The notes beneath the pieces were generated by a model, which saw only the letters and a program-made list of their open reading frames with translations, ran no database searches and was not told where the DNA came from. This document shows, piece after piece, positions 1 through 64,000 of a stretch of 64,000 nt of DNA. Within the stretch, counting starts at the first letter, position 1; the number at the start of each line of letters is the position of its first letter. Both the position numbers and the translations under genes were made by a program. Origin of the DNA: Paracoccaceae bacterium (GTDB lineage: Bacteria; Pseudomonadota; Alphaproteobacteria; Rhodobacterales; Rhodobacteraceae); the NCBI GenBank assembly GCA_052387855.1, contig JBQTIT010000007.1:56922-120921 (forward strand), written 5' to 3'.

Positions 1-581
1 TGGTCCTGGGAAGCGAGCGGCTGACCTGGCGGCGGATGGCCGGGCTGATGCTGGGCTTTGCCGGCGTGATGATGATCGTGCTGCCCGAGGCCAGCCTGCC
101 GGACCGCGCCATGCTGGCCTTTCTGCCCGTGGCGATGGTCGGCCCGCTGTTCTATGCGCTGGAAAACACCTATGTCGCCCGCACCGGCCTTGCCGGGATG
201 GACCCGCTGCAAGCCATGTTCGGAACGCAGGTGGTGGCGCTCTTGCTCTGCGTGCCGGCGATGGGCCTGACCGGGCAATGGACCATGCTGCCCCTTCCGC
301 CGGGACCGGCCGAGGGCGCGCTTCTTGCCTCATCGGTGTTGCATGCGCTGCTTTATGCCACCTTTGTCTGGCTGGCGTCCCAGACCGGCGCGGTCTTTGC
401 CAGCCAGTCGTCCTATGTGGTCACCGCCTCGGGCATGGTGGCGGCGATGGTCTTGCTGGGAGAGAGGTTCAGCCCCTGGGTCCTGGCCGCGGCGGCGGTG
501 ATGCTTTGCGGAATCGCGCTGGTCAAACCCAGGTCGCCGCAGCCCGTCCGGGCGCCGGAGGCGCCCGTGCAAGGGATTTGA
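1..581 (+). CDS. DMT/EamA-family transporter, C-terminal part (5' end upstream of window)
   Basis: The frame is open from the window edge to TGA 579-581. The sequence is very hydrophobic and multi-TM with EamA-like helices (GFAGVMMIVLPE, LGERFSPWVLAAAAVMLCGIALV). Confidence 0.7.
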   Translation, partial: VLGSERLTWRRMAGLMLGFAGVMMIVLPEASLPDRAMLAFLPVAMVGPLFYALENTYVARTGLAGMDPLQAMFGTQVVALLLCVPAMGLTGQWTMLPLPPGPAEGALLASSVLHALLYATFVWLASQTGAVFASQSSYVVTASGMVAAMVLLGERFSPWVLAAAAVMLCGIALVKPRSPQPVRAPEAPVQGI

Positions 582-641
582 TTGTCAAATCCCGAAAATA
601 CACGCTATGTTTGGTCGAGATTTAATTCCGGAGGCGTCCAG

Positions 642-2426
642 ATGATCGGACTTGAATTGAGCCAGACCGCGCAGCCCGTCGTCGCCCTGACGATTCTTGC
701 CGTGATGTTCGCGTTGTTCGTTCGCGAGACCTATCCGATGGAGGTTGTGGCGCTTTCGGGCGCGGCCGTGATGGTCGTTTTGGGCATTCTGCCGATCAGC
801 GCGGCGTCGTCGGTGCTGTCAAACTCGGCGCCCTGGACCATTGCGTTGATGTTCATGGTGATGGGCGGGCTGGTGCGCACCGGCGCCGTGGAGATGATCA
901 TCGGGCTGGCCGAGCGTCACGTTGGCGACCGGCCCAAGACGACGATCGTCATCCTGTTCAGCTTCATCGCGCTTGCCTCGGCCTTCATGAACAACACGCC
1001 GCTGGTCGCGGTCATGATCCCGGTGGTCATTCAGATCGCGATGAAGATTGGCTCCTCCCCGTCCAAGCTGTTGATCCCGCTGAGCCATATGACGGTACTT
1101 GGCGGCATGATCACCCTGATCGGGACTTCGACCAACATTCTGGTCGACGGGGTGGCGGTCAAGGAGGGCATGGCGCATTTCAGCATGTTCGAAATCGCCC
1201 CGCTCGGCGTTGCCGTAACGCTGGCGGGCGGGCTCTACATGGCGCTGTTCGCCGCCCGCCTTCTGCCGGACCGGCAGACCATGGCGACGATGCTGGGCGA
1301 CCGCAAGCGCATGAAGTATTTCACCGAGGTTGCCATTCCCGAGGATTCGGTGCTGGTCGGCAAGCCCGTGTTGCAGGTCCAGCAGTTCAAACGCAGCGGC
1401 GTGCGGGTGATCGACGTTCTGCGCGGCGATGCCAGCCTGCGGCGCGATCTGGCCGTCGTGGTCCTGGAGGCCGGCGACCGCGTGGTTCTGCGCACCGAGA
1501 TGAGCGAGCTTCTGGGCATGCAGAACCGCACCGACATGCGTCTGGTGGACAAGCTTTCCTCGGTCGAAACCGAGACGGTCGAGGTGCTGATCACGCCCGG
1601 ATGCCGGATGGTCGGCCGCACCTTGGGCGAATTGCGCCTGCGCCGCCGCTATGGCGTCTACGTTCTGGCGGCGCACCGGCGCAGCCAGAACATCGGGCGG
1701 CAACTGGATGAGCTGGTGGTCCAGCTTGGCGATACGCTGTTGCTTGAGGGCACGCAGCAGGACATCAAGCGTCTGGCCGAGGACATGGACATGGTCGACG
1801 TCAGCCATCCGACGCAAAAGGCCTTTCGCCGGCACAAGGCGCCACTGGCCATAGGGGCGCTGGCCCTGGTCGTGCTCTTGTCCTCGCTCGATGTGGCGCC
1901 GATCCTGGTGCTGGCCTTCCTGGCGGTCAGCCTGATCCTCTTGACGCGCTGCGTGGACAGCGACGAGGCGCTGGGCTTTGTCGACGGGCGCCTGATGGCG
2001 ATGATCTTTGCCATGCTGGCGGTGGGCGAGGGGCTGGACCAGTCCGGCGCGGTGGCCCTGATCGTTGCCGCCGTGCAGCCCTGGATGGAAGGGCTTCCGC
2101 CCTTTGCCATGATCCTTGCGATCTACCTGCTGGGTCTGGTTCTGACCGAGTTTCTGTCGAACAACGCAGTGGCAGTGATCTACACCCCGATCGTCATTCA
2201 ATTGGCCAACCAGTTGGGCGTTGACCCGCGCCCCTTTGTCGTGGCGGTGATGTTCAGCGCCACCCTGGCCTTTGCCACCCCGATCGGCTATCAGACCAAC
2301 ATGATGGTCTACGGGCCCGGCGGCTACAAGTTCACGGACTTTACCCGCATCGGTCTGCCGCTGAACGTGATCATCTGGCTGTTGTGTTCGGCGCTGATCC
2401 CGCTGATCTGGCCGCTTTACCCCTGA
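642..2426 (+). CDS. SLC13/DASS-type anion permease with two central TrkA-C (RCK_C) domains
   Basis: ATG 642 is preceded by GGAGG at 629-633. Hydrophobic N- and C-terminal halves flank two soluble repeats (VLVGKPVLQVQQFKRSGVRVIDVLRGD...GDRVVLRTE and MVGRTLGELRLRRRYGVYVLAAHRR...GDTLLLEGT), which is typical of TrkA-C inserts. Confidence 0.8.
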   Translation: MIGLELSQTAQPVVALTILAVMFALFVRETYPMEVVALSGAAVMVVLGILPISAASSVLSNSAPWTIALMFMVMGGLVRTGAVEMIIGLAERHVGDRPKTTIVILFSFIALASAFMNNTPLVAVMIPVVIQIAMKIGSSPSKLLIPLSHMTVLGGMITLIGTSTNILVDGVAVKEGMAHFSMFEIAPLGVAVTLAGGLYMALFAARLLPDRQTMATMLGDRKRMKYFTEVAIPEDSVLVGKPVLQVQQFKRSGVRVIDVLRGDASLRRDLAVVVLEAGDRVVLRTEMSELLGMQNRTDMRLVDKLSSVETETVEVLITPGCRMVGRTLGELRLRRRYGVYVLAAHRRSQNIGRQLDELVVQLGDTLLLEGTQQDIKRLAEDMDMVDVSHPTQKAFRRHKAPLAIGALALVVLLSSLDVAPILVLAFLAVSLILLTRCVDSDEALGFVDGRLMAMIFAMLAVGEGLDQSGAVALIVAAVQPWMEGLPPFAMILAIYLLGLVLTEFLSNNAVAVIYTPIVIQLANQLGVDPRPFVVAVMFSATLAFATPIGYQTNMMVYGPGGYKFTDFTRIGLPLNVIIWLLCSALIPLIWPLYP

Positions 2427-2504
2427 CCGGGCCGGGGGCTTGCCGCCGCCCCGCCCGCTGGTGTAGAGGGACCCATCACCGAAAAGGCACCGGAGTTCAG
2501 GGTC

Positions 2505-3245
2505 ATGGCAGGCCATTCAAAATGGGCGAACATCCAGCACCGCAAGGGCAAGCAGGATGGCATCCGCTCCAGAATGTTTTCCAAGCTGTCAAAGGAAATC
2601 ACCGTCGCGGCCAAGATGGGCGATCCGGACCCCGACAAGAATCCCCGCCTGCGTCTGGCGGTCAAGGCGGCCAAGGCGGTCTCCATGCCCAAGGACGTGA
2701 TCGACCGCGCCATCAAGAAAAGCACGATGGGCGATGCGGCCGACTATACCGAAATCCGGTATGAGGGTTACGGCGCGGGCGGCATCGCGATCATCGTCGA
2801 GGCGATGACGGACAACCTCAACCGGACCGCGTCGAACGTGCGCAGCTATTTCACGAAATGCGGCGGCAACATGGGGCAGACCGGGTCTGTCAGCCACGGC
2901 TTTGACCGCGTGGGCGAGATTTCCTATCCCGTGGGCGCAGGCTCGGCCGATGACGTGATGATGGCGGCGCTGGAGGCCGGGGCGGACGATGTCGAATCCG
3001 ACGACGAGGGGCACTGGATCTATTGCGCCGTCGAAGCGCTGAACGAGGTTTCCGACGCGCTGGAAAAGGCGCTGGGCGAGTCCAGCGAATCCAAGCTGGT
3101 CTGGAAACCCCAGTCGCGGACCGAGGTCGATCTGGACACCGCGCAAAAGCTGATGCGGCTGGTCGACATGCTGGAAGAGGATGACGACGTGCAGACCGTC
3201 ACCCACAACTTCGACATCCCCGAGGATGTGGCCGCGCAGCTTTGA
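2505..3245 (+). CDS. yebC: YebC/PmpR-family transcriptional regulator
   Basis: Hallmark N-terminus [18 protein letters not shown], and a length of 246 aa that fits the family. Confidence 0.93.
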
Positions 3246-3318
3246 CGCGCTGCGCGCCCGGTTGACCCGGGGCGCGGCCTGTGGTTGATCGACGCCTCGG
3301 ACAGGATTGGGAGAGGAC

Positions 3319-3708
3319 ATGGCGGCAGTGACGGATTTGCAGGCGATGCTGCGCGGTATGCGCCCGGTGCTTGCCCCCGCGCCCTATGGCATCGTGTCGG
3401 TCCCGGTGCTGCCCGCCGGGCTGAAGCCCTTTGCCACGGTGGCCGAAGCCGAGGGCCTGACGCTTGTCGCGGAAAGTGCGGCCCTCGCGGCTGCGGGATT
3501 GGGGACCGAAAGCGACTGGGCGCTGATCAGCCTGACGCTGCATTCGGACCTTGCGGCGGTCGGGTTGACAGGGGCCTTTGCGACGGCGCTGGCCGATGAG
3601 GGCATCAGCGCCAATGTGATCGCGGGGTATTTCCATGACCACATTCTGGTGCAATGGGCCCGGCGTGAGGATGCCATGGCGGCCCTGACGCGGTTGTCGC
3701 ATGCTTGA
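3319..3708 (+). CDS. ACT-domain-like small protein (function unknown)
   Basis: 129-aa ORF. ATG 3319 is preceded by GAGAGG. The C-terminal part (ALISLTLHSDLAAVGLTGAFATALADEGISANVIAGYFHDHILV) resembles ACT ligand-binding folds. It overlaps the next gene by 8 nt. Confidence 0.55.
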   Translation: MAAVTDLQAMLRGMRPVLAPAPYGIVSVPVLPAGLKPFATVAEAEGLTLVAESAALAAAGLGTESDWALISLTLHSDLAAVGLTGAFATALADEGISANVIAGYFHDHILVQWARREDAMAALTRLSHA

Positions 3709-4306
3709 GGCGGCGCTACAGGGCTATCTGGTCTCGATCAGCCTGATCCTGGCCATCGGCGCGCAGAACGCCTTTGTGCTGCGACAGGGCATCCGGCGCG
3801 AGCATGTGCTGGCCGTGGTCGCGGTTTGCGCCATCTCTGACGCCATCCTGATCGGGGCGGGGGTGACCGGCTTTGGTGCGGCCTCGGCCCGGTTTCCCTG
3901 GCTGGGCGAGGCGATGCGTTGGGGCGGGGTCGCCTTTCTGCTGGTCTACGGCGCCTTGCGCTTTCGTGCCGCCCTGCGCGGCGGCGAGGCGCTGAGCCCC
4001 GCCGGCGGGCCAAGCGTCAGCCTTGCCTCGGCCCTTGGCACCTGCCTGGTGCTGACCTGGGCCAATCCGCATGTCTATCTGGACACCGTGGCGCTGATCG
4101 GGTCGATCTCGGCGCAATATGCGCCGCATCAGACCGCCTTTGGCATCGCGGCCGCCCTTGGCTCGCTGTCGTTCTTTTCGGGCCTGGGCTTTGGCGCCCG
4201 GTTCCTGGCGCCGCTCTTTGCCCGGCCCGCGGCCTGGGTGGTGCTTGAGGTGGCCATCGGCCTGACGATGTGGGCCATCGCGGCCGGTCTGGCGCTTGGG
4301 GCCTGA
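3701..4306 (+). CDS. argO: LysE/ArgO-family basic amino-acid exporter
   Basis: N-terminal GAQNAFVLRQGIRRE motif parallels E. coli ArgO GPQNAFVMNQGIRRQ. 201 aa, about 6 TM helices. Confidence 0.8.
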   Translation: MLEAALQGYLVSISLILAIGAQNAFVLRQGIRREHVLAVVAVCAISDAILIGAGVTGFGAASARFPWLGEAMRWGGVAFLLVYGALRFRAALRGGEALSPAGGPSVSLASALGTCLVLTWANPHVYLDTVALIGSISAQYAPHQTAFGIAAALGSLSFFSGLGFGARFLAPLFARPAAWVVLEVAIGLTMWAIAAGLALGA

Positions 4307-4417
4307 GCGCCCGGCACCGCGCCGTTGCGGCGGCGAAAGGGCCGGCGCGCGGCGGGATCAGCGGTTCTTAACAGCCTGTTCCTAGGGTCGCCCCTCAAGC
4401 GCATCCTGGAGGCCCCC

Positions 4418-6184
4418 ATGTCCGATCAGTCGACGATCCTGTCGCTGCCCCACATTCTGCCGTCACAGGCGCAAAAGCACGTCACCCACAACGAGGCGCT
4501 GCGGCTCCTTGACGTGATGGTGCAACTGTCCGTGACGCAGCGCACGCTCGGCGCGCCTCCGGCCAGCCCGGCGCTGGGGGACCGCCATATCGTCGGGGTT
4601 GCGCCGACCGGGGACTGGGCGGCGCATCAGGACGAGATCGCGCTGTGGAACGGTTCGGCCTGGGAATTCTTTGCCCCCCTTCAGGGCTGGCGCGCCTATG
4701 TCGCGGGCGAAGCGGCGGTCCTGGTCTATGACGGCAGCGGCTGGACCATGCCGGGCGGCATGGCCGAGTTCGACCGTCTGGGCGTGGCCATGCCGGCCGA
4801 TGCCGTCAACAAGCTCGCGGTCGCGGCGCCGGCGGCGCTGTTCACCAACCCCGCCGGCTCGCACCAGATGGCGATCAGCAAGGCGGCGGCGGGCGACACC
4901 GGATCGGTGCTGTTCCAGCAGAACTTTGTCAGCCATGCCGAGATCGGGCTGGTCGGCGACAATGACCTTGCGGTCAAGGTCAGCCCGGACGGGTCCAGCT
5001 TTCAAGGCGCGCTGCGGGCGGACCGCACCAGCGGCCGCGTCACCTTTGACCAGCCGCTGCGGCTGGCGCCGGCCGCCGGCGATGCCGTGGGGGTTGGCGA
5101 CGGCTTTCTGTGGTACAACGCCACCACCGGCAAATTCCGGGCGCGGCAGGCTGGGGCCGATGTCGATCTGATCGGCGCGGGCGCCGGGTCGGGCGATGTC
5201 GTGGGCCCGGCTGCCGCCAGCGACCATGCGCTGGCAAGGTTCGATCTGGCGACGGGCAAGCTGTTGCAGAATTCGGCGGTCACGCTTTCGGATGCGGGCG
5301 ATCTGGCCCTGCCCACGGGCGACTGGCCGGCCGGGGCCTGGACGCTGGCGCGCGCGGCGGGCGCGAACGGCGCGCTCAGCCTGTCCCAGCGCGGGACCGG
5401 GGCGTTGCAGCTTGTCGCCACGGACGCCGCCGAGATCGGGTTTTCCACCAATGGCGCCACACGGGCCCGGCTGTCCGCGACCGGCGCCTTTCTGCCCGGC
5501 GCCAATCTGGGCACCCCGATCGGAGAGCTTGCGACCCGGTTTTCGGAGATCTTCGCCCAGAAGGTGAATCTCGGCTCCACCTCGGCCGACGGGGTCGCTC
5601 TGTCCACCGGGGCCGGTGCGCCCGAAGGTGTGGTGACGGGCAGCGTCGGCTCGGTCTATCTTCGCGGCGACGGCGCGGGCGGGACCAGCCTTTACGTCAA
5701 GGAAAGCGGCGCGGGCAACACCGGCTGGACCGCCTTTCAGGCCGATCGCTGGACCTATCTCAAGTTGGCGGCCGACAGCGTCGTCAGCACCGTCGCCCAT
5801 GCGGATGTGGCCGGGATGTCCTTTACCGCGCTGGCCGACACGGTCTACGAGATCGAGATCTTTGGCGCCATGCAGTCGGCGGCAACGACGACCGGCATCG
5901 GCGTCGCCCTCAAGATCCCCAGCGGCACGGTTGACGGCATGACCATCGTGCCGAACACCACCACCAGCATCCAGGCCGCCATGCAGCGGGCCGACGATGC
6001 CATCGCCGCCCCGACCACGGCGGTCGCCACGGCGGCCGTGAACTGGCCGATCTTCGGCAAGTATCTTGTCGCGGTCGGCGCCACCGGCGGGGCGGTCCAG
6101 CTTCGCCAGCGGTCCGAGGTCGCGGGCAGCAGCACCACCCTGATGGCGGGCCTGCGGATGAAGGTCCGCCAGATCCCCGCCTGA
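4418..6184 (+). CDS. Phage/GTA tail-fibre-like protein (DUF2793-like N-terminus), orphan
   Basis: ATG 4418 lies 5 nt after GGAGG (4408-4412). N-terminus LSLPHILPSQAQKHVTHNEALRLLDVMVQLSV. Fibre-type motifs VVGPAAASDHALARFDLATGKLLQNS and SLYVKESGAGNTGW. A separate C-terminal domain of about 150 aa. Confidence 0.75.
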   Translation: MSDQSTILSLPHILPSQAQKHVTHNEALRLLDVMVQLSVTQRTLGAPPASPALGDRHIVGVAPTGDWAAHQDEIALWNGSAWEFFAPLQGWRAYVAGEAAVLVYDGSGWTMPGGMAEFDRLGVAMPADAVNKLAVAAPAALFTNPAGSHQMAISKAAAGDTGSVLFQQNFVSHAEIGLVGDNDLAVKVSPDGSSFQGALRADRTSGRVTFDQPLRLAPAAGDAVGVGDGFLWYNATTGKFRARQAGADVDLIGAGAGSGDVVGPAAASDHALARFDLATGKLLQNSAVTLSDAGDLALPTGDWPAGAWTLARAAGANGALSLSQRGTGALQLVATDAAEIGFSTNGATRARLSATGAFLPGANLGTPIGELATRFSEIFAQKVNLGSTSADGVALSTGAGAPEGVVTGSVGSVYLRGDGAGGTSLYVKESGAGNTGWTAFQADRWTYLKLAADSVVSTVAHADVAGMSFTALADTVYEIEIFGAMQSAATTTGIGVALKIPSGTVDGMTIVPNTTTSIQAAMQRADDAIAAPTTAVATAAVNWPIFGKYLVAVGATGGAVQLRQRSEVAGSSTTLMAGLRMKVRQIPA

Positions 6185-6280
6185 TCCGCGCCTTCGGTCC
6201 GCCCCGGTTCTCCCGATCCCGTTTGACAGGCTGCTGGCGGCTTTCTTTGCAGGGCCGGCGGGTTTTGGCGGCGGGGTATC

Positions 6281-7594
6281 ATGAAGATCGCGATGATCGG
6301 GACGGGCTATGTCGGGCTTGTCTCAGGGGTGTGTTTTTCCGACTTTGGCCATGACGTGGTCTGCGTCGACAAGAACCCCGACAAGATCGCGGCCCTTCAG
6401 CGCGGCGAGGTTCCGATCTTCGAGCCGGGGCTTGACCAGCTTCTGGCCAGGAACATCGCCGCCGGGCGGCTGGGCTTCACGCTCGATCTGGCCGCGGCGG
6501 TGGCGGGGGCGGATGCCGTCTTCATCGCGGTGGGCACGCCGGCGCGGCGCGGCGATGGCCATGCCGACCTGAGCTTTGTCATGCAGGCGGCGGCCGAGAT
6601 CGGCCGGGCGCTGACCGGACCTGCGGTGATCGTGACCAAGTCCACGGTTCCGGTCGGCACCAACCGCAAGCTGGCCGCGGCGATCCGCGCCGCCAATCCG
6701 GATGCCGACTTCGACGTCGCCTCGAACCCCGAGTTCCTGCGCGAGGGCGCGGCCATCGACGACTTCATGCGCCCGGACCGCGTGGTGGTCGGGGTCGAGA
6801 GCAAGCGGGCGGAAAAGGTGCTGGCCGACATCTACCGGCCGCTGTTTCTGCGCGAGTTTCCGATCGTCTTCACCGGCCTGGAAAGCGCCGAGATGATCAA
6901 ATACGCCGCCAACGCCTTTCTGGCCGCCAAGATCACCTTCATCAACGAGATCGCCGCGCTCAGCGAGCGGACCGGCGCCGACATCAAGGAAGTGGCCCGG
7001 GGCATCGGCCTTGACGGGCGGATCGGCAACAGGTTCCTGCACGCGGGTCCCGGCTATGGCGGAAGCTGCTTTCCCAAGGATACCAGGGCCTTGGCGCGGA
7101 TCGGGCAAGAGCACGGCGTGCCGATGCAGATCACCGAGACGGTGATCAAGGTCAACGAAGAGATCAAGCGGCGGATGATCGACAAGATCGTCGATCTGTG
7201 CGGCGGGGTGGTCAGCGGCAAGACGATCGGCGTGCTTGGGGTGACGTTCAAGCCCGACACCGACGACATGCGCGAGGCGCCCAGCCTGACCATCGTCCCC
7301 GCGCTGGTGGGCGCCGGGGCGCGGCTGCGCGTGGCCGACCCGCAGGGCCGGCGCGAGGGCGAGGCGCTGTTGCCGGGGGTGAAGTGGGTGGACAGCGCCT
7401 ATCAGGCGGCGCAGGGGGCCGACCTGCTGGTGATCCTGACCGAGTGGAACGAATATCGCGGGCTGGACCTGCAACGGCTGGCGCGCCGGATGACCCGCCC
7501 CGCCATGGCCGACCTGCGCAACCTCTACGACCCGGCCGAGGTCCTGGCCGCCGGATTCGTGGCCTATGTCGGCGTCGGGCGCCAGGGGACCTGA
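6281..7594 (+). CDS. ugd: UDP-glucose 6-dehydrogenase
   Basis: MKIAMIGTGYVGLVSGVCFSDFGHDVVCVDK Rossmann N-terminus and the catalytic GGSCFPKD motif. 437 aa. Confidence 0.95.
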   Translation: MKIAMIGTGYVGLVSGVCFSDFGHDVVCVDKNPDKIAALQRGEVPIFEPGLDQLLARNIAAGRLGFTLDLAAAVAGADAVFIAVGTPARRGDGHADLSFVMQAAAEIGRALTGPAVIVTKSTVPVGTNRKLAAAIRAANPDADFDVASNPEFLREGAAIDDFMRPDRVVVGVESKRAEKVLADIYRPLFLREFPIVFTGLESAEMIKYAANAFLAAKITFINEIAALSERTGADIKEVARGIGLDGRIGNRFLHAGPGYGGSCFPKDTRALARIGQEHGVPMQITETVIKVNEEIKRRMIDKIVDLCGGVVSGKTIGVLGVTFKPDTDDMREAPSLTIVPALVGAGARLRVADPQGRREGEALLPGVKWVDSAYQAAQGADLLVILTEWNEYRGLDLQRLARRMTRPAMADLRNLYDPAEVLAAGFVAYVGVGRQGT

Positions 7595-7687
7595 GCCTTC
7601 CGGAATCAGTGACTCAAGGCGCCCGGCAGGCTATGTGATCCCTGCGCGCCCGGGGTTCGGCGGCGGGTCTGGGGTCGGACTTTACGG

Positions 7688-10600
7688 ATGCAGTCGGCAC
7701 GCATGATCCTTTGTCTTGGTCCGCACCGGACCGGCACCTCTGCCGTGGCGGCGGCGCTTGCGGCCCTTGGAGCCGAGACCGGTATCGCCTGGGCCGATGC
7801 CAGCGCGGAAGGCGCCAGGGGTTCTTTCGAGCATCCGGGCCTGGTCGCGCTGAACGAGCGCCTTCTGGCGGCCTTGGGCGGGGCGTGGGATTCGGCGGTC
7901 TTTCGGGGCGGCCCGGCCATCGCAGCGGCGGGGAGCGGGCTGGATCCGCTGCGCGCCGAGGCGCTGGACCTTTTGCGCCGCAGCTTCCGCCCCGGGCAGA
8001 CCGCGCTGCTGATGGACCCAAGGCTGTGCCTGCTGCTCGATTTCTGGCTGCCGGTGATCGCCGAGGCGGGGTTTTCGCGGATCGACATGGTGCATGTGCT
8101 GCGCGATCCCCTGGCGGCGGCGCTGTCGCACCGGCGGCGCAGCCGGCGCCGGCCGGAGGGCGGCGATTTCGGCGCCGAACTGCCCGAGGGCGCGGCGCTG
8201 TGGCTGTCCTGCATGGGCCAGATGTGGGACGGCTTTGATCGCGGGCGCCATCTGGTGGTGTCCTTTGATGCCCTGCTCGGCCAGCCCGGAGCCACACTGC
8301 GGCGGCTGGCCGGATTTGCCGGGCTGCCTGTCGATGAAGCACGCATCGCCGCCGCCTCGGCCGGAGTCCTCGATCCGGCCTTGACGGGGCCCCCGCCGGC
8401 GCCCCTGGACCGGGCGGCGGTCGAACAGGCCCTGCCGCAGGCGCCGGGCGCCTTTGCGGCGCTGATGCCGCTTGCGGCGAAGGGCGCGCTTTCCCGCGCC
8501 GATGTTGCTGCCGTCTGTGGTCTGGCCCTGGCCGCCGGCCCGGCGATCGAGCGCATCCAGAGCGCCGCGCTGGCCCGGCTGCCGGCCAGCCGGCGCGCCC
8601 CGGCCGCGGCGGCGGCGCGGCCCGCGCCGCAGCGCGCGGCGGGCCGGTTGGCGCGCGCCGCTTGGGCGGGCATCGGCGCCGGCTGGATTCGCGTCAACCA
8701 TCTGGTCCGGTGGGCCCATCAGGGGGTCTCGGCCCGCGCGCCCCGCTGCGCCGAGCGTCTGCGGCGCCTGCTGTGGCCCGCCCTCGCGGCCGCCAACCTG
8801 GCCATCCTGGGAACAAGACATGTTCCCGCCCCGCGCACCACGATCGCCCCCAAGCCGGGGCAGACCATCCATCCGTTCGACTATCAGGCGCCGATGCCGG
8901 GCGGGCCCTATCGCCCGCTCGTCTCGGTCATCGTGCCGAACTACAACCACGCCCCGTTCCTGCGTCAGCGGCTGGACAGCATCTATGGCCAGAGCTGGCC
9001 CCGTTTCGAGGTCATCCTGTTGGATGACGGCTCCGGCGACGACAGCCGTGCCATCTTGCAGGACTACGCCGCGCGCCATGCCGACCGCACGCGGGTGATC
9101 CTGAACGACAAGAATTCGGGCAGCGCCTTTCGCCAATGGGAAAAGGGGATGGCGGCCGCGCGGGGCGATCTGATCTGGATCGCCGAGAGCGACGACTGGT
9201 GCTCGGCCAATTTTCTGGAAACGCTGGTGCCGTTCTTTGCCAACCCGGCCGTGCAACTGGCCTATGCGCCGTCCGTTTTCATGAACGGTGCCGGCGATCG
9301 GCAGATCTGGTCCATGGCCGAATACCTTTCTGATCTGGGGCCCGAGCGTTGGGACAAGGCCTTTGTCATCCCCGCGCCCAGGATCGTGCGCGAGGCTTTT
9401 GCCGAACGGAACATCATCCCCAACGTCTCGTCGGCGCTCATGCGCCGGATCGAGCGGCCCGAGGCGCTGGAGGCGGATGTCTGGCGCGGCATGCGCACCT
9501 GCGGCGACTGGGTGTTCTATCTGAACCTGATGCGCGGGGGCCTTCTGGCCTATTCGCCCGACGCGCAGAATTTCTACCGGATGCACGGGGCCAACACCTC
9601 GGCTCTCTCGCACACGACCGACAGCTATTACATCGAACACGAGACGGTCGCCCGCTGCGTGCAGCGTCACTACTCGGTCGACCCTTTGGTGTTTCAGCGC
9701 CAGCGTCAGGCCTTGATCCGGCACTGGACCCGCAAGCGGCCCCGCTTTGTGTCGGCCGAGTTCGATGCCTGCTACAGCCTGCCCAGGATCATGGCCGAGG
9801 CCAGGCTGCGCAAGCCGCGCCTGATGATGGCCGGGTTCGCCTTTTGCTCGGGCGGCGGCGAGACCTTTCCCATCACCCTGGCCAATCTGATGAAGTCGGC
9901 CGGCTACGATGTGACCTATCTCAACTGCCGCCAGGCGCCGGAGGTTCCCGGCATTCGCGGCCTGCTGGCCCGTGACATTCCGGTGGTGACGAATTTCGAG
10001 GACCTGAACGGCATCCTGCGCGATTTCGAGATCGAGGTGATCCACTCGCATCACGCCTGGACCGACAACACCATCCTTGATCTTATGCCCGAGAGCTCGC
10101 CGGTCAAGACGGTGATCACCCTGCACGGCATGTACGAAACCCTGACGGACGACCAGTTGCGCCAGACGCTGCCCAGGCTGGACCGACGCACCGGCGCGAT
10201 GGTCCATGTCGCGGAAAAGAACATTTCCGCCTGGACCAGGCTCGGCAGGCCGATTCCCCGGCAGATGAGGCAGATCGACAACGCGCTGGCCGATGGGCCG
10301 GTCACTCCGGTGGCGCGCGCGGCGCTGGGGATCGGGCCGGGGGCATTTGTGCTTGTCGTGGTTTCGCGCGCCATCGCGCCCAAGGGCTGGCAAGAAGCGA
10401 TCGAGGCCGTCACCCTGGCACGGCGGACGCTAAAGCGGGATCTGCACCTGGTGCTGGTCGGCGACGGGCCGGAATGCGAGCGGCTGCGCGGCAAGACGCC
10501 GCCTTTCGTGCATCTTGAGGGCTTTCGCAGCAACCCGCGCGACTATTTCGCCATGGCCGACGCCGGCCTGCTGCCGACGCGCTTTCCCTGCGAAAGCTTT

Positions 10601-10915
10601 CCGCTCGCCGTCATCGACTGCCTGATGACCGGCCGGCCCATGATCGCCACCCATATCGGCGAGATCCGGCGCATGCTGACGGGTGAAAACGGACCGGCGG
10701 GTGAGCTGTTCGATCTGGTGGACGGGCGGATTCCGGTCGATGTCCTTGCCGGCATCATCGTCAGGCTTGCCGCTGACCCGCAGGCACTGGGCCGCCTGAC
10801 GGCCGAGGTCGCCTCGGCCGCCCGTCAGTTCGACCCGGTCCGCATGCGCGACGGATATGATCACGTCTATCATTTTGCCACGGGCCGCGTGGCTGGCCTT
10901 CTGGCAGCGGAATGA
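7688..10915 (+). CDS. Tri-domain fusion of a sulfotransferase-like domain (about aa 6-215), a GT2 glycosyltransferase (about aa 409-640) and a GT4/GT1-type glycosyltransferase (about aa 710-1075)
   Basis: One uninterrupted 1075-codon frame. N-terminal domain has LGPHRTGTS (5'-PSB-like) and HVLRDPLAAALSH (3'-PB-like). GT2 domain has VSVIVPNYNHAPFL...ILLDDGSGDDS...AESDD. GT4 domain has EGFRSNPRDYFAMADAGLLPTRFPCESFPLAVIDCLMTGRP (E-x7-E region). Confidence 0.85.
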   Translation: MQSARMILCLGPHRTGTSAVAAALAALGAETGIAWADASAEGARGSFEHPGLVALNERLLAALGGAWDSAVFRGGPAIAAAGSGLDPLRAEALDLLRRSFRPGQTALLMDPRLCLLLDFWLPVIAEAGFSRIDMVHVLRDPLAAALSHRRRSRRRPEGGDFGAELPEGAALWLSCMGQMWDGFDRGRHLVVSFDALLGQPGATLRRLAGFAGLPVDEARIAAASAGVLDPALTGPPPAPLDRAAVEQALPQAPGAFAALMPLAAKGALSRADVAAVCGLALAAGPAIERIQSAALARLPASRRAPAAAAARPAPQRAAGRLARAAWAGIGAGWIRVNHLVRWAHQGVSARAPRCAERLRRLLWPALAAANLAILGTRHVPAPRTTIAPKPGQTIHPFDYQAPMPGGPYRPLVSVIVPNYNHAPFLRQRLDSIYGQSWPRFEVILLDDGSGDDSRAILQDYAARHADRTRVILNDKNSGSAFRQWEKGMAAARGDLIWIAESDDWCSANFLETLVPFFANPAVQLAYAPSVFMNGAGDRQIWSMAEYLSDLGPERWDKAFVIPAPRIVREAFAERNIIPNVSSALMRRIERPEALEADVWRGMRTCGDWVFYLNLMRGGLLAYSPDAQNFYRMHGANTSALSHTTDSYYIEHETVARCVQRHYSVDPLVFQRQRQALIRHWTRKRPRFVSAEFDACYSLPRIMAEARLRKPRLMMAGFAFCSGGGETFPITLANLMKSAGYDVTYLNCRQAPEVPGIRGLLARDIPVVTNFEDLNGILRDFEIEVIHSHHAWTDNTILDLMPESSPVKTVITLHGMYETLTDDQLRQTLPRLDRRTGAMVHVAEKNISAWTRLGRPIPRQMRQIDNALADGPVTPVARAALGIGPGAFVLVVVSRAIAPKGWQEAIEAVTLARRTLKRDLHLVLVGDGPECERLRGKTPPFVHLEGFRSNPRDYFAMADAGLLPTRFPCESFPLAVIDCLMTGRPMIATHIGEIRRMLTGENGPAGELFDLVDGRIPVDVLAGIIVRLAADPQALGRLTAEVASAARQFDPVRMRDGYDHVYHFATGRVAGLLAAE

Positions 10916-10966
10916 CCTTGGACCGGACATGCCGCGATCTGCCCCTGCGCCAGAGGTGTCCGTGAC

Positions 10967-13171
10967 GTGAAACCGGCGCTGATCCTTCATGTCGGAATGG
11001 ACAAGACCGGCACGACGGCGATCCAGTCCGCACTGGACCGGGCCTGCCGGTCCTTGGCGTCCGAACATGGGGTCCTGGTGCCGCGCACCGGGTCGTGGAG
11101 CGACCATTCCCATCATCGCTTTGCCTTTGCCGCCTTCGGCATCAACGGATATTCCTTTGCCGACCTAGCGGGGCTGCTTGCAAGCCTGGAGGACGAGGTT
11201 ACCGGCGCTGGATGTGGCCGGGTTCTTCTGTCGTCAGAATGCCTGTACAACCTGCCCGGCAAGCCGGGCATGGAGGCGTTCATGGCCGGCCTGCGCCGCA
11301 TATTTGGCGCGATCCGCGTGATCGTCTATCTTCGCCGGCAGGACACTTGGGTTGAATCGCGCTACCGTCATTCGGTGGTCAGCGGGCGCGAGATCCCCCT
11401 CGGGCAGCTTTGCCAGCCAAGGTACGCCGACTATCTGCCCCCTCTTGACCGCTGGGCAGAGGTGGTGGGCCTGGCGAACATGGTGGTGCGGCCCTACGAG
11501 ACCGCCCAGTTCCCGATGGGCGACATCGCGGCGGATTTCGCGCAGGCGGCCGGGCTGCCTGCCGGCGCGCTGCCCAGCCTGCGCGGCATCCGGGCCAACG
11601 CGGCCCTGTCGTTTGAAGTGGTCCAGCTTCGCGCCGCCTTCAATCATCTTCGCCTGCCGCAGGAAACCACGGGCGATCTGAACGAGGTGCTGGCGCATGC
11701 CGTTGCCGGCGGGCCGGCCGAGCGGTTCTTCGTCTCGCCCCGGCAGGCCGCCCAGCTTGTCGAACGCTATTCGGAATCCAACCGGCAGATCGCCCTGCGC
11801 TATATGGGTCGGATGGACGGGCGCGCCTTTGTCGATCCGCCGCCCGCCGCCGGCGCCCATGCCGTCCCCGAGATCGGCAGGGCCCGGATGATCGAGATCC
11901 TCGGCACGGTCCGACAGCGCAAGCCAGAGCTTCTGCGCCGCGCCGCGAGGGCCGGGGACGAATTGCGCCTTGCGGATCTGCGGTTCCGCGAGGCGGCGGC
12001 GCAGGTCTGGACCCTTGTGAGCGCCCTGCGGGACATGGGAATCGGCGGCGAGGTCGCGGCCGCCGCGCGGTCGGCGCCCCTGCCGGGGGCACGGCCAGCG
12101 GCGCGGGAAATATTCGTTCATTTCGGGGTCTACAAGACCGGATCAAGCGCGATTCAAGAGACCCTTTTCAACCACGCCGCCGGTCTTTCGGACGGCGCCT
12201 ATCTGGGCGCAGGGGTCGCGAACCACTCGCTGCTGGTGCGGACGGCGGTGCTAGTTGCCAAGCGGGCGCAGGAAAGGTTCGCGCCCGGCGACAGCCTGGA
12301 AAAGGTCCAGCAGCGCAAGGAACATGCGGCCGAAAGGTTGCAGCATGCGCTGGCCGCCGCCGCGCCGGCGGGCAGGGTCATCCTGTCGGCCGAGGCGATC
12401 TGCGGCTTCACCGCCAGAGAGCTTGAAACGCTCAAGGACTTCCTGACCCCCCATGCCGAACAAATCCGGTTTTTCGGCTACATGCGCGATCCGGTCACGC
12501 TGACGGCCTCGGTCTTTCAAGAGCAGCTCAAGAGCCGAAGGCCGGTGGGCTTCACCTTTGGCCAGGGGGGCGAGCCGGGGCCGCCGCTGCTTTACAGGGT
12601 GGTGGACCGGCTTGACGCGCTGTTCGGCGCGGCGGCGGTGACCGTTTTTCCCTTTGATCCCGCCACTTTCCCGGGCGGCGACGTGGTGCGCCATTTTCTG
12701 GCTGCGACCGGGATCCGGGGCGAGGGGCTTGAGCCCGTCCGAAGCAACGAAAGCCTGAACCTGCTGGCGGTCAAGGCGCTGTATAGTTACCGACACCTGC
12801 GCTCTGCCGCAGAGTCCCCCGATCTGGGCAAGAGCCGCGCGGCCTTCATTTCGGACCTGCGCGGGCTCAGGGGGCCCTCGTTCGGCTTTCATCCCGACAT
12901 CAACGCCCGCATCAGGGCCAATTGCGGCGACTGGGATGACTGGGCGGCGCGCCGTCTTGGCCGCCCGCTTGCCTACCTGTCCACCGATGCCCAGGGCGGT
13001 ATCCGCACCGAGGCGGACCTGCTGACCTTTTCGGACCAGGACCTTGCCGAACTTGCCCGCTACGGCGAACGGCACGGGATCAATGCGATAACCGCCGCCT
13101 CTGGCGCCGAGGATGTCGCCGACCTTGTCCAGCGGGTCAGGCAGCGCTTTGCCAGGGGGATTGCGGATTAG
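10967..13171 (+). CDS. Protein made of two tandem sulfotransferase-fold modules (function unknown)
   Basis: GTG start at 10967. Module 1 has LHVGMDKTGTTAIQ plus YLRRQDTWVESRY. Module 2 (from about nt 12107) has VHFGVYKTGSSAIQ plus YMRDPVTLTAS. It lies in the capsule locus. Confidence 0.7.
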   Translation: MKPALILHVGMDKTGTTAIQSALDRACRSLASEHGVLVPRTGSWSDHSHHRFAFAAFGINGYSFADLAGLLASLEDEVTGAGCGRVLLSSECLYNLPGKPGMEAFMAGLRRIFGAIRVIVYLRRQDTWVESRYRHSVVSGREIPLGQLCQPRYADYLPPLDRWAEVVGLANMVVRPYETAQFPMGDIAADFAQAAGLPAGALPSLRGIRANAALSFEVVQLRAAFNHLRLPQETTGDLNEVLAHAVAGGPAERFFVSPRQAAQLVERYSESNRQIALRYMGRMDGRAFVDPPPAAGAHAVPEIGRARMIEILGTVRQRKPELLRRAARAGDELRLADLRFREAAAQVWTLVSALRDMGIGGEVAAAARSAPLPGARPAAREIFVHFGVYKTGSSAIQETLFNHAAGLSDGAYLGAGVANHSLLVRTAVLVAKRAQERFAPGDSLEKVQQRKEHAAERLQHALAAAAPAGRVILSAEAICGFTARELETLKDFLTPHAEQIRFFGYMRDPVTLTASVFQEQLKSRRPVGFTFGQGGEPGPPLLYRVVDRLDALFGAAAVTVFPFDPATFPGGDVVRHFLAATGIRGEGLEPVRSNESLNLLAVKALYSYRHLRSAAESPDLGKSRAAFISDLRGLRGPSFGFHPDINARIRANCGDWDDWAARRLGRPLAYLSTDAQGGIRTEADLLTFSDQDLAELARYGERHGINAITAASGAEDVADLVQRVRQRFARGIAD

Positions 13172-13217
13172 CGCCCCCGCGCAAAACGCAACATAACCGA
13201 TGTTCGGCCTGTCCTGG

Positions 13218-13249
13218 ATTGGTTTCTATCTGATCAGATAGAAACCAAT
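13218..13249. terminator. Perfect 32-nt AT-rich palindrome between convergent genes (bidirectional terminator or protein site)
   Basis: ATTGGTTTCTATCTGATCAGATAGAAACCAAT gives a 14-bp stem around a central GATC. It abuts the kpsM stop codon (13250-13252). Confidence 0.4.
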
Positions 13250-14077
13250 TTAGCCTTCGAGCGCGTCGCGCACAACCCGGTGCAGCATCACCATGCCGAT
13301 GGTAAAGGTGGACAGCGCCACCATCAGCACGAACAGCGACGAGACATCCCCGCGCCCGACCTCGGGGTAAAAGGCGGCGCGCATCAACTCGATCGGATGC
13401 GCGACGGGGTTCCACCACAGATAGGACTTGTAGGGCTCGGGAACGATGTCGATCGGGATCAGCACCCCCGAGGCCAGCATCAGCGGCCGGGTAAAGACCG
13501 ACCACAGGTTTTCGTAGCTGGGAACAAGCAGGAACAGGACCGCGTTCAGGCAGCCCACGCCAAAGCCCAGGCAGCCGGCCAGGGCCAGCGCCTCGATCAC
13601 CAGTAGCGCGTCGATGCTGGGGTTGAGATCGTAAAGGCCGATGATGCTGATCGCCAGAAAGGCAAAGACCACCATCTGGATGAAGAGATGCAGGATCGCC
13701 CGGGCAATGATCGTGTCCAGCGCGCGGACGGTCGGAAAGCTCAGCAGCGGCCGCGAAAACTTTGGCGCCGACGCCGCCTTTGACGACAGCGCGGCAAAGA
13801 CGCCAAAGGGCACGATCCCTGTCATGTAGAACAAGGGAAAGCTGTCACCGACCGGCGGCACGCGCGAGATGACGCTGAACACAAGGCTCATCAGGATGAT
13901 CGTCGCGATGGGGTCGATGAAGGCCCAGAGAAATCCCAGCGAGGTTCGGCTTTCGCTGGTTTCCAGCTCGCGCAGGATCAGCGCGCCAAGCACCCGCACC
14001 GTCTTGAAGTGCCGGCTGCGCGGCACCCCCGGCGCGCGGCGGTCCGGTTCGGACAAGGCGCTTTCGGTCCTGGGCAT
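13250..14077 (-). CDS. kpsM: Capsule polysaccharide ABC-2 exporter permease
   Basis: ILRELETSESRTSLGFLWAFIDPIATIILMSLVF parallels E. coli KpsM LREIRTRFGKFRLGYLWAILEP. The start was chosen at ATG 14077, which follows AAGGAAAGGA. The longer ORF reaching 14173 is less likely. Confidence 0.85.
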   Translation of the reverse strand: MPRTESALSEPDRRAPGVPRSRHFKTVRVLGALILRELETSESRTSLGFLWAFIDPIATIILMSLVFSVISRVPPVGDSFPLFYMTGIVPFGVFAALSSKAASAPKFSRPLLSFPTVRALDTIIARAILHLFIQMVVFAFLAISIIGLYDLNPSIDALLVIEALALAGCLGFGVGCLNAVLFLLVPSYENLWSVFTRPLMLASGVLIPIDIVPEPYKSYLWWNPVAHPIELMRAAFYPEVGRGDVSSLFVLMVALSTFTIGMVMLHRVVRDALEG

Positions 14078-14189
14078 GCGGTCCTTTCCTTGGCCGCGGC
14101 ACATGGCAAGGCCCTGCCAGCCCACGGCTTGGGGCTTGTACCAGCCCTGCCAATTCCATAACAAGGGCATCACCCAGGATCAACCGGCC

Positions 14190-15479
14190 ATGGCCCGCCC
14201 CTGGTGTCGAACCCGGAAGGCTCGCTTGACACAGCAAGGCGCAGTGACACCACCGCCCGGCCCCGGCCCCGGCCAAAAGGCCGCCTTGGCCGTGCCCGGC
14301 CCCGCGCGCGGCGCCGGCCCGGCGCGCAAGGCCCCGCGCGAGGTGCCGGCGGCCGAAGTGCGCCCGGCGATCGCGCAGGCCGGTCTGCGCCGGCGCCATT
14401 ATGGCGTGCTGATGTCCTTTATCGCGCTCGTCGTCCTGCCGGTCGCGCTCAGCGCCTGGTATCTGTGGACGCGCGCCGTGGATCAGTACGAAAGCCGCAT
14501 CGGCTTTGCCGTGCGGGCCGAGGGCCAGGTCGGCACCCCTGATCTGCTGAACGGCCTGCTGGGCCCGGCGTCCAGTTCCACCGCCGAGGACATGCACATC
14601 CTCAGCGCCTTTATCCTCAGCCAGGAGCTTGTCAGCCGCATCGACGCGCGTCTGGACCTGCGCCAGCGCTATTCGCTCTTTCCGGCCGATCCGGTCTATT
14701 CCCTCGCGCCCGAAGGCACGATCGAGGAGCTGGTGGATTACTGGGAGCGGATGGTCGTGGTCGACTACTCTTCGACCACAGGTCTGATGGAGCTGACAAT
14801 CTACGCCTTTACCCCGGCGGATGCCCAGGCCATCGCCGCCTTGGTGCTGGAGGAAAGCAGCGCCGTCATCAACCAGCTTTCCGCCATCGCGCGCGAGGAC
14901 AGCACCCGTTTCGCCCGCGAGGCGCTGGACACCGCGCGCGCGCGGGCCGGCGAGGCGCGGGCAGCCGTGGCGCGCTTTCGCGCCACCAACAAGGTTGCCG
15001 ACCCCTCGGCCGACATCGCCTCGCATATGGGCGTGGTCTCGTCGCTGCAACAGCAGCTTGCCGGGGCGCTGGTCGAGCTGGACATGCTGCGCCTGGGCAC
15101 CAAGGCGGACGATCCGCGCATCGGCCCGCTGGAGCGGCGGATCGAGGCGATCGAGGGCCGCATCGACCAGGAACGCGCCGACCTTGGCATCGGCATCGAC
15201 GGCGCGGGCTTTGCCGAGGTGCTGGGCGAATACGAGCGACTCAAGGTCGATCAGACTTTTGCCGAGCAGGCCTATCTTGCCGCGCTTTCGGCGCATGATG
15301 CGGCGATGGCCGTGGCGGGGCGCAACAGCCGCTATCTGGCGACCTTCGTGCCGCCCACCCTGGCCGAGGCCTCCACCGCGCCGGTGCGGCCGCTGGTGCT
15401 GCTGGTGATCGGCATCATCGCTCTCTTGGGCTGGTCCTCGCTGGTGCTGATCTTTTACGCGCTGCGCGACCGCCGATAG
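14190..15479 (+). CDS. kpsE: Capsule export inner-membrane PCP-3 protein (KpsE-like)
   Basis: N-terminal TM segment (YGVLMSFIALVVLPVALSAWYLW), a long coiled periplasmic region and a C-terminal TM segment (LVLLVIGIIALLGWSSLVLIFY). The start is uncertain because the N-terminal Pro/Gly/Ala-rich extension may not be translated. Confidence 0.75.
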   Translation: MARPWCRTRKARLTQQGAVTPPPGPGPGQKAALAVPGPARGAGPARKAPREVPAAEVRPAIAQAGLRRRHYGVLMSFIALVVLPVALSAWYLWTRAVDQYESRIGFAVRAEGQVGTPDLLNGLLGPASSSTAEDMHILSAFILSQELVSRIDARLDLRQRYSLFPADPVYSLAPEGTIEELVDYWERMVVVDYSSTTGLMELTIYAFTPADAQAIAALVLEESSAVINQLSAIAREDSTRFAREALDTARARAGEARAAVARFRATNKVADPSADIASHMGVVSSLQQQLAGALVELDMLRLGTKADDPRIGPLERRIEAIEGRIDQERADLGIGIDGAGFAEVLGEYERLKVDQTFAEQAYLAALSAHDAAMAVAGRNSRYLATFVPPTLAEASTAPVRPLVLLVIGIIALLGWSSLVLIFYALRDRR

Positions 15480-15494
15480 CCCCGGTGCGGCGCC

Positions 15495-16187
15495 ATGATC
15501 GAGCTTGAAAACCTGACCAAGGCCTACCGCTACAACGGTCAGCCGAAATACATCGTGCGGGGCGTCAACGCGGTCTTTTCGGCGGGAAAGGTCACGGCGC
15601 TTCTGGGGCGCAACGGCGCGGGCAAGTCGACCTTGCTGCAACTCATTGCCGGCACGATCAACCCGGATTCGGGCCGCGTAAGGACTCAAGGCATGATCTC
15701 GTGGCCGATCGGGCTGGCGGGCGGGCTGCACCCCGAATTGACGGGGGTGCAGAATGTCCGCTTCATCGCCCGGGTCTACGGTGTCGACACCGATGAGATG
15801 GTCGATTTCGTCGGCGACTTTGCCGAGCTGGGGCCAAGCTATCGCCAACCGGTGCGCACCTATTCCTCGGGCCAGCGGGCGCGGCTGAACTTCGGGATGT
15901 CGATGGCGATCCGGTTCGATTGTTACCTGATCGACGAGATCACATCGGTCGGCGACGCCGGATTCCGCGCCAAGAGCGCCCAGCTTTTCGCCGACCGGAT
16001 GTCAAGCGCCGGGGCGATCTATGTCAGCCATTCGCTTTCGGCGATCCGGCAATCCTGCGATGCGGCCATGGTCCTTGAGGCCGGCCAGTTGCGGTATTTC
16101 GACAATGTCGACGAAGCGATCGAGACGCATGAGCGCAACATTCTGGGACAGAATTACAGGATGGTGAAGCTGCTCGATCCGGATTGA
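15495..16187 (+). CDS. kpsT: Capsule export ABC transporter ATP-binding protein
   Basis: Walker A GRNGAGKST, signature YSSGQRARL and Walker B CYLIDE. 230 aa, directly downstream of kpsE. Confidence 0.9.
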   Translation: MIELENLTKAYRYNGQPKYIVRGVNAVFSAGKVTALLGRNGAGKSTLLQLIAGTINPDSGRVRTQGMISWPIGLAGGLHPELTGVQNVRFIARVYGVDTDEMVDFVGDFAELGPSYRQPVRTYSSGQRARLNFGMSMAIRFDCYLIDEITSVGDAGFRAKSAQLFADRMSSAGAIYVSHSLSAIRQSCDAAMVLEAGQLRYFDNVDEAIETHERNILGQNYRMVKLLDPD

Positions 16188-17848
16188 ACCAGGATGTCGG
16201 TGATCGGCCCGACATCTTCGAGAACCCAGATCACCTGGCCGGTGGGTAGATAGGTCACGGTGGCATCCAGCGCAGAGCCGCCACGGACCGATGACAGGAC
16301 TGCCGAGAACTGATCGGCGCTGGCCCCCGGCTGCCCGAACACCAGCACGTCGGCGTGGTGCAGGCAGTAGTCGGTGACCAGATCGGTGCCGTCAGCGGCC
16401 AGCCCGCTGTGAAAGAACCGGTCCAGCCCCGCCCCGCCCGTCAGCGTGTCGTTGCCGCCGTCGCCCTGAAGCCAGTCGTCGCCGGCATGGCCGGTCAACT
16501 GGTCGTCCCCCTCGCCCCCCGACAAAAGGTCATCGCCCGCCCCGCCGAAAAGCAGGTCCTTTCCCGCGCCGCCGTAAAGCTGATCCTCGCCGTTCAGCCC
16601 CTCAAGCCAGTCATTGCCCGCCCCGCCCTCAAGCCAGTCGTTGCCGCTTTGGCCGATCAGGCTGTCGTTGCCGTCGCCGCCCAGCATCCGGTCGTTGCCT
16701 GCCCCGCCGTGCAGAACATCGGCGCCCGTCCCGCCGTCAACGACGTCATCGCCGTTGTTGCCCTGGATCGCATCGTTCCCGTCACCGCCGCGCAGACCGT
16801 CATTGCCCGCGCGCCCGGCAAGCGTGTCGTTGCCGCCGCCGCCGGCAAGGTCGTCATCCCGGCCGCCGCCCAGGATGAAATCGTCGTGGGCCGAGCCGAC
16901 GAAGGCCTCGATGGAGATGAAACTGTCCCCCATGGCCCAGCCAAGGTTGGCTTCGGCCTGGTTCAGGTCGATGCGGACCGCCTCGGGCGCGGCGGAGTAA
17001 TCCACGGTGTCCCTGCCGCTGCCGCCGTCCAGGTGATCGCCCTCGGCCGATCCAAGGATCACATCGTCGCCGGCCTGGCCCAGGATGGTGTCGCTCTCGC
17101 CGGTGCCAAAGATCGTATCGGCGCCAGCGCTGCCCAGGATCGGCGCGGGGCTGCCGCCCAGGCGAAAGATGTAGAGCCCCGGAACCCCGGTATTTCCCGG
17201 CGTGACCGGCAGGGCCAGCAGGCCCGCCTCGTCCCCCGAGGGGCCGATGGTGACCACGTTGCCCAAGCTGTCCATGCTGTAGCCGATCTGCGCCGGGCTG
17301 CCGCCGGTTCCGCCCGTGCCGCCCTCAAGATCGCCCGAGGTCCATTCGATGCTTTCATAGCGGATGACCACATCCATCGCGCCGCCCCCGGCGTCATGGA
17401 GTTGCACCTGAAAGGTGTTGGTGGCGGTGGCGTTGCGCCGGTAGAAACCGACATCCTCCCAGGTGATGGTGATGCAGTCGGCAACCGTGTCGATGTCCAG
17501 CCAGATCTGGCCGCTTTCCGCCCCCTCGCCGTCGATCCGCGTGTCGACATCGGCCAGAAAAGGCGCGATGAAAGGCATGGTCAGCGCGGCAAGGTCATCC
17601 GGCAGCACCGCGACCCCCTCGCCAAAGGTGATCAGGCCGTCGGTTGAAACATAGACCTCGCCCGCGCCGTAAACCTCATCCCCGATCACGATGCCATCTT
17701 CAAAGACCGCCGTCACGTCGATGGCGGCAAACCCCTCATCCCCGCGCGGCAAGGCAATCTCGCCATAACCCGACGGGCCGCCGAGGGTGTCTACGGCGGT
17801 GCCGTCGCCGGTGATCTCGTCCATGGCGTCTCCTTTCCCGGGTATCAC
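16154..17848 (-). CDS. Secreted RTX-type calcium-binding protein with N-terminal nidogen-like (NIDO) domain
   Basis: IAPFLADVDTR...ITITWEDVGFY...NTFQVQLHD matches the NIDO pattern. This is followed by more than 12 GGxGxDxL nonapeptides (GGAGNDRMLGGDGNDSLIGQSGNDWLEGGAGNDWLEG...). Confidence 0.85.
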   Translation of the reverse strand: MIPGKGDAMDEITGDGTAVDTLGGPSGYGEIALPRGDEGFAAIDVTAVFEDGIVIGDEVYGAGEVYVSTDGLITFGEGVAVLPDDLAALTMPFIAPFLADVDTRIDGEGAESGQIWLDIDTVADCITITWEDVGFYRRNATATNTFQVQLHDAGGGAMDVVIRYESIEWTSGDLEGGTGGTGGSPAQIGYSMDSLGNVVTIGPSGDEAGLLALPVTPGNTGVPGLYIFRLGGSPAPILGSAGADTIFGTGESDTILGQAGDDVILGSAEGDHLDGGSGRDTVDYSAAPEAVRIDLNQAEANLGWAMGDSFISIEAFVGSAHDDFILGGGRDDDLAGGGGNDTLAGRAGNDGLRGGDGNDAIQGNNGDDVVDGGTGADVLHGGAGNDRMLGGDGNDSLIGQSGNDWLEGGAGNDWLEGLNGEDQLYGGAGKDLLFGGAGDDLLSGGEGDDQLTGHAGDDWLQGDGGNDTLTGGAGLDRFFHSGLAADGTDLVTDYCLHHADVLVFGQPGASADQFSAVLSSVRGGSALDATVTYLPTGQVIWVLEDVGPITDILVQSGSSSFTIL

Positions 17849-18040
17849 TCTGCCGCCGCGTGCTTAATTCCGGGCTAAGGCGCGCCCGTCGCCGCGGCCC
17901 GGCCCGTCCGCAACGCGCTGAATTTTGCGAACATTTTCCAGAAATCCGCGCGACAAGCCGCTTTCGCGCCCGAATTGCACCGCAGCGGCGGGCCGTTCTG
18001 CCGGCAGCCTTGTCCCCGGGTGTGACATCGGGGTGGGGAC

Positions 18041-19539
18041 ATGGAACCGGTGCTTTCGGCGACCTATACGGTCGCGCAGTTGGGGATTGCCCAACTGTCG
18101 GACGGGGTAAGCGTGATCGCGCAGGACGGCGCGGTCAGCCTTGTGCTGTGCGGCTCTGCGTCAAGCACGACGCTCAGCCTGTCGCTGGGGGTGGTCGAGG
18201 ATCCGGTCGCGGGCATCTTCGTGCCCGAGCAGGAGCCGGGCCCGACCGAGGCCGCGATGGCGCAGGCCTCGGGCAGCATGGCGTTGCAGGTCGACGACGG
18301 AGAGGGGCGGCTGTTCATCTATGGCACCGGCGGCGCGCTGACCCTGTCGGTGATCGGCGCGGATGGCAGCATCGGCGCGGCCTCGGTGGTCTCTACCTCG
18401 GTCGGCCCGCTGGCGGCGGTCACGGGCATGACGGTGATCCCGGATGCCTCGGGCGATCTGGCGGCGCTGACGCAATCTGGTCAGGCCGGCTTTCAGCTTT
18501 TCGGGATCGGCAGCGCCGGCGATCTGACCCAGACCGACCTGATCGCCGACACCGCAAAATCCTATGTGGCCGATGTTGCCGACACGGCCTCGGTGGTGCT
18601 GGGGGGGCGAGCTATCTCTTGACCCTTTCGGCCGGCGAGAACGGCATCACCTCGTACCGGATCACCCCCTCGGGCGGGGCGATCCTGACCGACAGCCTTG
18701 GCAACCATGACGGGCTGTGGATTTCGGGCGCCACGGCGTTGCAAACTGCGGTGGTGGGTGGGCAGACCTTTGCCATCATCGCCTCGGTCACGTCGGATTC
18801 GCTGTCGGTCGTGCGGGTCAACGACATGGGCTGCCTGTTTCTGACCGACCATGTCACCGACGATCTGGACAGCCGCTTTCGCGGCGCCTCGGCGCTGGAT
18901 GTGTTCGAGGTTGCAGGGCGCAGCTTTGTGGTCGCGGGCGGCTCGGACGCCGGTCTGACGCTTTTCGAGATCCTGCCGGGCGGCGCGTTGAGCCATGTCT
19001 CTTCCACCGCCTTTGAAACCGGGCAAGGAATGGGGAACATCGCCTCGATCGACGTGGCGGTCAGCGGCGGTATCGCGCAGGTTTATGTCATCGAGGAAAG
19101 CGGCGCGCGGTTGCAGGTGTTCGAGCTGGACCTTGGCGATCTTGGCCTGCTGATCACCGCCAGCGGAGCAGAGGCAACAGGCGGCGCGCTGGACGACCGG
19201 ATCATCGGCACCTCGGGCGGGCAGGTGCTTTCGGGGGGCGGGGGGGATGATGTGCTGCATGACGGCAGCGGCGCCGACTGGCTGATCGGCGGGGCCGGGG
19301 CCGATGTCTATGTCCTGATGGCCGACGGCGCGACCGACACCATCGCTGATTTCGAGGACGGGATCGACCGGATCGACCTGTCGGACTGGGGGATGATCTA
19401 TTCGGCATCCGCCCTGCTGATCACCGGCACAGCCACCGGCGCCACGATATCCTATGGCGGCCAGCAGCTTGTGATCACCTCTGCCGATGGCGGCACGCTG
19501 GCGCCGGGCAGTCTCGGGGATGACGATTTCATCTTCTGA
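18041..19539 (+). pseudogene. RTX-type calcium-binding protein disrupted by a frameshift at a G7 tract
   Basis: The frame starting at ATG 18041 stops at 18620-18622 (...SVVLGGRAIS*). The continuation (GGASYLLTLSAGENG...GGGGDDVLHDGSGADWLIGGAGADVY...DGIDRIDLSDW) is in another frame and runs to 19539. The switch point is GGGGGGG at 18601-18607. Confidence 0.7.
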
Positions 19540-19637
19540 TGCCCTCGCCCCCGCCCCCCCACGCGCGGTAGAAAAGCGCCAGGGTGGCGCGGGTCAATGG
19601 CCCTGCCCGGGCGCGGCAAGGGCTGCTCGCGCTGGTC

Positions 19638-20402
19638 CTACGCTCGCGCGGGAAAGCGAAGGTCGGCCGACTGGGTCGAAAGCCGCGCCGGATCGCGCGC
19701 GGGAACCTCGGCCACCAGCAGCGCCGGCCCCTCGCCGGCCTGTGCCAGCACCTCGCCATGCGGCCCGGCGATCAGCGAGCCGCCGACATAGGTCAGATCG
19801 CCCTCGGCGCCGCAGTAATTTGCATAGACGATGCTCACCCCATGGCCCGCCGCCATCGCCGGCACCGTGTGGCGCACGACATGGACAAAGGGCATCATGT
19901 TGGCGGTCGGCACCAGGATCACCTCGGCGCCGTCATCGGCCAGAGCCTTGATATGCGGCGCAAATTCCACGTCGTAGCAGATCAGCACCGCCGCCTTGAC
20001 CCCCCCCAGCCAGAAAGTGACATAGCCGTCACCCGGTCGATAGACCGCCCGCTCTCGCGGGCCGTAAAGCTGGATCTTGCGATAGTTGGCCACCACCGCG
20101 CCATCCGCGCCCAGAACCAGTGCCGCGTTGTAGATGCCGTCCGCCGCCGCCTCGGCATAGCCGATCACCAGCGCGCAGCCGGCGGCGCGGGCGGAGCCTG
20201 CAAGCGCCTCCAGCACGGCCGAACCCGGCGCCAGCGCCTGACCGGCAATGTCCGGCTGGTTGTAGCCGGGCAGGTACACCTCGGGCACCACCAGCACGGC
20301 CGCGCCCATCGCCCCGGCACCGCGCAGCGCGGCACCGACCGCCGCCAGTGCGGCCGGCACATCGCCCCCGCACGAGGGGCCTTGCAAGAGCGCCAGCTTC
20401 AT
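19638..20402 (-). CDS. Carbon-nitrogen hydrolase (nitrilase-superfamily amidase)
   Basis: MKLALLQG...[12 protein letters not shown] (catalytic Glu region), YRKIQLYG (Lys) and [14 protein letters not shown] (Cys) motifs. Confidence 0.85.
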
Positions 20403-21061
20403 GTCCCCGCCCCCTTGGCCGCCGCGCCGAAATGGCGCGGAAAAAACGCCGCCGCGACGGTCATCACCGTGGCCAGCGCCTCGCCGCGCGAATAGGCCTC
20501 GCTCATGATCATCATGTCAAGCCAGGACCCCTCGATCGCCAGCCGCAGCACCCGGCCGACGCGGGCCGGATCGCCGGGGTAACCGTGCTCTTGCATCATC
20601 CGGGCGCAGAGCCCCTCCAGCGTGGCATTGTAGACCGCATCGTTGGCGCCGCAGCGCTGCTGATAGATCGGCCGGCTCTGCGCCTCGCCCCAGAAACTGC
20701 ACCAGGCCGAAAGCCGCGCCGGGGTGCAGATCGCGGGGTTGAAATCGGCGCCAAGCATGGCCGCGATCTGATCCACCACCGCCGGGCCGGCCCCGGCCAG
20801 GGCCATGCGCCAGTTCTGCCGGTATTCCTCGGCCAGGTAGAGCAGGGTTTCAAGCAGCAGGTTCTCCTTGCTGCGGAAGTGAAAGTTCACCAGCCCATGC
20901 GACAGGCCGGCCGCGCGGGCGACATCGCTCATCGTGACGCGGGCATAGCCGGAGCTGGCCAGCGCCGTGATGGTCGCCTCGATCAGTTGCACGCGCCGCG
21001 CGTCGCGCGGCAACTTGCGCGGCACGGGGCTGGAGTTCTGGACCTGGGCGGGTTCTGCCAT
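20399..21061 (-). CDS. TetR-family transcriptional regulator
   Basis: HTH region [47 protein letters not shown]. 4-nt overlap with the downstream hydrolase gene. Confidence 0.85.
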
Positions 21062-21214
21062 GGCACGCTGCGGTTGCGACACGCGCGCGAGATTAGCCGA
21101 TCCCTCCGCAACGGCCAGAGCCAAAGCGCGCGCCGGTCCAACAAGGGCGTTGACCACCCGCGGCGCTTCTTTCACTCTCGCCTGACCGCCGCCGTCGCGA
21201 AAGGAAATCCGATC

Positions 21215-22693
<1,479 letters not shown>

Positions 22694-22717
22694 GCGCGCC
22701 CCTTTCCTCATCCTCTC

Positions 22718-22775
22718 GTGCCGAAATATCCCACGGGGGCAGACCCGAAGGGTCGCGGGGGTGTGAAACCCCCGC
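22718..22775 (+). repeat. REP-like intergenic hairpin element, copy 1
   Basis: GTGCCGAAATATCCCACGGGGG...GACCCGAAGGGTC...GCGGGGGTGTGAAACCCCCGC. An inverted copy lies at 30368-30427. Confidence 0.55.
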
Positions 22776-22786
22776 CGCGCCGGCGG

Positions 22787-24028
22787 TCAGAATCGCCCCG
22801 CCCGCAGGGGGGCGATCTGGGCCGCAGGCACCCGGCCGGCCACCAGATCGGCCACGATGGCCGCCGTGATCGGGGCCAGCGTCAGCCCGATATGGCCATG
22901 ACCATAGGCGTGGATCACCTCGGCCCCGCCGTCCGAGGGGCCGACCACCGGCAGGCTGTCGGGCAGCGAGGGGCGAAAGCCCATCCATTCGCTCGAGGGC
23001 GGACCGAGATCGGGAAAGATCGCCCGCGCCCCCTCGATCAGCCGGGCGATGCGGTGGGGCGAGGGGGGCAGGTGCAGCCCGCCCAACTCCACCGTGCCGG
23101 CCACCCGCAGACGCCCCTCCATCGGGCACAGGTAGAACCCGCGCGCGGTGGGGCAGGCGGGGCGCGTCAGGCGCGGCGCGGCCATGTCCCATTCGACGTG
23201 ATAGCCGCGCTCGGTGTCCAGCGGCACCCGGTCGCCGGCCTGCCGCGCCAGGTCGCGCGAATGCGCCCCGGCGGCGATGACCACCCGGCGCGCCTGCAGG
23301 CGCAGGCCCGGCCCCTCGACCAGCACCCCGCCATCGCGGCGCGTCAGCCGCTCGGCACGCGCCTGCACCAGCGATGCACCGCCCGCGACCCGCGCCGCCA
23401 GACGTTGCATCATCTTGCCCGGGTCCGACAGGAACACCGCCCGGGGGAACAGCGCCGCGCCGCCCTCCACCGCCGGCAGCCCCGGCTCCATCGCGGCCAG
23501 GTCCGCCGGTGAGATCAACTCGGCCGCGATCCCCCCCGCCCGGCGCCGCGCCATGTCGGCGCCGGCAGCGCGAAAGGCGGCGGGGGTCTCATAAAGATAG
23601 AGGCAGCCGCGCCGCTGCAAGATGTCCTGCCCGCCGATCCGCGCCGCCAGCGCCTCCCATCGCGGGCAGGCGTCGGCCAGAAGCCCGGCAAGCACCCCGG
23701 CATTGCGCGCCGCCGCCGCCGGCAGGCTCTGGCGGGCAAAGCGCATGAGCCAGGGCACGAGCGACGGCAGCGCCGCCCGGCGGATGGCCAGCGGCGAGTT
23801 CCGGTCAAAGAGCAGCGAGGGCAGGCCCCGCAGCACATCCGGGGTGCCGACCGGCAGCACGGCATAGTCCGCGATGGTGCCCGCATTGCCATAGGATGCG
23901 CCCGAGCCTGGCGGGTTCGGGTCCACCAGCACCACCTCGCGCCCCTCGGCCACCAGAGCCTCGGCGATGGCCAGACCCACGACCCCGGCGCCGACCACCG
24001 CAATCTCGCAGCGGGTCAGGCCGGTCAT
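22787..24028 (-). CDS. FAD-dependent oxidoreductase (DadA/PuuB-like amine or amino-acid oxidase/dehydrogenase)
   Basis: N-terminal dinucleotide fold IAVVGAGVVGLAIAEALVAEGREVVLVD. 413 aa. Confidence 0.8.
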   Translation of the reverse strand: MTGLTRCEIAVVGAGVVGLAIAEALVAEGREVVLVDPNPPGSGASYGNAGTIADYAVLPVGTPDVLRGLPSLLFDRNSPLAIRRAALPSLVPWLMRFARQSLPAAAARNAGVLAGLLADACPRWEALAARIGGQDILQRRGCLYLYETPAAFRAAGADMARRRAGGIAAELISPADLAAMEPGLPAVEGGAALFPRAVFLSDPGKMMQRLAARVAGGASLVQARAERLTRRDGGVLVEGPGLRLQARRVVIAAGAHSRDLARQAGDRVPLDTERGYHVEWDMAAPRLTRPACPTARGFYLCPMEGRLRVAGTVELGGLHLPPSPHRIARLIEGARAIFPDLGPPSSEWMGFRPSLPDSLPVVGPSDGGAEVIHAYGHGHIGLTLAPITAAIVADLVAGRVPAAQIAPLRAGRF

Positions 24029-24118
24029 GGCGGCCCCATCGCCCGGGCGCCGCCCGGCGCCAAGGCCTGGCCGGGGGTCACGCGGCCCCCCGGCGCAACG
24101 GTCCGCCGCAGGTCGCCG

Positions 24119-25279
24119 TCACAAGCAGGTCGCAAACAGCGCGCGGGTGTTCTCGCGCGTCATCGGCACCGGATTGCCGCCGCAAGAGGGGTCTTCCAGC
24201 GCCATCTCGGTCAGCATGTCCAGATCGGGGTTGGTCACGCCCAGCGCCGTCAGGTTTTCCGGAATGCTCAGCGCCCGGCGCAGGTCCATCACGGCCGCGC
24301 GGAAGCCGTCAAAGCCGCCCGCGATGCCCAGATAGGCCGCAGCCGCGTTGATCCGCTGTTCGATCGCGGGGCGGTTCATGTCCAGCACCATCGGCATGAC
24401 CACGGCATTGGTGGTGCCGTGATGGGTTCCGTAGACCGCCCCGATCGGGTGGCTCAGCGAGTGGATCGCGCCCAGACCCTTTTGAAACGCCGTCGCGCCC
24501 ATCGCCGCCGCGCTCATCATATGCGCCCGGGCGTCAAGATCATTGGGATTGGCATAGACCTTTGGCAGGTTCTCGAACACCAGACGCATGCCTTCCAGCG
24601 CGATGCCCTGGCTCATCGGGTGGTAGAAGGGGCTTGAGTAGGCCTCCAGGCAATGCGCCAGCGCATCCATGCCGGTGCCGGCGGTGATGAAGCGCGGCAT
24701 GCCCACGGTCAGCGCGGGATCGCAGATCGTGACCCGCGGCATCAGCGCGGGGTGGAAGATGATCTTTTTCTTGTGGGTCGCCGAATTGGTCAGAACCCCG
24801 GCGCGCCCCACCTCGGAGCCGGTGCCGGCCGTGGTCGGCACCGCCACGATCGGCGCGATTTTCGCTGCATCGGCGCGGGTGTACCAGTCGTCCACGTCCT
24901 CAAGGTCCCAGACCGACAGGTCCGCCCGCTGATGCGCCATCAGCGCGATCAGCTTGCCCAGGTCCAGCCCCGAGCCGCCGCCAAAGGCCACCACCCCGTC
25001 ATGACCGCCGGCCAGATACATGGCGATGCCGTCCGCCAGGTTTCGCTCGTTCGGGTTGGGGTCCACCTCGGAGAAAACGGCGCGGCCAAGGTCGGCGGCG
25101 GCCAGGATGCCCAGCGCCTGCGCGGTGATCGGCAGGCTCGCCAGCGCCTTGTCGGTGACCAGAAGAGGCTTTTTCAGGCCGGCCGCCCGGCAATGCTCGG
25201 CCAGTTCGGATATCCGCCCGACGCCGAACTTGATGGCGGTGGGATAGTTCCAGTTCCGGTTCGGGACGTTGTGCGACAT
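24119..25279 (-). CDS. Iron-containing (group III) alcohol dehydrogenase
   Basis: GGGSGLDLGK and the His-rich metal site (HCLEAY...HSLSHPIGAVYGTHHG). 386 aa. Confidence 0.9.
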   Translation of the reverse strand: MSHNVPNRNWNYPTAIKFGVGRISELAEHCRAAGLKKPLLVTDKALASLPITAQALGILAAADLGRAVFSEVDPNPNERNLADGIAMYLAGGHDGVVAFGGGSGLDLGKLIALMAHQRADLSVWDLEDVDDWYTRADAAKIAPIVAVPTTAGTGSEVGRAGVLTNSATHKKKIIFHPALMPRVTICDPALTVGMPRFITAGTGMDALAHCLEAYSSPFYHPMSQGIALEGMRLVFENLPKVYANPNDLDARAHMMSAAAMGATAFQKGLGAIHSLSHPIGAVYGTHHGTTNAVVMPMVLDMNRPAIEQRINAAAAYLGIAGGFDGFRAAVMDLRRALSIPENLTALGVTNPDLDMLTEMALEDPSCGGNPVPMTRENTRALFATCL

Positions 25280-25283
25280 GGCG

Positions 25284-26666
25284 TCAGACCTTCTTGAGGT
25301 GATAGGATTTCGGGCGGGTCACCGAATGGAACCCGAGGTACGACAGGCTGCCGCCGCGACCGGTGTCCTTGCAACCGGTCCAGCACAGCGCGGGGTCAAG
25401 GTAATCGGCCCTGTTCATGAACACGGTGCCGGTTTCGATCTGCCGGCCGATGGCCTGCGCGGTCTCGTAGTCCTGCGTCCAGACCGAGGCGGTCAGCCCA
25501 TAGGGGCTGTCGTTCATCAGGCGGATCGCCTCGGCATCGTCCTTGACCTTCATGATGCCGACGACGGGGCCAAAGCTTTCCTCCATCATCACGCGCATGG
25601 AGTGATCGACATTGACCAGAATCTGTGGGGCCAGATAGGCGCCGCCGTCATCGGCCGGGAACAGCGCCGGGTCGATCAGCGGCTTGGCGCCGGCCGCCAC
25701 CGCCTCAACGATCTGGCCGCGCACCACGGCGGCGAAACGCTTGTTGGCCATGGGGCCCAGGGTGGTTTCGGGGTCCAATGGGGAGCCCAGTTTCAGCGCC
25801 GAAACCCATTTGACCGCGCCTTCGACAAAGGCGTCATACAGGCTTTCATGGACATAGATCCTCTCGATCCCGCAGCAGCACTGGCCCGAGTTGAACATCG
25901 CCCCGTCCATCAGCGTGTCGACCGCTGCATCGAGGTTGGCATCGGCCCGCACATAGCCGGGGTCCTTGCCGCCAAGCTCCAGCCCCAGCGGCGTGAAGGT
26001 GCCGGCGGCGGCGCGCTCGATGGCCTGACCCCCACCGACCGAGCCGGTGAAGTTCACGAAGTTGAAGGCGCGGGCACCGATCAGATGTTCGGTCGTGGCA
26101 TGGTCAAGGACGACGTTCTGGAACACATCCGCCGGCACGCCCGCCTCGTGAAAGGCCTGGGCGAGGCGCTCGCCCACCAGCAGGGTCTGGCTGGCGTGTT
26201 TCAGCACCACCGCGTTCCCGGCGATCAGCGCGGGGGCAAGGGTGTTGATCGTGGTCAGGTAGGGATAGTTCCAGGGCGCGACGATGAACACCACGCCCAG
26301 GGCTTCGCGGGCGAGGTAGCGGCGGAACTTGTCGCTGTCCTCGATCATGTGGGGGGCGAGGGTGGCGGCCGCGATCTCGGCCATGTAGTCGGTGCGGGCG
26401 TTCACCCCGCCCATTTCGCCCTGGCCAAAGCGGATCGGGCGGCCCATCTGGTGGGCAAGTTCAAGCGCCACGGTTTCCTTCATCGCCGTCAGCCGGGCGA
26501 CACCGGCCTTGACCAGCGCGATACGCTCCTCCAGCGGGCGGGCGGCCCAGGGTTTCTGGGCGGCGCGGGCGCGGGCGACGGCGGATTGCGCGGCCTCGGG
26601 GGTGAGGGGAATGCGTTCGGCATAGACCGAACCGTCGACGGGAGAGATCAGTTGAATGGGTTTCAT
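25284..26666 (-). CDS. NAD(P)-dependent aldehyde dehydrogenase
   Basis: ELGGKDP and FNSGQCCCGIERIYV catalytic motifs. 460 aa. Confidence 0.9.
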   Translation of the reverse strand: MKPIQLISPVDGSVYAERIPLTPEAAQSAVARARAAQKPWAARPLEERIALVKAGVARLTAMKETVALELAHQMGRPIRFGQGEMGGVNARTDYMAEIAAATLAPHMIEDSDKFRRYLAREALGVVFIVAPWNYPYLTTINTLAPALIAGNAVVLKHASQTLLVGERLAQAFHEAGVPADVFQNVVLDHATTEHLIGARAFNFVNFTGSVGGGQAIERAAAGTFTPLGLELGGKDPGYVRADANLDAAVDTLMDGAMFNSGQCCCGIERIYVHESLYDAFVEGAVKWVSALKLGSPLDPETTLGPMANKRFAAVVRGQIVEAVAAGAKPLIDPALFPADDGGAYLAPQILVNVDHSMRVMMEESFGPVVGIMKVKDDAEAIRLMNDSPYGLTASVWTQDYETAQAIGRQIETGTVFMNRADYLDPALCWTGCKDTGRGGSLSYLGFHSVTRPKSYHLKKV

Positions 26667-26705
26667 CGTTTCACCTCTTGGGGTGCCGTATCATGGGGCC
26701 CCTGC

Positions 26706-27128
26706 CTAAATTTCCAAAGCCATCACGTGCCCTTGCCGGGCATATTCCAGAATTTTCCGATCGCGCGTGACGATCTGGAGCCCATACTCGCGCGCCGTGG
26801 CCAGGATGATCCTGTCGGCCGGGTCGCCCTGGGGTTCCCCCGGTAGGGTTGACGAGCCCAGCAAGATTTCGATCGTCATTTCTGACCATTGCAGACCCCC
26901 GGCTTTCATCGCGCGGTCAAGCCATGTTCGTGGAGGCATCGTCAGCAACAATCGGCTTTTTGCAGCAAGCAGGCCGACTTCCCAGGCCGAGATTGGCGAC
27001 ACCAGCAGCCTCGCCCCCGAGTCTCTGGCCTGTATCAGGGCCTGATTGACCGCGATCGTTTCGTCACCAACCGCAATGGCGGCCGCCCAAATCAGAGCGC
27101 AGGTGTCAAAGAGCAGCGGTTGGCTCAC
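26706..27128 (-). CDS. vapC: PIN-domain ribonuclease toxin (VapC family)
   Basis: LLFDTCALIW (Asp), SAWEVGLL (Glu), DPADRIILATA (Asp) and IVTRDRKI (Asp). The GTG start overlaps the upstream stop (GTGA). Confidence 0.85.
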   Translation of the reverse strand: MSQPLLFDTCALIWAAAIAVGDETIAVNQALIQARDSGARLLVSPISAWEVGLLAAKSRLLLTMPPRTWLDRAMKAGGLQWSEMTIEILLGSSTLPGEPQGDPADRIILATAREYGLQIVTRDRKILEYARQGHVMALEI

Positions 27129-27553
27129 GACTTACGGCCCAAGAGGCGGTCGAATTTGTTCAGGAGCTGTTCGGCCCAGTCTTCGGCAGCCGGCTCTGTC
27201 AGATCGAAATCAGCCGCAATCGTGATGGTCCCCTTCATGCTGCCGACAAGAGGGTGAAGATTGCCCGATCCGGCCGAAGTCGGCAAATCCGATGACGGGG
27301 TCTCGACCGTGTTCAGCCTGGAAAAGGTCAGTTTGCCAGAGGCAAGGTCGACCTGTTCAGATTGATAGCCAGCGGACAGCCAGGCTTTGGTTATGACGCT
27401 GCTGTCGGGGTTGTTGCTCCACCACGCGCGATGCTTGCGCGCAGAGGCGGGAAGATCGAACCCCAGGAGGCGTTCGATCTCTTCGAAATTCATCGGCACG
27501 CGGACCTGCCCGCGGGATGCGAGGTGCTTCGTCAGGGGGTCGTACTTGCTCAT
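27125..27553 (-). CDS. Atypical VapB-position partner: an N-terminal domain with a 'KYxPL...FxEIExLLG..LPxSA....WWxN' signature plus a C-terminal DUF2281-like PIN-binding tail
   Basis: 142 aa. GGAGA RBS 7 nt before ATG 27553. The C-terminal GSMKGTITIAADFDLTEP resembles the G.aKG.iw...DFD.P toxin-neutralising motif. No recognisable AbrB, RHH, Phd or HTH DNA-binding fold. Confidence 0.6.
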   Translation of the reverse strand: MSKYDPLTKHLASRGQVRVPMNFEEIERLLGFDLPASARKHRAWWSNNPDSSVITKAWLSAGYQSEQVDLASGKLTFSRLNTVETPSSDLPTSAGSGNLHPLVGSMKGTITIAADFDLTEPAAEDWAEQLLNKFDRLLGRKS

Positions 27554-27574
27554 TTCGAATCTCCGCTTGCCTGC

Positions 27575-27592
27575 GTGTGATTCGTATCACAC
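27575..27592. promoter_or_regulatory. Inverted repeat GTGTGAT-TCGT-ATCACAC in the AT-rich leader of the TA pair (candidate operator)
   Basis: 7-bp perfect arms, 22 nt upstream of the partner-gene start codon, within an 87-bp tract that is visibly AT-rich. Confidence 0.35.
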
Positions 27593-27640
27593 AAAAACAA
27601 ACACAAACAACAGTGTTCTTTTACATATACAGTACCTATT

Positions 27641-29005
27641 TCACGCCCGCTCCAACAGCCGCTGAATTTCAAAGTCGGTCACCACGCGGTCGGTTTCGGA
27701 AATCTCCCACTGCGCGGCGTGGTGGTAATGGTCGATCACGTCGTCGCCAAAGGCCTCGCGCAGCATGGCGGAGCGGTTCAGCAAATCCGCCGCCTCGCGC
27801 AGGTTGTGCGGGATCTCGCGCACGCCGCCGGCGGCGTACATGTCGCCCTTCATCTCGGGCTCCAGCGCCATCTTCTTCTCGATCCCGTCCAGCCCCGCCG
27901 CCAGCAGCGCCGCGCAGGTCAGGTAGGGGTTCACGTCAGAGCCGGGGATGCGGCATTCGACCCGGATCGCCTTGCTGTGCTCGCCGCAGACGCGAAAGCC
28001 GGCGGTGCGGTTGTCGGCCGACCAGACCGCCTTGGTGGGGGCGAACATGCCGATGGTGAACCGCTTGTAGCTGTTCACATAGGGCGCCAGAAAGACCGTG
28101 ATGTCGCGGGCATGGGCAAGCTGCCCGGCGATGTAGTGACGCATCAGGTCCGACATGCCATGCGCGCCCTTGGGGTCGTAAAAGGCCGGCTTGCCGTCCT
28201 TGGTCCACAGGCTCTGGTGGCAATGCGAGGAGGAGCCGGCCTTGCGGTGGTCATACTTGGCCATGAAGGTGGCCGACTTGCCCTTGGTCCAGGCAATCTC
28301 CTTGATGCCGTGCTTGACGATGGTGTGGTTGTCGGCGGTGTCGAGCGCGTCCGAATAGCGGTAGTTCACCTCTTCCTGGCCCGCGTCCGCCTCGCCTTTG
28401 GAATTCTCGATCGGGATGCCGGCACCGTAAAGCCCGTTGCGGATGGCGCGCATCACGTCCTCTTCCTTGGTGGTCTGGAAGATGTGGTAATCCTCGTTGT
28501 AGGCGCTGACCGGGCGCAGGCCGGAATAATGGCTGTCGCGCAGGGATTCGTAGCTGTTTTCAAAGAGATAGAATTCCAGCTCGGTCGCCATCATGGCGTC
28601 GAACCCCATGGCCGCAGCCCGGGCCACCTGGCGTTTCAGGATCTGGCGCGGCGAATGGGCCACCGGGTTGTGGTGGTGGTCCAAGAGGTCGCACAGCACC
28701 AGCGCGGTGCCCGGCAGCCAGGGCATCGGGCGCAGCGTCGACATGTCCGGCTTCATCACATAGTCGCCGTAGCCGGTCTGCCAGTTCGAGGATTTGTAGC
28801 CCTGAACCGTCGTCATCTCCATGTCGACGGCCAGAAGGTAGTTGCAGCAGTGGGTCTCCTGCCAGCCGCCATTCACGAAAAAGGCGGCGTGGAACCGCTT
28901 TCCCATCAGCCGGCCCTGCATGTCGATGGCGGCGACCAGCACCGTGTCGATCTCGCCGCGCGCGACGGCCTCTTTCAGCGCATCCAGTGTCATTGTTCCG
29001 GGCAT
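27641..29005 (-). CDS. Glutamine synthetase-family ligase (gamma-glutamyl-amine synthetase-like, PuuA/GlnA4 type)
   Basis: 454 aa with GS catalytic-domain motifs (ELEFYLF, NSKGEADAGQEEVNY, SSHCHQSLW, RIPGSDVNPY). Confidence 0.88.
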   Translation of the reverse strand: MPGTMTLDALKEAVARGEIDTVLVAAIDMQGRLMGKRFHAAFFVNGGWQETHCCNYLLAVDMEMTTVQGYKSSNWQTGYGDYVMKPDMSTLRPMPWLPGTALVLCDLLDHHHNPVAHSPRQILKRQVARAAAMGFDAMMATELEFYLFENSYESLRDSHYSGLRPVSAYNEDYHIFQTTKEEDVMRAIRNGLYGAGIPIENSKGEADAGQEEVNYRYSDALDTADNHTIVKHGIKEIAWTKGKSATFMAKYDHRKAGSSSHCHQSLWTKDGKPAFYDPKGAHGMSDLMRHYIAGQLAHARDITVFLAPYVNSYKRFTIGMFAPTKAVWSADNRTAGFRVCGEHSKAIRVECRIPGSDVNPYLTCAALLAAGLDGIEKKMALEPEMKGDMYAAGGVREIPHNLREAADLLNRSAMLREAFGDDVIDHYHHAAQWEISETDRVVTDFEIQRLLERA

Positions 29006-29397
29006 GTCCGGCTTCTCCCATGGGCTTTCCCGGATCGTGCCGGGGTCATCATCAGCGGGACCACGGTCCCAACCTGTCGCATGGCCGGGTGTTTCCGACC
29101 CTCATGGCGGCAGGGTGGTCAGCTTGCCTTGGCCTGACGCTGGATCTCGGCGATGCCGACATTCAGCACGGGCGCTTGCGCGGAAGTCTGACAAGCGAAA
29201 CGGGCGGGGCGACAGGTCCGCTCGCGCAGACGCGCCGCCGGGGCGGAAAGGTCCCGCGCCGGGTCAAAGCGCTTTGCGATGGTCTTGGCGGCCTTGGGCG
29301 ACATTCCCGGGGGTCATTCCGTTCTTTTGATCAAACCAAATCCTTTCGCGGGCGACTGTCAACCGGGAATCCACCGCGACCCGGGGCCGGGAAAGGC

Positions 29398-30300
29398 TCA
29401 GGCCGCGCGTGCCTTTGCGGCCGCGCCGGACAGGCCGTTGAACACTACCGCTGCGGTCAGGATGGCGCCGCCCAGAAAGGTGCCGGCGGTCGCCCGTTCG
29501 TCCAGAAAGAAGAACACCCAGACCGGGCTCATCAGCACCTCGATCTGGCTGAGCAGCGTCAGTTCGGCCGCCGGGATGCCTTTGGAGCCGATGGTGTACA
29601 TCGACAGCCCAAGACCCACCACCAGCGCCCCGATCGCCATGGCGATGCCGATGTCGGACGCCGACAGTCCGAGCCCGAGGCCACGCGCGCCCTGCACCCC
29701 GGCCGCCACGATCATCGAAAAGACCGCGCCCAGAAAGACCGCCGGCAGCATGTCTTCCAGCCGGTGCCAGCGCAGCGCGATGGTAAAGGCGGCAAAGCCG
29801 AGCGCCGAGATCAGCGCCGCGATGTTGCCGTCAAGCGCGCCGGCGGAAAGCCCCTCGCGCACCATGACGAACATGCCAAGCACGGCAAGCCCGATCGAGG
29901 CCCAGGTCGCCCCGCGCACCCGCTCGCCCAGGATCAGCCAGCCCAGCACGGCGGCAAAGAAAGGCGAGGCCGAGAACAGGAAGACCGCGTTGGCGATGGT
30001 GGTGGCCTGCATCGAATAGATCGAGCCGGCAAAGGCAAGGACCAGCCCGAGCCCGCCGACGATGCCGGATATCCCGGCGCGGCGCAGGGCCTCCGCCGGC
30101 CGCCCGCCCGAGGACAGGCTGATGGCCAGCAACAGCGCCGGCGCGGTGCCGGCCGAGCGCCAGAACAGGATCGCCCAGGTGTCGGTGCTGTCGATCTGGC
30201 GGATCGCCAGCCCCTGCGTGGACCAGATCAGCCCCGCCAGGACCACCAGGATGACGCCCGTTCCGTATTTCATTCCTGCCCCCGATTTTGCGCCAGTCAA
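29398..30300 (-). CDS. DMT/EamA-family transporter
   Basis: 300 aa, about 10 TM helices, with duplicated EamA halves (LGERV...). Confidence 0.85.
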   Translation of the reverse strand: MTGAKSGAGMKYGTGVILVVLAGLIWSTQGLAIRQIDSTDTWAILFWRSAGTAPALLLAISLSSGGRPAEALRRAGISGIVGGLGLVLAFAGSIYSMQATTIANAVFLFSASPFFAAVLGWLILGERVRGATWASIGLAVLGMFVMVREGLSAGALDGNIAALISALGFAAFTIALRWHRLEDMLPAVFLGAVFSMIVAAGVQGARGLGLGLSASDIGIAMAIGALVVGLGLSMYTIGSKGIPAAELTLLSQIEVLMSPVWVFFFLDERATAGTFLGGAILTAAVVFNGLSGAAAKARAA

Positions 30301-30367
30301 CGCGGCGGGCCTGGCCGCGTCTGTTCTGAATGCGACCCCGCTGCCCCGGATTGTCTGGCCGCCGCAG

Positions 30368-30427
30368 GCGGGGGTTTCACACCCCCGCGCCGGTTTGTGC
30401 CAAACCGGCTTCCCCCGTGGGATAGAT
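30368..30427 (-). repeat. REP-like intergenic hairpin element, copy 2 (inverted relative to copy 1)
   Basis: GCGGGGGTTTCACACCCCCGC + GCCGGTTTGTGCCAAACCGGC + CCCCCGTGGGATA. The reverse complement matches the 22718-22775 element. Confidence 0.55.
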
Positions 30428-30480
30428 GGGCCAAAGTGAAAACGGACAGGGGAGGGGGCGGGCCCCGCCGCGCCGGGGCG

Positions 30481-31410
30481 TCAATAGCCGCGCGCGCGGT
30501 CCACCAGATGCAGGAACGGCTCGCCCGCCTGGCCACGCCGGATGTTTTCGGCGATGACGCCGGCGGCGGTGTCGGGGCGGGTATCGGCCGCGATATGCGG
30601 CGAGACGGTGATGCGCGGATGCGCCCAGAAGGGGTGATCGGGAGGCAGGGGCTCGGTTCGGAAGACATCCAGTGTGGCCGCGCCGATCTGGCCGCTGTCC
30701 AGGGCGGCGAGAAGGGCGGCATCGTCGATGAGCGCGCCGCGGCCGGGGTTAAGCACCACCGCCCCCGGCTTTGTCCAGGCCAGGCTGCGGGCATTCAGGG
30801 TGTTTTCCGTCTGCGGCGTGCGCGGCAGCAGCGTCACGACAAAGTCGGCCCCGTCCAGCACCGCGCGCAGGCCATCCGGCCCATGGTGGCAGGTCAGGCC
30901 GGAAAGGGTCCTGGCGCTGCGCCCCCAGCCCTCGACGCGAAAGTTGAGCGCCATCAGCGCCCGCGCGCAGGCCTCGCCCAGGGCGCCGATGCCCAGCATG
31001 GCCACCTTGCGGTCGCGCGCCAAGGGCGGGCAGGTGGGGTCCCAGACATGCCCGGGGTTGTGGCTGTAGCGGTCCAGGCCCAGATGGTGGCGCAGGGTAT
31101 GGCCGGTCACCCATTCGACCATCCCCTCGGTCAGGGCCGGATCGACCATGCGGCAGAGCGGCATGGTCAGGGTCGGGTTGGGGGCGATCCGCTCGACCCC
31201 GGCCCAGAGCGACAGGACCGCCCGGGTGCTTGTATAGGGCGAGAAGTCCTGCAGGCTCGCCGAGGGGGCATAGACGATGTAGTCGACCTCTTCCGCCGGT
31301 GCCTCTTGCACCAGGCGCGCGGCCAGGCCGGCGCGGGCCAGGGCGGTTTCAAGATGCGGGCGGTAGCGCGTCCAGTTGGCGGGGCCTGCGGCCATCAGGA
31401 TCGTCAGCAT
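30481..31410 (-). CDS. D-2-hydroxyacid dehydrogenase (glyoxylate/hydroxypyruvate reductase A-like)
   Basis: NAD-binding region LGIGALGEACA, plus LLPRTPQTENTL and NPGRGALID...LDVFRTEPLP...PHIAA. Confidence 0.85.
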   Translation of the reverse strand: MLTILMAAGPANWTRYRPHLETALARAGLAARLVQEAPAEEVDYIVYAPSASLQDFSPYTSTRAVLSLWAGVERIAPNPTLTMPLCRMVDPALTEGMVEWVTGHTLRHHLGLDRYSHNPGHVWDPTCPPLARDRKVAMLGIGALGEACARALMALNFRVEGWGRSARTLSGLTCHHGPDGLRAVLDGADFVVTLLPRTPQTENTLNARSLAWTKPGAVVLNPGRGALIDDAALLAALDSGQIGAATLDVFRTEPLPPDHPFWAHPRITVSPHIAADTRPDTAAGVIAENIRRGQAGEPFLHLVDRARGY

Positions 31411-31443
31411 GTCGTCATCCTCGTCTGTTGGAATGCGCGAGCC

Positions 31444-32583
31444 CTATCGGGGGCGGTGGACGATGGCGCTTTGCACCAGGCCAAAGGCCAGGAGCAGCAC
31501 CAGCGTGGCGGAGCCGCCGTAAGACAGGAAGGGCAGCGGCACGCCCACGACCGGCGCCATTCCCATCACCATCGACAGGTTCACCGCGATGTAGAGAAAG
31601 AAGTTGACCGCCACGCCAAGGATGAAGAGCTGGCTGAAGCGGTCCTTGTTCTGCACCGCGGCCCAGATCAGGAACACCAGGATCAGCGTGTAAAGCCCCA
31701 GAAGCGAAAGCGCCCCGACAAAGCCGAACTCTTCGCCCAGGGTGGTAAAGATGAAGTCTGTCTGCTTTTCCGGCAGAAAGTTCAGCCGCGACTGGGTGCC
31801 TTGCATGAAGCCCTTGCCCGACCAGCCGCCCGATCCCAGCGCGATCTTGGCCTGGATGATGTTGTAGCCCGCGCCAAGCGGGTCGGCGGAGGGGTCAAGA
31901 AAGGTGTCGATGCGCCGGTACTGGTAGTCGTGCAGGAACTGCCAGGCCGTGCCACGGGTCAGGAAGACCGAGGCGACGGCGCCGCCGCCAAGGGCCGCTG
32001 CCGCCCCGAAGTACCACCAGCTTACCCCGGCCGCGAACATCACCGCCAGGCCGGCCAGCATCAGCATCACCGCCGTGCCCAGGTTGGGCTGCGCAAGCAC
32101 CAGCGCCGTCGGCGCCGCGATCAGCGCCAGTGGCAGCGCCACCCAGAGCGGGCGCGAGACCCGCTTGTCATCCAGCCAGTCGTAATAGGCGGCCAGCATC
32201 AGGACCAGATTGACCTTCATCAATTCCGAGGGTTGCAGGCGGATGAACCCGAGGTCGATCCAGCGCTGGGCGCCCATGCCGACCGCGCCGAAGAATTCGA
32301 CCACCACCAGCAGCAGAAAGCACAGCGCATAGCCCAGGGCCGAGACGTTGCGCCAGAACCAGATCGGTGTCAGGGCCACGGCAATGCAGATCACGAAGCC
32401 GGCGGCGTAGCGCTTCATCTGCGGCTCGGCCCAGGTTTCGATGGTGCCGCCGGCGATGGAGTACAGCATCACCCAGCCGATGGCGGCCACGGCCGTGATG
32501 GCCAGAAGCAGCGCCCAGTTCAGATAGAGGATCTTTGATATCCCCGTGGGCACCGTCTTGAGCCGGTATTCGAGAAAGCTCAT
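31444..32583 (-). CDS. rodA: Peptidoglycan glycosyltransferase RodA (SEDS family)
   Basis: 379-aa multi-TM protein with motifs QPSELMK, GSGGWSGKGFMQGTQS and TDFIFT. 4-nt overlap with mrdA. Confidence 0.92.
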   Translation of the reverse strand: MSFLEYRLKTVPTGISKILYLNWALLLAITAVAAIGWVMLYSIAGGTIETWAEPQMKRYAAGFVICIAVALTPIWFWRNVSALGYALCFLLLVVVEFFGAVGMGAQRWIDLGFIRLQPSELMKVNLVLMLAAYYDWLDDKRVSRPLWVALPLALIAAPTALVLAQPNLGTAVMLMLAGLAVMFAAGVSWWYFGAAAALGGGAVASVFLTRGTAWQFLHDYQYRRIDTFLDPSADPLGAGYNIIQAKIALGSGGWSGKGFMQGTQSRLNFLPEKQTDFIFTTLGEEFGFVGALSLLGLYTLILVFLIWAAVQNKDRFSQLFILGVAVNFFLYIAVNLSMVMGMAPVVGVPLPFLSYGGSATLVLLLAFGLVQSAIVHRPR

Positions 32584-34523
32584 GCCCGCCCCCCCGTGGA
32601 GGTGACCTTGCCGGCCTCGCGCAGCGGCAGCGCGTTGAGCAGCGTCTCCATCCGGCCGCGCTGGCTTTCGGGATAGGCGGTCAGGGGCGGCACCCCGCCG
32701 GCAAGGGCGCTTAGGATGGCGTCACGGGCGATCGGGGCGGCGGCCACCGATCCGCCGCCGCCATGTTCGACCACCACCGCCACGGCATAGCGTGGCTTGT
32801 CGGCGGGCGCGTAGCCGACGAAAAGCGCGTGGTCGCGGCGGCTCCAGGGCAGGTCCTCGTTCGCGACCACGCCGTCGGCGCGCTCGGCCGCCGAGATGTT
32901 GCGGACCTGGCTGGTTCCGGTCTTGCCGGCCATCAGCATCGCGGGGTCCGCAACCCGGCTTGACAGCGCCGTGCCGCGTTCGTCGTTGACAACGGCCAGA
33001 AGGCCCTCGCGCACGGCGGCCAGATGGTCGGGGTCGATGTCAAGCGGCGGGGCGGGCGGGGGCTCGATCGGGATGCCGCCGGCGGCGCGGATCAGGCGCG
33101 GCACCACGGCCCGCCCCGAGGCGACGCGCGCGGTCATCACCGCCAGTTGCAGCGGCGTGGCCAGCACGAAGCCCTGCCCGATCGAGGCGTTGATCGTGTC
33201 GCCGACGAACCAGTCCTGGTTGTAACGCTCAAGCTTCCAGGCCTTGCTGGGCAGCATGCCGGCAGAGATCGCCGACATCGGCAGCTCATGGCGCAGGCCC
33301 AGGCCCAGCTCGCGCCCCATGGCAGAGATCTTTTCGATGCCGACGGCCTGTGCGATCTCGTAATAGAAGATGTCGCAGCTTTCGGCGAGCGACTTGCGGA
33401 AATCCACCCGTCCGTGGCCGCCGGATTTCCAGCAGTGAAACCTGCGGTCGTTGCTTTCGATCGAGCCGGTGCATCGCGTGGTGTGGTCGGGCGTGATCTG
33501 CCCGTCGCGCAGCGCCGCCAGCGCGGTCACGATCTTGAAGGTCGAGCCCGGCGGATAGGCGCCCTGCACCACCTTGTTGGCCAGCGGCAGCCGTTCGTTT
33601 TCTGTCAGCACGCGATAATTGCCGAACGAGATGCCCCGGACAAAGAGGTTGGGGTCGAAACTGGGCGACGAGGCCGCCGCGATGATGTCGCCGTTCTCGA
33701 CATCCAGCACCACGCAGGCGGCGCTTTCCTCGCCCAGTCGGGCCTGGATGAAATTCTGTACCGCCGCGTTCAGGGTGGTGGTCAGATCCGTCCCCGGCTC
33801 GCCCTCGATCCGCTCAAGCTCGCGCATGACGCGGCCGACGGCATTCACCTCCAGCCGCCGGGTGCCGGCCGCGCCGCGCAAATCGTCCTCTTTCCAGCGC
33901 TCGACCCCGATCTTGCCGATCTGGAAATCGGGGATGCGCAGGATGGGATCGGGAAACTCTTCTCCCTCAAGGTCCCGTTCCGACACCGGACCGACATAGC
34001 CCAGCACATGGGCAAAATCCAGATCGCGCGGGTAGATGCGCGACAGACCGACCTCTGGCGTCACGCCGGGCAGGGCGGGGGCGTTCAGCGCGATCTTGGA
34101 AAAATCTTCCCAGCTCAGCCGGTCGGCGATGGTGATCGGCAAGAAGGGCGCATTGCGCTTGAGATCCCTGCGCAGCCGCTCAAGATCGCTGGCGGTCAGC
34201 GGAATGAGATGGCTGAGCCGGTTCAACACCATCTCGGTATCGCCCGCGCCCTCGCGCGTCATCACGACACGGTAGTTCTGCTCGTTTCCCGCCAGAACCT
34301 CGCCGCTGCGGTCCAGGATCAACCCGCGCGCGGGGGGGACAAGCTGGGTGCTGACGCGGTTCTCTTCGGCCAGAAGCTTGAACTCGCCCGCCTGCCGCAC
34401 CGCCAGGGTGTGCATGCGCACTCCCAGACCGACCATCATCGCGCCCATCGCGCCGCTCATCAACAGGCTGCGCCGGGTAAAGCGGCGGTTGCCAGCGTCA
34501 AGATCGCGGGGAGAGCGGCTCAT
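32580..34523 (-). CDS. mrdA: Penicillin-binding protein 2 (elongasome transpeptidase)
   Basis: PPARGLILDRSG, STFK active-site motif (PPGSTFKIVTA), SIGQG and KTGTSQV. Start set at ATG 34523, because the upstream ORF extension is Arg/Gly-rich read-through overlapping mreD. Confidence 0.92.
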   Translation of the reverse strand: MSRSPRDLDAGNRRFTRRSLLMSGAMGAMMVGLGVRMHTLAVRQAGEFKLLAEENRVSTQLVPPARGLILDRSGEVLAGNEQNYRVVMTREGAGDTEMVLNRLSHLIPLTASDLERLRRDLKRNAPFLPITIADRLSWEDFSKIALNAPALPGVTPEVGLSRIYPRDLDFAHVLGYVGPVSERDLEGEEFPDPILRIPDFQIGKIGVERWKEDDLRGAAGTRRLEVNAVGRVMRELERIEGEPGTDLTTTLNAAVQNFIQARLGEESAACVVLDVENGDIIAAASSPSFDPNLFVRGISFGNYRVLTENERLPLANKVVQGAYPPGSTFKIVTALAALRDGQITPDHTTRCTGSIESNDRRFHCWKSGGHGRVDFRKSLAESCDIFYYEIAQAVGIEKISAMGRELGLGLRHELPMSAISAGMLPSKAWKLERYNQDWFVGDTINASIGQGFVLATPLQLAVMTARVASGRAVVPRLIRAAGGIPIEPPPAPPLDIDPDHLAAVREGLLAVVNDERGTALSSRVADPAMLMAGKTGTSQVRNISAAERADGVVANEDLPWSRRDHALFVGYAPADKPRYAVAVVVEHGGGGSVAAAPIARDAILSALAGGVPPLTAYPESQRGRMETLLNALPLREAGKVTSTGGRA

Positions 34524-35059
34524 AGCCGGCGCCCCGCGGCATCGATCTCGCCCATGGCGGGCTTGTGCAGGCCAAAGACCAGCACCGACACGCCGACGAC
34601 CAGCGGATAGCACAGGATCGTGGCCAGAAGCTGCCAGAGCGTGGCATCGGCCGGAACCCCAGGCAGGCCCGCGACGCCCAGGACCAACCCGTTGGCCAGC
34701 GCCATCGCGGCCATCACCAGGCTTGCCAGCAGCCATTCGGCGCCGAAATTCAGCTCGCGCGCAAGGCTGGTGCGGCTGCGCAGGAACTCGGCCCCCGCCA
34801 CGACGAGCGCCGCCCAAAGCCCCGGCGGGCGCATCAGCAACAGATCCTCGGTCAGGATGACCGCCGCCACCAGCCAGAAGGGCAGAAAATCGGGGCGGCG
34901 CATGGTCCAGCAAAAGACGATGGCGGGCAACAGGTCCGGTCCGGGCCAGACATCATCCGCGGGCGGGCCAGGCAGCAGGCGCCAGAAGAGGACGACCAGC
35001 GCCAGAGCCACGAACAGCAGCCGGTGTCCCAGCGTCGCGCCGATGAGACGGTCAGCCAT
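34520..35059 (-). CDS. mreD: Rod shape-determining protein MreD
   Basis: 179-aa hydrophobic protein located between mreC and mrdA. The start overlaps the mreC stop by 8 nt. Confidence 0.8.
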   Translation of the reverse strand: MADRLIGATLGHRLLFVALALVVLFWRLLPGPPADDVWPGPDLLPAIVFCWTMRRPDFLPFWLVAAVILTEDLLLMRPPGLWAALVVAGAEFLRSRTSLARELNFGAEWLLASLVMAAMALANGLVLGVAGLPGVPADATLWQLLATILCYPLVVGVSVLVFGLHKPAMGEIDAAGRRL

Positions 35060-36023
35060 CGCCAGGCTCCCCGGCTGCTTCCGCATCGCCCGAAACCACG
35101 CCGGGGCGAAAGTTTTCGGGCACCAGCGGGCCCTGCATCCCCTCGGGCAGCGGCCGCAGCGGCGAGGGCGCGATCAGCGCGCCGGCATCGGTGATCGGCT
35201 CGATCCGGTGGCTGCGCAGGACGCGCAGAAACTCCAGCCGCTGGTAATCGGCCGCCAGGATCACCCGCAGCCGCCCCTCGGCATCGCGGGCCACCTGCCC
35301 GACCAGCAGCCCGGCGGGAAAAACCTCGCCATCGCCCGAGGTCACCACCCGGTCGCCGGGGCTGATCGCGCCCGGATCCTCAAGAAACTCCAGCGCCGGC
35401 AGCGAGGAGTTGTCGCCCGACAGGATGCCCCGCTGCCCCGAGGGGCGCACCGTGACCGGCACGCGGCTGTTGGCGTCGGTCAAGAGGATCACGCGCGCCG
35501 ACCGCTCGCCCACGCCCGAGATGCGGCCCACCAGACCGATCCCGTCCATCGTGGCCCAGCCGTCCTGAATCCCGTCGCGGGCGCCCACGTTCAGCAGCAC
35601 CGACTGGCGGAACGGGCTGCCGCTGTCGGCCAGCACGACGCCGGTCACATGGGTCAGCATCGGGTCAAGCCGCACCTTGTTCAGGTCAAGCAGCCGGGCG
35701 TTCTTTTGTTCAAGCTGAAGCGCAGCCTCTTTCCAGGCCTTCATCTTCTGCAACTCGTCGCGCAACTGCTGGTTCTGTTCGTAAAGGCGGGCATAGGACT
35801 GAAAATCATCGATCATGCCCATGGCATGGGTCACCGGCAGCATGACCCAGGAAAACGACGGCACCAGGCGGTCGACCAGGGCGGCGCGGAACCGGTCGAC
35901 CCGGGGGCTGTCGATGCGCCAGATCAGAAAGACGGCGATCAGCAGCAAGAGCACAAGCGCCACCAGCACGCGCCGAAGCGGGCGGGTGAATTCCTCGGGC
36001 TGGTTGGTGCGCGCCTTGCTCAT
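35052..36023 (-). CDS. mreC: Rod shape-determining protein MreC
   Basis: N-terminal TM segment, a coiled coil (LYEQNQQLRDELQKMKAWKEAALQLEQKN), beta-rich domains and operon position. Confidence 0.9.
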   Translation of the reverse strand: MSKARTNQPEEFTRPLRRVLVALVLLLLIAVFLIWRIDSPRVDRFRAALVDRLVPSFSWVMLPVTHAMGMIDDFQSYARLYEQNQQLRDELQKMKAWKEAALQLEQKNARLLDLNKVRLDPMLTHVTGVVLADSGSPFRQSVLLNVGARDGIQDGWATMDGIGLVGRISGVGERSARVILLTDANSRVPVTVRPSGQRGILSGDNSSLPALEFLEDPGAISPGDRVVTSGDGEVFPAGLLVGQVARDAEGRLRVILAADYQRLEFLRVLRSHRIEPITDAGALIAPSPLRPLPEGMQGPLVPENFRPGVVSGDAEAAGEPGDG

Positions 36024-36060
36024 GCGGGGCCTTGCCGTGGAGCGGCCCGTTCAGGGCCGG

Positions 36061-37116
<1,056 letters not shown>

Positions 37117-37202
37117 TCAGATCAGCCCTGAGTCGGAGCGATTCCGGCGGGCACTTTCTTTTAGGGGCATGTGACGCCGGGCGAAAGCCCCGGCACCCAA
37201 GG

Positions 37203-38324
37203 CTACGGCTTTCCGCCGATCTTGAGGATTTTCAACCAGAGTCGCGCGAATGGGGACGGTTTTTGGAATGGGACTTTTGCAATTCGAACAATATCAGGTT
37301 CTGCCGCGCGTTCTGCCGGCGGCTTCGCGGGGGGCGGGGGTCGTGCTTTTGGCACGGGGATGGCAAGAAATTCCGCCAGATAGGGGTCCAGCGCCTTGCG
37401 GTCGGGTTCAAAGGGCGTCCAGCTTTCGGCGTCCGGAAAGCTTTCAAGGTCCAGAAACGCCACCGGATCGCGGATGCCCATCGCGTCAAACATCTCGCGG
37501 TCGGCGGCAAGCCCGGCCTGGTTCAAGGCGCGGCGCTCGGCGGGGGAAAGGAAAAAGCGGCTGGCATCGGGGGGCACCGGCAAGGGGTGGTCGGCGAAAT
37601 GCGCCAGGAGCCGCCTTTTCTGCCTGCGCTCCCTGACCTGCGACAGTAGCCAGCCGTGCGAACGGGACAGGCGGACGTTCCTGCTCTCTTCCCTGCGGTT
37701 GATCATCAGCGGCCAAATCTCGGGACGACCGAGAGCGGTGAAGAAGTCCGCTCCCAGGGCCCCGTCCACCCGCAAGAGGGGATTATGGGGCCGGATGGTC
37801 AGGGCCCCGGCGCCATAGGCTGCGATCAGCGGCGCAAGACGGGGGAGCAGACCCAGGTCGACGTCATGATAGGGCGACGTGAACGGCCCGATATCCCAGT
37901 CCTTGACCGCCTGCGACCAAACGCTTTCGGACAATTCGTCGTAGCGGCGCAGGTACACCACAAAGCACGGTCGCGGGTTCTGCGCGAGCAACTCGGCCTC
38001 GCAAGCAAGCGCCGCAATCCACGAAGGCGTGCTGAAATGCTCGGCCGACAACAGCAGTGCCGGGCAGGGCGCGGACAGGTCAAGATGCTGGTCAAGTGCC
38101 TGGGCCAGCGGCAGTCCGGGCGCGGATTTGTTGACGGCGGTGGTATGGTTCCCGTCGCGCAGGGCGGCCAAAGTGGGATCCCGGTAATCAGGAAAGTGGA
38201 TTCCCGCGCCGTGCAGGGCGTCGGCATTGGCGCGCATCAGCGCCTGAAGAAATGATGTACCGGTCTTGTGCAGCCCGATATGGAACAGAAGCTCGCGGTA
38301 GTCGCTGAAACGGGCGGCGCGCAT
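37203..38324 (-). CDS. Sulfotransferase-fold protein, paralogue of module 1 of the 10967-13171 gene
   Basis: LLFHIGLHKTGTSFLQ, LLSAEHF, VVYLRRYDELSESVW and RFFLSPAERRAL align by eye with LHVGMDKTGTTAIQ, LLSSECL, IVYLRRQDTWVESRY and RFFVSPRQAAQL. Pro/Lys-rich C-terminal tail. Confidence 0.7.
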   Translation of the reverse strand: MRAARFSDYRELLFHIGLHKTGTSFLQALMRANADALHGAGIHFPDYRDPTLAALRDGNHTTAVNKSAPGLPLAQALDQHLDLSAPCPALLLSAEHFSTPSWIAALACEAELLAQNPRPCFVVYLRRYDELSESVWSQAVKDWDIGPFTSPYHDVDLGLLPRLAPLIAAYGAGALTIRPHNPLLRVDGALGADFFTALGRPEIWPLMINRREESRNVRLSRSHGWLLSQVRERRQKRRLLAHFADHPLPVPPDASRFFLSPAERRALNQAGLAADREMFDAMGIRDPVAFLDLESFPDAESWTPFEPDRKALDPYLAEFLAIPVPKARPPPPAKPPAERAAEPDIVRIAKVPFQKPSPFARLWLKILKIGGKP

Positions 38325-38557
38325 GGTCGACCTGCCTTTTTCCCGGAAATGGGCCCTGCCCGCGCCCGTATGTTTGCACCTGCTTGAAATACGTCCCTTG
38401 TCGATGAAATCTTTATGTCGCCGTCAGGGTGCGATTTCAAGTGGCACAGCTTCTTGCGGTTGAGCGCGGCCAAAAGGCCGCCGGCTGGCGCACCTTTGAA
38501 CCAATTCCGGCATCATTCCCTTGCCGCGGTCGGTGACCGCGGTCCATGACGCGACAA

Positions 38558-38589
38558 GGGCCGCCCCGGCACAAATGGCGGGGCGGCCC
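38558..38589 (-). terminator. GC-rich hairpin downstream of leuA (candidate intrinsic terminator)
   Basis: GGGCCGCCCCG-N10-CGGGGCGGCCC, an 11-bp stem starting 13 nt after the leuA stop. The distal T-tract is weak (TTGTCGCG). Confidence 0.45.
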
Positions 38590-38601
38590 CGGTCGGCCCT
38601 C

Positions 38602-40176
38602 TCACTCGCCGTGGTAGGTGATCGTCTTCATGTCCCCGCCCGGCGCTGTCTTTGTCCGGCGCACGATCAGCTTGTTCAGCGCGTTCACATAGGCCTTGAC
38701 GCTGGCAACGATGGTGTCGGTGTCGGCCGAAGAGCCGGTCACGATGCGCCCGTCCTCTTGCAGGCGGACCGAGACGGTGGCCTGCGCGTCGGTGCCTTCG
38801 GTCACGGCGTGGACCTGATAGACCTCAAGCACCGCCTTGTGGGCAAAGAGCATGTCCACCGCGTTGAAGGCCGCATCGACCGGCCCGTCGCCCGTGGCGT
38901 CGATCGAGGCTTCCTTGCCGCCGACCGACAGGGTCAACTCGGCCTCGCGCGGCCCGTCGGTGCCGCAGACCACGCGCAGCCGCTTGACCTGTAGATGGTC
39001 GCCCTCGTCCGAGGTCGCCTCATCCGCCACCAGCGCGATGAGGTCATCGTCAAAGACCTCTTTCTTCTGGTCCGCCAGCGCCTTGAAGCGGACAAAGACA
39101 TCGTTGAGCTGGTTGTCGGCCAGATCAAAGCCCAGATCGCGCAGCTTGGCCCGCAGCGCCGCACGGCCCGAATGCTTGCCCATCGTCAGGTTCTTCTGGC
39201 TCAGGCCGATGTCCTCGGGGCGCATGATTTCAAAGGTCTGCACGTTCTTCAGCACGCCGTCCTGATGGATGCCGCTTTCGTGAAGAAAGGCGTTCTTGCC
39301 GACGATGGCCTTGTTGAACTGCACGGCAAAGCCGGAAACGGCCGCGACGCGGCGCGACAGGTTCATGATCTTGGTCGTGTCGATGCGGGTCTGATAGGGC
39401 AGGATGTCGTTGCGCACCCGCATCGCCATTACCACCTCTTCAAGCGCGGTGTTTCCGGCCCGCTCGCCCAGTCCGTTGATGGTGCATTCGATCTGCCGCG
39501 CACCCGCCTCGACCGCCGCAAGGGCGTTCGCCGTCGCCATGCCCAGATCGTTGTGGCAATGGGTGGCAAAGGTGATGGCATCGGCGCCCGGAACCCGTTC
39601 CAGCAGCATCGCGATCAGCTTGGCGGATTCGAAGGGATAGGTGTAGCCCACGGTGTCCGGGATGTTGATGGTCGTGGCGCCGGCCCGGATGGCGATCTCG
39701 ACCACGCGGCACAGATAGTCATGCTCGGTGCGCGTGGCGTCCATCGGCGACCATTGCACGTTGTCGCACAGGTTGCGCGCATGGGTCACGGTGTCGTGGA
39801 TGCGCTCTGCCATCTGGTCCATGTCGAGGTTGGGAATGGCCCGGTGCAGCGGCGAGGTGCCGATGAAGGTGTGGATGCGGGGCGAGGCCGCATGCCGCAC
39901 CGCTTCCCAGCAGCGGTCGATGTCCTTGAAATTGGCGCGCGCCAGACCGCAGATGGTCGAGTTGCGCGACCGCTTGGCAATTTCACTGACGGCCGCGAAA
40001 TCACCCTCGGAGGCGATGGGAAAGCCGGCCTCGATGATGTCGACGCCCATCTCGTCCAGAAGGCCGGCGATCTCCAGCTTTTCGTCATGGGTCATGGTGG
40101 CGCCGGGCGACTGTTCGCCATCGCGCAGGGTGGTGTCAAAGATCAGTACGCGGGCTTGCGTGGATTTGTCGGTCAT
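38602..40176 (-). CDS. leuA: 2-isopropylmalate synthase
   Basis: IFDTTLRDGEQSPGATM...HCHNDLGMATAN motifs. 524 aa with a C-terminal LeuA dimerisation/regulatory domain. Confidence 0.96.
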   Translation of the reverse strand: MTDKSTQARVLIFDTTLRDGEQSPGATMTHDEKLEIAGLLDEMGVDIIEAGFPIASEGDFAAVSEIAKRSRNSTICGLARANFKDIDRCWEAVRHAASPRIHTFIGTSPLHRAIPNLDMDQMAERIHDTVTHARNLCDNVQWSPMDATRTEHDYLCRVVEIAIRAGATTINIPDTVGYTYPFESAKLIAMLLERVPGADAITFATHCHNDLGMATANALAAVEAGARQIECTINGLGERAGNTALEEVVMAMRVRNDILPYQTRIDTTKIMNLSRRVAAVSGFAVQFNKAIVGKNAFLHESGIHQDGVLKNVQTFEIMRPEDIGLSQKNLTMGKHSGRAALRAKLRDLGFDLADNQLNDVFVRFKALADQKKEVFDDDLIALVADEATSDEGDHLQVKRLRVVCGTDGPREAELTLSVGGKEASIDATGDGPVDAAFNAVDMLFAHKAVLEVYQVHAVTEGTDAQATVSVRLQEDGRIVTGSSADTDTIVASVKAYVNALNKLIVRRTKTAPGGDMKTITYHGE

Positions 40177-40224
40177 CTCTGGGGGTCCTTCCGGTTTCCT
40201 AGCTTCGGTCCAGGGCGCTGGTCA

Positions 40225-40260
40225 CCTCTGAGCGGTCGCGCCCGGGGGCACGCTCAGAGG
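40225..40260 (-). promoter_or_regulatory. Perfect 10-bp-stem hairpin spanning the leader-peptide stop codon (candidate attenuator element)
   Basis: On the transcript: CCUCUGAGCG-N16-CGCUCAGAGG. It lies 49 nt upstream of the leuA ATG. Confidence 0.45.
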
Positions 40261-40340
40261 CGGCTAAGAAGCAGAAGCAGCGCAGGGCGGGCGCCGGTGT
40301 TGGCGCTGCTGCGGTGGGAATGATGAGGTGCCCTGATCAT
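40254..40340 (-). CDS. Putative leuA leader peptide, 28 aa with five consecutive Leu codons
   Basis: ATG 40340...MIRAPHHSHRSSANTGARPALLLLLSRL*. The Leu codons are CTG CTT CTG CTT CTT. The peptide ends 78 nt upstream of leuA. Confidence 0.5.
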   Translation of the reverse strand: MIRAPHHSHRSSANTGARPALLLLLSRL

Positions 40341-40532
40341 GGGGGCGACTATAGAGGCGAAAACCCCGATGAAAAGGGGGAGAATGACGATTTCGGCGGC
40401 CTTTTCGCCGATCCCCTCGCCGCGCGGGTGCGGGGCATTGCCGCCCACCGCCCCGCACCCGCAGCATTCCCGCTTTCGCCGCCCCGGGCCATGGCCTATC
40501 CTGCCGCCAGCCTGCTGTTCGCGGAGAAGACC

Positions 40533-41108
40533 ATGATCCACCGCCTGGCCCTTGCCTCGGCCGCAACCCTGATGTCCGCCGGCCTGTCGCTTGCCGGTCC
40601 GATCACCGACCTTGCCGCCAGCGTCGAATCGCGGCTCGCCAATGGCGACTATGCCGCCGCCGTCGCCGAGGCGCGCGCGGTGCTGGCCATGGTCTGGGAC
40701 CAGAGCCCCGGCATCGGGTTTACCGATTCGGTGCTGGTGATCGAGCCGGCCTCGGGCTATGGCATCTTCAATCCGCGCGCGGGCAACGCATTTCGCCCGG
40801 GCGAGCCGATCGTGATCTATGCCGAGCCCTTCGGCTACGGCTTTGGCAGCCCCGGCGAGGGGCTTTATTCGATCGGATTCTTTGTCGACCTTCAGGTGAT
40901 GGACGCCAAGGGCGAGGTTCTGGCGGATGTGCCCAACGTCGCCGATCTTGAGATGTCCTCGCGTTTTCCGAACAAGGAATTTCAGGCCAACATCACCTAC
41001 AGTCTTGACGGCCTCGCCCCGGGCAAATACCGCCTGATCACCACCTTGCGCGACAAGTATTCGCCAAAGCTGGGCAGTTTCGAGATCGAGGTAGAGATCG
41101 CGGGCTGA
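40533..41108 (+). CDS. Secreted hypothetical protein (signal peptide)
   Basis: ATG 40533 after GGAGAAG. N-terminus MIHRLALASAATLMSAGLSLAGP is signal-like. Beta-rich, 191 aa. No motif recognised. Confidence 0.6.
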   Translation: MIHRLALASAATLMSAGLSLAGPITDLAASVESRLANGDYAAAVAEARAVLAMVWDQSPGIGFTDSVLVIEPASGYGIFNPRAGNAFRPGEPIVIYAEPFGYGFGSPGEGLYSIGFFVDLQVMDAKGEVLADVPNVADLEMSSRFPNKEFQANITYSLDGLAPGKYRLITTLRDKYSPKLGSFEIEVEIAG

Positions 41109-41226
41109 CGGACCAGGGGCCGAGAGCGCCCTTTCACGACCCCGGACGCGCGGCGGGTGATCCCGCGCGGCAAAGGCCTTGGCCCGGCCCTTGCAGAAAA
41201 AGACCGAAGTTGTCAGCGGAGCGGCC

Positions 41227-42174
41227 ATGACGCAAACACCGATCGTTACCCTTACCCTCAACCCGGCGCTGGACATGTCGACCGAGGTACCGCGTCTGGT
41301 GCCCGACGAAAAGTTGCGCTGCGCCGAGCCGGTGCTGGACCCCGGTGGCGGCGGGCTGAACGTCAGCCGCGCGGTGATGACGCTGGGCGGCGAAAGCCTG
41401 GCGCTGGTGGCGCTGGGCGGGCTGACCGGCGACCGCCTGGCCGGTCTGATCCGGACCGAGGGCGTGCCCTTTCTGGCCCTGACCGCGCCCGGCGAGACGC
41501 GGCAGAGCCTGACCGTGACCGAAAAGGCCTCCGGTCATCAGTACCGCTTCATGTTGCCCGGGCCGATCTGGGCCGAGACCGATCAGGAAAGGGTCTTTAC
41601 CCTCTTGCGCGCCTCGGCCCGGGCCGGGGCCTTTGGCGTAATCTCGGGCAGCCAGCCGCCGGGCGTTCCGCTGGACTTTCCCGCGCGCCTGGCGCGGGCC
41701 ATGCCGGGGCTGATGGTGATCCTCGACACCTCGGGCCCGGCGCTGTCCGAGGCGGTCTCGCACCCGATCCCGGGGCTCGAAGTGCTGCGGATGGACGGCT
41801 ACGAGGCCGAGCAACTGGCCGGCCGGTCCCTGACCTCGCGCGCGGACACGGCGGATTTCGCCGAGAGCCTGGCGCGGCGGGGCGTGGCACGGGCGGTCAT
41901 CGTGGCGCGGGGGGCCGACGGGTCGGTGCTGGCCTCGGCGGGGGAGCGGCTGCACTGCGCCGCCGCCTCGGTCAAGGTCGTCTCGACCATCGGCGCGGGT
42001 GACAGCTTTGTCGCCGGCTACGTTCTGGCGCGGGCGCGGGGGCAGGACAACGCCGCCGCCCTGTCACTGGCCAGTGCCGCCGCAAGCTCTGCCGTGACCA
42101 CGCCCGCGACCGAGCTTTGCCGGGCGGCCGACGTCATGCGCCTGATGCCGGAATGCACCGTGTCCAGCATCTGA
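41227..42174 (+). CDS. PfkB-family sugar kinase (1-phosphofructokinase/hexose kinase type)
   Basis: TLNPALDMS...DPGGGGLNVSRA...STIGAGDSFVAG motifs. Confidence 0.85.
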   Translation: MTQTPIVTLTLNPALDMSTEVPRLVPDEKLRCAEPVLDPGGGGLNVSRAVMTLGGESLALVALGGLTGDRLAGLIRTEGVPFLALTAPGETRQSLTVTEKASGHQYRFMLPGPIWAETDQERVFTLLRASARAGAFGVISGSQPPGVPLDFPARLARAMPGLMVILDTSGPALSEAVSHPIPGLEVLRMDGYEAEQLAGRSLTSRADTADFAESLARRGVARAVIVARGADGSVLASAGERLHCAAASVKVVSTIGAGDSFVAGYVLARARGQDNAAALSLASAAASSAVTTPATELCRAADVMRLMPECTVSSI

Positions 42175-42184
42175 GGCTGCCGCC

Positions 42185-43843
42185 TCAGCCTTCGTCGCGC
42201 CAGCGCATCGCGATGGGATAGCGGCGGTCCAGCCACAGCGCGCGCCTGGTCAGCCTTGTGCCCGGCGCCGACTGAAAGCGCTTGTATTCGCTGATGTAGA
42301 GAAGATGCTCGATCCGCTTGACCGTGGCGCGGTCGTGGCCCTCGGCCACCAGATCGGCCACGCTCGCTTCGCGCTCGATCAGCCCGTCAAGGATGGCGTC
42401 CAGCACGGCATAGGGCGGCAGGCTGTCTTCGTCCTTCTGGTTGTCGCGCAGCTCGGCGCTGGGCGGCTTGTCGATCACCCGCTGCGGGATCACCGCGCCC
42501 GCCGGGCCCGCCATCCAGGGGCGGTGGTTGTCGTTGCGCCAGCGGCAGGTGTCGAACACGCGGGTCTTGTACAGGTCCTTGAGCGGGTTGTAGCCGCCGT
42601 TCATGTCGCCATAGATCGTGCAATAGCCCACGGCCATTTCAGACTTGTTGCCCGTGGTCAGCAGCATCTCGCCGAACTTGTTCGACAGCGCCATCAGCAG
42701 CAGCCCGCGCAGGCGCGACTGGATGTTTTCCTCGGTGATGCCGGGCTCGGTGCCTTCGAACAGCGGCGCCAGCGCCTCGCCCACGGCGCCCTGCGCGCCG
42801 CTGATCGGCACATTGTCCAGTCGCGTGCCCAGCGCCCGCGCCACCGCCGCTGCATCCTCCAGCGAGGCTTGCGAGGTAAAGCGCGAGGGCAGCATGACGC
42901 AGCGCACGTTTTCCGCGCCCAGCGCGTCCACGGCGATGGCCGCCACCAGCGCCGAATCGATGCCGCCCGACAGGCCCAGCAGCACCTTGGCAAAGCCCGT
43001 CTTGGCCAGATAGTCCCGCACCGAGACCACCATCGCGCGGTAATCCGCCTCGACCACGCGCGGCATCTCGGCCTGCGGGCCGGGCTCGGCGCGCCAGCCG
43101 TCCGGGCCCTTGGCGAAGGTCACGGTCACGCTGGCCTCGTCGAACTGCGGCAATTGCACGGGCACCGAGCCATCGGGGTTCATCACGAAAGAGGCGCCGT
43201 CAAAGACCTGATCGTCCTGCCCGCCGGTCATGTTCAGATAGACCAGCGGCAGGCCGGTGTCCGCCACGCGCCAGCGCATAAGGCCCTGCCGGACCGCCGG
43301 CTTGCCCCGGTGATAGGGCGAGCCGTTCGGAACCAGCAGGATCTCGGCCCCCGCCCGCGCATGGGCCAGCGCCACGCCTTCGTGCCAGGCATCCTCGCAG
43401 ATCGGTGTGCCGATCATGACCGGGCCCAGCCGGAACGGCGCCTGAATCGGCGCGCTGGCAAAGACCCGCTTTTCGTCAAAGACCGAATCGTTCGGCAACT
43501 CGTGCTTGAGCACCTCTGCCAGGATGCGCCCGTCCCCCAGATAGAAATAACCGTTGTAAAGGCGCCCGTCCCGGCGCACCGGGCAACCGATGCCCAGCGC
43601 CGGCCCGCCCGTGACCTGCGCGGCCAGCTCTGCCAGCGCCGCCTCGGCCGAGGCGACAAAGGCCGGCTTCAGCACCAGGTCCTGGGTCTGGTAGCCGGTC
43701 AGGAACATCTCGCTCAGCGCCACCAGATCGGCCCCCGCCGCCCGCCCGCCCGCCCATTCCGCAAGCGCCCGCGCCGCATTGGCCTTGAGCGCGCCAAGCA
43801 CGGGTCCGGCCTGCACAAGTGTGATGCGGAATGGCCCGCTCAT
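42185..43843 (-). CDS. nadE: Glutamine-dependent NAD+ synthetase
   Basis: N-terminal C-N hydrolase domain (LSEMFLTGY, ICEDAWH) plus a C-terminal synthetase domain with SGGIDSALV. 552 aa. Confidence 0.95.
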   Translation of the reverse strand: MSGPFRITLVQAGPVLGALKANAARALAEWAGGRAAGADLVALSEMFLTGYQTQDLVLKPAFVASAEAALAELAAQVTGGPALGIGCPVRRDGRLYNGYFYLGDGRILAEVLKHELPNDSVFDEKRVFASAPIQAPFRLGPVMIGTPICEDAWHEGVALAHARAGAEILLVPNGSPYHRGKPAVRQGLMRWRVADTGLPLVYLNMTGGQDDQVFDGASFVMNPDGSVPVQLPQFDEASVTVTFAKGPDGWRAEPGPQAEMPRVVEADYRAMVVSVRDYLAKTGFAKVLLGLSGGIDSALVAAIAVDALGAENVRCVMLPSRFTSQASLEDAAAVARALGTRLDNVPISGAQGAVGEALAPLFEGTEPGITEENIQSRLRGLLLMALSNKFGEMLLTTGNKSEMAVGYCTIYGDMNGGYNPLKDLYKTRVFDTCRWRNDNHRPWMAGPAGAVIPQRVIDKPPSAELRDNQKDEDSLPPYAVLDAILDGLIEREASVADLVAEGHDRATVKRIEHLLYISEYKRFQSAPGTRLTRRALWLDRRYPIAMRWRDEG

Positions 43844-43971
43844 GTGATCGCTCCTGCTGTACCCGTCCGTTCTAGCAGCTTGCGCGACCGGCGAAAGGGG
43901 GCCCGTCCCCGGCCCGCCCGCTTGTCACCCCCCCGCTGGCCCGCTAGGATTCCGGCAAAAGGAGTGCTGCC

Positions 43972-45420
43972 ATGGCTTTGCGCGACCGGATATCCGCATT
44001 TGCAAGGGCCCTGCCGCTGAGCGCGGCGCTTCTGGCGGGCCCGGCGCTCGGCCAGGACGGCCAGATCGTGACCAAGCAGTACGACGACGGCTCGGTCTAC
44101 GAGGGCGCGTTCAAGGACGGCCGCCAGCACGGGCAGGGCACCTACACGCTGCCCAGCGGCTTTGTCTACACCGGCGCATGGGTCGAGGGCCGGATCGAGG
44201 GCGAGGGCCGGGCCAGCTATCCCGACGGATCGGTCTACGAGGGCGGATTTGTGAACGGCAAGCCCCAGGGCACCGGCAAGATCGCCTTTGGCGACGGCGG
44301 CACCTATGAGGGCGACTGGCTTGACGGCGCCATGACCGGCACCGGCACCGCGCAGTATGCGGGCGGCGCGGTCTACACGGGCGGCTTTCTGGGCGGCCAG
44401 CACAGCGGCCAGGGCCTGCTCGTCTCGCCCGACGGATCCCGGTACGAGGGGACCTGGGTCGAGGGCCGCAAGGAAGGCCAGGCCATCAACACCTTTGCCG
44501 ACGGCGCGCGCTATGAGGGCAGCTTTCTGGCCAACCAGCGCCAGGGCGAGGGCACGCTGACCCTGCCTGACGGGACGGTCTATTCCGGCACCTGGAGCGG
44601 CGGGCAGATCAACGGGGCGGGCAGGCTCGTGCAGCCCGGCGGCGATGTCTATGAGGGCAGCTTCAAGGACGGGCTGCGCCAGGGCAGGGGCAAGACCACC
44701 TACCAAAGCGGCGACACCTACGAGGGCGAGTTCGACCGCGACAGGCGCCACGGCACCGGCCTGTTCCAGGCCGCCGACGGAACCTCGTATCAGGGCCAGT
44801 GGATCGCCGGCCAGATGGAGGGGACCGGCCGGCTGACCTATGCCGACGGCTCGGTCTATGACGGCAGCCTGGCCGCCGGCCTGCCGCAGGGTCAGGGCAG
44901 GATCACCTATCCCGACGGCTCCTCCTACGAGGGCGCCTGGGCGCGCGGCGCGATCGAGGGGCAGGGCCGCGCCGCCTATGCCGGGGGCGTGGTCTACGAG
45001 GGCGGCTTCAAGGCCGCCAAACCCCATGGCACCGGCATCATGACCTATCCTGACGGCTACCGCTACGAAGGCGGCTGGCGGGACGGCCTGCGCGAGGGCC
45101 AGGGCAGCGCCAGCTATCCGGACGGCACGCTCTACACCGGCGGCTTTCGCGCCGGCCTGCGCGAGGGACGCGGCAGCATGACCGAGCCGGGCGGCTTTTC
45201 CTACGAAGGCGACTGGAAGGCCGGCGAGATCGAAGGCACCGGCATCGCCACCTATGCCTCGGGCGATGTCTACGAGGGCAGCTTTGCCAAGGGCCGCCGC
45301 CACGGCCCCGGCAAGCTCACCTATCGCGGCGGCGAGGTCAGCGAGGGCCTGTGGGAAAACGGCATCCTGCGCGCCCCCCTGCCAAAACCCGCGCCCGCCG
45401 ACGGCACCTCAGGCGGCTGA
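43972..45420 (+). CDS. Exported MORN-repeat protein
   Basis: Signal-like N-terminus (AFARALPLSAALLAGPALG), then roughly 18 (by eye) consecutive 23-aa YxGxFxxGxxxGxGxxxxxxGxx repeats. Confidence 0.9.
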   Translation: MALRDRISAFARALPLSAALLAGPALGQDGQIVTKQYDDGSVYEGAFKDGRQHGQGTYTLPSGFVYTGAWVEGRIEGEGRASYPDGSVYEGGFVNGKPQGTGKIAFGDGGTYEGDWLDGAMTGTGTAQYAGGAVYTGGFLGGQHSGQGLLVSPDGSRYEGTWVEGRKEGQAINTFADGARYEGSFLANQRQGEGTLTLPDGTVYSGTWSGGQINGAGRLVQPGGDVYEGSFKDGLRQGRGKTTYQSGDTYEGEFDRDRRHGTGLFQAADGTSYQGQWIAGQMEGTGRLTYADGSVYDGSLAAGLPQGQGRITYPDGSSYEGAWARGAIEGQGRAAYAGGVVYEGGFKAAKPHGTGIMTYPDGYRYEGGWRDGLREGQGSASYPDGTLYTGGFRAGLREGRGSMTEPGGFSYEGDWKAGEIEGTGIATYASGDVYEGSFAKGRRHGPGKLTYRGGEVSEGLWENGILRAPLPKPAPADGTSGG

Positions 45421-45479
45421 AACCCGCCCCCCATTCACTTTGGTCAAATATCCTCGGGGGTGAATTGGCAAAGCCAAGA

Positions 45480-45497
45480 GGGGGCCCGAGGGCCCCC
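45480..45497. terminator. GC hairpin between convergent genes (possible bidirectional terminator)
   Basis: GGGGGCCC-GA-GGGCCCCC, an 8-bp stem. Confidence 0.3.
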
Positions 45498-45512
45498 TGC
45501 CTTCCCCCCCCC

Positions 45513-45950
45513 TCACATCTCCCACCAGGGGTCGATGGCGGCGATTTCCGCGTCGGTCCAGCCGAAGTGATGCGCCAGCTCGTGCACCAGGACATGGCCG
45601 ACGAGCTGCCCCAGCCCGACGGTGCCGCGCTCGATCCACTCCTCCAGGATCGCGCGCCGAAAGAGCGTGATCGTGTCCGGCCCCAGCGGCTGGTCGGCCA
45701 AGCTCTTTTCGGTCAGCGGCACGCCCTGATAGACCCCGGTCAGATCAAGCGGGCTGTCGATGCCCATCTCGTCCAAGAGATCGTCATCCGCCAGATCCTC
45801 GATCCGGATCGCCACGGCGCGCGCGTGGCGCCGAAAGGGCTCGGGCAGCGCTTCAAGGGCGGCCAGGGCCAGGGCCTCGATCTGGCCAAGGCCGGGGGGG
45901 CGGGGGTCGTGGCCCTCGGGGGCAAGGGCGTCGTGCGGGGTTTCGGTCAT
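45513..45950 (-). CDS. Zincin-like metallopeptidase family protein (DUF1025-like)
   Basis: C-terminal HELAHHFG HExxH motif. 145 aa. Confidence 0.7.
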   Translation of the reverse strand: MTETPHDALAPEGHDPRPPGLGQIEALALAALEALPEPFRRHARAVAIRIEDLADDDLLDEMGIDSPLDLTGVYQGVPLTEKSLADQPLGPDTITLFRRAILEEWIERGTVGLGQLVGHVLVHELAHHFGWTDAEIAAIDPWWEM

Positions 45951-46027
45951 GGCGCGAGCTTAGCGCAGTCCGGCCTGTTCGCAACCGGGGCGCTCGTGCT
46001 AGCCTTGACCGAGCGCGGGAGGGGACG

Positions 46028-46459
46028 ATGGCCTATGAAGCGAAACTGAAGATCGAGCCCATGCAGCCCGGGGCCTTTCTGGATGCGGTCGAGCCGCCGC
46101 AGCGCCAGGCCGAAGCGCGCCACCTGGCCCGGATCTTCAACGAGGTGACGGGCTATGCGCCGCGCGTCTATTCCCACGGCATGCTGGGCTGGGGGCGCTA
46201 CAGCTACACCTATGCCACGGGCCATTCCGGCACCTCCTTTGCCACCGGCTTTGCCCCGCGCAAGGCCGAGCTCAGCATCTACATCCTGCCGGGCTACGCC
46301 GATTTCTCGGCCATTCTGGGCCGGCTCGGCAAGCACAGGGTCGGCAAGTCCTGTCTTTACCTGCGCCATCTGGCGGATGCCGACGAATCGGTCCTGCGCG
46401 AGCTGATCGCGGCGGGGCTAAAGGATCTGGGGACCAGATGGCCGGTGTCGCCCACCTGA
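46028..46459 (+). CDS. DUF1801 (YdhG-like) domain protein
   Basis: 143 aa. The call comes from recollection of the family pattern (GYGxYxYxY...GxSCLYxxxLxDxD). Confidence 0.6.
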   Translation: MAYEAKLKIEPMQPGAFLDAVEPPQRQAEARHLARIFNEVTGYAPRVYSHGMLGWGRYSYTYATGHSGTSFATGFAPRKAELSIYILPGYADFSAILGRLGKHRVGKSCLYLRHLADADESVLRELIAAGLKDLGTRWPVSPT

Positions 46460-46512
46460 ACTGGACATTTTCGCGCCTTCGTGACAGGGAAGCGGGCTGA
46501 GGAGACCTGCCC

Positions 46513-47844
46513 ATGACCCGCGCCACCACGACCCGTTTCGCCCCCTCGCCCACCGGCTATATCCATGTCGGCAACCTGCGCACCGCCCTGATGAACTATC
46601 TGATCGCCCGCAAGGCCGGCGGCACGTTCATCCTGCGGCTGGACGACACCGACCAGGAACGCTCGAAACAGGAATATATCGACGCGCTGATGCAGGATCT
46701 CGACTGGCTTGGCCTGCACTGGGACCGGGTGGAGCAGCAGTCCAAACGCATGGACCGCTATGCCGAGGCGGCCGAGCAGTTGCGCGCGGCGGGGCGGTTC
46801 TATGAATGCTTCGAGACCCCGGTCGAGCTGGACCTCAAGCGCAAGAAGCTGCTGAACATGCACCGCCCGCCGGTCTATGACCGCGCGGCGCTGAAGCTGT
46901 CAGAGGCCGACAAGGCCGCCCTGCGCGCCGAGGGGCGCGAGGGGTACTGGCGCTTCCTGCTGGATCAGGAGCGCATCGAATGGACCGACGGCATCCTGGG
47001 CCCGATCTCGATCGATGCCGCGTCGGTGTCGGACCCGGTGCTGATCCGCGCCGACGGGCAGGTGCTGTATACCTTTGCCTCCTCGGTCGACGATGTCGAC
47101 ATGGGCGTCAGCTTTATCGTGCGCGGGGCGGATCATGTGACCAATACCGCGACGCAGATCCAGATCATGCAGGCGCTGGGGGGCACGCCGCCCAGCTTTG
47201 CGCACCATTCCCTGTTGACCGGCGCCGAGGATGAAAAGCTGTCCAAGCGCGCCGGCGCCCTGTCGCTGCGCGATCTGCGCGCGCAAGGGGTGGAGCCGAT
47301 GGCGCTCTTGTCGATGCTGGCGCGGCTCGGCTCGTCGAAACCTGTCGAACTGGCGCGCTCGATGCAGGACCTGATCGACGGCTTCGACGTCGGCAGCTTT
47401 GGCGCCGCGCCGACCAGGTTCGACCCCGAGGATCTGTTCCCCCTGACCCGCCAGCACGTTCAGGGCCTGCCATTTGCGGCCGTCAGCGCCCGCATCGCCG
47501 CGCTCGGCGTGCCCGCCGAGAAGGCAGAGCTTTTCTGGTCCGTCGCCAAGGGCAACATCACCGACCTGGCCGATCTTGAAGGCTGGTGGCAGCTTTTCCG
47601 CGACGGGGCCGAGCCGCTGGTGGACGCGGCCGACGCCGAATTCGTGGCGCGGGCGCTGGCGCTCTTGCCGGCGCGGCCCTGGACCGGCGCCACCTGGGGC
47701 GAATGGACCGGCGCCGTGAAAGAGGCCACCGGGCGCAAGGGCAAGGACCTGTTCCGCCCGCTGCGCCGGGCGCTGACGGGGCGCGACGCGGGCCCGGAAA
47801 TGGCCGACGTGATGCCCCTGCTCGGCCGCGTGCGCGGGGCCTGA
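46513..47844 (+). CDS. gltX: Glutamyl-tRNA synthetase
   Basis: TRFAPSPTGYIHVGNLRTAL (HIGH region) and KLSKR (KMSKS). 443 aa. Confidence 0.92.
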   Translation: MTRATTTRFAPSPTGYIHVGNLRTALMNYLIARKAGGTFILRLDDTDQERSKQEYIDALMQDLDWLGLHWDRVEQQSKRMDRYAEAAEQLRAAGRFYECFETPVELDLKRKKLLNMHRPPVYDRAALKLSEADKAALRAEGREGYWRFLLDQERIEWTDGILGPISIDAASVSDPVLIRADGQVLYTFASSVDDVDMGVSFIVRGADHVTNTATQIQIMQALGGTPPSFAHHSLLTGAEDEKLSKRAGALSLRDLRAQGVEPMALLSMLARLGSSKPVELARSMQDLIDGFDVGSFGAAPTRFDPEDLFPLTRQHVQGLPFAAVSARIAALGVPAEKAELFWSVAKGNITDLADLEGWWQLFRDGAEPLVDAADAEFVARALALLPARPWTGATWGEWTGAVKEATGRKGKDLFRPLRRALTGRDAGPEMADVMPLLGRVRGA

Positions 47845-47923
47845 CGGGCGGGGCAGGCGGCTCGGTATACCGCTGCATTCTTTGTTCTTGCCAGCCGCGC
47901 CCGAACCGGGTTAGGTGTTTGGC

Positions 47924-48100
47924 GTCAGTTCGGGAGAATCCGCCTGCGGCCTTGCGGCCCCATGCGGTGCCGAAGGAGCAACCGCCCCGGTAAACTCTCA
48001 GGCGCCAGGACCGTTCTGACCACAGACTCTGGAGAGTGGCGCGCCAGCGCCCGCCGAAGGGATAACGATCTCAGGCGCGCCGCGCGGCGCAGGGACAGAG
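47924..48100 (+). promoter_or_regulatory. Tandem glycine riboswitch (two aptamers) controlling gcvTHP
   Basis: Aptamer 1: GTCAG..GGGAGAA...GCCGAAGGAGCAA...CTCAGGCGCCAGGAC..CTGAC. Aptamer 2: CTCTGGAGAG...CGCCGAAGGGATAA...CTCAGGCGC...GGGACAGAG. It sits upstream of gcvT, the classical context. Confidence 0.88.
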
Positions 48101-48172
48101 GGGGCACCGGGGGCAGGGGAACTGCCCGGTCGGTGCCGTCCTGCGCAAGGACTGGCGAAAGGGGGGGCGGCC

Positions 48173-49285
48173 TTGGCCGAAGACCTGTCGCAATTGGGTC
48201 TGCATGACCTTCACACGGAACTCGGCGGCCGGATGGTGCCCTTTGCGGGCTATCTCATGCCGGTGCAGTACCCGGCCGGGGTGATGAAGGAACACCTTCA
48301 CACCCGCGCTGCCGCCGGGCTTTTCGATGTCAGCCACATGGGCCAGATCGTCCTGCGCCCCAGGGCCGGGATGGCCGCGCTGTGCCTGGCGTTCGAGGCG
48401 CTGATGCCGGTCGATGTGCTGGGCCTGGCCGAGGGCCGGCAGCGCTATGGACTCTTGACCAGCGAGACCGGGGGCATCCTTGACGATCTGATGTTCGCCA
48501 ATCGGGGCGATCATCTTTTCGTCGTCGTCAACGCCGCCCGCAAGGCCGAGGATCTGGCGCATCTGCGCGCGCATCTGTCCGGCGTGGCCGAGATCGATTA
48601 CCTTGAGGACCGCGCGCTGCTGGCCTTGCAGGGGCCGCTGGCCGAGGCGGCGCTGGCCCGGGTGATCCCCGGGGTTGCCGCGATGCGGTTCATGGATGTC
48701 GGTATCTTCGGGCAGGTCTGGGTCAGCCGGTCGGGCTATACCGGCGAGGACGGATATGAGATTTCCCTGCCGATGGATCAGGCGCGGGCCTTTGCCGGCC
48801 GGCTACTGGCCATGCCCGAGGTGCTGCCCATCGGCCTTGGCGCGCGCGACAGCCTGCGGCTTGAGGCCGGCCTGTGCCTTTACGGCCACGACATCACCGA
48901 GGGCACCAGCCCGGTCGAGGCGGGGCTGACCTGGGCGATCCAGAAGGTGCGCCGCGCCGGCGGCGCCCGCGAAGGCGGCTTTGCCGGGCACGAGCGCATC
49001 CTGCGCGAGCTGGCCACCGGCCCCGAGCGTCTGCGCGTCGGCCTGCGCCCCGAGGGCCGCGCGCCGATGCGCGAGGGCACCGCGCTTTTCGCCCCCGACG
49101 GCACGCCGCTGGGCGAGGTCACCTCGGGCGGCTTTGGCCCTTCGGCCGAGGCGCCGATCGCCATGGGCTATGTTCCGGCCGCCTTTGCCGTGCCGGGCAC
49201 GCCGCTTTTGGGCGAGGTGCGGGGCAAGAGCCTGCCCGTCACCGTCGCGCCGATGCCATTCCATCCCACAACCTACAAACGCTGA
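48173..49285 (+). CDS. gcvT: Glycine cleavage system aminomethyltransferase (T protein)
   Basis: MVPFAGYLMPVQY...LFDVSHMGQI motifs. TTG start. 370 aa. Confidence 0.95.
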   Translation: MAEDLSQLGLHDLHTELGGRMVPFAGYLMPVQYPAGVMKEHLHTRAAAGLFDVSHMGQIVLRPRAGMAALCLAFEALMPVDVLGLAEGRQRYGLLTSETGGILDDLMFANRGDHLFVVVNAARKAEDLAHLRAHLSGVAEIDYLEDRALLALQGPLAEAALARVIPGVAAMRFMDVGIFGQVWVSRSGYTGEDGYEISLPMDQARAFAGRLLAMPEVLPIGLGARDSLRLEAGLCLYGHDITEGTSPVEAGLTWAIQKVRRAGGAREGGFAGHERILRELATGPERLRVGLRPEGRAPMREGTALFAPDGTPLGEVTSGGFGPSAEAPIAMGYVPAAFAVPGTPLLGEVRGKSLPVTVAPMPFHPTTYKR

Positions 49286-49294
49286 GGACCGATC

Positions 49295-49654
49295 ATGAAA
49301 TTTACCAAAGACCACGAATGGCTGCGGATCGAGGGCGATCTGGTGGTGGTGGGCATCACCGAACATGCCGCGACAGCGCTGGGCGATGTGGTGTTCGTCG
49401 AGCTGCCCGAGGCGGAGACCATCGTCGCCGAGGGCGACGAGGTCTGCGTGATCGAAAGCGTCAAGGCCGCCTCGGACATCCTGGCGCCGGTCGACGGCGA
49501 GATCGTCGCGGTCAACGAGGCCCTGGTCGACAACCCCGGCCTGGTGAACACCGACCCCACCGGCGCGGCCTGGTTCTTCAAGATGAAGCTCGACGATCTG
49601 GCCGTACTGGACCAGTTCATGGACGAGGACGAATATAACGAGCTGATCGGCTGA
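49295..49654 (+). CDS. gcvH: Glycine cleavage system H protein
   Basis: Lipoyl-lysine motif IESVKAASD. 119 aa. Confidence 0.96.
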
Positions 49655-49718
49655 GATCGGTGCGAATGGCCGGGCGCAAGCGGCGCCCGGCCCCCTTATG
49701 AGCCCCCGGGGCACGCCC

Positions 49719-52559
<2,841 letters not shown>

Positions 52560-52633
52560 GGGGGCCAAAGGCCCGTCGCCGGCGCCTGCCTCCGGGGGCT
52601 ATGTGGAGGGGGCCACCTGCGCCGCCGGACTTT

Positions 52634-53165
52634 GGCCGAGGCTCTCGCCGAGGTCATGCGCGCCGCCCGCCCCATTCCCGCCGAGGGCCCCAAAGGCCCT
52701 CGGCCAGCGCCTGCCCCGCTCATGGCGGGCGCTCCGCACCCGCCGGGTCGGGCGCTGTCCTCTGTCAGTGTTGCGGAACCGGTTCAGCCGCACCGTTCCC
52801 ACCCGGGCGGGGAAAGGCAGTGCCTTTCCTTCTCCGCCCGGGGCCTGACCGAGGCTATCGCCGAGGTCATGAGAGCCGCCAGGCTCATCCCTGGTCGAGG
52901 GCCCCAAAGGCCCTCGGCCAGCGCCCGACCCCCGGAGGGAGGGCGCTCCACGCCCTCCGGGTCGGGCGCTGGCCTCTGACAGCTATGCGGAACCGGTTGT
53001 GCCGCACCGTTCCTACTCGGGCGGGAAAACGCAGTGCGTTTTCCTCTGCGCCCGACTTGGCCGAGGCACTCGCCGAGGTCATATGGGACGCCCGCCCCAT
53101 CACCGGTCGAGGGCCCCATAGGCCCTCGGCCAGCGCCCGACATCCATGCGGAACCGGTCGCCCCG
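52634..53165. repeat. About 2.5 tandem copies of a 212-213-bp hairpin-rich intergenic repeat
   Basis: Unit starts GGCCGAGGCTCTCGCCGAGGTCATG (52634), GACCGAGGCTATCGCCGAGGTCATG (52847) and GGCCGAGGCACTCGCCGAGGTCAT (53059). Each unit carries CGAGGGCCCCAAAGGCCCTCG. Units 1 and 2 also carry GGAAAGGCAGTGCCTTTCC-type hairpins. Confidence 0.88.
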
Positions 53166-53217
53166 CCGCCGCTTCCGCCTTGCCTTGGGCGCCGGGATCG
53201 GCCAGCTTGGCCGCGCC

Positions 53218-53925
53218 ATGACCAACCCCCGCCTCAAGAACCTTGCCCAGGGTCTGATCGCCGCCCTTCCCATCGCGCTGGGGTACTTCCCCATCGCCTT
53301 TGCCTTTGGCGCCTCGGCCACCGGGCTGGGCCTGTCGGGGGTCGAGGCCTTTGCCCTGTCGCTGATCATCTATGCGGGCGCGGCGCAGTTTCTGGCGCTG
53401 GTGCTGATCGGCAGCGGGGCGCCGTTTCTGGTTTCGGCCGTGACGCTGGTGGCGATGAACATCCGGCATGTGCTTTACGGGCCGGCGCTGCTGAAACGTG
53501 CCGGCCCGAAGGCCCGCTTGCGGGGGGCCTGGGCCTGGGCCTTTGGCCTGACGGATGAGGTGTTCGCCGCCGCGCTGGGCCATCTGGCGCGCGGACGGCC
53601 GGTCTCGGGCGCTTTCATGGGGGGGCTATCGCTGGGCGCCTACGCCTCCTGGCTGGGGGGCACGGCGCTGGGGGCCTTTGCCGGAGGCGGCGCGTTGTCG
53701 GGTCTGCCGGCGGTCGAGGCGGCGCTGGGATTCATGCTGCCGGCGCTTTTCCTCGCGCTGCTGCTGTCGATCCTGTCGCGGGCGCAGCTTGGGGTCATCC
53801 TGATCGCGGGCGGCGTGGCGGTGGTTCTGGCGCTGAGCTGGTCGGCAACCGCCGGGGTTCTGGGCGGCATGCTGTCCGGCGCCTTGGCCGGCGTTCTGGG
53901 CCTTGGAGGGCGCGATGAGACCTGA
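53218..53925 (+). CDS. azlC: AzlC-family branched-chain amino-acid transport protein
   Basis: LPIALGYFPIAFAFGA...IIYAGAAQF...NIRHVLYG motifs. Followed by azlD. Confidence 0.85.
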   Translation: MTNPRLKNLAQGLIAALPIALGYFPIAFAFGASATGLGLSGVEAFALSLIIYAGAAQFLALVLIGSGAPFLVSAVTLVAMNIRHVLYGPALLKRAGPKARLRGAWAWAFGLTDEVFAAALGHLARGRPVSGAFMGGLSLGAYASWLGGTALGAFAGGGALSGLPAVEAALGFMLPALFLALLLSILSRAQLGVILIAGGVAVVLALSWSATAGVLGGMLSGALAGVLGLGGRDET

Positions 53926-54235
53926 GATCCTGACGCTCTGCCTGATCGTCGGAGCCTTTACCTATGCCTTTCGCGCGCTGCCGACACGGATGGACCAAAG
54001 CCGCATTCCCGCGACCGGCGCCCTGTCGCGGTTTCTGGCGGCGACCGGCCCCTCGGCGATCGCGACGCTTTTCGTTGTGTCCTTTCTGTCCGTGACCCGA
54101 GCCGAGGCGGCAGCGCTTCTCCCCGCGCTTGCCGGAACCTTTGCCGTCGTGGTCCTGTACCGCGCCACCGGATCGGTGGTGGCGGCGACCCTGGCGGGCT
54201 CGGCCCTCTATGGCGTGGTCCATCTTCTGGCCTGA
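53915..54235 (+). CDS. azlD: AzlD-family small membrane protein
   Basis: 106-aa hydrophobic protein. ATG 53915 after GGAGGG. Overlaps the azlC stop. Confidence 0.75.
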   Translation: MRPEILTLCLIVGAFTYAFRALPTRMDQSRIPATGALSRFLAATGPSAIATLFVVSFLSVTRAEAAALLPALAGTFAVVVLYRATGSVVAATLAGSALYGVVHLLA

Positions 54236-54294
54236 ACCCTTGACCCGGCGCGCCGCCCTTCCCACATATGACGCAAATGGAATGTGAGGCGGTC

Positions 54295-54735
54295 ATGACG
54301 GAAAAGATCAGGCTCTGCTGCGCGGTCTGCGGCCAGATGAACGGCTTTGCGGCCGACCGGCTGGCAGCGGGGCCCAAATGCGGCTCTTGCGGCGAGGCGC
54401 TGGCCGACGGGCGGGTGCATGAGCTGGACGGCGGCGCGCATGACCGCGCCACCCGGTCCGACGATCTGCCGATCCTCGTCGACTACTGGGCGCCCTGGTG
54501 CGGACCCTGCCGGATGATGGCGCCCGAATTCGCCAAGGCGGCCAAGACCCTGGCCCCGCGCCTGCGCCTGGCCAAGCTGAACACCGAAGAGCATCCGGAC
54601 ATCGCCGCCCGGGCGCAGATCAGGGGGATCCCGGCGCTTGTGCTCTACCACCGGGGCCACGAGGTCGGCCGCCTCGCCGGCGCGCGGCCCGCGGCCGAGA
54701 TCGTCGCCTTTGCACGCAGCGCCGTGCCGGGCTGA
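54295..54735 (+). CDS. trxC: Thioredoxin 2 (zinc-finger N-terminal extension)
   Basis: CAVCGQ...CGSCGE zinc finger plus the WAPWCGPC active site. Confidence 0.88.
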   Translation: MTEKIRLCCAVCGQMNGFAADRLAAGPKCGSCGEALADGRVHELDGGAHDRATRSDDLPILVDYWAPWCGPCRMMAPEFAKAAKTLAPRLRLAKLNTEEHPDIAARAQIRGIPALVLYHRGHEVGRLAGARPAAEIVAFARSAVPG

Positions 54736-54802
54736 GGCCGGGGCAAAGCACCTGTGATTTCGCCCAAAGGGCGGCTATCGTGACCCGGGCAACGGGGAAG
54801 GC

Positions 54803-56197
54803 ATGGCCATGTCCGGCAGGAGCGCGGCAACGGGATGGGCGGGGCTCTCGCTGGCGGGGCAGTTTGCCCTTGCCGGAAGCCTGGTCATCCTGGCCGCCGC
54901 GCTGGCCGTAGGCGGGCTGGTGGCGGGGCGGATCGAAAGGGTCGTGGTGCACAACACCGCCAATGCCAACGCGCTTTACATGGAAAGCTTTGTCGGAGCG
55001 CTGACCCAGAACCTGACCCAGCACGACACGCTTGCTAGCCGCAGCAAAAAGGGCCTGTCCGAGCTTCTGGCGCTGTCGCAGGTCGGCAAGACCGTGGTCT
55101 CGTTCAAGGTCTGGCGGCCGGGGGGGCTGGTGATCGACGCGTCGGACCCCGACCAGATCGGCAAGACCTTTCCCATCGCCGAAAACCTGGCCGGCGCCTT
55201 TGCCGGATCGGTCACCGCCGAGTTCGAGCAGCACCGCGACGAAGAGGACGCCGCCGAGGGGGCGCTCGATCTGCCTCTGCTTGAAATCTACACCCCGATC
55301 CGCAACTCGGCCGGCGGCGAGGTGATCGCCGTGGTCGAGTTCTACATGATCGCCGAAGAGCTCAAGCGCGACATCTTTCGCGCCCGGTTGCAGACCTGGG
55401 CCCTTGTGGTCGGAATCCTTTCGCTGATCTTTGCCGCGCTGTTCCTGATCGTCCTGCGCGGCTCGCGCACGATCGACGCGCAGCTCGTGGCGCTGACAGA
55501 AATGTCCGGGCGCAACGTCGCGCTGCGGGTGCAGATCCAGAACGCCGCAGAGCGGGCGGCGACGTTGTCCGAACGCACGCTGCGCCAGATCGGCGCCGAT
55601 CTGCACGACGGGCCGGCGCAGCTTATGGCCTTTGCCGCCCTGCGCCTCGATGCCCTGGCCGGCCGGCAGGACGGCGAGGCCGGCAAGGCCGTGCTGGACG
55701 AGGTGCGCGGCGCCGTGAGCGAGGCGATCACCGAGATTCGCAACCTCTCGCGCGGGATGTCGGTGCCGGATTTGGACCGGCGCGACATGGGCGAGGTTCT
55801 GCGCGATCTGGCCGAGGCCCATGCCGCACGCAGCGGCACGAAGGTGGAGTTTGCCGCGCCGGACCCCGGCACGTTGGGCGAGCTTCCGGCGGCGCTGCGG
55901 CTGTGCCTTTACCGGTTCGTGCAAGAGGGGTTGAACAATTCCTGGCGCCACGCCGGCGGGCTGGGACAAGAGCTGCGGATCGAACGCCAGGGCGCCCGTC
56001 TGCGGGTCAGTGTGCTGGACCGGGGTCCCGGCTTTGCCGCCGCCGGCGCGGCGGGCGATGGTGCCAGGACGGGGCGGCTTGGGCTTGACGGGCTGCGGGA
56101 CCGGGTAGAGGCTCTGGGCGGACGGCTGGACTGCCTGGACCGCGCGCCTTTGGGGACCGGAGCAGAGCTGCGCATGACGATCGAGGTGGGCGGATGA
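54803..56197 (+). CDS. Sensor histidine kinase (HisKA_3/NarX-type)
   Basis: Two N-terminal TM segments, H-box IGADLHDGPAQLM and a C-terminal HATPase domain (GLNNSWRHA...DRGPGF...GLDGLRDRVEALGG). Confidence 0.85.
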   Translation: MAMSGRSAATGWAGLSLAGQFALAGSLVILAAALAVGGLVAGRIERVVVHNTANANALYMESFVGALTQNLTQHDTLASRSKKGLSELLALSQVGKTVVSFKVWRPGGLVIDASDPDQIGKTFPIAENLAGAFAGSVTAEFEQHRDEEDAAEGALDLPLLEIYTPIRNSAGGEVIAVVEFYMIAEELKRDIFRARLQTWALVVGILSLIFAALFLIVLRGSRTIDAQLVALTEMSGRNVALRVQIQNAAERAATLSERTLRQIGADLHDGPAQLMAFAALRLDALAGRQDGEAGKAVLDEVRGAVSEAITEIRNLSRGMSVPDLDRRDMGEVLRDLAEAHAARSGTKVEFAAPDPGTLGELPAALRLCLYRFVQEGLNNSWRHAGGLGQELRIERQGARLRVSVLDRGPGFAAAGAAGDGARTGRLGLDGLRDRVEALGGRLDCLDRAPLGTGAELRMTIEVGG

Positions 56198-56859
56198 CCT
56201 TGGAGGGCAGGGATCTTGGCATTCTTCTGGTCGATGACCATCCGATCTATCGCGAGGGGCTGGCGCGCACCCTTGCGGACGAGCCGGGAATGGCGGTGGT
56301 CGGACAGGCCGCCGACGGCGCGCGCGCCGTCGAGCTGGCGCGCGCGCTGACACCGGACATCGTTCTGCTTGACCTTTCGATGCCACGGGGCGGCGGGCTC
56401 GCGGTGCTGGCCACGCTGATGCAGGACCCGCGCCCGCCGCTGGTGGTGGTGCTGACCGCGTCCGAATCCGAAGATGACCTTCGCCAGGCGCTGCGCCTGG
56501 GCGCGCAGGGCTATGTGCTCAAGGGCGTTGGCGGGCAGCAACTGACCGGGATTCTGCGCGATGTGGCCGCCGGGCGCACCCATGTCGCGCCGGGCCTGGC
56601 CGGCCGGATCCTGGCCCAGGTCCGCGGCCCGCGCGAGGACGCCGCGACGGCATCGGCCAACCCGCTGTCGGACCTGTCCCGCCGCGAGACCGACATCCTG
56701 CGTCTGGTCGCGCAGGGCATGTCGAACCGCGAGGTCGGCGAGCGGCTGGACTTGCAGGAAAAGACCGTCAAGCACTACATGACCGCGATCCTGCAAAAGC
56801 TGCACCTGCGCAACCGGGTCGAGGCCGCGATCCTGGCGCGCGAGCATCTGCTGACCTGA
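56194..56859 (+). CDS. NarL/LuxR-family response regulator
   Basis: Receiver domain [13 protein letters not shown]...[10 protein letters not shown], plus Lux[40 protein letters not shown]. 4-nt overlap with the kinase gene. Confidence 0.92.
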
Positions 56860-56938
56860 ACCGCGCGGGGAGCCCAAGATTTTTCGCGCGGCTTTCTTGA
56901 CATTCCGCCCGGCTGGGGCGAAATGTGCATCCGGTCTT

Positions 56939-57014
<76 letters not shown>

Positions 57015-57159
57015 AAGACCGGTTCCTGAAATCATCCGCCGCCGCCGCGCGCCCCTTGCCCCTGGGCGGGCGTGGGTTGCGCTTTGGGCCGGATTTTGGG
57101 ATGGTAGCGCAAACACCGACACGGGCCGTCAGCAGGGCCGCACTTCCTGGAGGAATACC

Positions 57160-57945
57160 ATGCCACTTCGCGTCACCGTCTGGGGCGAGAACGTTCACGA
57201 GCACAAGAACAAGGTCGTCGCGCAAGTCTATCCGCTGACCATGCATGGCACCATCGCCGCCGTGTTGAACCGGGACGCGGGCATCACCGCGACGACGGCC
57301 ACGCTTCAGGAGCCCGAGCATGGCCTGACCGAAGAAAAGCTGGCCGCGACCGATGTGCTGATCTGGTGGGGCCACGCGGCGCACGGCGCGGTTGATGACG
57401 CGGTGGTCGAGCGGGTCTGCGCGGCGGTGCATGGCGGCATGGGCATGATCTTTCTGCATTCGGCGCATTTTTCAAAACCCTTCAAGCGGCTGATGGGCGC
57501 GCCTTGCAATCTGTCCTGGCGCGAGGCGGGCGAGCGTGAGCGGCTCTGGGTCACCTCGCGCAATCACCCGATCGCGGCCGGCCTGCCCGACCATTTCGAG
57601 ATCGAATTCGAAGAGATGTACGGCGAACCCTTTGGCGTGCCCGAACCGCTGGAGACAGTCTTTGTCTCGTGGTTCCAGGGCGGCGAGGTGTTCCGCTCGG
57701 GCCTGACCTACAAGCGCGGGGCGGGGAACGTGTTCTACTTCCGCCCGGGACACGAGACCTATCCGACCTATCATGACGCCAATGTCATGCGTGTGATCAC
57801 AAACGCGGTGCACTGGGCCCACAACCCCGCGCCGCGGCTTGCCAATCCTGGTGCCGCGCCGAACCGGCCGGTGTCGCAGGCGCTGGAGCCGATCACCGAA
57901 CGCGGGCCGCGCCTGCATCACGACGGCCAGGAGGGTCTGCGCTGA
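57160..57945 (+). CDS. ThuA-domain protein (trehalose-utilisation-like)
   Basis: 261 aa. [10 protein letters not shown]...LIWWGH...FLHS pattern, paired with a Gfo/Idh/MocA oxidoreductase as in thuAB. Confidence 0.8.
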
Positions 57946-59003
57946 TGGTCCGCCCCGTTCGCATCCTGATCCTCGGCACCGGCGGCATGGCCAACAACCA
58001 CGCCGAGAAATTCAAGGAAATCGAAGGTGTCACCCTGGTGGGCGGGGTCGACACAAGGCCCGAGCAGCTTGCCGCCTTTTGCGCCAAGCATGGCATCGGG
58101 CGCGCCTTTGCCTCGCTGGACGAGGCGCTGGCCTGGGGGCAGTTCGACGCGGTGACCAATGTCACGCCCGACGCCGCGCATTATCCCACCACCATGCCGA
58201 TCCTGAAGGCCGGCAAGCATGTGCTGTGCGAAAAGCCGCTGGCCACGAACGAGGCGCATGCCGCCGAGATGGCGGCGGCGGCGCAGGCGGCCGGCGTCGT
58301 CAACATGGTCAACCTGTCCTACCGCAACGTCGCCGCCCTGCAAGAGGGCGCGCGGCTGGTGCGCGCGGGGGCGATCGGCGAGATCCGGCACTTCGAGGCC
58401 TCGTACCTGCAATCCTGGCTGTCGCAACCGGCCTGGGGGCAATGGGAAAAGGAAAGCCAGTGGCTGTGGCGCCTGTCCACCAGGCATGGATCAAAGGGCG
58501 TGCTGGGCGATGTCGGCATCCATATCCTGGACTTCGCGCTGTTCGTTGCGGGGATGGAGGCGGCCGAGGTCTCGTGCAGGCTGGCGACCTTTGCCAAGGC
58601 GCCGGGCGACCGGATCGGCGACTATACGCTGGACGCCAACGACAGTTGCACCTTGCAGCTTGTGCTGGCGAACGGCGCGCTGGGCACGGTTTCAGCCACG
58701 CGCTTTGCCACCGGGCATCTGAACGATCTGCGCCTGCGCCTGTATGGGCTGGCGGGCGGGATCGAGGTGGCCTGGGAGAAGGACATCAGCCGCCTGCGCC
58801 TGTGCAGCGGCGCGGATGTGCAAAAGGCCATCTGGCGCGATGTCGAGGCGCCGGTGCTGGCCAACATCTACCAGCGCTTTGTCGGCGCGATCCGGGGCGA
58901 GAATGCGCCCGAGCCGGATTTCGCCCGCGCGGCGATGCTCCAGCGTCTTCTGGACCGGGCCGAGCAGTCCGCCGCGCAGGCGGGCGGCAGCCTGCCGGTC
59001 TGA
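57945..59003 (+). CDS. Gfo/Idh/MocA-family NAD(P) oxidoreductase
   Basis: VRILILGTGGMANNHA Rossmann N-terminus and the EKPLA motif. ATGA overlap with the upstream gene. Confidence 0.9.
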   Translation: MVRPVRILILGTGGMANNHAEKFKEIEGVTLVGGVDTRPEQLAAFCAKHGIGRAFASLDEALAWGQFDAVTNVTPDAAHYPTTMPILKAGKHVLCEKPLATNEAHAAEMAAAAQAAGVVNMVNLSYRNVAALQEGARLVRAGAIGEIRHFEASYLQSWLSQPAWGQWEKESQWLWRLSTRHGSKGVLGDVGIHILDFALFVAGMEAAEVSCRLATFAKAPGDRIGDYTLDANDSCTLQLVLANGALGTVSATRFATGHLNDLRLRLYGLAGGIEVAWEKDISRLRLCSGADVQKAIWRDVEAPVLANIYQRFVGAIRGENAPEPDFARAAMLQRLLDRAEQSAAQAGGSLPV

Positions 59004-59011
59004 TCCCATCG

Positions 59012-59050
59012 CCCCGGCCCGGCGACCGGGCGGGGGCGATTTTCATTTTC
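59012..59050 (+). terminator. Intrinsic terminator after the oxidoreductase gene
   Basis: CCCCGGCCCGG-CGA-CCGGGCGGGGG stem (one mismatch), followed by CGATTTTCATTTTC. Confidence 0.55.
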
Positions 59051-59130
59051 CTGCAAAAAAGGCTTTGCATTCGATCAAAGTTGATCTCCACTTGAACAAT
59101 GACGATGGGGCTCACTTTCAGGAGGATGGG

Positions 59131-59613
59131 ATGGTTCGGGGATATTCGCGGGTCCAGATTGCGCTGCACTGGGCCGTCGTGCTGCTGATCATCGTTCAGC
59201 TTGTGACCAGCGGCGCCATGGGCGAGGTCTGGAAGACCGTCGAAGAGGGCGGCGAGCCGGTGGTCTCGGCCATGGCCTGGGCCCATGTCAACGCAGGCAT
59301 CGCGGTCTTGCTGCTGGTGCTGTGGCGCATCGGTCTGCGGCTGCGGCGCGGGGCGCCGGCCGCGCCGGACGGCCCGGCCCTGTTGCGATGGGCCGGGCGG
59401 CTGGCGCAACTGGCGCTGTATGCGCTGCTGATCCTGGTGCCGGTGTCGGGCATGATGGCCTGGTTCGGGGGCAACATGGCGGCGGCGGGGGCGCATGTGG
59501 CGCTCAAGAACGCGATCCTTGCGCTGGTGCTGCTGCATGTCGCGATGGCGCTGTTCCATCAGTTCGTGCGCAAGGACGGTCTGATGGACCGGATGAGCCG
59601 CCCCGAGGTCTGA
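59131..59613 (+). CDS. Cytochrome b561-family membrane protein
   Basis: ATG 59131 after AGGAGGA. YSRVQIALHWAVVLLII...HVALKNAILALVLLHVAMALFH gives four TM helices with conserved His. 160 aa. Confidence 0.8.
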   Translation: MVRGYSRVQIALHWAVVLLIIVQLVTSGAMGEVWKTVEEGGEPVVSAMAWAHVNAGIAVLLLVLWRIGLRLRRGAPAAPDGPALLRWAGRLAQLALYALLILVPVSGMMAWFGGNMAAAGAHVALKNAILALVLLHVAMALFHQFVRKDGLMDRMSRPEV

Positions 59614-59619
59614 ACCGGC

Positions 59620-60393
59620 TCAGGCGGTCAGGAAAAGGTCCACCGTCTGCTCGAACTCGCGCGGGCGCTCGGCATGCAGCCAGTGGCCCGCGCCCTGAAG
59701 ACGGGCAAAGCGGGCCTTTGGAAACTGCGCCAGGATCGCCGCGCGGTGCTCGGGCCGCACATAGGTGCTGAGCGCGCCGGTCAGAAACAGCGCCGGGCCG
59801 GGAAAGCTGCCCCCGGTGCCGGGCCAGCCGACGATCTTTGGCATCTCGGCCTCCAGCACATCCAGGTTGATCCGCCAGACCGGCCCGCCCGGCGCCTTGA
59901 GGTCCAGCGATTGCAGGAAAAAGGCGCGCAGGCCGGCGTCATCGACGCTTGCCGCCAGACGCCGGTCGGCCTCGGCCCGTGCGGACAGGCCCGCCAGATC
60001 AAGCCCGCGCATCGCCTGGATATGGCGCGACTGGTCATGCCCATAGGCCACCGGCGCGATGTCGGCCACGATCAGGCGCCGGATCAGATGGCCCCCGGTC
60101 AGCGCAAGCTGCATCGCCGCCTTGCCGCCCATCGAATGGCCCAGAAGGTCCGCCGTCCCGCCAAGCGCGCCGATCACCTCGGCCAGGTCGGCGGCCATGT
60201 CCGGGTAGCTGTGGCTGGCGTGGCGGGCCGAGGTGCCATGGTTGCGCATGTCCACCGCCACCACATGCCGCCGCGCCGCAAGGCGGCGGGCGATCACGCC
60301 CCAGTTGCGGGCAGAGCCGAACAGCCCGTGCGCGATCACCAGCGGCGGGGCCTGGGTCTGCGTTTCGGCGGGATGGTGGATCAGTGACAGCAT
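59620..60393 (-). CDS. Alpha/beta-fold hydrolase
   Basis: HGLFGS oxyanion region, GHSMGG nucleophile elbow and C-terminal GHWLH. Confidence 0.85.
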   Translation of the reverse strand: MLSLIHHPAETQTQAPPLVIAHGLFGSARNWGVIARRLAARRHVVAVDMRNHGTSARHASHSYPDMAADLAEVIGALGGTADLLGHSMGGKAAMQLALTGGHLIRRLIVADIAPVAYGHDQSRHIQAMRGLDLAGLSARAEADRRLAASVDDAGLRAFFLQSLDLKAPGGPVWRINLDVLEAEMPKIVGWPGTGGSFPGPALFLTGALSTYVRPEHRAAILAQFPKARFARLQGAGHWLHAERPREFEQTVDLFLTA

Positions 60394-60447
60394 GGGTCGG
60401 CTTTTAGGCCCACCGCGCCGGCTTGGCCAGAGACCGAGCAGCCTGGA

Positions 60448-64000: not shown

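What the first reader, a model, noticed from the sequence alone, without database searches (positions are those of the whole stretch)
4368..6184. Orphan phage/GTA tail-fibre-like gene heading a capsule locus, with no other phage genes in 64 kb
The 588-aa ORF has a strong RBS.
- Its N-terminus (LSLPHILPSQAQKHVTHNEALRLLDVMVQLSV) matches what I recall as the DUF2793 signature of phage and gene-transfer-agent fibre proteins.
- The middle carries fibre-type motifs (VVGPAAASDHALARFDLATGKLLQNS; SVYLRGDGAGGTSLYVKESGAGNTGW).
- The last 150 aa or so form a distinct domain that could bind a receptor.

No capsid, portal, terminase, tape-measure, lysis or integrase gene occurs anywhere in the window, so this is not a prophage remnant in the usual sense.

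The gene is co-directional with, and directly upstream of, ugd, the glycosyltransferase fusion and the kps export genes. In Rhodobacter capsulatus the RcGTA accessory structural genes are scattered away from the main cluster: the tail fibre is rcc00171 and the head spikes are rcc01079/rcc01080. The head-spike genes sit next to the capsule genes that make the GTA receptor. This locus could be an analogous linkage of an attachment fibre to its receptor polysaccharide. Alternatively it could be a domesticated capsule-binding or depolymerising fibre.
Basis: partly seen in the sequence, partly recalled or inferred. Interest (0 to 1): 0.7.

Follow-up and report, generated by a model that had tools for sequence, protein, structure and literature searches.

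The report
GTA tail-fibre gene beside capsule locus
This is an intact, stand-alone gene for the tail fibre of a gene transfer agent (a domesticated virus-like particle that moves DNA between bacteria); it sits next to capsule-sugar genes, which is expected for this bacterial group, but the fibre-next-to-sugar-genes arrangement recurs across many genera.

Summary
The ORF is real: ATG 4418 (not 4368) to stop 6184, 588 aa, GGAGG five nt upstream. It is a DUF2793 protein (PF10983, E 4.7e-30). Its N-terminus matches the solved tail fibre of roseophage R4C (8GTC chain S), which docks on the GTA-type baseplate protein "megatron". That family includes Rcc00171, the RcGTA tail fibre, a known orphan gene in most Rhodobacterales.

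No phage gene lies in the 64 kb. The position lysE–fibre–ugd recurs in 18 loci from other assemblies, of at least five named genera. The upstream region is conserved and holds one of only two TTAAC (CtrA half-site-like) pentamers in the window. dN/dS is 0.19.

The protein is modular:
- a conserved N-terminal anchor (aa 1–215);
- two widespread fibre motifs;
- a C-terminal TNF/C1q-like lectin-type head (aa 442–588), up to 66% identical to heads of genuine phage fibres.

The downstream locus (ugd, sulfotransferase–GT fusion, kpsM/E/T-like genes) is a capsule locus.

One added observation: outside this clade, 24 of 44 orphan DUF2793 genes directly abut polysaccharide genes. Untested: whether the genome has a GTA cluster, and what the fibre binds.

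The parts
4324..4417 (+). Conserved upstream (promoter) region of the fibre gene: GTTGCG (4324-4329), GC-rich block (~4342-4352), TTAAC (4368-4372, CtrA half-site-like), CCTAGGGTCGC (4381-4391), GGAGG RBS (4408-4412)
   Evidence: Alignment of 26 orthologous upstream regions from several genera keeps these blocks. TTAAC occurs only twice in 64 kb against 12 +/- 3.8 expected. Putative CtrA half-sites are reported in the rcc00171 promoter. Function is inferred, not shown.
4418..6184 (+). Fibre gene, 588 aa plus stop (DUF2793 protein, Rcc00171-type tail fibre)
   Evidence: dN/dS is 0.19 against the 86%-identical orthologue in L001. There is no hydrophobic segment or signal peptide and no Cys.
4418..5062 (+). 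Conserved N-terminal anchor, aa 1-215. It comprises a helix ('rod', aa ~15-35), a 'knob' (aa ~40-115, which is Pfam DUF2793 aa 24-109, nt 4487-4744) and a third conserved beta domain (aa ~150-255).
   Evidence: 47-54% identical in the related genome loci. Matches R4C fibre 8gtc_S aa 5-130. AF2 pLDDT is above 90 for aa 40-115 and 160-250; Foldseek gives 8gtc_S rmsd 2.2 A and the JBD30 baseplate chain 8rk3_E. In R4C the rod with its N-terminal extension binds the megatron fibre-binding domain.
5177..5317 (+). Widespread fibre motif 1 (aa 254-300, GDVVGPAAASDHALARFDLATGKLLQNS)
   Evidence: 60-80% identical over 40-50 aa in many otherwise unrelated proteins, some of which carry Pectate_lyase_3, Beta_helix or Peptidase_S74 domains.
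5594..5734 (+). Widespread fibre motif 2 (aa 393-439, GSVGSVYLRGDGAGGTSLYVKESGAGNTGW)
   Evidence: 63-76% identical. In many proteins it is the extreme C-terminus, for example P0150 and P0153. PHROG hits at aa 380-459.
5741..6181 (+). C-terminal head domain (aa 442-588), TNF/C1q-like jelly roll, presumed receptor-binding lectin-type head
   Evidence: 46-66% identical to the C-termini of short collagen/PTR/Mtd_N-type proteins. Two of these sit in phage contigs, one directly after the tape-measure and baseplate genes. At least 110 IMG/VR viral contigs carry the domain. AF2 pLDDT is above 90. Foldseek: TNF-like lectins PLTL and BC2L-C-Nt, E 2e-4 to 3e-3, TM up to 0.69; viral collagen-repeat fibres, E 1.8e-10.
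6281..7594 (+). ugd (UDP-glucose 6-dehydrogenase)
   Evidence: Pfam UDPG_MGDP_dh N, central and C domains; NCBIfam TuaD E 1e-147. Syntenic partner of the fibre gene in 17 other loci plus L001.
7688..10915 (+). 1075-aa sulfotransferase + GT2 + GT4/GT1 fusion
   Evidence: conserved in L001 and L169.
10967..13171 (+). 734-aa capsule-locus protein with no family match
   Evidence: No Pfam, NCBIfam or PHROG hit. 73% identical in L001. 29-31% matches beside or near kps genes in L039 and L054.
13250..14173 (-). kpsM-like ABC-2 permease
   Evidence: ABC2_membrane E 1.7e-16. NCBIfam KpsM E 4.4e-26, below the equivalog cut-off.
14190..15479 (+). kpsE-like (BexC/CtrB/KpsE family) protein; start approximate
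   Evidence: TIGR01010 E 2.9e-57, below its cut-off. Start candidates are listed.
15495..16187 (+). kpsT-like ABC ATPase
   Evidence: ABC_tran; best NCBIfam matches are TagH, Wzt and VexC.

Best explanation
The gene most likely encodes the tail fibre of an RcGTA-type gene transfer agent, the counterpart of Rhodobacter capsulatus Rcc00171. Like rcc00171, it is kept as a stand-alone chromosomal gene away from the head-tail cluster.

Proposed mechanism:
1. The conserved N-terminal rod and knob (aa 1-~130) trimerise and plug into the fibre-binding domain of the baseplate protein megatron (g15). This follows from homology to the solved R4C fibre.
2. A shaft built from widespread fibre motifs spaces out the head.
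3. The C-terminal TNF/C1q-like, lectin-type head (aa 442-588) binds a surface glycan of the recipient cell, probably the capsule. This step is inferred.
4. The head is an exchangeable module shared with tail fibres of genuine phages, so specificity is reset by domain swapping while the anchor stays fixed.
5. Expression is probably late and CtrA/GafA-dependent, from its own conserved promoter. This is inferred from one conserved TTAAC half-site-like element.
6. Placing the fibre gene next to capsule genes keeps ligand and candidate receptor genes together. That the adjacent locus makes the receptor is the weakest step.
For: Family and anchor:
- PF10983, E 4.7e-30. PHROG tail-fibre families match.
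- Sequence match to R4C fibre 8gtc_S, E 2e-10 over aa 7-131. The AF2 model superposes at rmsd 2.2 A.
- R4C has 9 fibre copies forming 3 trimers on megatron, and its fibre is 30.4% identical to the RcGTA fibre.
- In phages RDJL Phi 1 and RcKemmy the homologue lies immediately after the g12-g15 genes.

Orphan, resident, functional gene:
- No phage family in 64 kb.
- No g12-g15, tape-measure, tail-tube or lysis homologue in the window or in the 86 other loci held at that point, 84 of which carry a DUF2793 gene.
- No tRNA next to the gene and no att-like flanking repeats.
- lysE-fibre-ugd synteny in 17 loci from other genomes plus L001.
- dN/dS 0.17-0.21 in all three modules.
- No signal peptide.

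Literature:
- Rcc00171 is DUF2793, orphan, present in 18 of 21 Rhodobacterales genomes, directly downstream of EPS genes, and essential for transfer.
- DUF2793 co-evolves with GTA genes.
- The Rcc00171 fibre binds the capsule polysaccharide.
- Putative CtrA half-sites are reported in the rcc00171 promoter.

Promoter:
- Conserved upstream blocks, including TTAAC, which is one of 2 copies in 64 kb against 12 expected.

Head:
- Lectin-type jelly roll shared with phage fibres.

Linkage:
- 24 of 44 non-syntenic orphan DUF2793 genes directly abut polysaccharide genes.
- The share of neighbouring genes that are polysaccharide genes falls from 36% within 1 kb to 6% at 8-11 kb.
Against: - No GTA head-tail cluster, gafA or megatron gene could be looked for in this MAG; only 64 kb of a 129.5-kb contig is on hand.
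- No direct alignment with Rcc00171 was possible. The link runs through R4C and RDJL Phi 1 and the literature. A search seeded with a R. capsulatus phage fibre returned no protein named as R. capsulatus.
- DUF2793 fibres also occur in genuine phages, and Hynes et al. found phage and host copies interspersed in the tree. Family membership alone therefore does not prove GTA use.
- The CtrA element is a single pentamer with no mapped transcription start.
- The middle of the protein (aa 256-440) was modelled at low confidence.
- Glycan binding by the head rests on fold similarity at modest TM scores (0.5-0.69) and about 10% identity.
- No terminator or promoter call settles whether the fibre gene and ugd are co-transcribed.
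Confidence: 0.72

Rival explanations
1. It is the fibre of a GTA-like siphophage (RDJL/R4C/RcKemmy type): either a leftover of a decayed prophage or a moron-like spare fibre used by a prophage located elsewhere. It would then not be a GTA component.
For: - DUF2793 fibres are present in at least 334 phage records.
- The head domain is up to 66% identical to heads in real phage contigs.
- Hynes et al. infer phage-mediated transfer of rcc00171 homologues, and extra copies sit in prophages.
Against: - In phages the gene always follows g12-g15. Here, and in all 84 related loci held when the search was run, no such gene lies within 10 kb.
- Same chromosomal slot in 18 other loci, of at least five named genera, with a conserved promoter.
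- Purifying selection, dN/dS 0.19.
- No integrase, att repeats or flanking tRNA.
Confidence: 0.12
2. It is a host-domesticated, GTA-independent surface or secreted lectin/adhesin belonging functionally to the capsule locus, for example anchoring or organising the capsule or mediating cell-cell adhesion.
For: - Tight and recurrent adjacency to polysaccharide genes.
- Lectin-type head.
- Same strand as ugd and 96 nt upstream of it, with no predicted terminator between them.
Against: - No signal peptide, transmembrane segment or known secretion signal.
- The most conserved part is precisely the module that docks on megatron in a solved baseplate. That part would have no reason to be conserved in a free adhesin.
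- The family co-evolves with GTA structural genes.
Confidence: 0.08
3. It is a capsule-depolymerising tailspike, an enzyme rather than a binder.
For: - Motif 1 also occurs in proteins with Pectate_lyase_3, Beta_helix and Peptidase_S74 domains.
- GTAs do carry a depolymerase, TspA.
- Weak Foldseek hits to the P22 tailspike, E above 0.5.
Against: - No beta-helix, lyase or hydrolase family in Pfam or NCBIfam.
- Only about 225 aa lie between anchor and head, too short for a typical catalytic beta-helix.
- The head is a jelly-roll lectin fold.
- Purified Rcc00171 showed no polysaccharide breakdown.
- TspA is a different protein, rcc02623.
Confidence: 0.03

Closest known systems
[quoted passage not shown] 2016; Alim et al. 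2023)
   Same: - DUF2793 N-terminus.
- Orphan gene outside the head-tail cluster.
- Lies beside extracellular-polysaccharide genes.
- Small-residue-rich, beta-rich composition.
- Putative CtrA half-site upstream.
- Fast-evolving distal part.

   Different: - This protein is upstream of, and heads, a kps-type locus, whereas rcc00171 is downstream of three EPS genes.
- Its distal half (aa 216-588) is shared only with three very close relatives and ends in a phage-type TNF-like head.
Tail fibre vBDshSR4C_017 of roseophage R4C (PDB 8GTC chains S/T; mislabelled 'Ribonuclease III')
   Same: The rod and knob regions align (aa 7-131 to 5-130, E 2e-10; rmsd 2.2 A; 34% identity). The trimeric fibre docks on megatron.
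   Different: - The R4C fibre is 230 aa, with an 8-stranded lectin-like 'foot' directly after the knob.
- This protein has an extra conserved domain, a roughly 200-aa shaft and a different (TNF-like) head.
- The R4C gene lies inside a phage tail module.
DUF2793 genes of phages RDJL Phi 1 (gp85), RcKemmy (gp22), RcRhea and Paracoccus vB_PmaS-R3
   Same: N-terminal 200-300 aa are 35-51% identical.
   Different: In these phages the gene follows the g12-g15 ('GTA orf15-like' / TIM-barrel) genes directly. Here it is isolated among housekeeping genes.
RcGTA head-spike genes ghsA/ghsB (rcc01079/rcc01080) next to the capsule receptor genes
   Same: An attachment-protein gene lies immediately beside, and upstream of, capsule biosynthesis genes.
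   Different: It is a different protein family and a different position on the particle (head rather than tail). No homologue was looked for or seen here.
TNF-like trimeric lectins BC2L-C N-terminal domain (2WQ4, 6ZZW) and PLTL (9IB6-9IB9); C1q/collagen-type phage fibre heads
   Same: The predicted fold of aa 442-588 matches (E 2e-4 to 3e-3, TM up to 0.69). Viral collagen-repeat fibres match at E 1.8e-10.
   Different: About 10% sequence identity to the lectins. Sugar-binding residues and trimer interfaces were not examined.
TspA (rcc02623), detachable RcGTA tailspike (bioRxiv 2026)
   Same: Another GTA accessory protein encoded away from the cluster, GafA-controlled and polysaccharide-directed.
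   Different: TspA is a beta-helix enzyme with a beta-sandwich N-terminus. It has no DUF2793 domain and no relation to this protein.

Membership tests
Pfam PF10983 (DUF2793) | HMM score above the curated gathering threshold | tested here: met
   103.7 bits against a cut-off of 27, E 4.7e-30, profile positions 1-86 of 87.
GTA-type baseplate tail fibre (R4C gp017 / Rcc00171 type) | N-terminal rod and knob homologous to the module that binds the megatron fibre-binding domain | tested here: met
   phmmer against 8gtc_S, E 2e-10. Foldseek rmsd 2.2 A over 92 columns at 34% identity.
GTA-type baseplate tail fibre (R4C gp017 / Rcc00171 type) | Direct sequence similarity to Rcc00171 (ADE83936.1) | not tested
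   The sequence was not obtainable with these tools. It was not among the listed hits. Only an indirect link exists, via R4C (30.4% identity) and RDJL Phi 1 gp85.
RcGTA accessory ('multilocus genome') gene | Encoded as an orphan gene away from phage or GTA structural genes | tested here: met
   No phage family in 64 kb. No g12-g15, tape-measure or lysis homologue.
RcGTA accessory ('multilocus genome') gene | Genome carries an RcGTA-type head-tail cluster, including megatron (g15) | not testable with these tools
RcGTA accessory ('multilocus genome') gene | Co-regulated with GTA genes through CtrA/GafA | tested here: inconclusive
   A conserved TTAAC lies 46 nt before the ATG and is one of 2 copies in 64 kb. 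The published rcc00171 promoter sites are in a figure that is not readable here. No expression data.
RcGTA accessory ('multilocus genome') gene | Protein present in GTA particles and needed for transfer; binds the capsule | not testable with these tools
   Experimental. Shown for Rcc00171 only.
Prophage or prophage remnant | Neighbouring phage genes, integrase, att repeats or a tRNA target | tested here: not met
Phage tailspike depolymerase | Right-handed beta-helix catalytic domain | tested here: not met
   No such Pfam or NCBIfam family. The head is a jelly roll. The region aa 256-440 was modelled poorly, so a small non-canonical enzyme is not formally excluded.
ABC-transporter-dependent (kps, group 2-like) capsule locus | KpsM, KpsT and KpsE homologues together with glycosyltransferases | tested here: met
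   KpsM E 4.4e-26; KpsE family E 2.9e-57; ABC ATPase; GT fusion; ugd. All scores are below the NCBIfam equivalog cut-offs, so these are family-level assignments only.
ABC-transporter-dependent (kps, group 2-like) capsule locus | KpsD (outer-membrane export) and KpsC/KpsS (Kdo linker) | tested here: not met
   No Poly_export or Capsule_synth family among the proteins scanned in the window. They may lie elsewhere in the genome.
TNF/C1q-like trimeric lectin fold | Jelly-roll fold similarity; conserved sugar-binding site | tested here: inconclusive
   The fold similarity is significant but moderate (E 2e-4, TM 0.5-0.69). Binding residues were not examined.

The most novel reading that the evidence does not exclude
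The fibre gene and the neighbouring surface-polysaccharide genes may form a linked 'ligand plus receptor' unit. The GTA tail-fibre gene has been placed or kept next to capsule or O-antigen-type genes across Rhodobacterales and Hyphomicrobiales. The fibre's exchangeable head and the glycan it recognises would then be inherited and replaced together, restricting GTA-mediated DNA delivery to kin in a greenbeard-like way.

In this lineage, a phage-derived TNF-like head and a lineage-specific kps/sulfotransferase cassette both occupy the otherwise conserved lysE-ugd slot. This is the pattern such a model predicts.
Probability: 0.3. Interest if true: 0.65.

Novelty: new member of a known kind. Interest (0 to 1): 0.4.

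Why it matters
For annotation, this 'DUF2793 domain-containing protein' (elsewhere mislabelled 'ribonuclease III') can be named a GTA-type tail fibre, with a defined anchor, shaft and lectin-type head.

For biology, the gene itself is expected in this order. Three points go beyond what the papers read here describe:
- the fixed chromosomal slot, lysE-fibre-ugd;
- the conserved promoter with a rare TTAAC;
- the recurrent adjacency of orphan fibre genes to polysaccharide genes in many genera.

If the linkage is functional, it gives a direct handle on an open question: how GTA producers confine the benefit of a suicidal trait to relatives. One could swap heads and capsule cassettes and measure who receives DNA.

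Tried and rejected
- Direct comparison with Rcc00171 and Rcc01079/80. The sequences could not be obtained. R. capsulatus was not among the 80 genome loci returned. A third protein search, seeded with the RcKemmy fibre, returned no protein named as R. capsulatus.
- Published CtrA/GafA sites of the rcc00171 promoter. They are in an image-only supplementary figure. The R. capsulatus phage paper gave no fibre link.
- Sigma-70 promoter and terminator scans of 3600-8000. No promoter was called and the terminator count was not above chance, so operon structure with ugd stays open.
- A full CtrA box (TTAA-N7-TTAA, up to 1 mismatch). None lies at the fibre gene; the only match is at 17864-17878.
- NCBIfam gave no family for the fibre.
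- AF2 of aa 1-445 gave low confidence for aa 256-440, so the shaft fold is unresolved. Monomer prediction suits a trimeric fibre poorly.
- Repeat and tRNA searches for prophage borders found only chance-level repeats, and no tRNA lies near the gene.
- Depolymerase, adhesin and prophage-remnant readings were considered and ranked low; the reasons are under the rival explanations.

Caveats on the neighbourhood statistics:
- The 80 loci are those most similar to this N-terminus.
- Genes were called with a crude GC3 rule that failed on 18 loci.
- The loci are not phylogenetically independent.
- The background was taken from distance decay within the same loci, not from random genomic controls.
Full report
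**Observation**

The window holds one long ORF on the plus strand that ends at 6184. The mechanical ORF starts at a TTG at 4325. The biological start is the ATG at 4418:
- It is preceded by GGAGG (4408-4412) with a 5-nt spacer.
- The resulting N-terminus, MSDQSTILSLPHILPSQAQKHVTHNEAL, aligns residue for residue with the MPDxSTILSLP... N-termini of all homologues.

High third-position G+C (0.87) marks this frame as the coding one. The overlapping antisense ORFs are the usual artefacts of 70% G+C DNA.

**Family**

- Pfam DUF2793 matches at E 4.7e-30 (aa 24-109).
- PHROGs gives several unnamed families and two named 'tail fiber protein'.
- NCBIfam gives nothing.
- The only solved structure matched by sequence is chain S of 8GTC (E 2e-10, aa 7-131 to 5-130). 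The depositors' label 'Ribonuclease III' is the same mis-annotation that Hynes et al. 2016 describe for rcc00171 homologues.

The 8GTC paper identifies this chain as the tail fibre of roseophage R4C. Nine copies form three tripod-like trimers. The N-terminal rod binds the fibre-binding domain of the baseplate protein megatron, followed by a knob and a lectin-like foot. [quoted passage not shown]

An AlphaFold2 model of aa 1-445 is confident for the helix (15-35), the knob (40-115) and a further domain (about 150-255). It superposes on 8gtc_S at 2.2 A over 92 columns. Its next hits are a baseplate chain of Pseudomonas phage JBD30 and a Bdellovibrio fibre beta-helix.

tblastn against phage genomes finds the N-terminal 200-300 aa in:
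- Rhodobacter phages such as RcKemmy (46-51% identity);
- RcRhea and RcCronus;
- Paracoccus phage vB_PmaS-R3;
- RDJL Phi 1, the phage gene Hynes et al. cite as an Rcc00171 homologue.

In RDJL Phi 1 and RcKemmy the gene lies immediately after the g12-g15 homologues, annotated 'GTA orf15-like' and 'GTA TIM barrel-like domain protein'. The protein therefore belongs to the fibre family that docks on GTA-type baseplates.

**Orphan status**

About 60 candidate genes of the window were scanned. They are housekeeping genes: EamA, CitMHS, YebC, ACT, LysE, glnA, aldehyde and alcohol dehydrogenases, rodA/PBP2/mreBC, leuA, nadE, gltX, gcvTHP, glyA and others. None gave a capsid, portal, terminase, tape-measure, lysis or integrase family. 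The ORFs without a Pfam match that were also put through PHROGs gave nothing there either.

tblastn with the tube, tape-measure, g12-g15, holin and endolysin proteins of two GTA-like phages found nothing in the window. It also found nothing in any of the 86 other loci held at that time. The two tRNA genes are 50 kb away, and no att-like repeats flank the gene.

**Source and relatives**

The identical protein is on record as 'MAG: DUF2793 domain-containing protein [Paracoccaceae bacterium]' on a 129.5-kb contig. Full-length relatives are few: P0002-P0004, 86-91% identical. All other hits share only the first 36-45% of the protein.

A genome scan with the N-terminal profile found at least 588 loci, of which the best 80 were kept. 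Seventeen loci from other genomes, plus L001 (the 86%-identical relative), carry the fibre gene in the same slot: yebC ... lysE-[eamA]-fibre-ugd. They come from Cypionkella, Tabrizicola, Pseudorhodobacter, Fuscovulum, 'Rhodobacter' ferrooxidans and unnamed MAGs.

| Element | Identity across these loci |
|---|---|
| YebC | 84-89% |
| Ugd | 78-84% |
| LysE | 68-80% |
| Fibre N-terminus | 47-54% |
| Fibre distal part | falls into unrelated types |

The distal type found in the window is shared only with L001. This pattern fits a resident, vertically inherited gene whose distal half is repeatedly replaced. Against L001, dN/dS is 0.19 overall (0.17 N-terminal, 0.21 middle, 0.17 head), so all modules are under purifying selection.

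**Upstream region**

The 26 orthologous upstream regions keep five elements:
- GTGTTGCG;
- a GC-rich CAGCGCGCGC block;
- GT(T/G)AAC;
- CCTAGGGTCGC;
- the RBS.

In the window the third block is TTAAC at 4368-4372. This pentamer occurs only twice in 64 kb on both strands, against 12 +/- 3.8 in dinucleotide-preserving shuffles. TTAAC is the core of the CtrA half-site. Sherlock and Fogg 2022 report putative CtrA half-sites in the promoters of rcc00171, ghsA/B and the lysis genes, which they treat as late genes driven by CtrA-P with GafA. This is a lead, not a demonstration. There is no mapped transcription start, the published sites could not be read, and about half of the orthologues have TGAAG or TGAAC instead.

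**Architecture of the protein**

1. aa 1-215: the conserved anchor.
2. aa 254-300: a motif (VVGPAAASDHALARFD..GKLLQNS), 60-80% identical in many otherwise unrelated fibre and tailspike-like proteins.
3. aa 393-439: a second motif (GSVYLRGDG..LYVKESG.GNTGW). In many proteins it is the very C-terminus.
4. aa 442-588: an added head.

The head is 46-66% identical to the C-termini of short proteins (205-350 aa) whose N-termini are collagen-like, PTR or Mtd_N repeats. One of these sits in a podophage-like contig next to the portal gene. Another sits in a siphophage or prophage directly after the tape-measure gene and three baseplate genes. At least 110 IMG/VR viral contigs encode the head.

AlphaFold2 models the head as a jelly roll with pLDDT above 90. 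Foldseek finds the TNF-like trimeric lectins PLTL and BC2L-C-Nt in the PDB (E 2e-4 to 3e-3, TM up to 0.69). Among predicted viral structures it finds collagen-repeat tail fibres (E 1.8e-10; 124 hits at E <= 0.001).

The protein has no signal peptide, no hydrophobic segment and no Cys. It is rich in Ala, Gly, Thr and Ser, like Rcc00171 as described. No beta-helix or enzyme family is detected. I therefore read it as a binder, not a depolymerase.

**Neighbouring locus**

| Coordinates | Strand | Gene |
|---|---|---|
| 6281-7594 | + | ugd |
| 7688-10915 | + | 1075-aa sulfotransferase + GT2 + GT4/GT1 fusion |
| 10967-13171 | + | 734-aa protein with no family |
| 13250-14173 | - | kpsM-like permease |
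| ~14190-15479 | + | BexC/CtrB/KpsE-family protein |
| 15495-16187 | + | ABC ATPase |

This is an ABC-transporter-dependent capsule locus at family level. All NCBIfam scores are below the equivalog cut-offs. KpsD, KpsC and KpsS were not found in the window. The same set follows the fibre gene in L001 and in a Logan contig. In the other syntenic genomes different genes, often an RTX protein, follow ugd. In this lineage, therefore, both the fibre's distal half and the capsule cassette are lineage-specific occupants of a conserved slot.

Ninety-six nt separate the fibre stop codon from the ugd start, with no predicted terminator. A TTGACA hexamer lies in the gap. Co-transcription is undecided.

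**Is the linkage more general?**

Outside the syntenic clade I called genes in 44 loci from Rhodobacterales (including Sulfitobacter, Pseudooceanicola, Tateyamaria, Ruegeria, Aliiroseovarius, Puniceibacterium and Roseovarius) and Hyphomicrobiales (including Aminobacter, Aquibium, Rhizobium, Martelella, Shinella and Fulvimarina).

Of 144 nearest neighbours (up to two per side, within 4 kb), the commonest Pfam families were:

| Family | Members |
|---|---|
| Epimerase | 21 |
| RmlD_sub_bind | 20 |
| GDP_Man_Dehyd | 18 |
| Polysacc_synt_2 | 12 |
| Bac_transf | 5 |
| dTDP_sugar_isom | 4 |
| NTP_transferase | 3 |
| UDPG_MGDP_dh | 3 |
| PGM_PMM | 3 |
| GT2 | 3 |
| SLBB | 3 |

No phage family appeared among the top 25. 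The first four families overlap heavily on the same proteins.

Per locus:
- 30 of 44 have a polysaccharide gene within 5 kb; this count includes kpsT-like ABC ATPase matches, which may be generic.
- 24 of 44 have one as an immediate neighbour; kpsT-like matches are excluded here.
- With kpsT-like matches excluded, the fraction of genes that are polysaccharide genes falls from 36% within 1 kb to 6% at 8-11 kb.
- kpsM/kpsT-like pairs lie within 10 kb in 11 loci, in several arrangements.

Hynes et al. noted that rcc00171 lies downstream of three EPS genes and that ghsA/B abut the capsule genes. They found synteny only within genera. I found no paper in the held library that describes the wider pattern. 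Four caveats apply: similarity-biased sampling, a crude gene caller, phylogenetic non-independence and no random-locus control.

**Mechanism**

Shown by homology to a solved structure: the N-terminal rod and knob are the megatron-docking module.

Shown by sequence: the gene is orphan, resident, intact and under purifying selection, and its head is a module shared with phage fibres.

Taken from the literature on the R. capsulatus orthologue: the fibre sits at the tip of the baseplate and is essential for transfer. It binds the capsular polysaccharide and is treated as a late, CtrA-P/GafA-dependent gene.

Inferred:
- This protein is the fibre of this organism's GTA.
- Its TNF-like head binds a surface glycan.
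- The glycan is the product of the adjacent kps-type locus. This is the weakest step.

**Comparison and novelty**

The thing works like, and by the testable criteria is a member of, the Rcc00171/R4C fibre family. The criteria not testable here are the presence of a GTA cluster in the genome, GTA-linked expression and presence in particles. It is a new member of a known kind.

What distinguishes it is modest: a phage-derived TNF-like head on a long shaft, and its position at the head of a kps/sulfotransferase capsule locus. The wider neighbourhood pattern is the part worth following up.

**Verdict**

- Interest is 0.4, because an orphan DUF2793 gene is the rule in this order. The recurrent fibre-polysaccharide adjacency could make GTA kin-targeting experimentally approachable.

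Noticed in passing
window 16154-17848 (-) and 17864-17878: An RTX + NIDO-domain protein lies directly after the kpsT-like gene. The window's only near-full CtrA box (TTAATTCCGGGCTAA, 1 mismatch) lies 16 nt upstream of its start; the statistics are weak, since 37% of shuffles give at least one match. RTX-like genes also follow ugd in most syntenic loci. In R. capsulatus an RTX homologue (Rcc00280) represses GTA induction.
   Followed up: partly
window, whole; 4368-4372 and 30748-30752: The pentamer TTAAC is strongly under-represented: 2 copies on both strands against 12 +/- 3.8 in dinucleotide-preserving shuffles. One of the two copies is in the fibre promoter.
   Followed up: partly
window 10967-13171 (+): A 734-aa protein in the capsule locus has no Pfam, NCBIfam or PHROG match. 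It is 73% identical in L001 and has 29-31% tblastn matches near kps genes in L039 (Tateyamaria) and L054 (Fulvimarina). It may be an uncharacterised capsule-locus family.
   Followed up: partly
window 7688-10915 (+): A single 1075-aa polypeptide fuses a sulfotransferase-like N-terminus with GT2 and GT4/GT1 glycosyltransferase domains (1209 aa in L001). Together with ugd this suggests a sulfated, glucuronate-containing polymer.
   Followed up: no
L002 11613-12892; also L014, L017 and L050 (Cypionkella/Pseudorhodobacter): In the Cypionkella-type loci, two small ORFs without family matches (137 and 288 aa in L002) sit between the fibre gene and ugd. They could be fibre chaperones or assembly factors specific to that fibre type.
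   Followed up: no
L085 9569-10735: In a podophage-like contig, the protein carrying the same C-terminal head follows an Acb2/Tad1-hairpin-family (anti-CBASS/anti-Thoeris sponge-like) gene placed right after the portal gene.
   Followed up: no
window 43972-45420 (+): A MORN-repeat protein (9 repeats) matches phrog_7324 (unknown function) at E 7e-69. This is most likely repeat-driven similarity rather than a phage gene.
   Followed up: no
related loci L005-L084: Orphan DUF2793 proteins range from about 274 to 1045 aa with the same ~215-aa N-terminus. Within the syntenic clade there are at least three unrelated distal types (window/L001, Cypionkella type, Tabrizicola type) plus the singletons L005 and L048.
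   Followed up: partly

Follow-up and report, generated by a model that had tools for sequence, protein, structure and literature searches.

Architecture of the locus

The 64-kb stretch of DNA analyzed here (the window) carries a capsule-type gene cluster in which one polypeptide combines a sulfotransferase (ST) module with two glycosyltransferase (GT) modules of the GT2 and GT4 families (Table 1). As an earlier, sequence-only reading of this DNA had stated, the ORF is uninterrupted; its GC3 (0.84) is similar to that of the genes around it, and its product is identical to a protein recorded from a Paracoccaceae MAG (P0001). The motifs quoted in that reading are all present in the translation, namely GPHRTGTS (aa 11-18), VLRDPLAAALSH (aa 137-148), VSVIVPNYN (aa 412-420), DDGSGDDS (aa 446-453), ESDD (aa 500-503) and E-x7-E (aa 992-1000). 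Its three domain assignments are likewise correct: counting only Pfam matches above the curated cut-offs, we recovered Sulfotransfer_3 (aa 119-217; 30.0 bits, with the cut-off at 27), Glycos_transf_2 (aa 413-541, 93 bits), Glyco_transf_4 (aa 722-825), Glycos_transf_1 (aa 877-998) and Glyco_trans_1_4 (aa 887-1002), and structural modeling supports the first of these (see below). The ST module thus precedes both GT modules, a position in which it may have acted as a terminator. The stretch at aa 220-400, read earlier as an Ala/Arg/Pro-rich linker, is not a plain linker and consists of three distinct segments: a helical subdomain of the ST module that is alignable throughout the family, the scar of a deletion, and an extension preceding the GT2 module. 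The last is also found in unfused GT2-GT4 relatives (P0055, P0058 and P0030), and its helices are possibly membrane-associating.

Table 1. The fusion gene, its parts and its neighbors, by position in the window
Feature	Positions	Strand	Remarks
ugd, UDP-glucose 6-dehydrogenase	6281..7594	+	same position in L003 and L004
Whole fusion ORF	7688..10915	+	ATG start, 1075 aa; ST module, deletion scar, GT2, GT4
PAPS-type ST catalytic domain	7688..8377	+	aa 1-230; 5'-PSB loop G11-S18, Glu48, 3'-PB Arg139...Ser147
Codon 42, Gly	7811..7813	+	Asn in 150/150 family members
Codon 109, ATG (Met)	8012..8014	+	Lys in 150/150 family members; AAG in L004 and L005
Helical subdomain of ST module	8378..8596	+	aa 231-303; AF2 helices, pLDDT >90 in most 10-residue blocks
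In-frame deletion scar 'PAAAAARPAPQ'	8597..8632	+	aa 304-315
Pre-GT2 helices 'GWIRVNH...AERLRRLLWP'	8633..8920	+	aa 316-411; conserved, extends the GT2-GT4 block at its N-terminus
GT2 (GT-A) module	8921..9787	+	aa 412-700; DDGS at aa 446, ESDD at aa 500
GT4 (GT-B) module	9788..10915	+	aa 701-1075; E-x7-E at aa 992-1000
734-aa protein, two ST-like alpha/beta domains	10967..13171	+	'HVGMDKTGTT...RRQD', 'HFGVYKTGSS...RDP...S'
kpsM-like ABC-2 permease	13250..14173	-	KpsM model 92 bits, below equivalog cut-off
kpsE (BexC/CtrB/KpsE family)	14292..15479	+	true start 14292, not 13869
kpsT-like ABC ATPase	15495..16187	+	230 aa

The fusion gene lies between ugd, whose adjacency is confirmed, and the gene for a 734-aa protein with two ST-like domains, after which come kpsM, kpsE and kpsT. 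The 734-aa protein has no Pfam match itself; a homolog (P0125) matches Sulfotransfer_4, the N-terminal domain of the 734-aa protein is 29% identical to the product of a neighboring gene in Halioglobus, and the AF2 model of the 734-aa protein (pLDDT 82.5) finds sulfotransferases, including HS 3-OSTs, as the best Foldseek matches. The presence of all three group 2/3 capsule genes KpsM, KpsT and KpsE supports the ABC-transporter-dependent (kps-type) setting proposed earlier. The TIGR01010 model scores 197 bits on the 93%-identical KpsE of L004, against a cut-off of 437.5 bits, and the KpsT-like ATPase is devoid of a Wzt_C or other carbohydrate-binding module (CBM). Genes for kpsC/S and kpsD (Kdo-linker transferases, outer-membrane exporter) were not found within the window. 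An RTX gene nearby is frameshifted. A suggested search for PAPS-supply genes found no cysDNC within the 64 kb; relatives of the fusion gene do adjoin such genes.

The sulfotransferase module and its conserved residues

The AF2 model of the N-terminal domain (pLDDT 92.9) retrieves only sulfotransferases among its best 50 Foldseek matches in the PDB (TM 0.44-0.49); as modeled, the domain truly has the fold of PAPS-type sulfotransferases, as opposed to some different P-loop fold. Its 5'-PSB loop, GPHRTGTS, is of the R/K-x-G-T/S-T/S type, and G11, H13, R14, G16, T17 and S18 are kept in all aligned copies (154 relatives), save for one Ser at T17. The 3'-phosphate-binding motif (R-x7-S) is formed by R139 and S147, a region that in the family profile lines up with the RxPxDxxxS of many solved SULTs. 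The PAPS-binding and putative catalytic residues R14, E48, K109, R139 and S147 are invariant in 150 relatives. Lys109 of the family is probably the catalytic lysine of the 'KDPR' motif, and motif order and its location at a strand end suggest that it occupies the position of Lys158 of TPST2, for which a catalytic role has been described (PMC10951654), and of Lys106 of EST. The window protein lacks this Lys and has Met109, while its close relative P0002 retains it.

Tyrosylprotein sulfotransferases and the ST domains of CurM and the olefin synthases share the fold and both phosphate-binding motifs with the ST module at 15-18% identity, and an Arg/Glu/Lys catalytic constellation occurs in the family. 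The module differs from these enzymes in its extra C-terminal helical subdomain, in an acceptor that is presumably a glycan, and, in the window copy, in the Met replacing the Lys.

Domain architectures and gene neighborhoods of the family

The fusion is common and not singular, being shared by at least 56 relatives. As the sequence-only reading supposed, no such enzyme is known to have been characterized biochemically, and in the literature searched no paper connects a sulfotransferase with WbdD-type termination. A heptad-like stretch separates the ST from the GT2 module in 51 of the 56 ST fusions, as assigned by a heuristic of our own that is not a validated predictor and has a background rate of 5%. 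Whereas the length of the GT2-GT4 block hardly changes (~660-670 aa), the part before it varies from 411 aa in the window protein, the shortest, to 848 aa. The coiled-coil regions of the relatives are visibly charged and contain internal duplications, with direct repeats in the DNA; among close relatives (82-87% identity) the coiled coils measure 0, 0, 109 and 152 aa. Elsewhere the same polymerase block is preceded by a methyltransferase and a coiled coil, or has no N-terminal domain. The ST module itself belongs to a very large, overlooked and uncharacterized subfamily, which comprises 10,891 clusters at E<=1e-30. In its top 147 members, a coiled coil directly follows the ST in 65 of the 82 standalone proteins of 330-650 aa and in 28 of the 34 proteins of at least 1000 aa.

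The nucleotide-sugar genes adjoining the relatives vary, being ugd, rmlABCD or manC. In Guyparkeria the fusion lies ~6 kb upstream of cysD, cysNC and cysQ, and in Pseudomonas koreensis the gene order is wzm, wzt with a CBM, an ST-RgpF-WbsX protein and APS kinase. Across 80 loci from diverse genomes, a Wzt CBM is encoded within 6 kb in at least 14 and Wzm in 23. An exporter ATPase with a CBM, of the kind that recognizes the cap in the O-antigen paradigm, is absent from the window; the P. koreensis relative is accompanied by one, and so is that of Aeromonas salmonicida.

The latter, the 'WbbB' of strain A450 (ORF20 of the wb_salmo cluster; PMC4483657), has the order ST, coiled coil (aa 285-419), GT1/4-like module, GT2, and its ST matches with 30% identity (E 4e-21). 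The published study labeled the ST portion a 'capsule polysaccharide biosynthesis domain', leaving the ST unrecognized; deletion mutants of 'WbbB' make no O antigen, and sulfate is not part of the repeat unit as published (PMC4483657). The two proteins have in common the homologous N-terminal ST-like domain and two GT modules, which in 'WbbB' follow a coiled coil, and 'WbbB' too serves an ABC-transporter-dependent glycan, for which it is genetically required. They differ in that the GT1/4-like module precedes GT2 in A. salmonicida, the polymerase block is not orthologous, the partners are Wzm and a Wzt with a Wzt_C CBM encoded by the adjoining gene, and neither the coiled coil nor the invariant residues have been lost.

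Comparable arrangements are known from Klebsiella, where WbbB (O12) and ORF6 (O7) exemplify the paradigm of terminator, coiled-coil ruler and polymerase (PMC11231755). As in WbbB of K. pneumoniae O12/Raoultella and in ORF6, a single polypeptide of an ABC-transporter-dependent pathway carries an N-terminal enzyme, there a capping one, and two C-terminal GT modules, with, in the relatives of the window protein, a central coiled coil whose length varies between close relatives. Unlike those proteins, in which capping falls to a Kdo transferase (GT99) or a methyltransferase-kinase, the present family has a PAPS-type sulfotransferase; here GT2 precedes GT4, export is by KpsM/T/E without a Wzt CBM, and the window copy is without a coiled coil. 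A PDB search detected no sequence similarity to the GT99 of WbbB. The many standalone members of 330-650 aa, with an ST followed by a coiled coil, resemble in size and layout WbdD of E. coli O9a/K. pneumoniae O3, a standalone kinase-methyltransferase terminator with a coiled-coil ruler (PMC3482155). WbdD adds phosphate and methyl where the ST family would add sulfate from PAPS, and in the fusions the putative terminator is joined to the polymerase. The group 3 kps loci of E. coli also encode coiled-coil methyltransferases (PMC13171606).

Loss of the coiled coil in the window lineage

No coiled-coil residue between the ST and GT modules is flagged by our heuristic in the window protein or in P0002. 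At the scar, the 82%-identical P0004 has 134 additional residues of coiled coil, and an SRSWRLAAPLR motif as well; the deletion amounts to 134 codons (402 nt) and is in frame. An undetected frameshift, or mis-assembly that collapsed the repetitive coiled-coil DNA, might be invoked given that the source is a MAG, that direct repeats occur in the corresponding DNA of relatives and that the RTX gene is frameshifted; such an artefact is highly improbable, as the same deletion is present in a contig assembled independently from a different sample (L005, encoding P0002, 13% divergent in protein), frame and GC3 are uniform, and the loss extends to the SRSW motif and to coiled-coil sequence that is not repetitive.

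Replacements at conserved columns that occur only in the short forms are concentrated in the ST (7/47; in the GT block the figure is 5/234; Fisher p=0.001, in a test devised after the data had been seen). For the ST domain, comparison of the two short forms gives a dN/dS of 0.44, and that of two long ones 0.20. Taken together, the deletion, Lys109Met and Asn42Gly suggest that the terminator module is weakened or dead in the window copy, where by sequence it is probably vestigial and may sulfate nothing. As 0.44 does not reach 1, the domain remains under some constraint and may yet be functional.

Functional implications

Both polymerizing-type GT modules of the polypeptide have their DxD and E-x7-E motifs intact. 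We propose that the inverting GT2 and the retaining GT4 form a polymerase, which would probably make a backbone of two alternating linkages. In almost all relatives a long coiled coil, whose length varies, lies between the ST and the polymerase, in parallel with WbbB (O12), ORF6 (O7) and the WbdD/WbdA pair, in which the capping enzyme sits at the far end of the 'ruler'. In those systems it modifies the non-reducing end of a chain that has grown sufficiently, and elongation stops; the ancestral role of the fused ST, by analogy, would be to add a terminal sulfate cap. The window protein would then be mainly a polymerase whose chain length is probably uncontrolled, and for any sulfation along the chain the adjacent 734-aa protein is a better candidate than the fused ST. 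As the KpsT-like ATPase has no CBM, a step in which the exporter reads the cap is not evident in this cluster. On balance we lean towards regarding the window protein as a kps-type single-polypeptide synthase whose ST ancestrally placed a sulfate cap and has here probably been weakened or lost; the ORF with its domains, the ST fold, the deletion, the two substitutions, the architecture of the family and its gene neighborhoods are observed, and the loss of ST activity, the capping function and the composition of the polymer are what we infer in this account.

The sequence-only reading had instead proposed that the fused ST sulfates each repeat of a glucuronate-containing GT2-GT4 backbone, yielding a GAG-like sulfated capsule. 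Consistent with this are the neighboring ugd, conserved in position in L003 and L004, the three ST-like domains of the cluster, the kps-type export genes, and the loss of the coiled coil, which here brings the ST near the polymerase. Furthermore, marine kps capsules with sulfate in each repeat do exist: those of Cobetia marina KMM 1449 and Vibrio sp. KMM 8419 (PMC11766843, PMC11641403) likewise come from marine Proteobacteria and combine a kps ABC exporter with sulfotransferases, and resemble the present family in the cysNC/cysD/cysQ genes and permease found near relatives of the window protein. Their clusters differ, however, in having separate GTs and STs and stoichiometric sulfate per repeat, and neither a fused ST-polymerase nor a coiled coil has been described for them (PMC11766843, PMC11641403). 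The analogy with heparosan or chondroitin synthases is also not upheld, since the comparison with KfoC, PmHS, PmCS and KfiA/KfiC gave only a generic match to the GT2 N-terminus (~108 aa, E 2.5e-10 and 8e-10); similarity of both modules to GAG synthases (GT2+GT2 or GT2+GT45) was not found, the second module being a GT4. Relatives adjoin rml or manC in place of ugd, and a GAG-like polymer is unsupported. A spacer of variable length behind an enzyme that can be swapped for a methyltransferase is the signature of a terminator and not of a processive decorator, the repeat unit published for the Aeromonas member is free of sulfate, and the window ST has lost two invariant residues. It is the variable coiled coil, the methyltransferase-swapped relatives, the Wzt CBMs and the published, sulfate-free Aeromonas repeat unit that lead us to prefer a cap at the chain end, and we consider sulfation of every repeat during polymerization unlikely.

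Somewhat less likely still is that the ST-like domain has no catalytic role in this protein, and possibly none in the whole family, serving as a nucleotide- or glycan-binding module or as an oligomerization scaffold for the polymerase. K109M and N42G, a dN/dS below 1 that suggests a retained structural role, and persistence of the domain despite loss of the coiled coil would fit such a role. Yet the PAPS-binding and putative catalytic residues are all invariant in 150 relatives, and APS kinase or cysDNC genes are adjacent at several loci; these observations point to catalysis in the family and confine the scaffold idea at most to the lineage lacking the coiled coil.

Extending the capping account to the family, we tentatively suggest, as a proposal whose chances fall slightly short of even, that sulfation of non-reducing ends is a widespread and as yet unrecognized bacterial device that stops elongation, measures length through the ruler and, in systems with a Wzt CBM, licenses export. 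It would be carried out by the ST subfamily of more than 10,000 clusters that includes the N-terminal domain of the A. salmonicida 'WbbB', and the lineage in the window would be dismantling the module. If this is true, sulfate would be a fourth terminator chemistry for ABC-transporter-dependent glycans, beside methyl, phosphate-methyl and Kdo, and by sequence counts a very common one, found in fish- and plant-associated Aeromonas and Pseudomonas and in marine bacteria. Being sub-stoichiometric, a terminal sulfate would escape NMR of repeat units, and it could account for 'orphan' sulfotransferase genes in O-antigen clusters, such as the one that had been a puzzle in the work on A. salmonicida (PMC4483657). 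The window copy is probably a decaying member and an unpromising source of a GAG-like sulfated capsule; together with its close relatives, it forms a natural series of coiled coils (0, 0, 109 and 152 residues) with which the ruler idea could readily be tested.

Domain architecture of the fusion protein

The fusion gene encodes a 1075-aa protein in one uninterrupted frame with a GC3 of 0.84, similar to that of the adjacent genes, and a database record from a Paracoccaceae MAG contains the identical protein, labelled just "glycosyltransferase". The motifs quoted in the sequence-only reading are all found in the translation: GPHRTGTS (aa 11-18), VLRDPLAAALSH (aa 137-148), VSVIVPNYN (aa 412-420), DDGSGDDS (aa 446-453), ESDD (aa 500-503) and E-x7-E (aa 992-1000). 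Its assignment of sulfotransferase (ST), GT2 and GT4 modules was likewise borne out by Pfam, with all matches above the curated cut-offs (see Table), and the DxD motifs of the GT2 module and the E-x7-E motif of the GT4 module are unbroken.

An AF2 model of the N-domain (aa 1-300, with a 24-sequence alignment as input; pLDDT 92.9) was compared with the PDB using Foldseek, and the best 50 matches were all PAPS-dependent sulfotransferases (50/50), including the olefin-synthase and CurM ST domains, TPST1/2, Teg12/14, StaL, cytosolic SULTs and 3-OSTs. The family profile also matches the 3'-phosphate-binding region in many solved SULTs. Because the model and the profile both point to sulfotransferases, the alternative of a non-sulfotransferase P-loop fold, which would have counted against the sequence-only reading, came out negative, and the N-domain has a genuine sulfotransferase fold. 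Two specific candidates were also rejected: a P-loop kinase, as each fold match was a sulfotransferase, and a GT99/Kdo-transferase like that of true WbbB, as sulfotransferases were the sole matches. No match to the WbbB GT99 domain in the PDB was obtained with the window protein, with the profile of the family or with the Aeromonas protein considered below.

Table. Coordinates of the fusion protein domains, of genes in and around the polysaccharide cluster of the window, and of related features in other loci
Feature	Location	Strand	Remarks
DASS/SLC13-type permease	582-2426	+	Two TrkA_C domains; CitMHS, Na_sulph_symp
DASS/SLC13-type permease, relatives	L003:121-1905; L002:17262-18992		L002 is Guyparkeria
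DUF2793 protein	4325-6184	+	Flanks the cluster
ugd	6281-7594	+	
Fusion gene	7688-10915	+	
Sulfotransfer_3	aa 119-217 of fusion		Pfam
Glycos_transf_2	aa 413-541 of fusion		Pfam
Glyco_transf_4	aa 722-825 of fusion		Pfam
Glycos_transf_1 and Glyco_trans_1_4	aa 877-1002 of fusion		Pfam
734-aa protein gene	10967-13171	+	
kpsM-like permease	13250-14173	-	
kpsE (BexC/CtrB/KpsE family)	14292-15479	+	True start 14292; mechanical ORF (13869-15479) too long at 5' end
kpsT-like ATPase	15495-16187	+	230 aa, without carbohydrate-binding module
NIDO-domain/RTX-repeat protein	16154-17848	-	Flanks the cluster; 3' end overlaps kpsT end by 34 nt
RTX homologue	18041-19536	+	Split by a frameshift near 18601-18607
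RTX homologue, residues 1-189	18041-18607	+	
RTX homologue, residues 188-499	18601-19536	+	Other frame
857-aa ORF	20120-22693	+	Too long at 5' end, FGGY kinase domains begin only at aa 369; overlaps opposite-strand CN_hydrolase gene
NAD-dependent sugar epimerase/dehydratase, relatives	L004:17473-18459; L003:22844+		328 aa, after the RTX genes
manC, Poly_export gene, ST fusion	L007:8371-20346		
A. salmonicida ATCC 33658 "WbbB" (ORF20)	L058:4047-7415		1122 aa
Pseudomonas koreensis B1M1-15 locus	L022:3821-11581		

A family combining a sulfotransferase, a coiled coil and glycosyltransferases

The fusion proved to be common rather than singular, the same N-domain being present in 61 of the 120 best homologues; the sources of these 61 are MAGs of Paracoccaceae, isolates of Halieaceae (Halioglobus, Haliea and Seongchinamella) and Guyparkeria. 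In these homologues the segment that begins with GT2 and runs to the C-terminus has a constant length of about 660-670 aa. The part N-terminal to it varies, with at most 848 aa and, in the window protein and its relative P0002, the minimum of 411 aa. On inspection of the sequences, the relatives have in this variable stretch a charged heptad pattern with no proline and with internal duplications, followed by a conserved SRSWR[IL]TAPLR motif and then by GW[IV]R.NH.ARR.Y helices. By a simple heptad heuristic, for which the GT blocks gave a background of 5% of residues flagged, a heptad-like stretch lies between ST and GT2 in 51/56 ST fusions. More distant relatives of the GT2-GT4 block have an N-terminal SAM-methyltransferase with a coiled coil, or nothing; upstream of one such unfused relative (P0058, locus L006), no separate ST-coil gene was found on its short contig.

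This anatomy matches that of the Klebsiella pneumoniae O12 WbbB and O7 ORF6 proteins, in which a coiled-coil ruler carries the terminating enzyme at its far end and the GT modules at the other, and WbdD/WbdA is a split form of the same terminator, ruler and polymerase (PMC11231755). Methyltransferases with coiled coils of variable length have been noted in group 3 kps loci of E. coli as well (PMC13171606).

When the ST profile was run against 1.84 billion representative proteins, 10,891 clusters reached E<=1e-30. The best 147 of these include 82 standalone proteins with lengths of 330-650 aa, 65 of which have a coiled coil directly after the ST domain, and 34 proteins of at least 1000 aa, of which 28 have a coiled coil. 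A scan of GTDB species genomes yielded at least 551 ST loci in many phyla. Contextual analysis of 80 diverse ST loci found, within 6 kb, at least 14 with a recognisable Wzt carbohydrate-binding module (CBM), 23 with Wzm and 6 with APS kinase or CysNC. The Guyparkeria fusion is part of an rmlABCD/GT cluster, and cysD, cysNC and cysQ lie about 6 kb downstream of it. The Pseudomonas koreensis locus begins with wzm and a wzt that has a Wzt_C CBM; next come a gene for a 1646-aa protein with an N-terminal ST followed by RgpF-like and WbsX glycosyltransferase regions, and a standalone APS kinase gene. This locus is a compact candidate system for the study of sulfate capping in a tractable host. The design of ST, coiled coil, GT and GT is family-wide, and the family is associated with Wzt-CBM exporters and PAPS-supply genes. 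In another relative (L007), manC, for GDP-mannose synthesis, and a KpsD/Wza-like Poly_export gene precede the ST fusion, and a gene for an unannotated 1924-aa protein comes next; sugar-supply genes beside the fusion therefore vary among lineages.

The "WbbB" protein of Aeromonas salmonicida

A member of this family has been studied genetically: in-frame deletion of A. salmonicida WbbB leads to loss of the O antigen, and the authors noted that the published repeat unit is without sulfate (PMC4483657). Residues 130-290 of this protein were published as a "capsule polysaccharide biosynthesis domain" (PMC4483657). We find that its N-terminal ~220 residues are the ST-like domain of the window family (30% identity, E 4e-21), with the motifs LGMHRSGTS, KGFWED and KDPRLC, followed by a coiled coil (aa 285-419) and then by two GT modules, the first GT1/4-like and the second GT2; the protein is not similar to the GT99 domain of WbbB whose structure has been solved. 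Next to its gene are genes for a standalone sulfotransferase and for a Wzt that bears a Wzt_C carbohydrate-binding module. A sulfate-free repeat unit is what a cap added once per chain would look like.

Loss of the coiled coil and probable decay of the sulfotransferase in the window protein

Relative to P0004, an 82%-identical protein of 1209 aa encoded in the syntenic locus L004, the window protein lacks 134 codons (402 nt) in frame, among them the SRSW motif and all of the coiled coil, with the junction SRRA-PAAAAARPAPQ-RAAGRLAR. The Ala/Arg/Pro-rich linker of the sequence-only reading includes this junction, from which a coiled coil was removed. As the same deletion is present in P0002 (87% identity) on an independently assembled contig from a different sample (L005), it is a real lineage trait and not an assembly collapse.

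In these two short forms the ST domain departs from the family at conserved residues, with N42G, F46S, K109M and F227V in the window protein and E41G, N42H, F46S, W67R and P156T in P0002; the long forms P0003 and P0004 have no such deviations. Of 154 copies of the domain taken from diverse relatives, 150 align at Asn42 and Lys109, and both residues are invariant in all of these (150/150). K109M results from one base change, AAG>ATG, at position 8013 of the window. Lys109 ends the strand ahead of the KDPR motif and, judged by motif order and spacing, is probably the counterpart of Lys158 of the tyrosylprotein sulfotransferase TPST2, where alanine in place of Lys158, Arg78 or Glu99 strongly lowers activity (PMC10951654).

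Replacements specific to the short lineage affect 7/47 conserved columns of the ST domain versus 5/234 of the GT block (Fisher p=0.001, in a test devised after the data were seen); the enrichment is found only for such lineage-specific deviations, and a plain conserved-column comparison (ST 4/47, GT 10/234) is not significant (p=0.26). Nei-Gojobori dN/dS between the two short forms is 0.44 for ST, 0.30 for GT2 and 0.23 for GT4, and between two long forms 0.20, 0.19 and 0.22, respectively. Constraint on the ST domain in the short forms is relaxed, not abolished. The window gene is probably a decayed member of the proposed ST-terminator variant.

Gene neighborhood in the window

The fusion gene lies in a compact cluster with a kps-type ABC exporter; the other 48 kb of the window contain housekeeping genes. 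No PAPS-supply (cysDNC/cysQ), kpsC/S/D or rml genes were found in the rest of the 64-kb window.

The 734-aa protein encoded after the fusion has no Pfam match, and contains two α/β domains with H-x-G-x-x-K-T-G-[TS]-[TS] and RRQD...S / RDP...S motifs. A homologue passes the Sulfotransfer_4 cut-off, and the N-domain is 29% identical to the product of the gene 3' of the fusion in Halioglobus maricola, whose C-terminal half is a Sulfotransfer_3 domain. Its AF2 model (pLDDT 82.5) is nearest to sulfotransferases, including heparan-sulfate 3-O-sulfotransferases; P-loop kinases rank below these in Foldseek with lower probability, making their exclusion on the model less clear than for the fused domain. 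This two-ST-domain protein has 734 aa in the window versus 804 aa in L004 and 840 aa in L003, with ~70 inter-domain linker residues missing around aa 360-376, a loss that parallels the deletion in the fusion gene.

Further signs of erosion near the cluster, besides this linker loss, are an RTX frameshift and a missing NAD-dependent epimerase. The RTX gene, whose intact counterpart in L004 encodes 499 aa, is split either because it is a pseudogene or through a sequencing error in the MAG. The epimerase/dehydratase is missing from the compared stretch at 19537-19637, and tblastn gave no match to it in the window; its product may have provided one of the sugars of this polymer. The flanking NIDO/RTX and DUF2793 genes, for secreted or surface proteins, keep their positions in L003 and L004. 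The DASS-type permease lies upstream of the cluster in the window and in L003, and a window-like version (CitMHS+TrkA_C) in Guyparkeria lies between the fusion and cysD-cysNC-cysQ, directly adjoining the latter. It is possibly a sulfate importer for polysaccharide sulfation; it was not found within 6 kb of the 80 other ST loci.

Functional implications

Sulfated polysaccharides are known from Poseidonocella, of the same bacterial family. [quoted passage not shown] GT2 and GT4 together would yield alternating β and α linkages. In the window genome the fused ST is probably weakened or inactive, with length control lost, and any sulfate along the chain would more likely be added by the separate two-ST-domain protein.

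In the coil-less lineage the ST-like domain may instead be purely structural, a role that does not fit the family as a whole. The sequence-only reading had suggested co-polymerisation and O-sulfation, or another PAPS/nucleotide-dependent modification, of a glycosaminoglycan-like capsule. Taken as sulfation of each repeat, this is rather unlikely for this cluster: the family anatomy, the Aeromonas repeat unit and the degenerate active site of the window protein all argue otherwise, and the glycosaminoglycan-synthase match is to generic GT2 only. UDP-glucuronate may have a role, suggested solely by the adjoining ugd, an adjacency kept in close relatives and absent in Guyparkeria, Halioglobus and L007. 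That an assembly artefact explains the fusion or its short linker is very unlikely, given the shared deletion in L005.

Systems of terminator, ruler and polymerase are already known; a sulfotransferase as terminator is not described in the literature searched, where sulfotransferases are nowhere linked with WbdD-type termination and sulfate terminators were likewise not found. As the sequence-only reading had supposed, no biochemically characterised member of the fusion arrangement was found there either. These observations point to candidate sulfate-capping terminators that form a very large and so far unrecognised family, with the hitherto unnoticed N-domain of A. salmonicida WbbB among its members.
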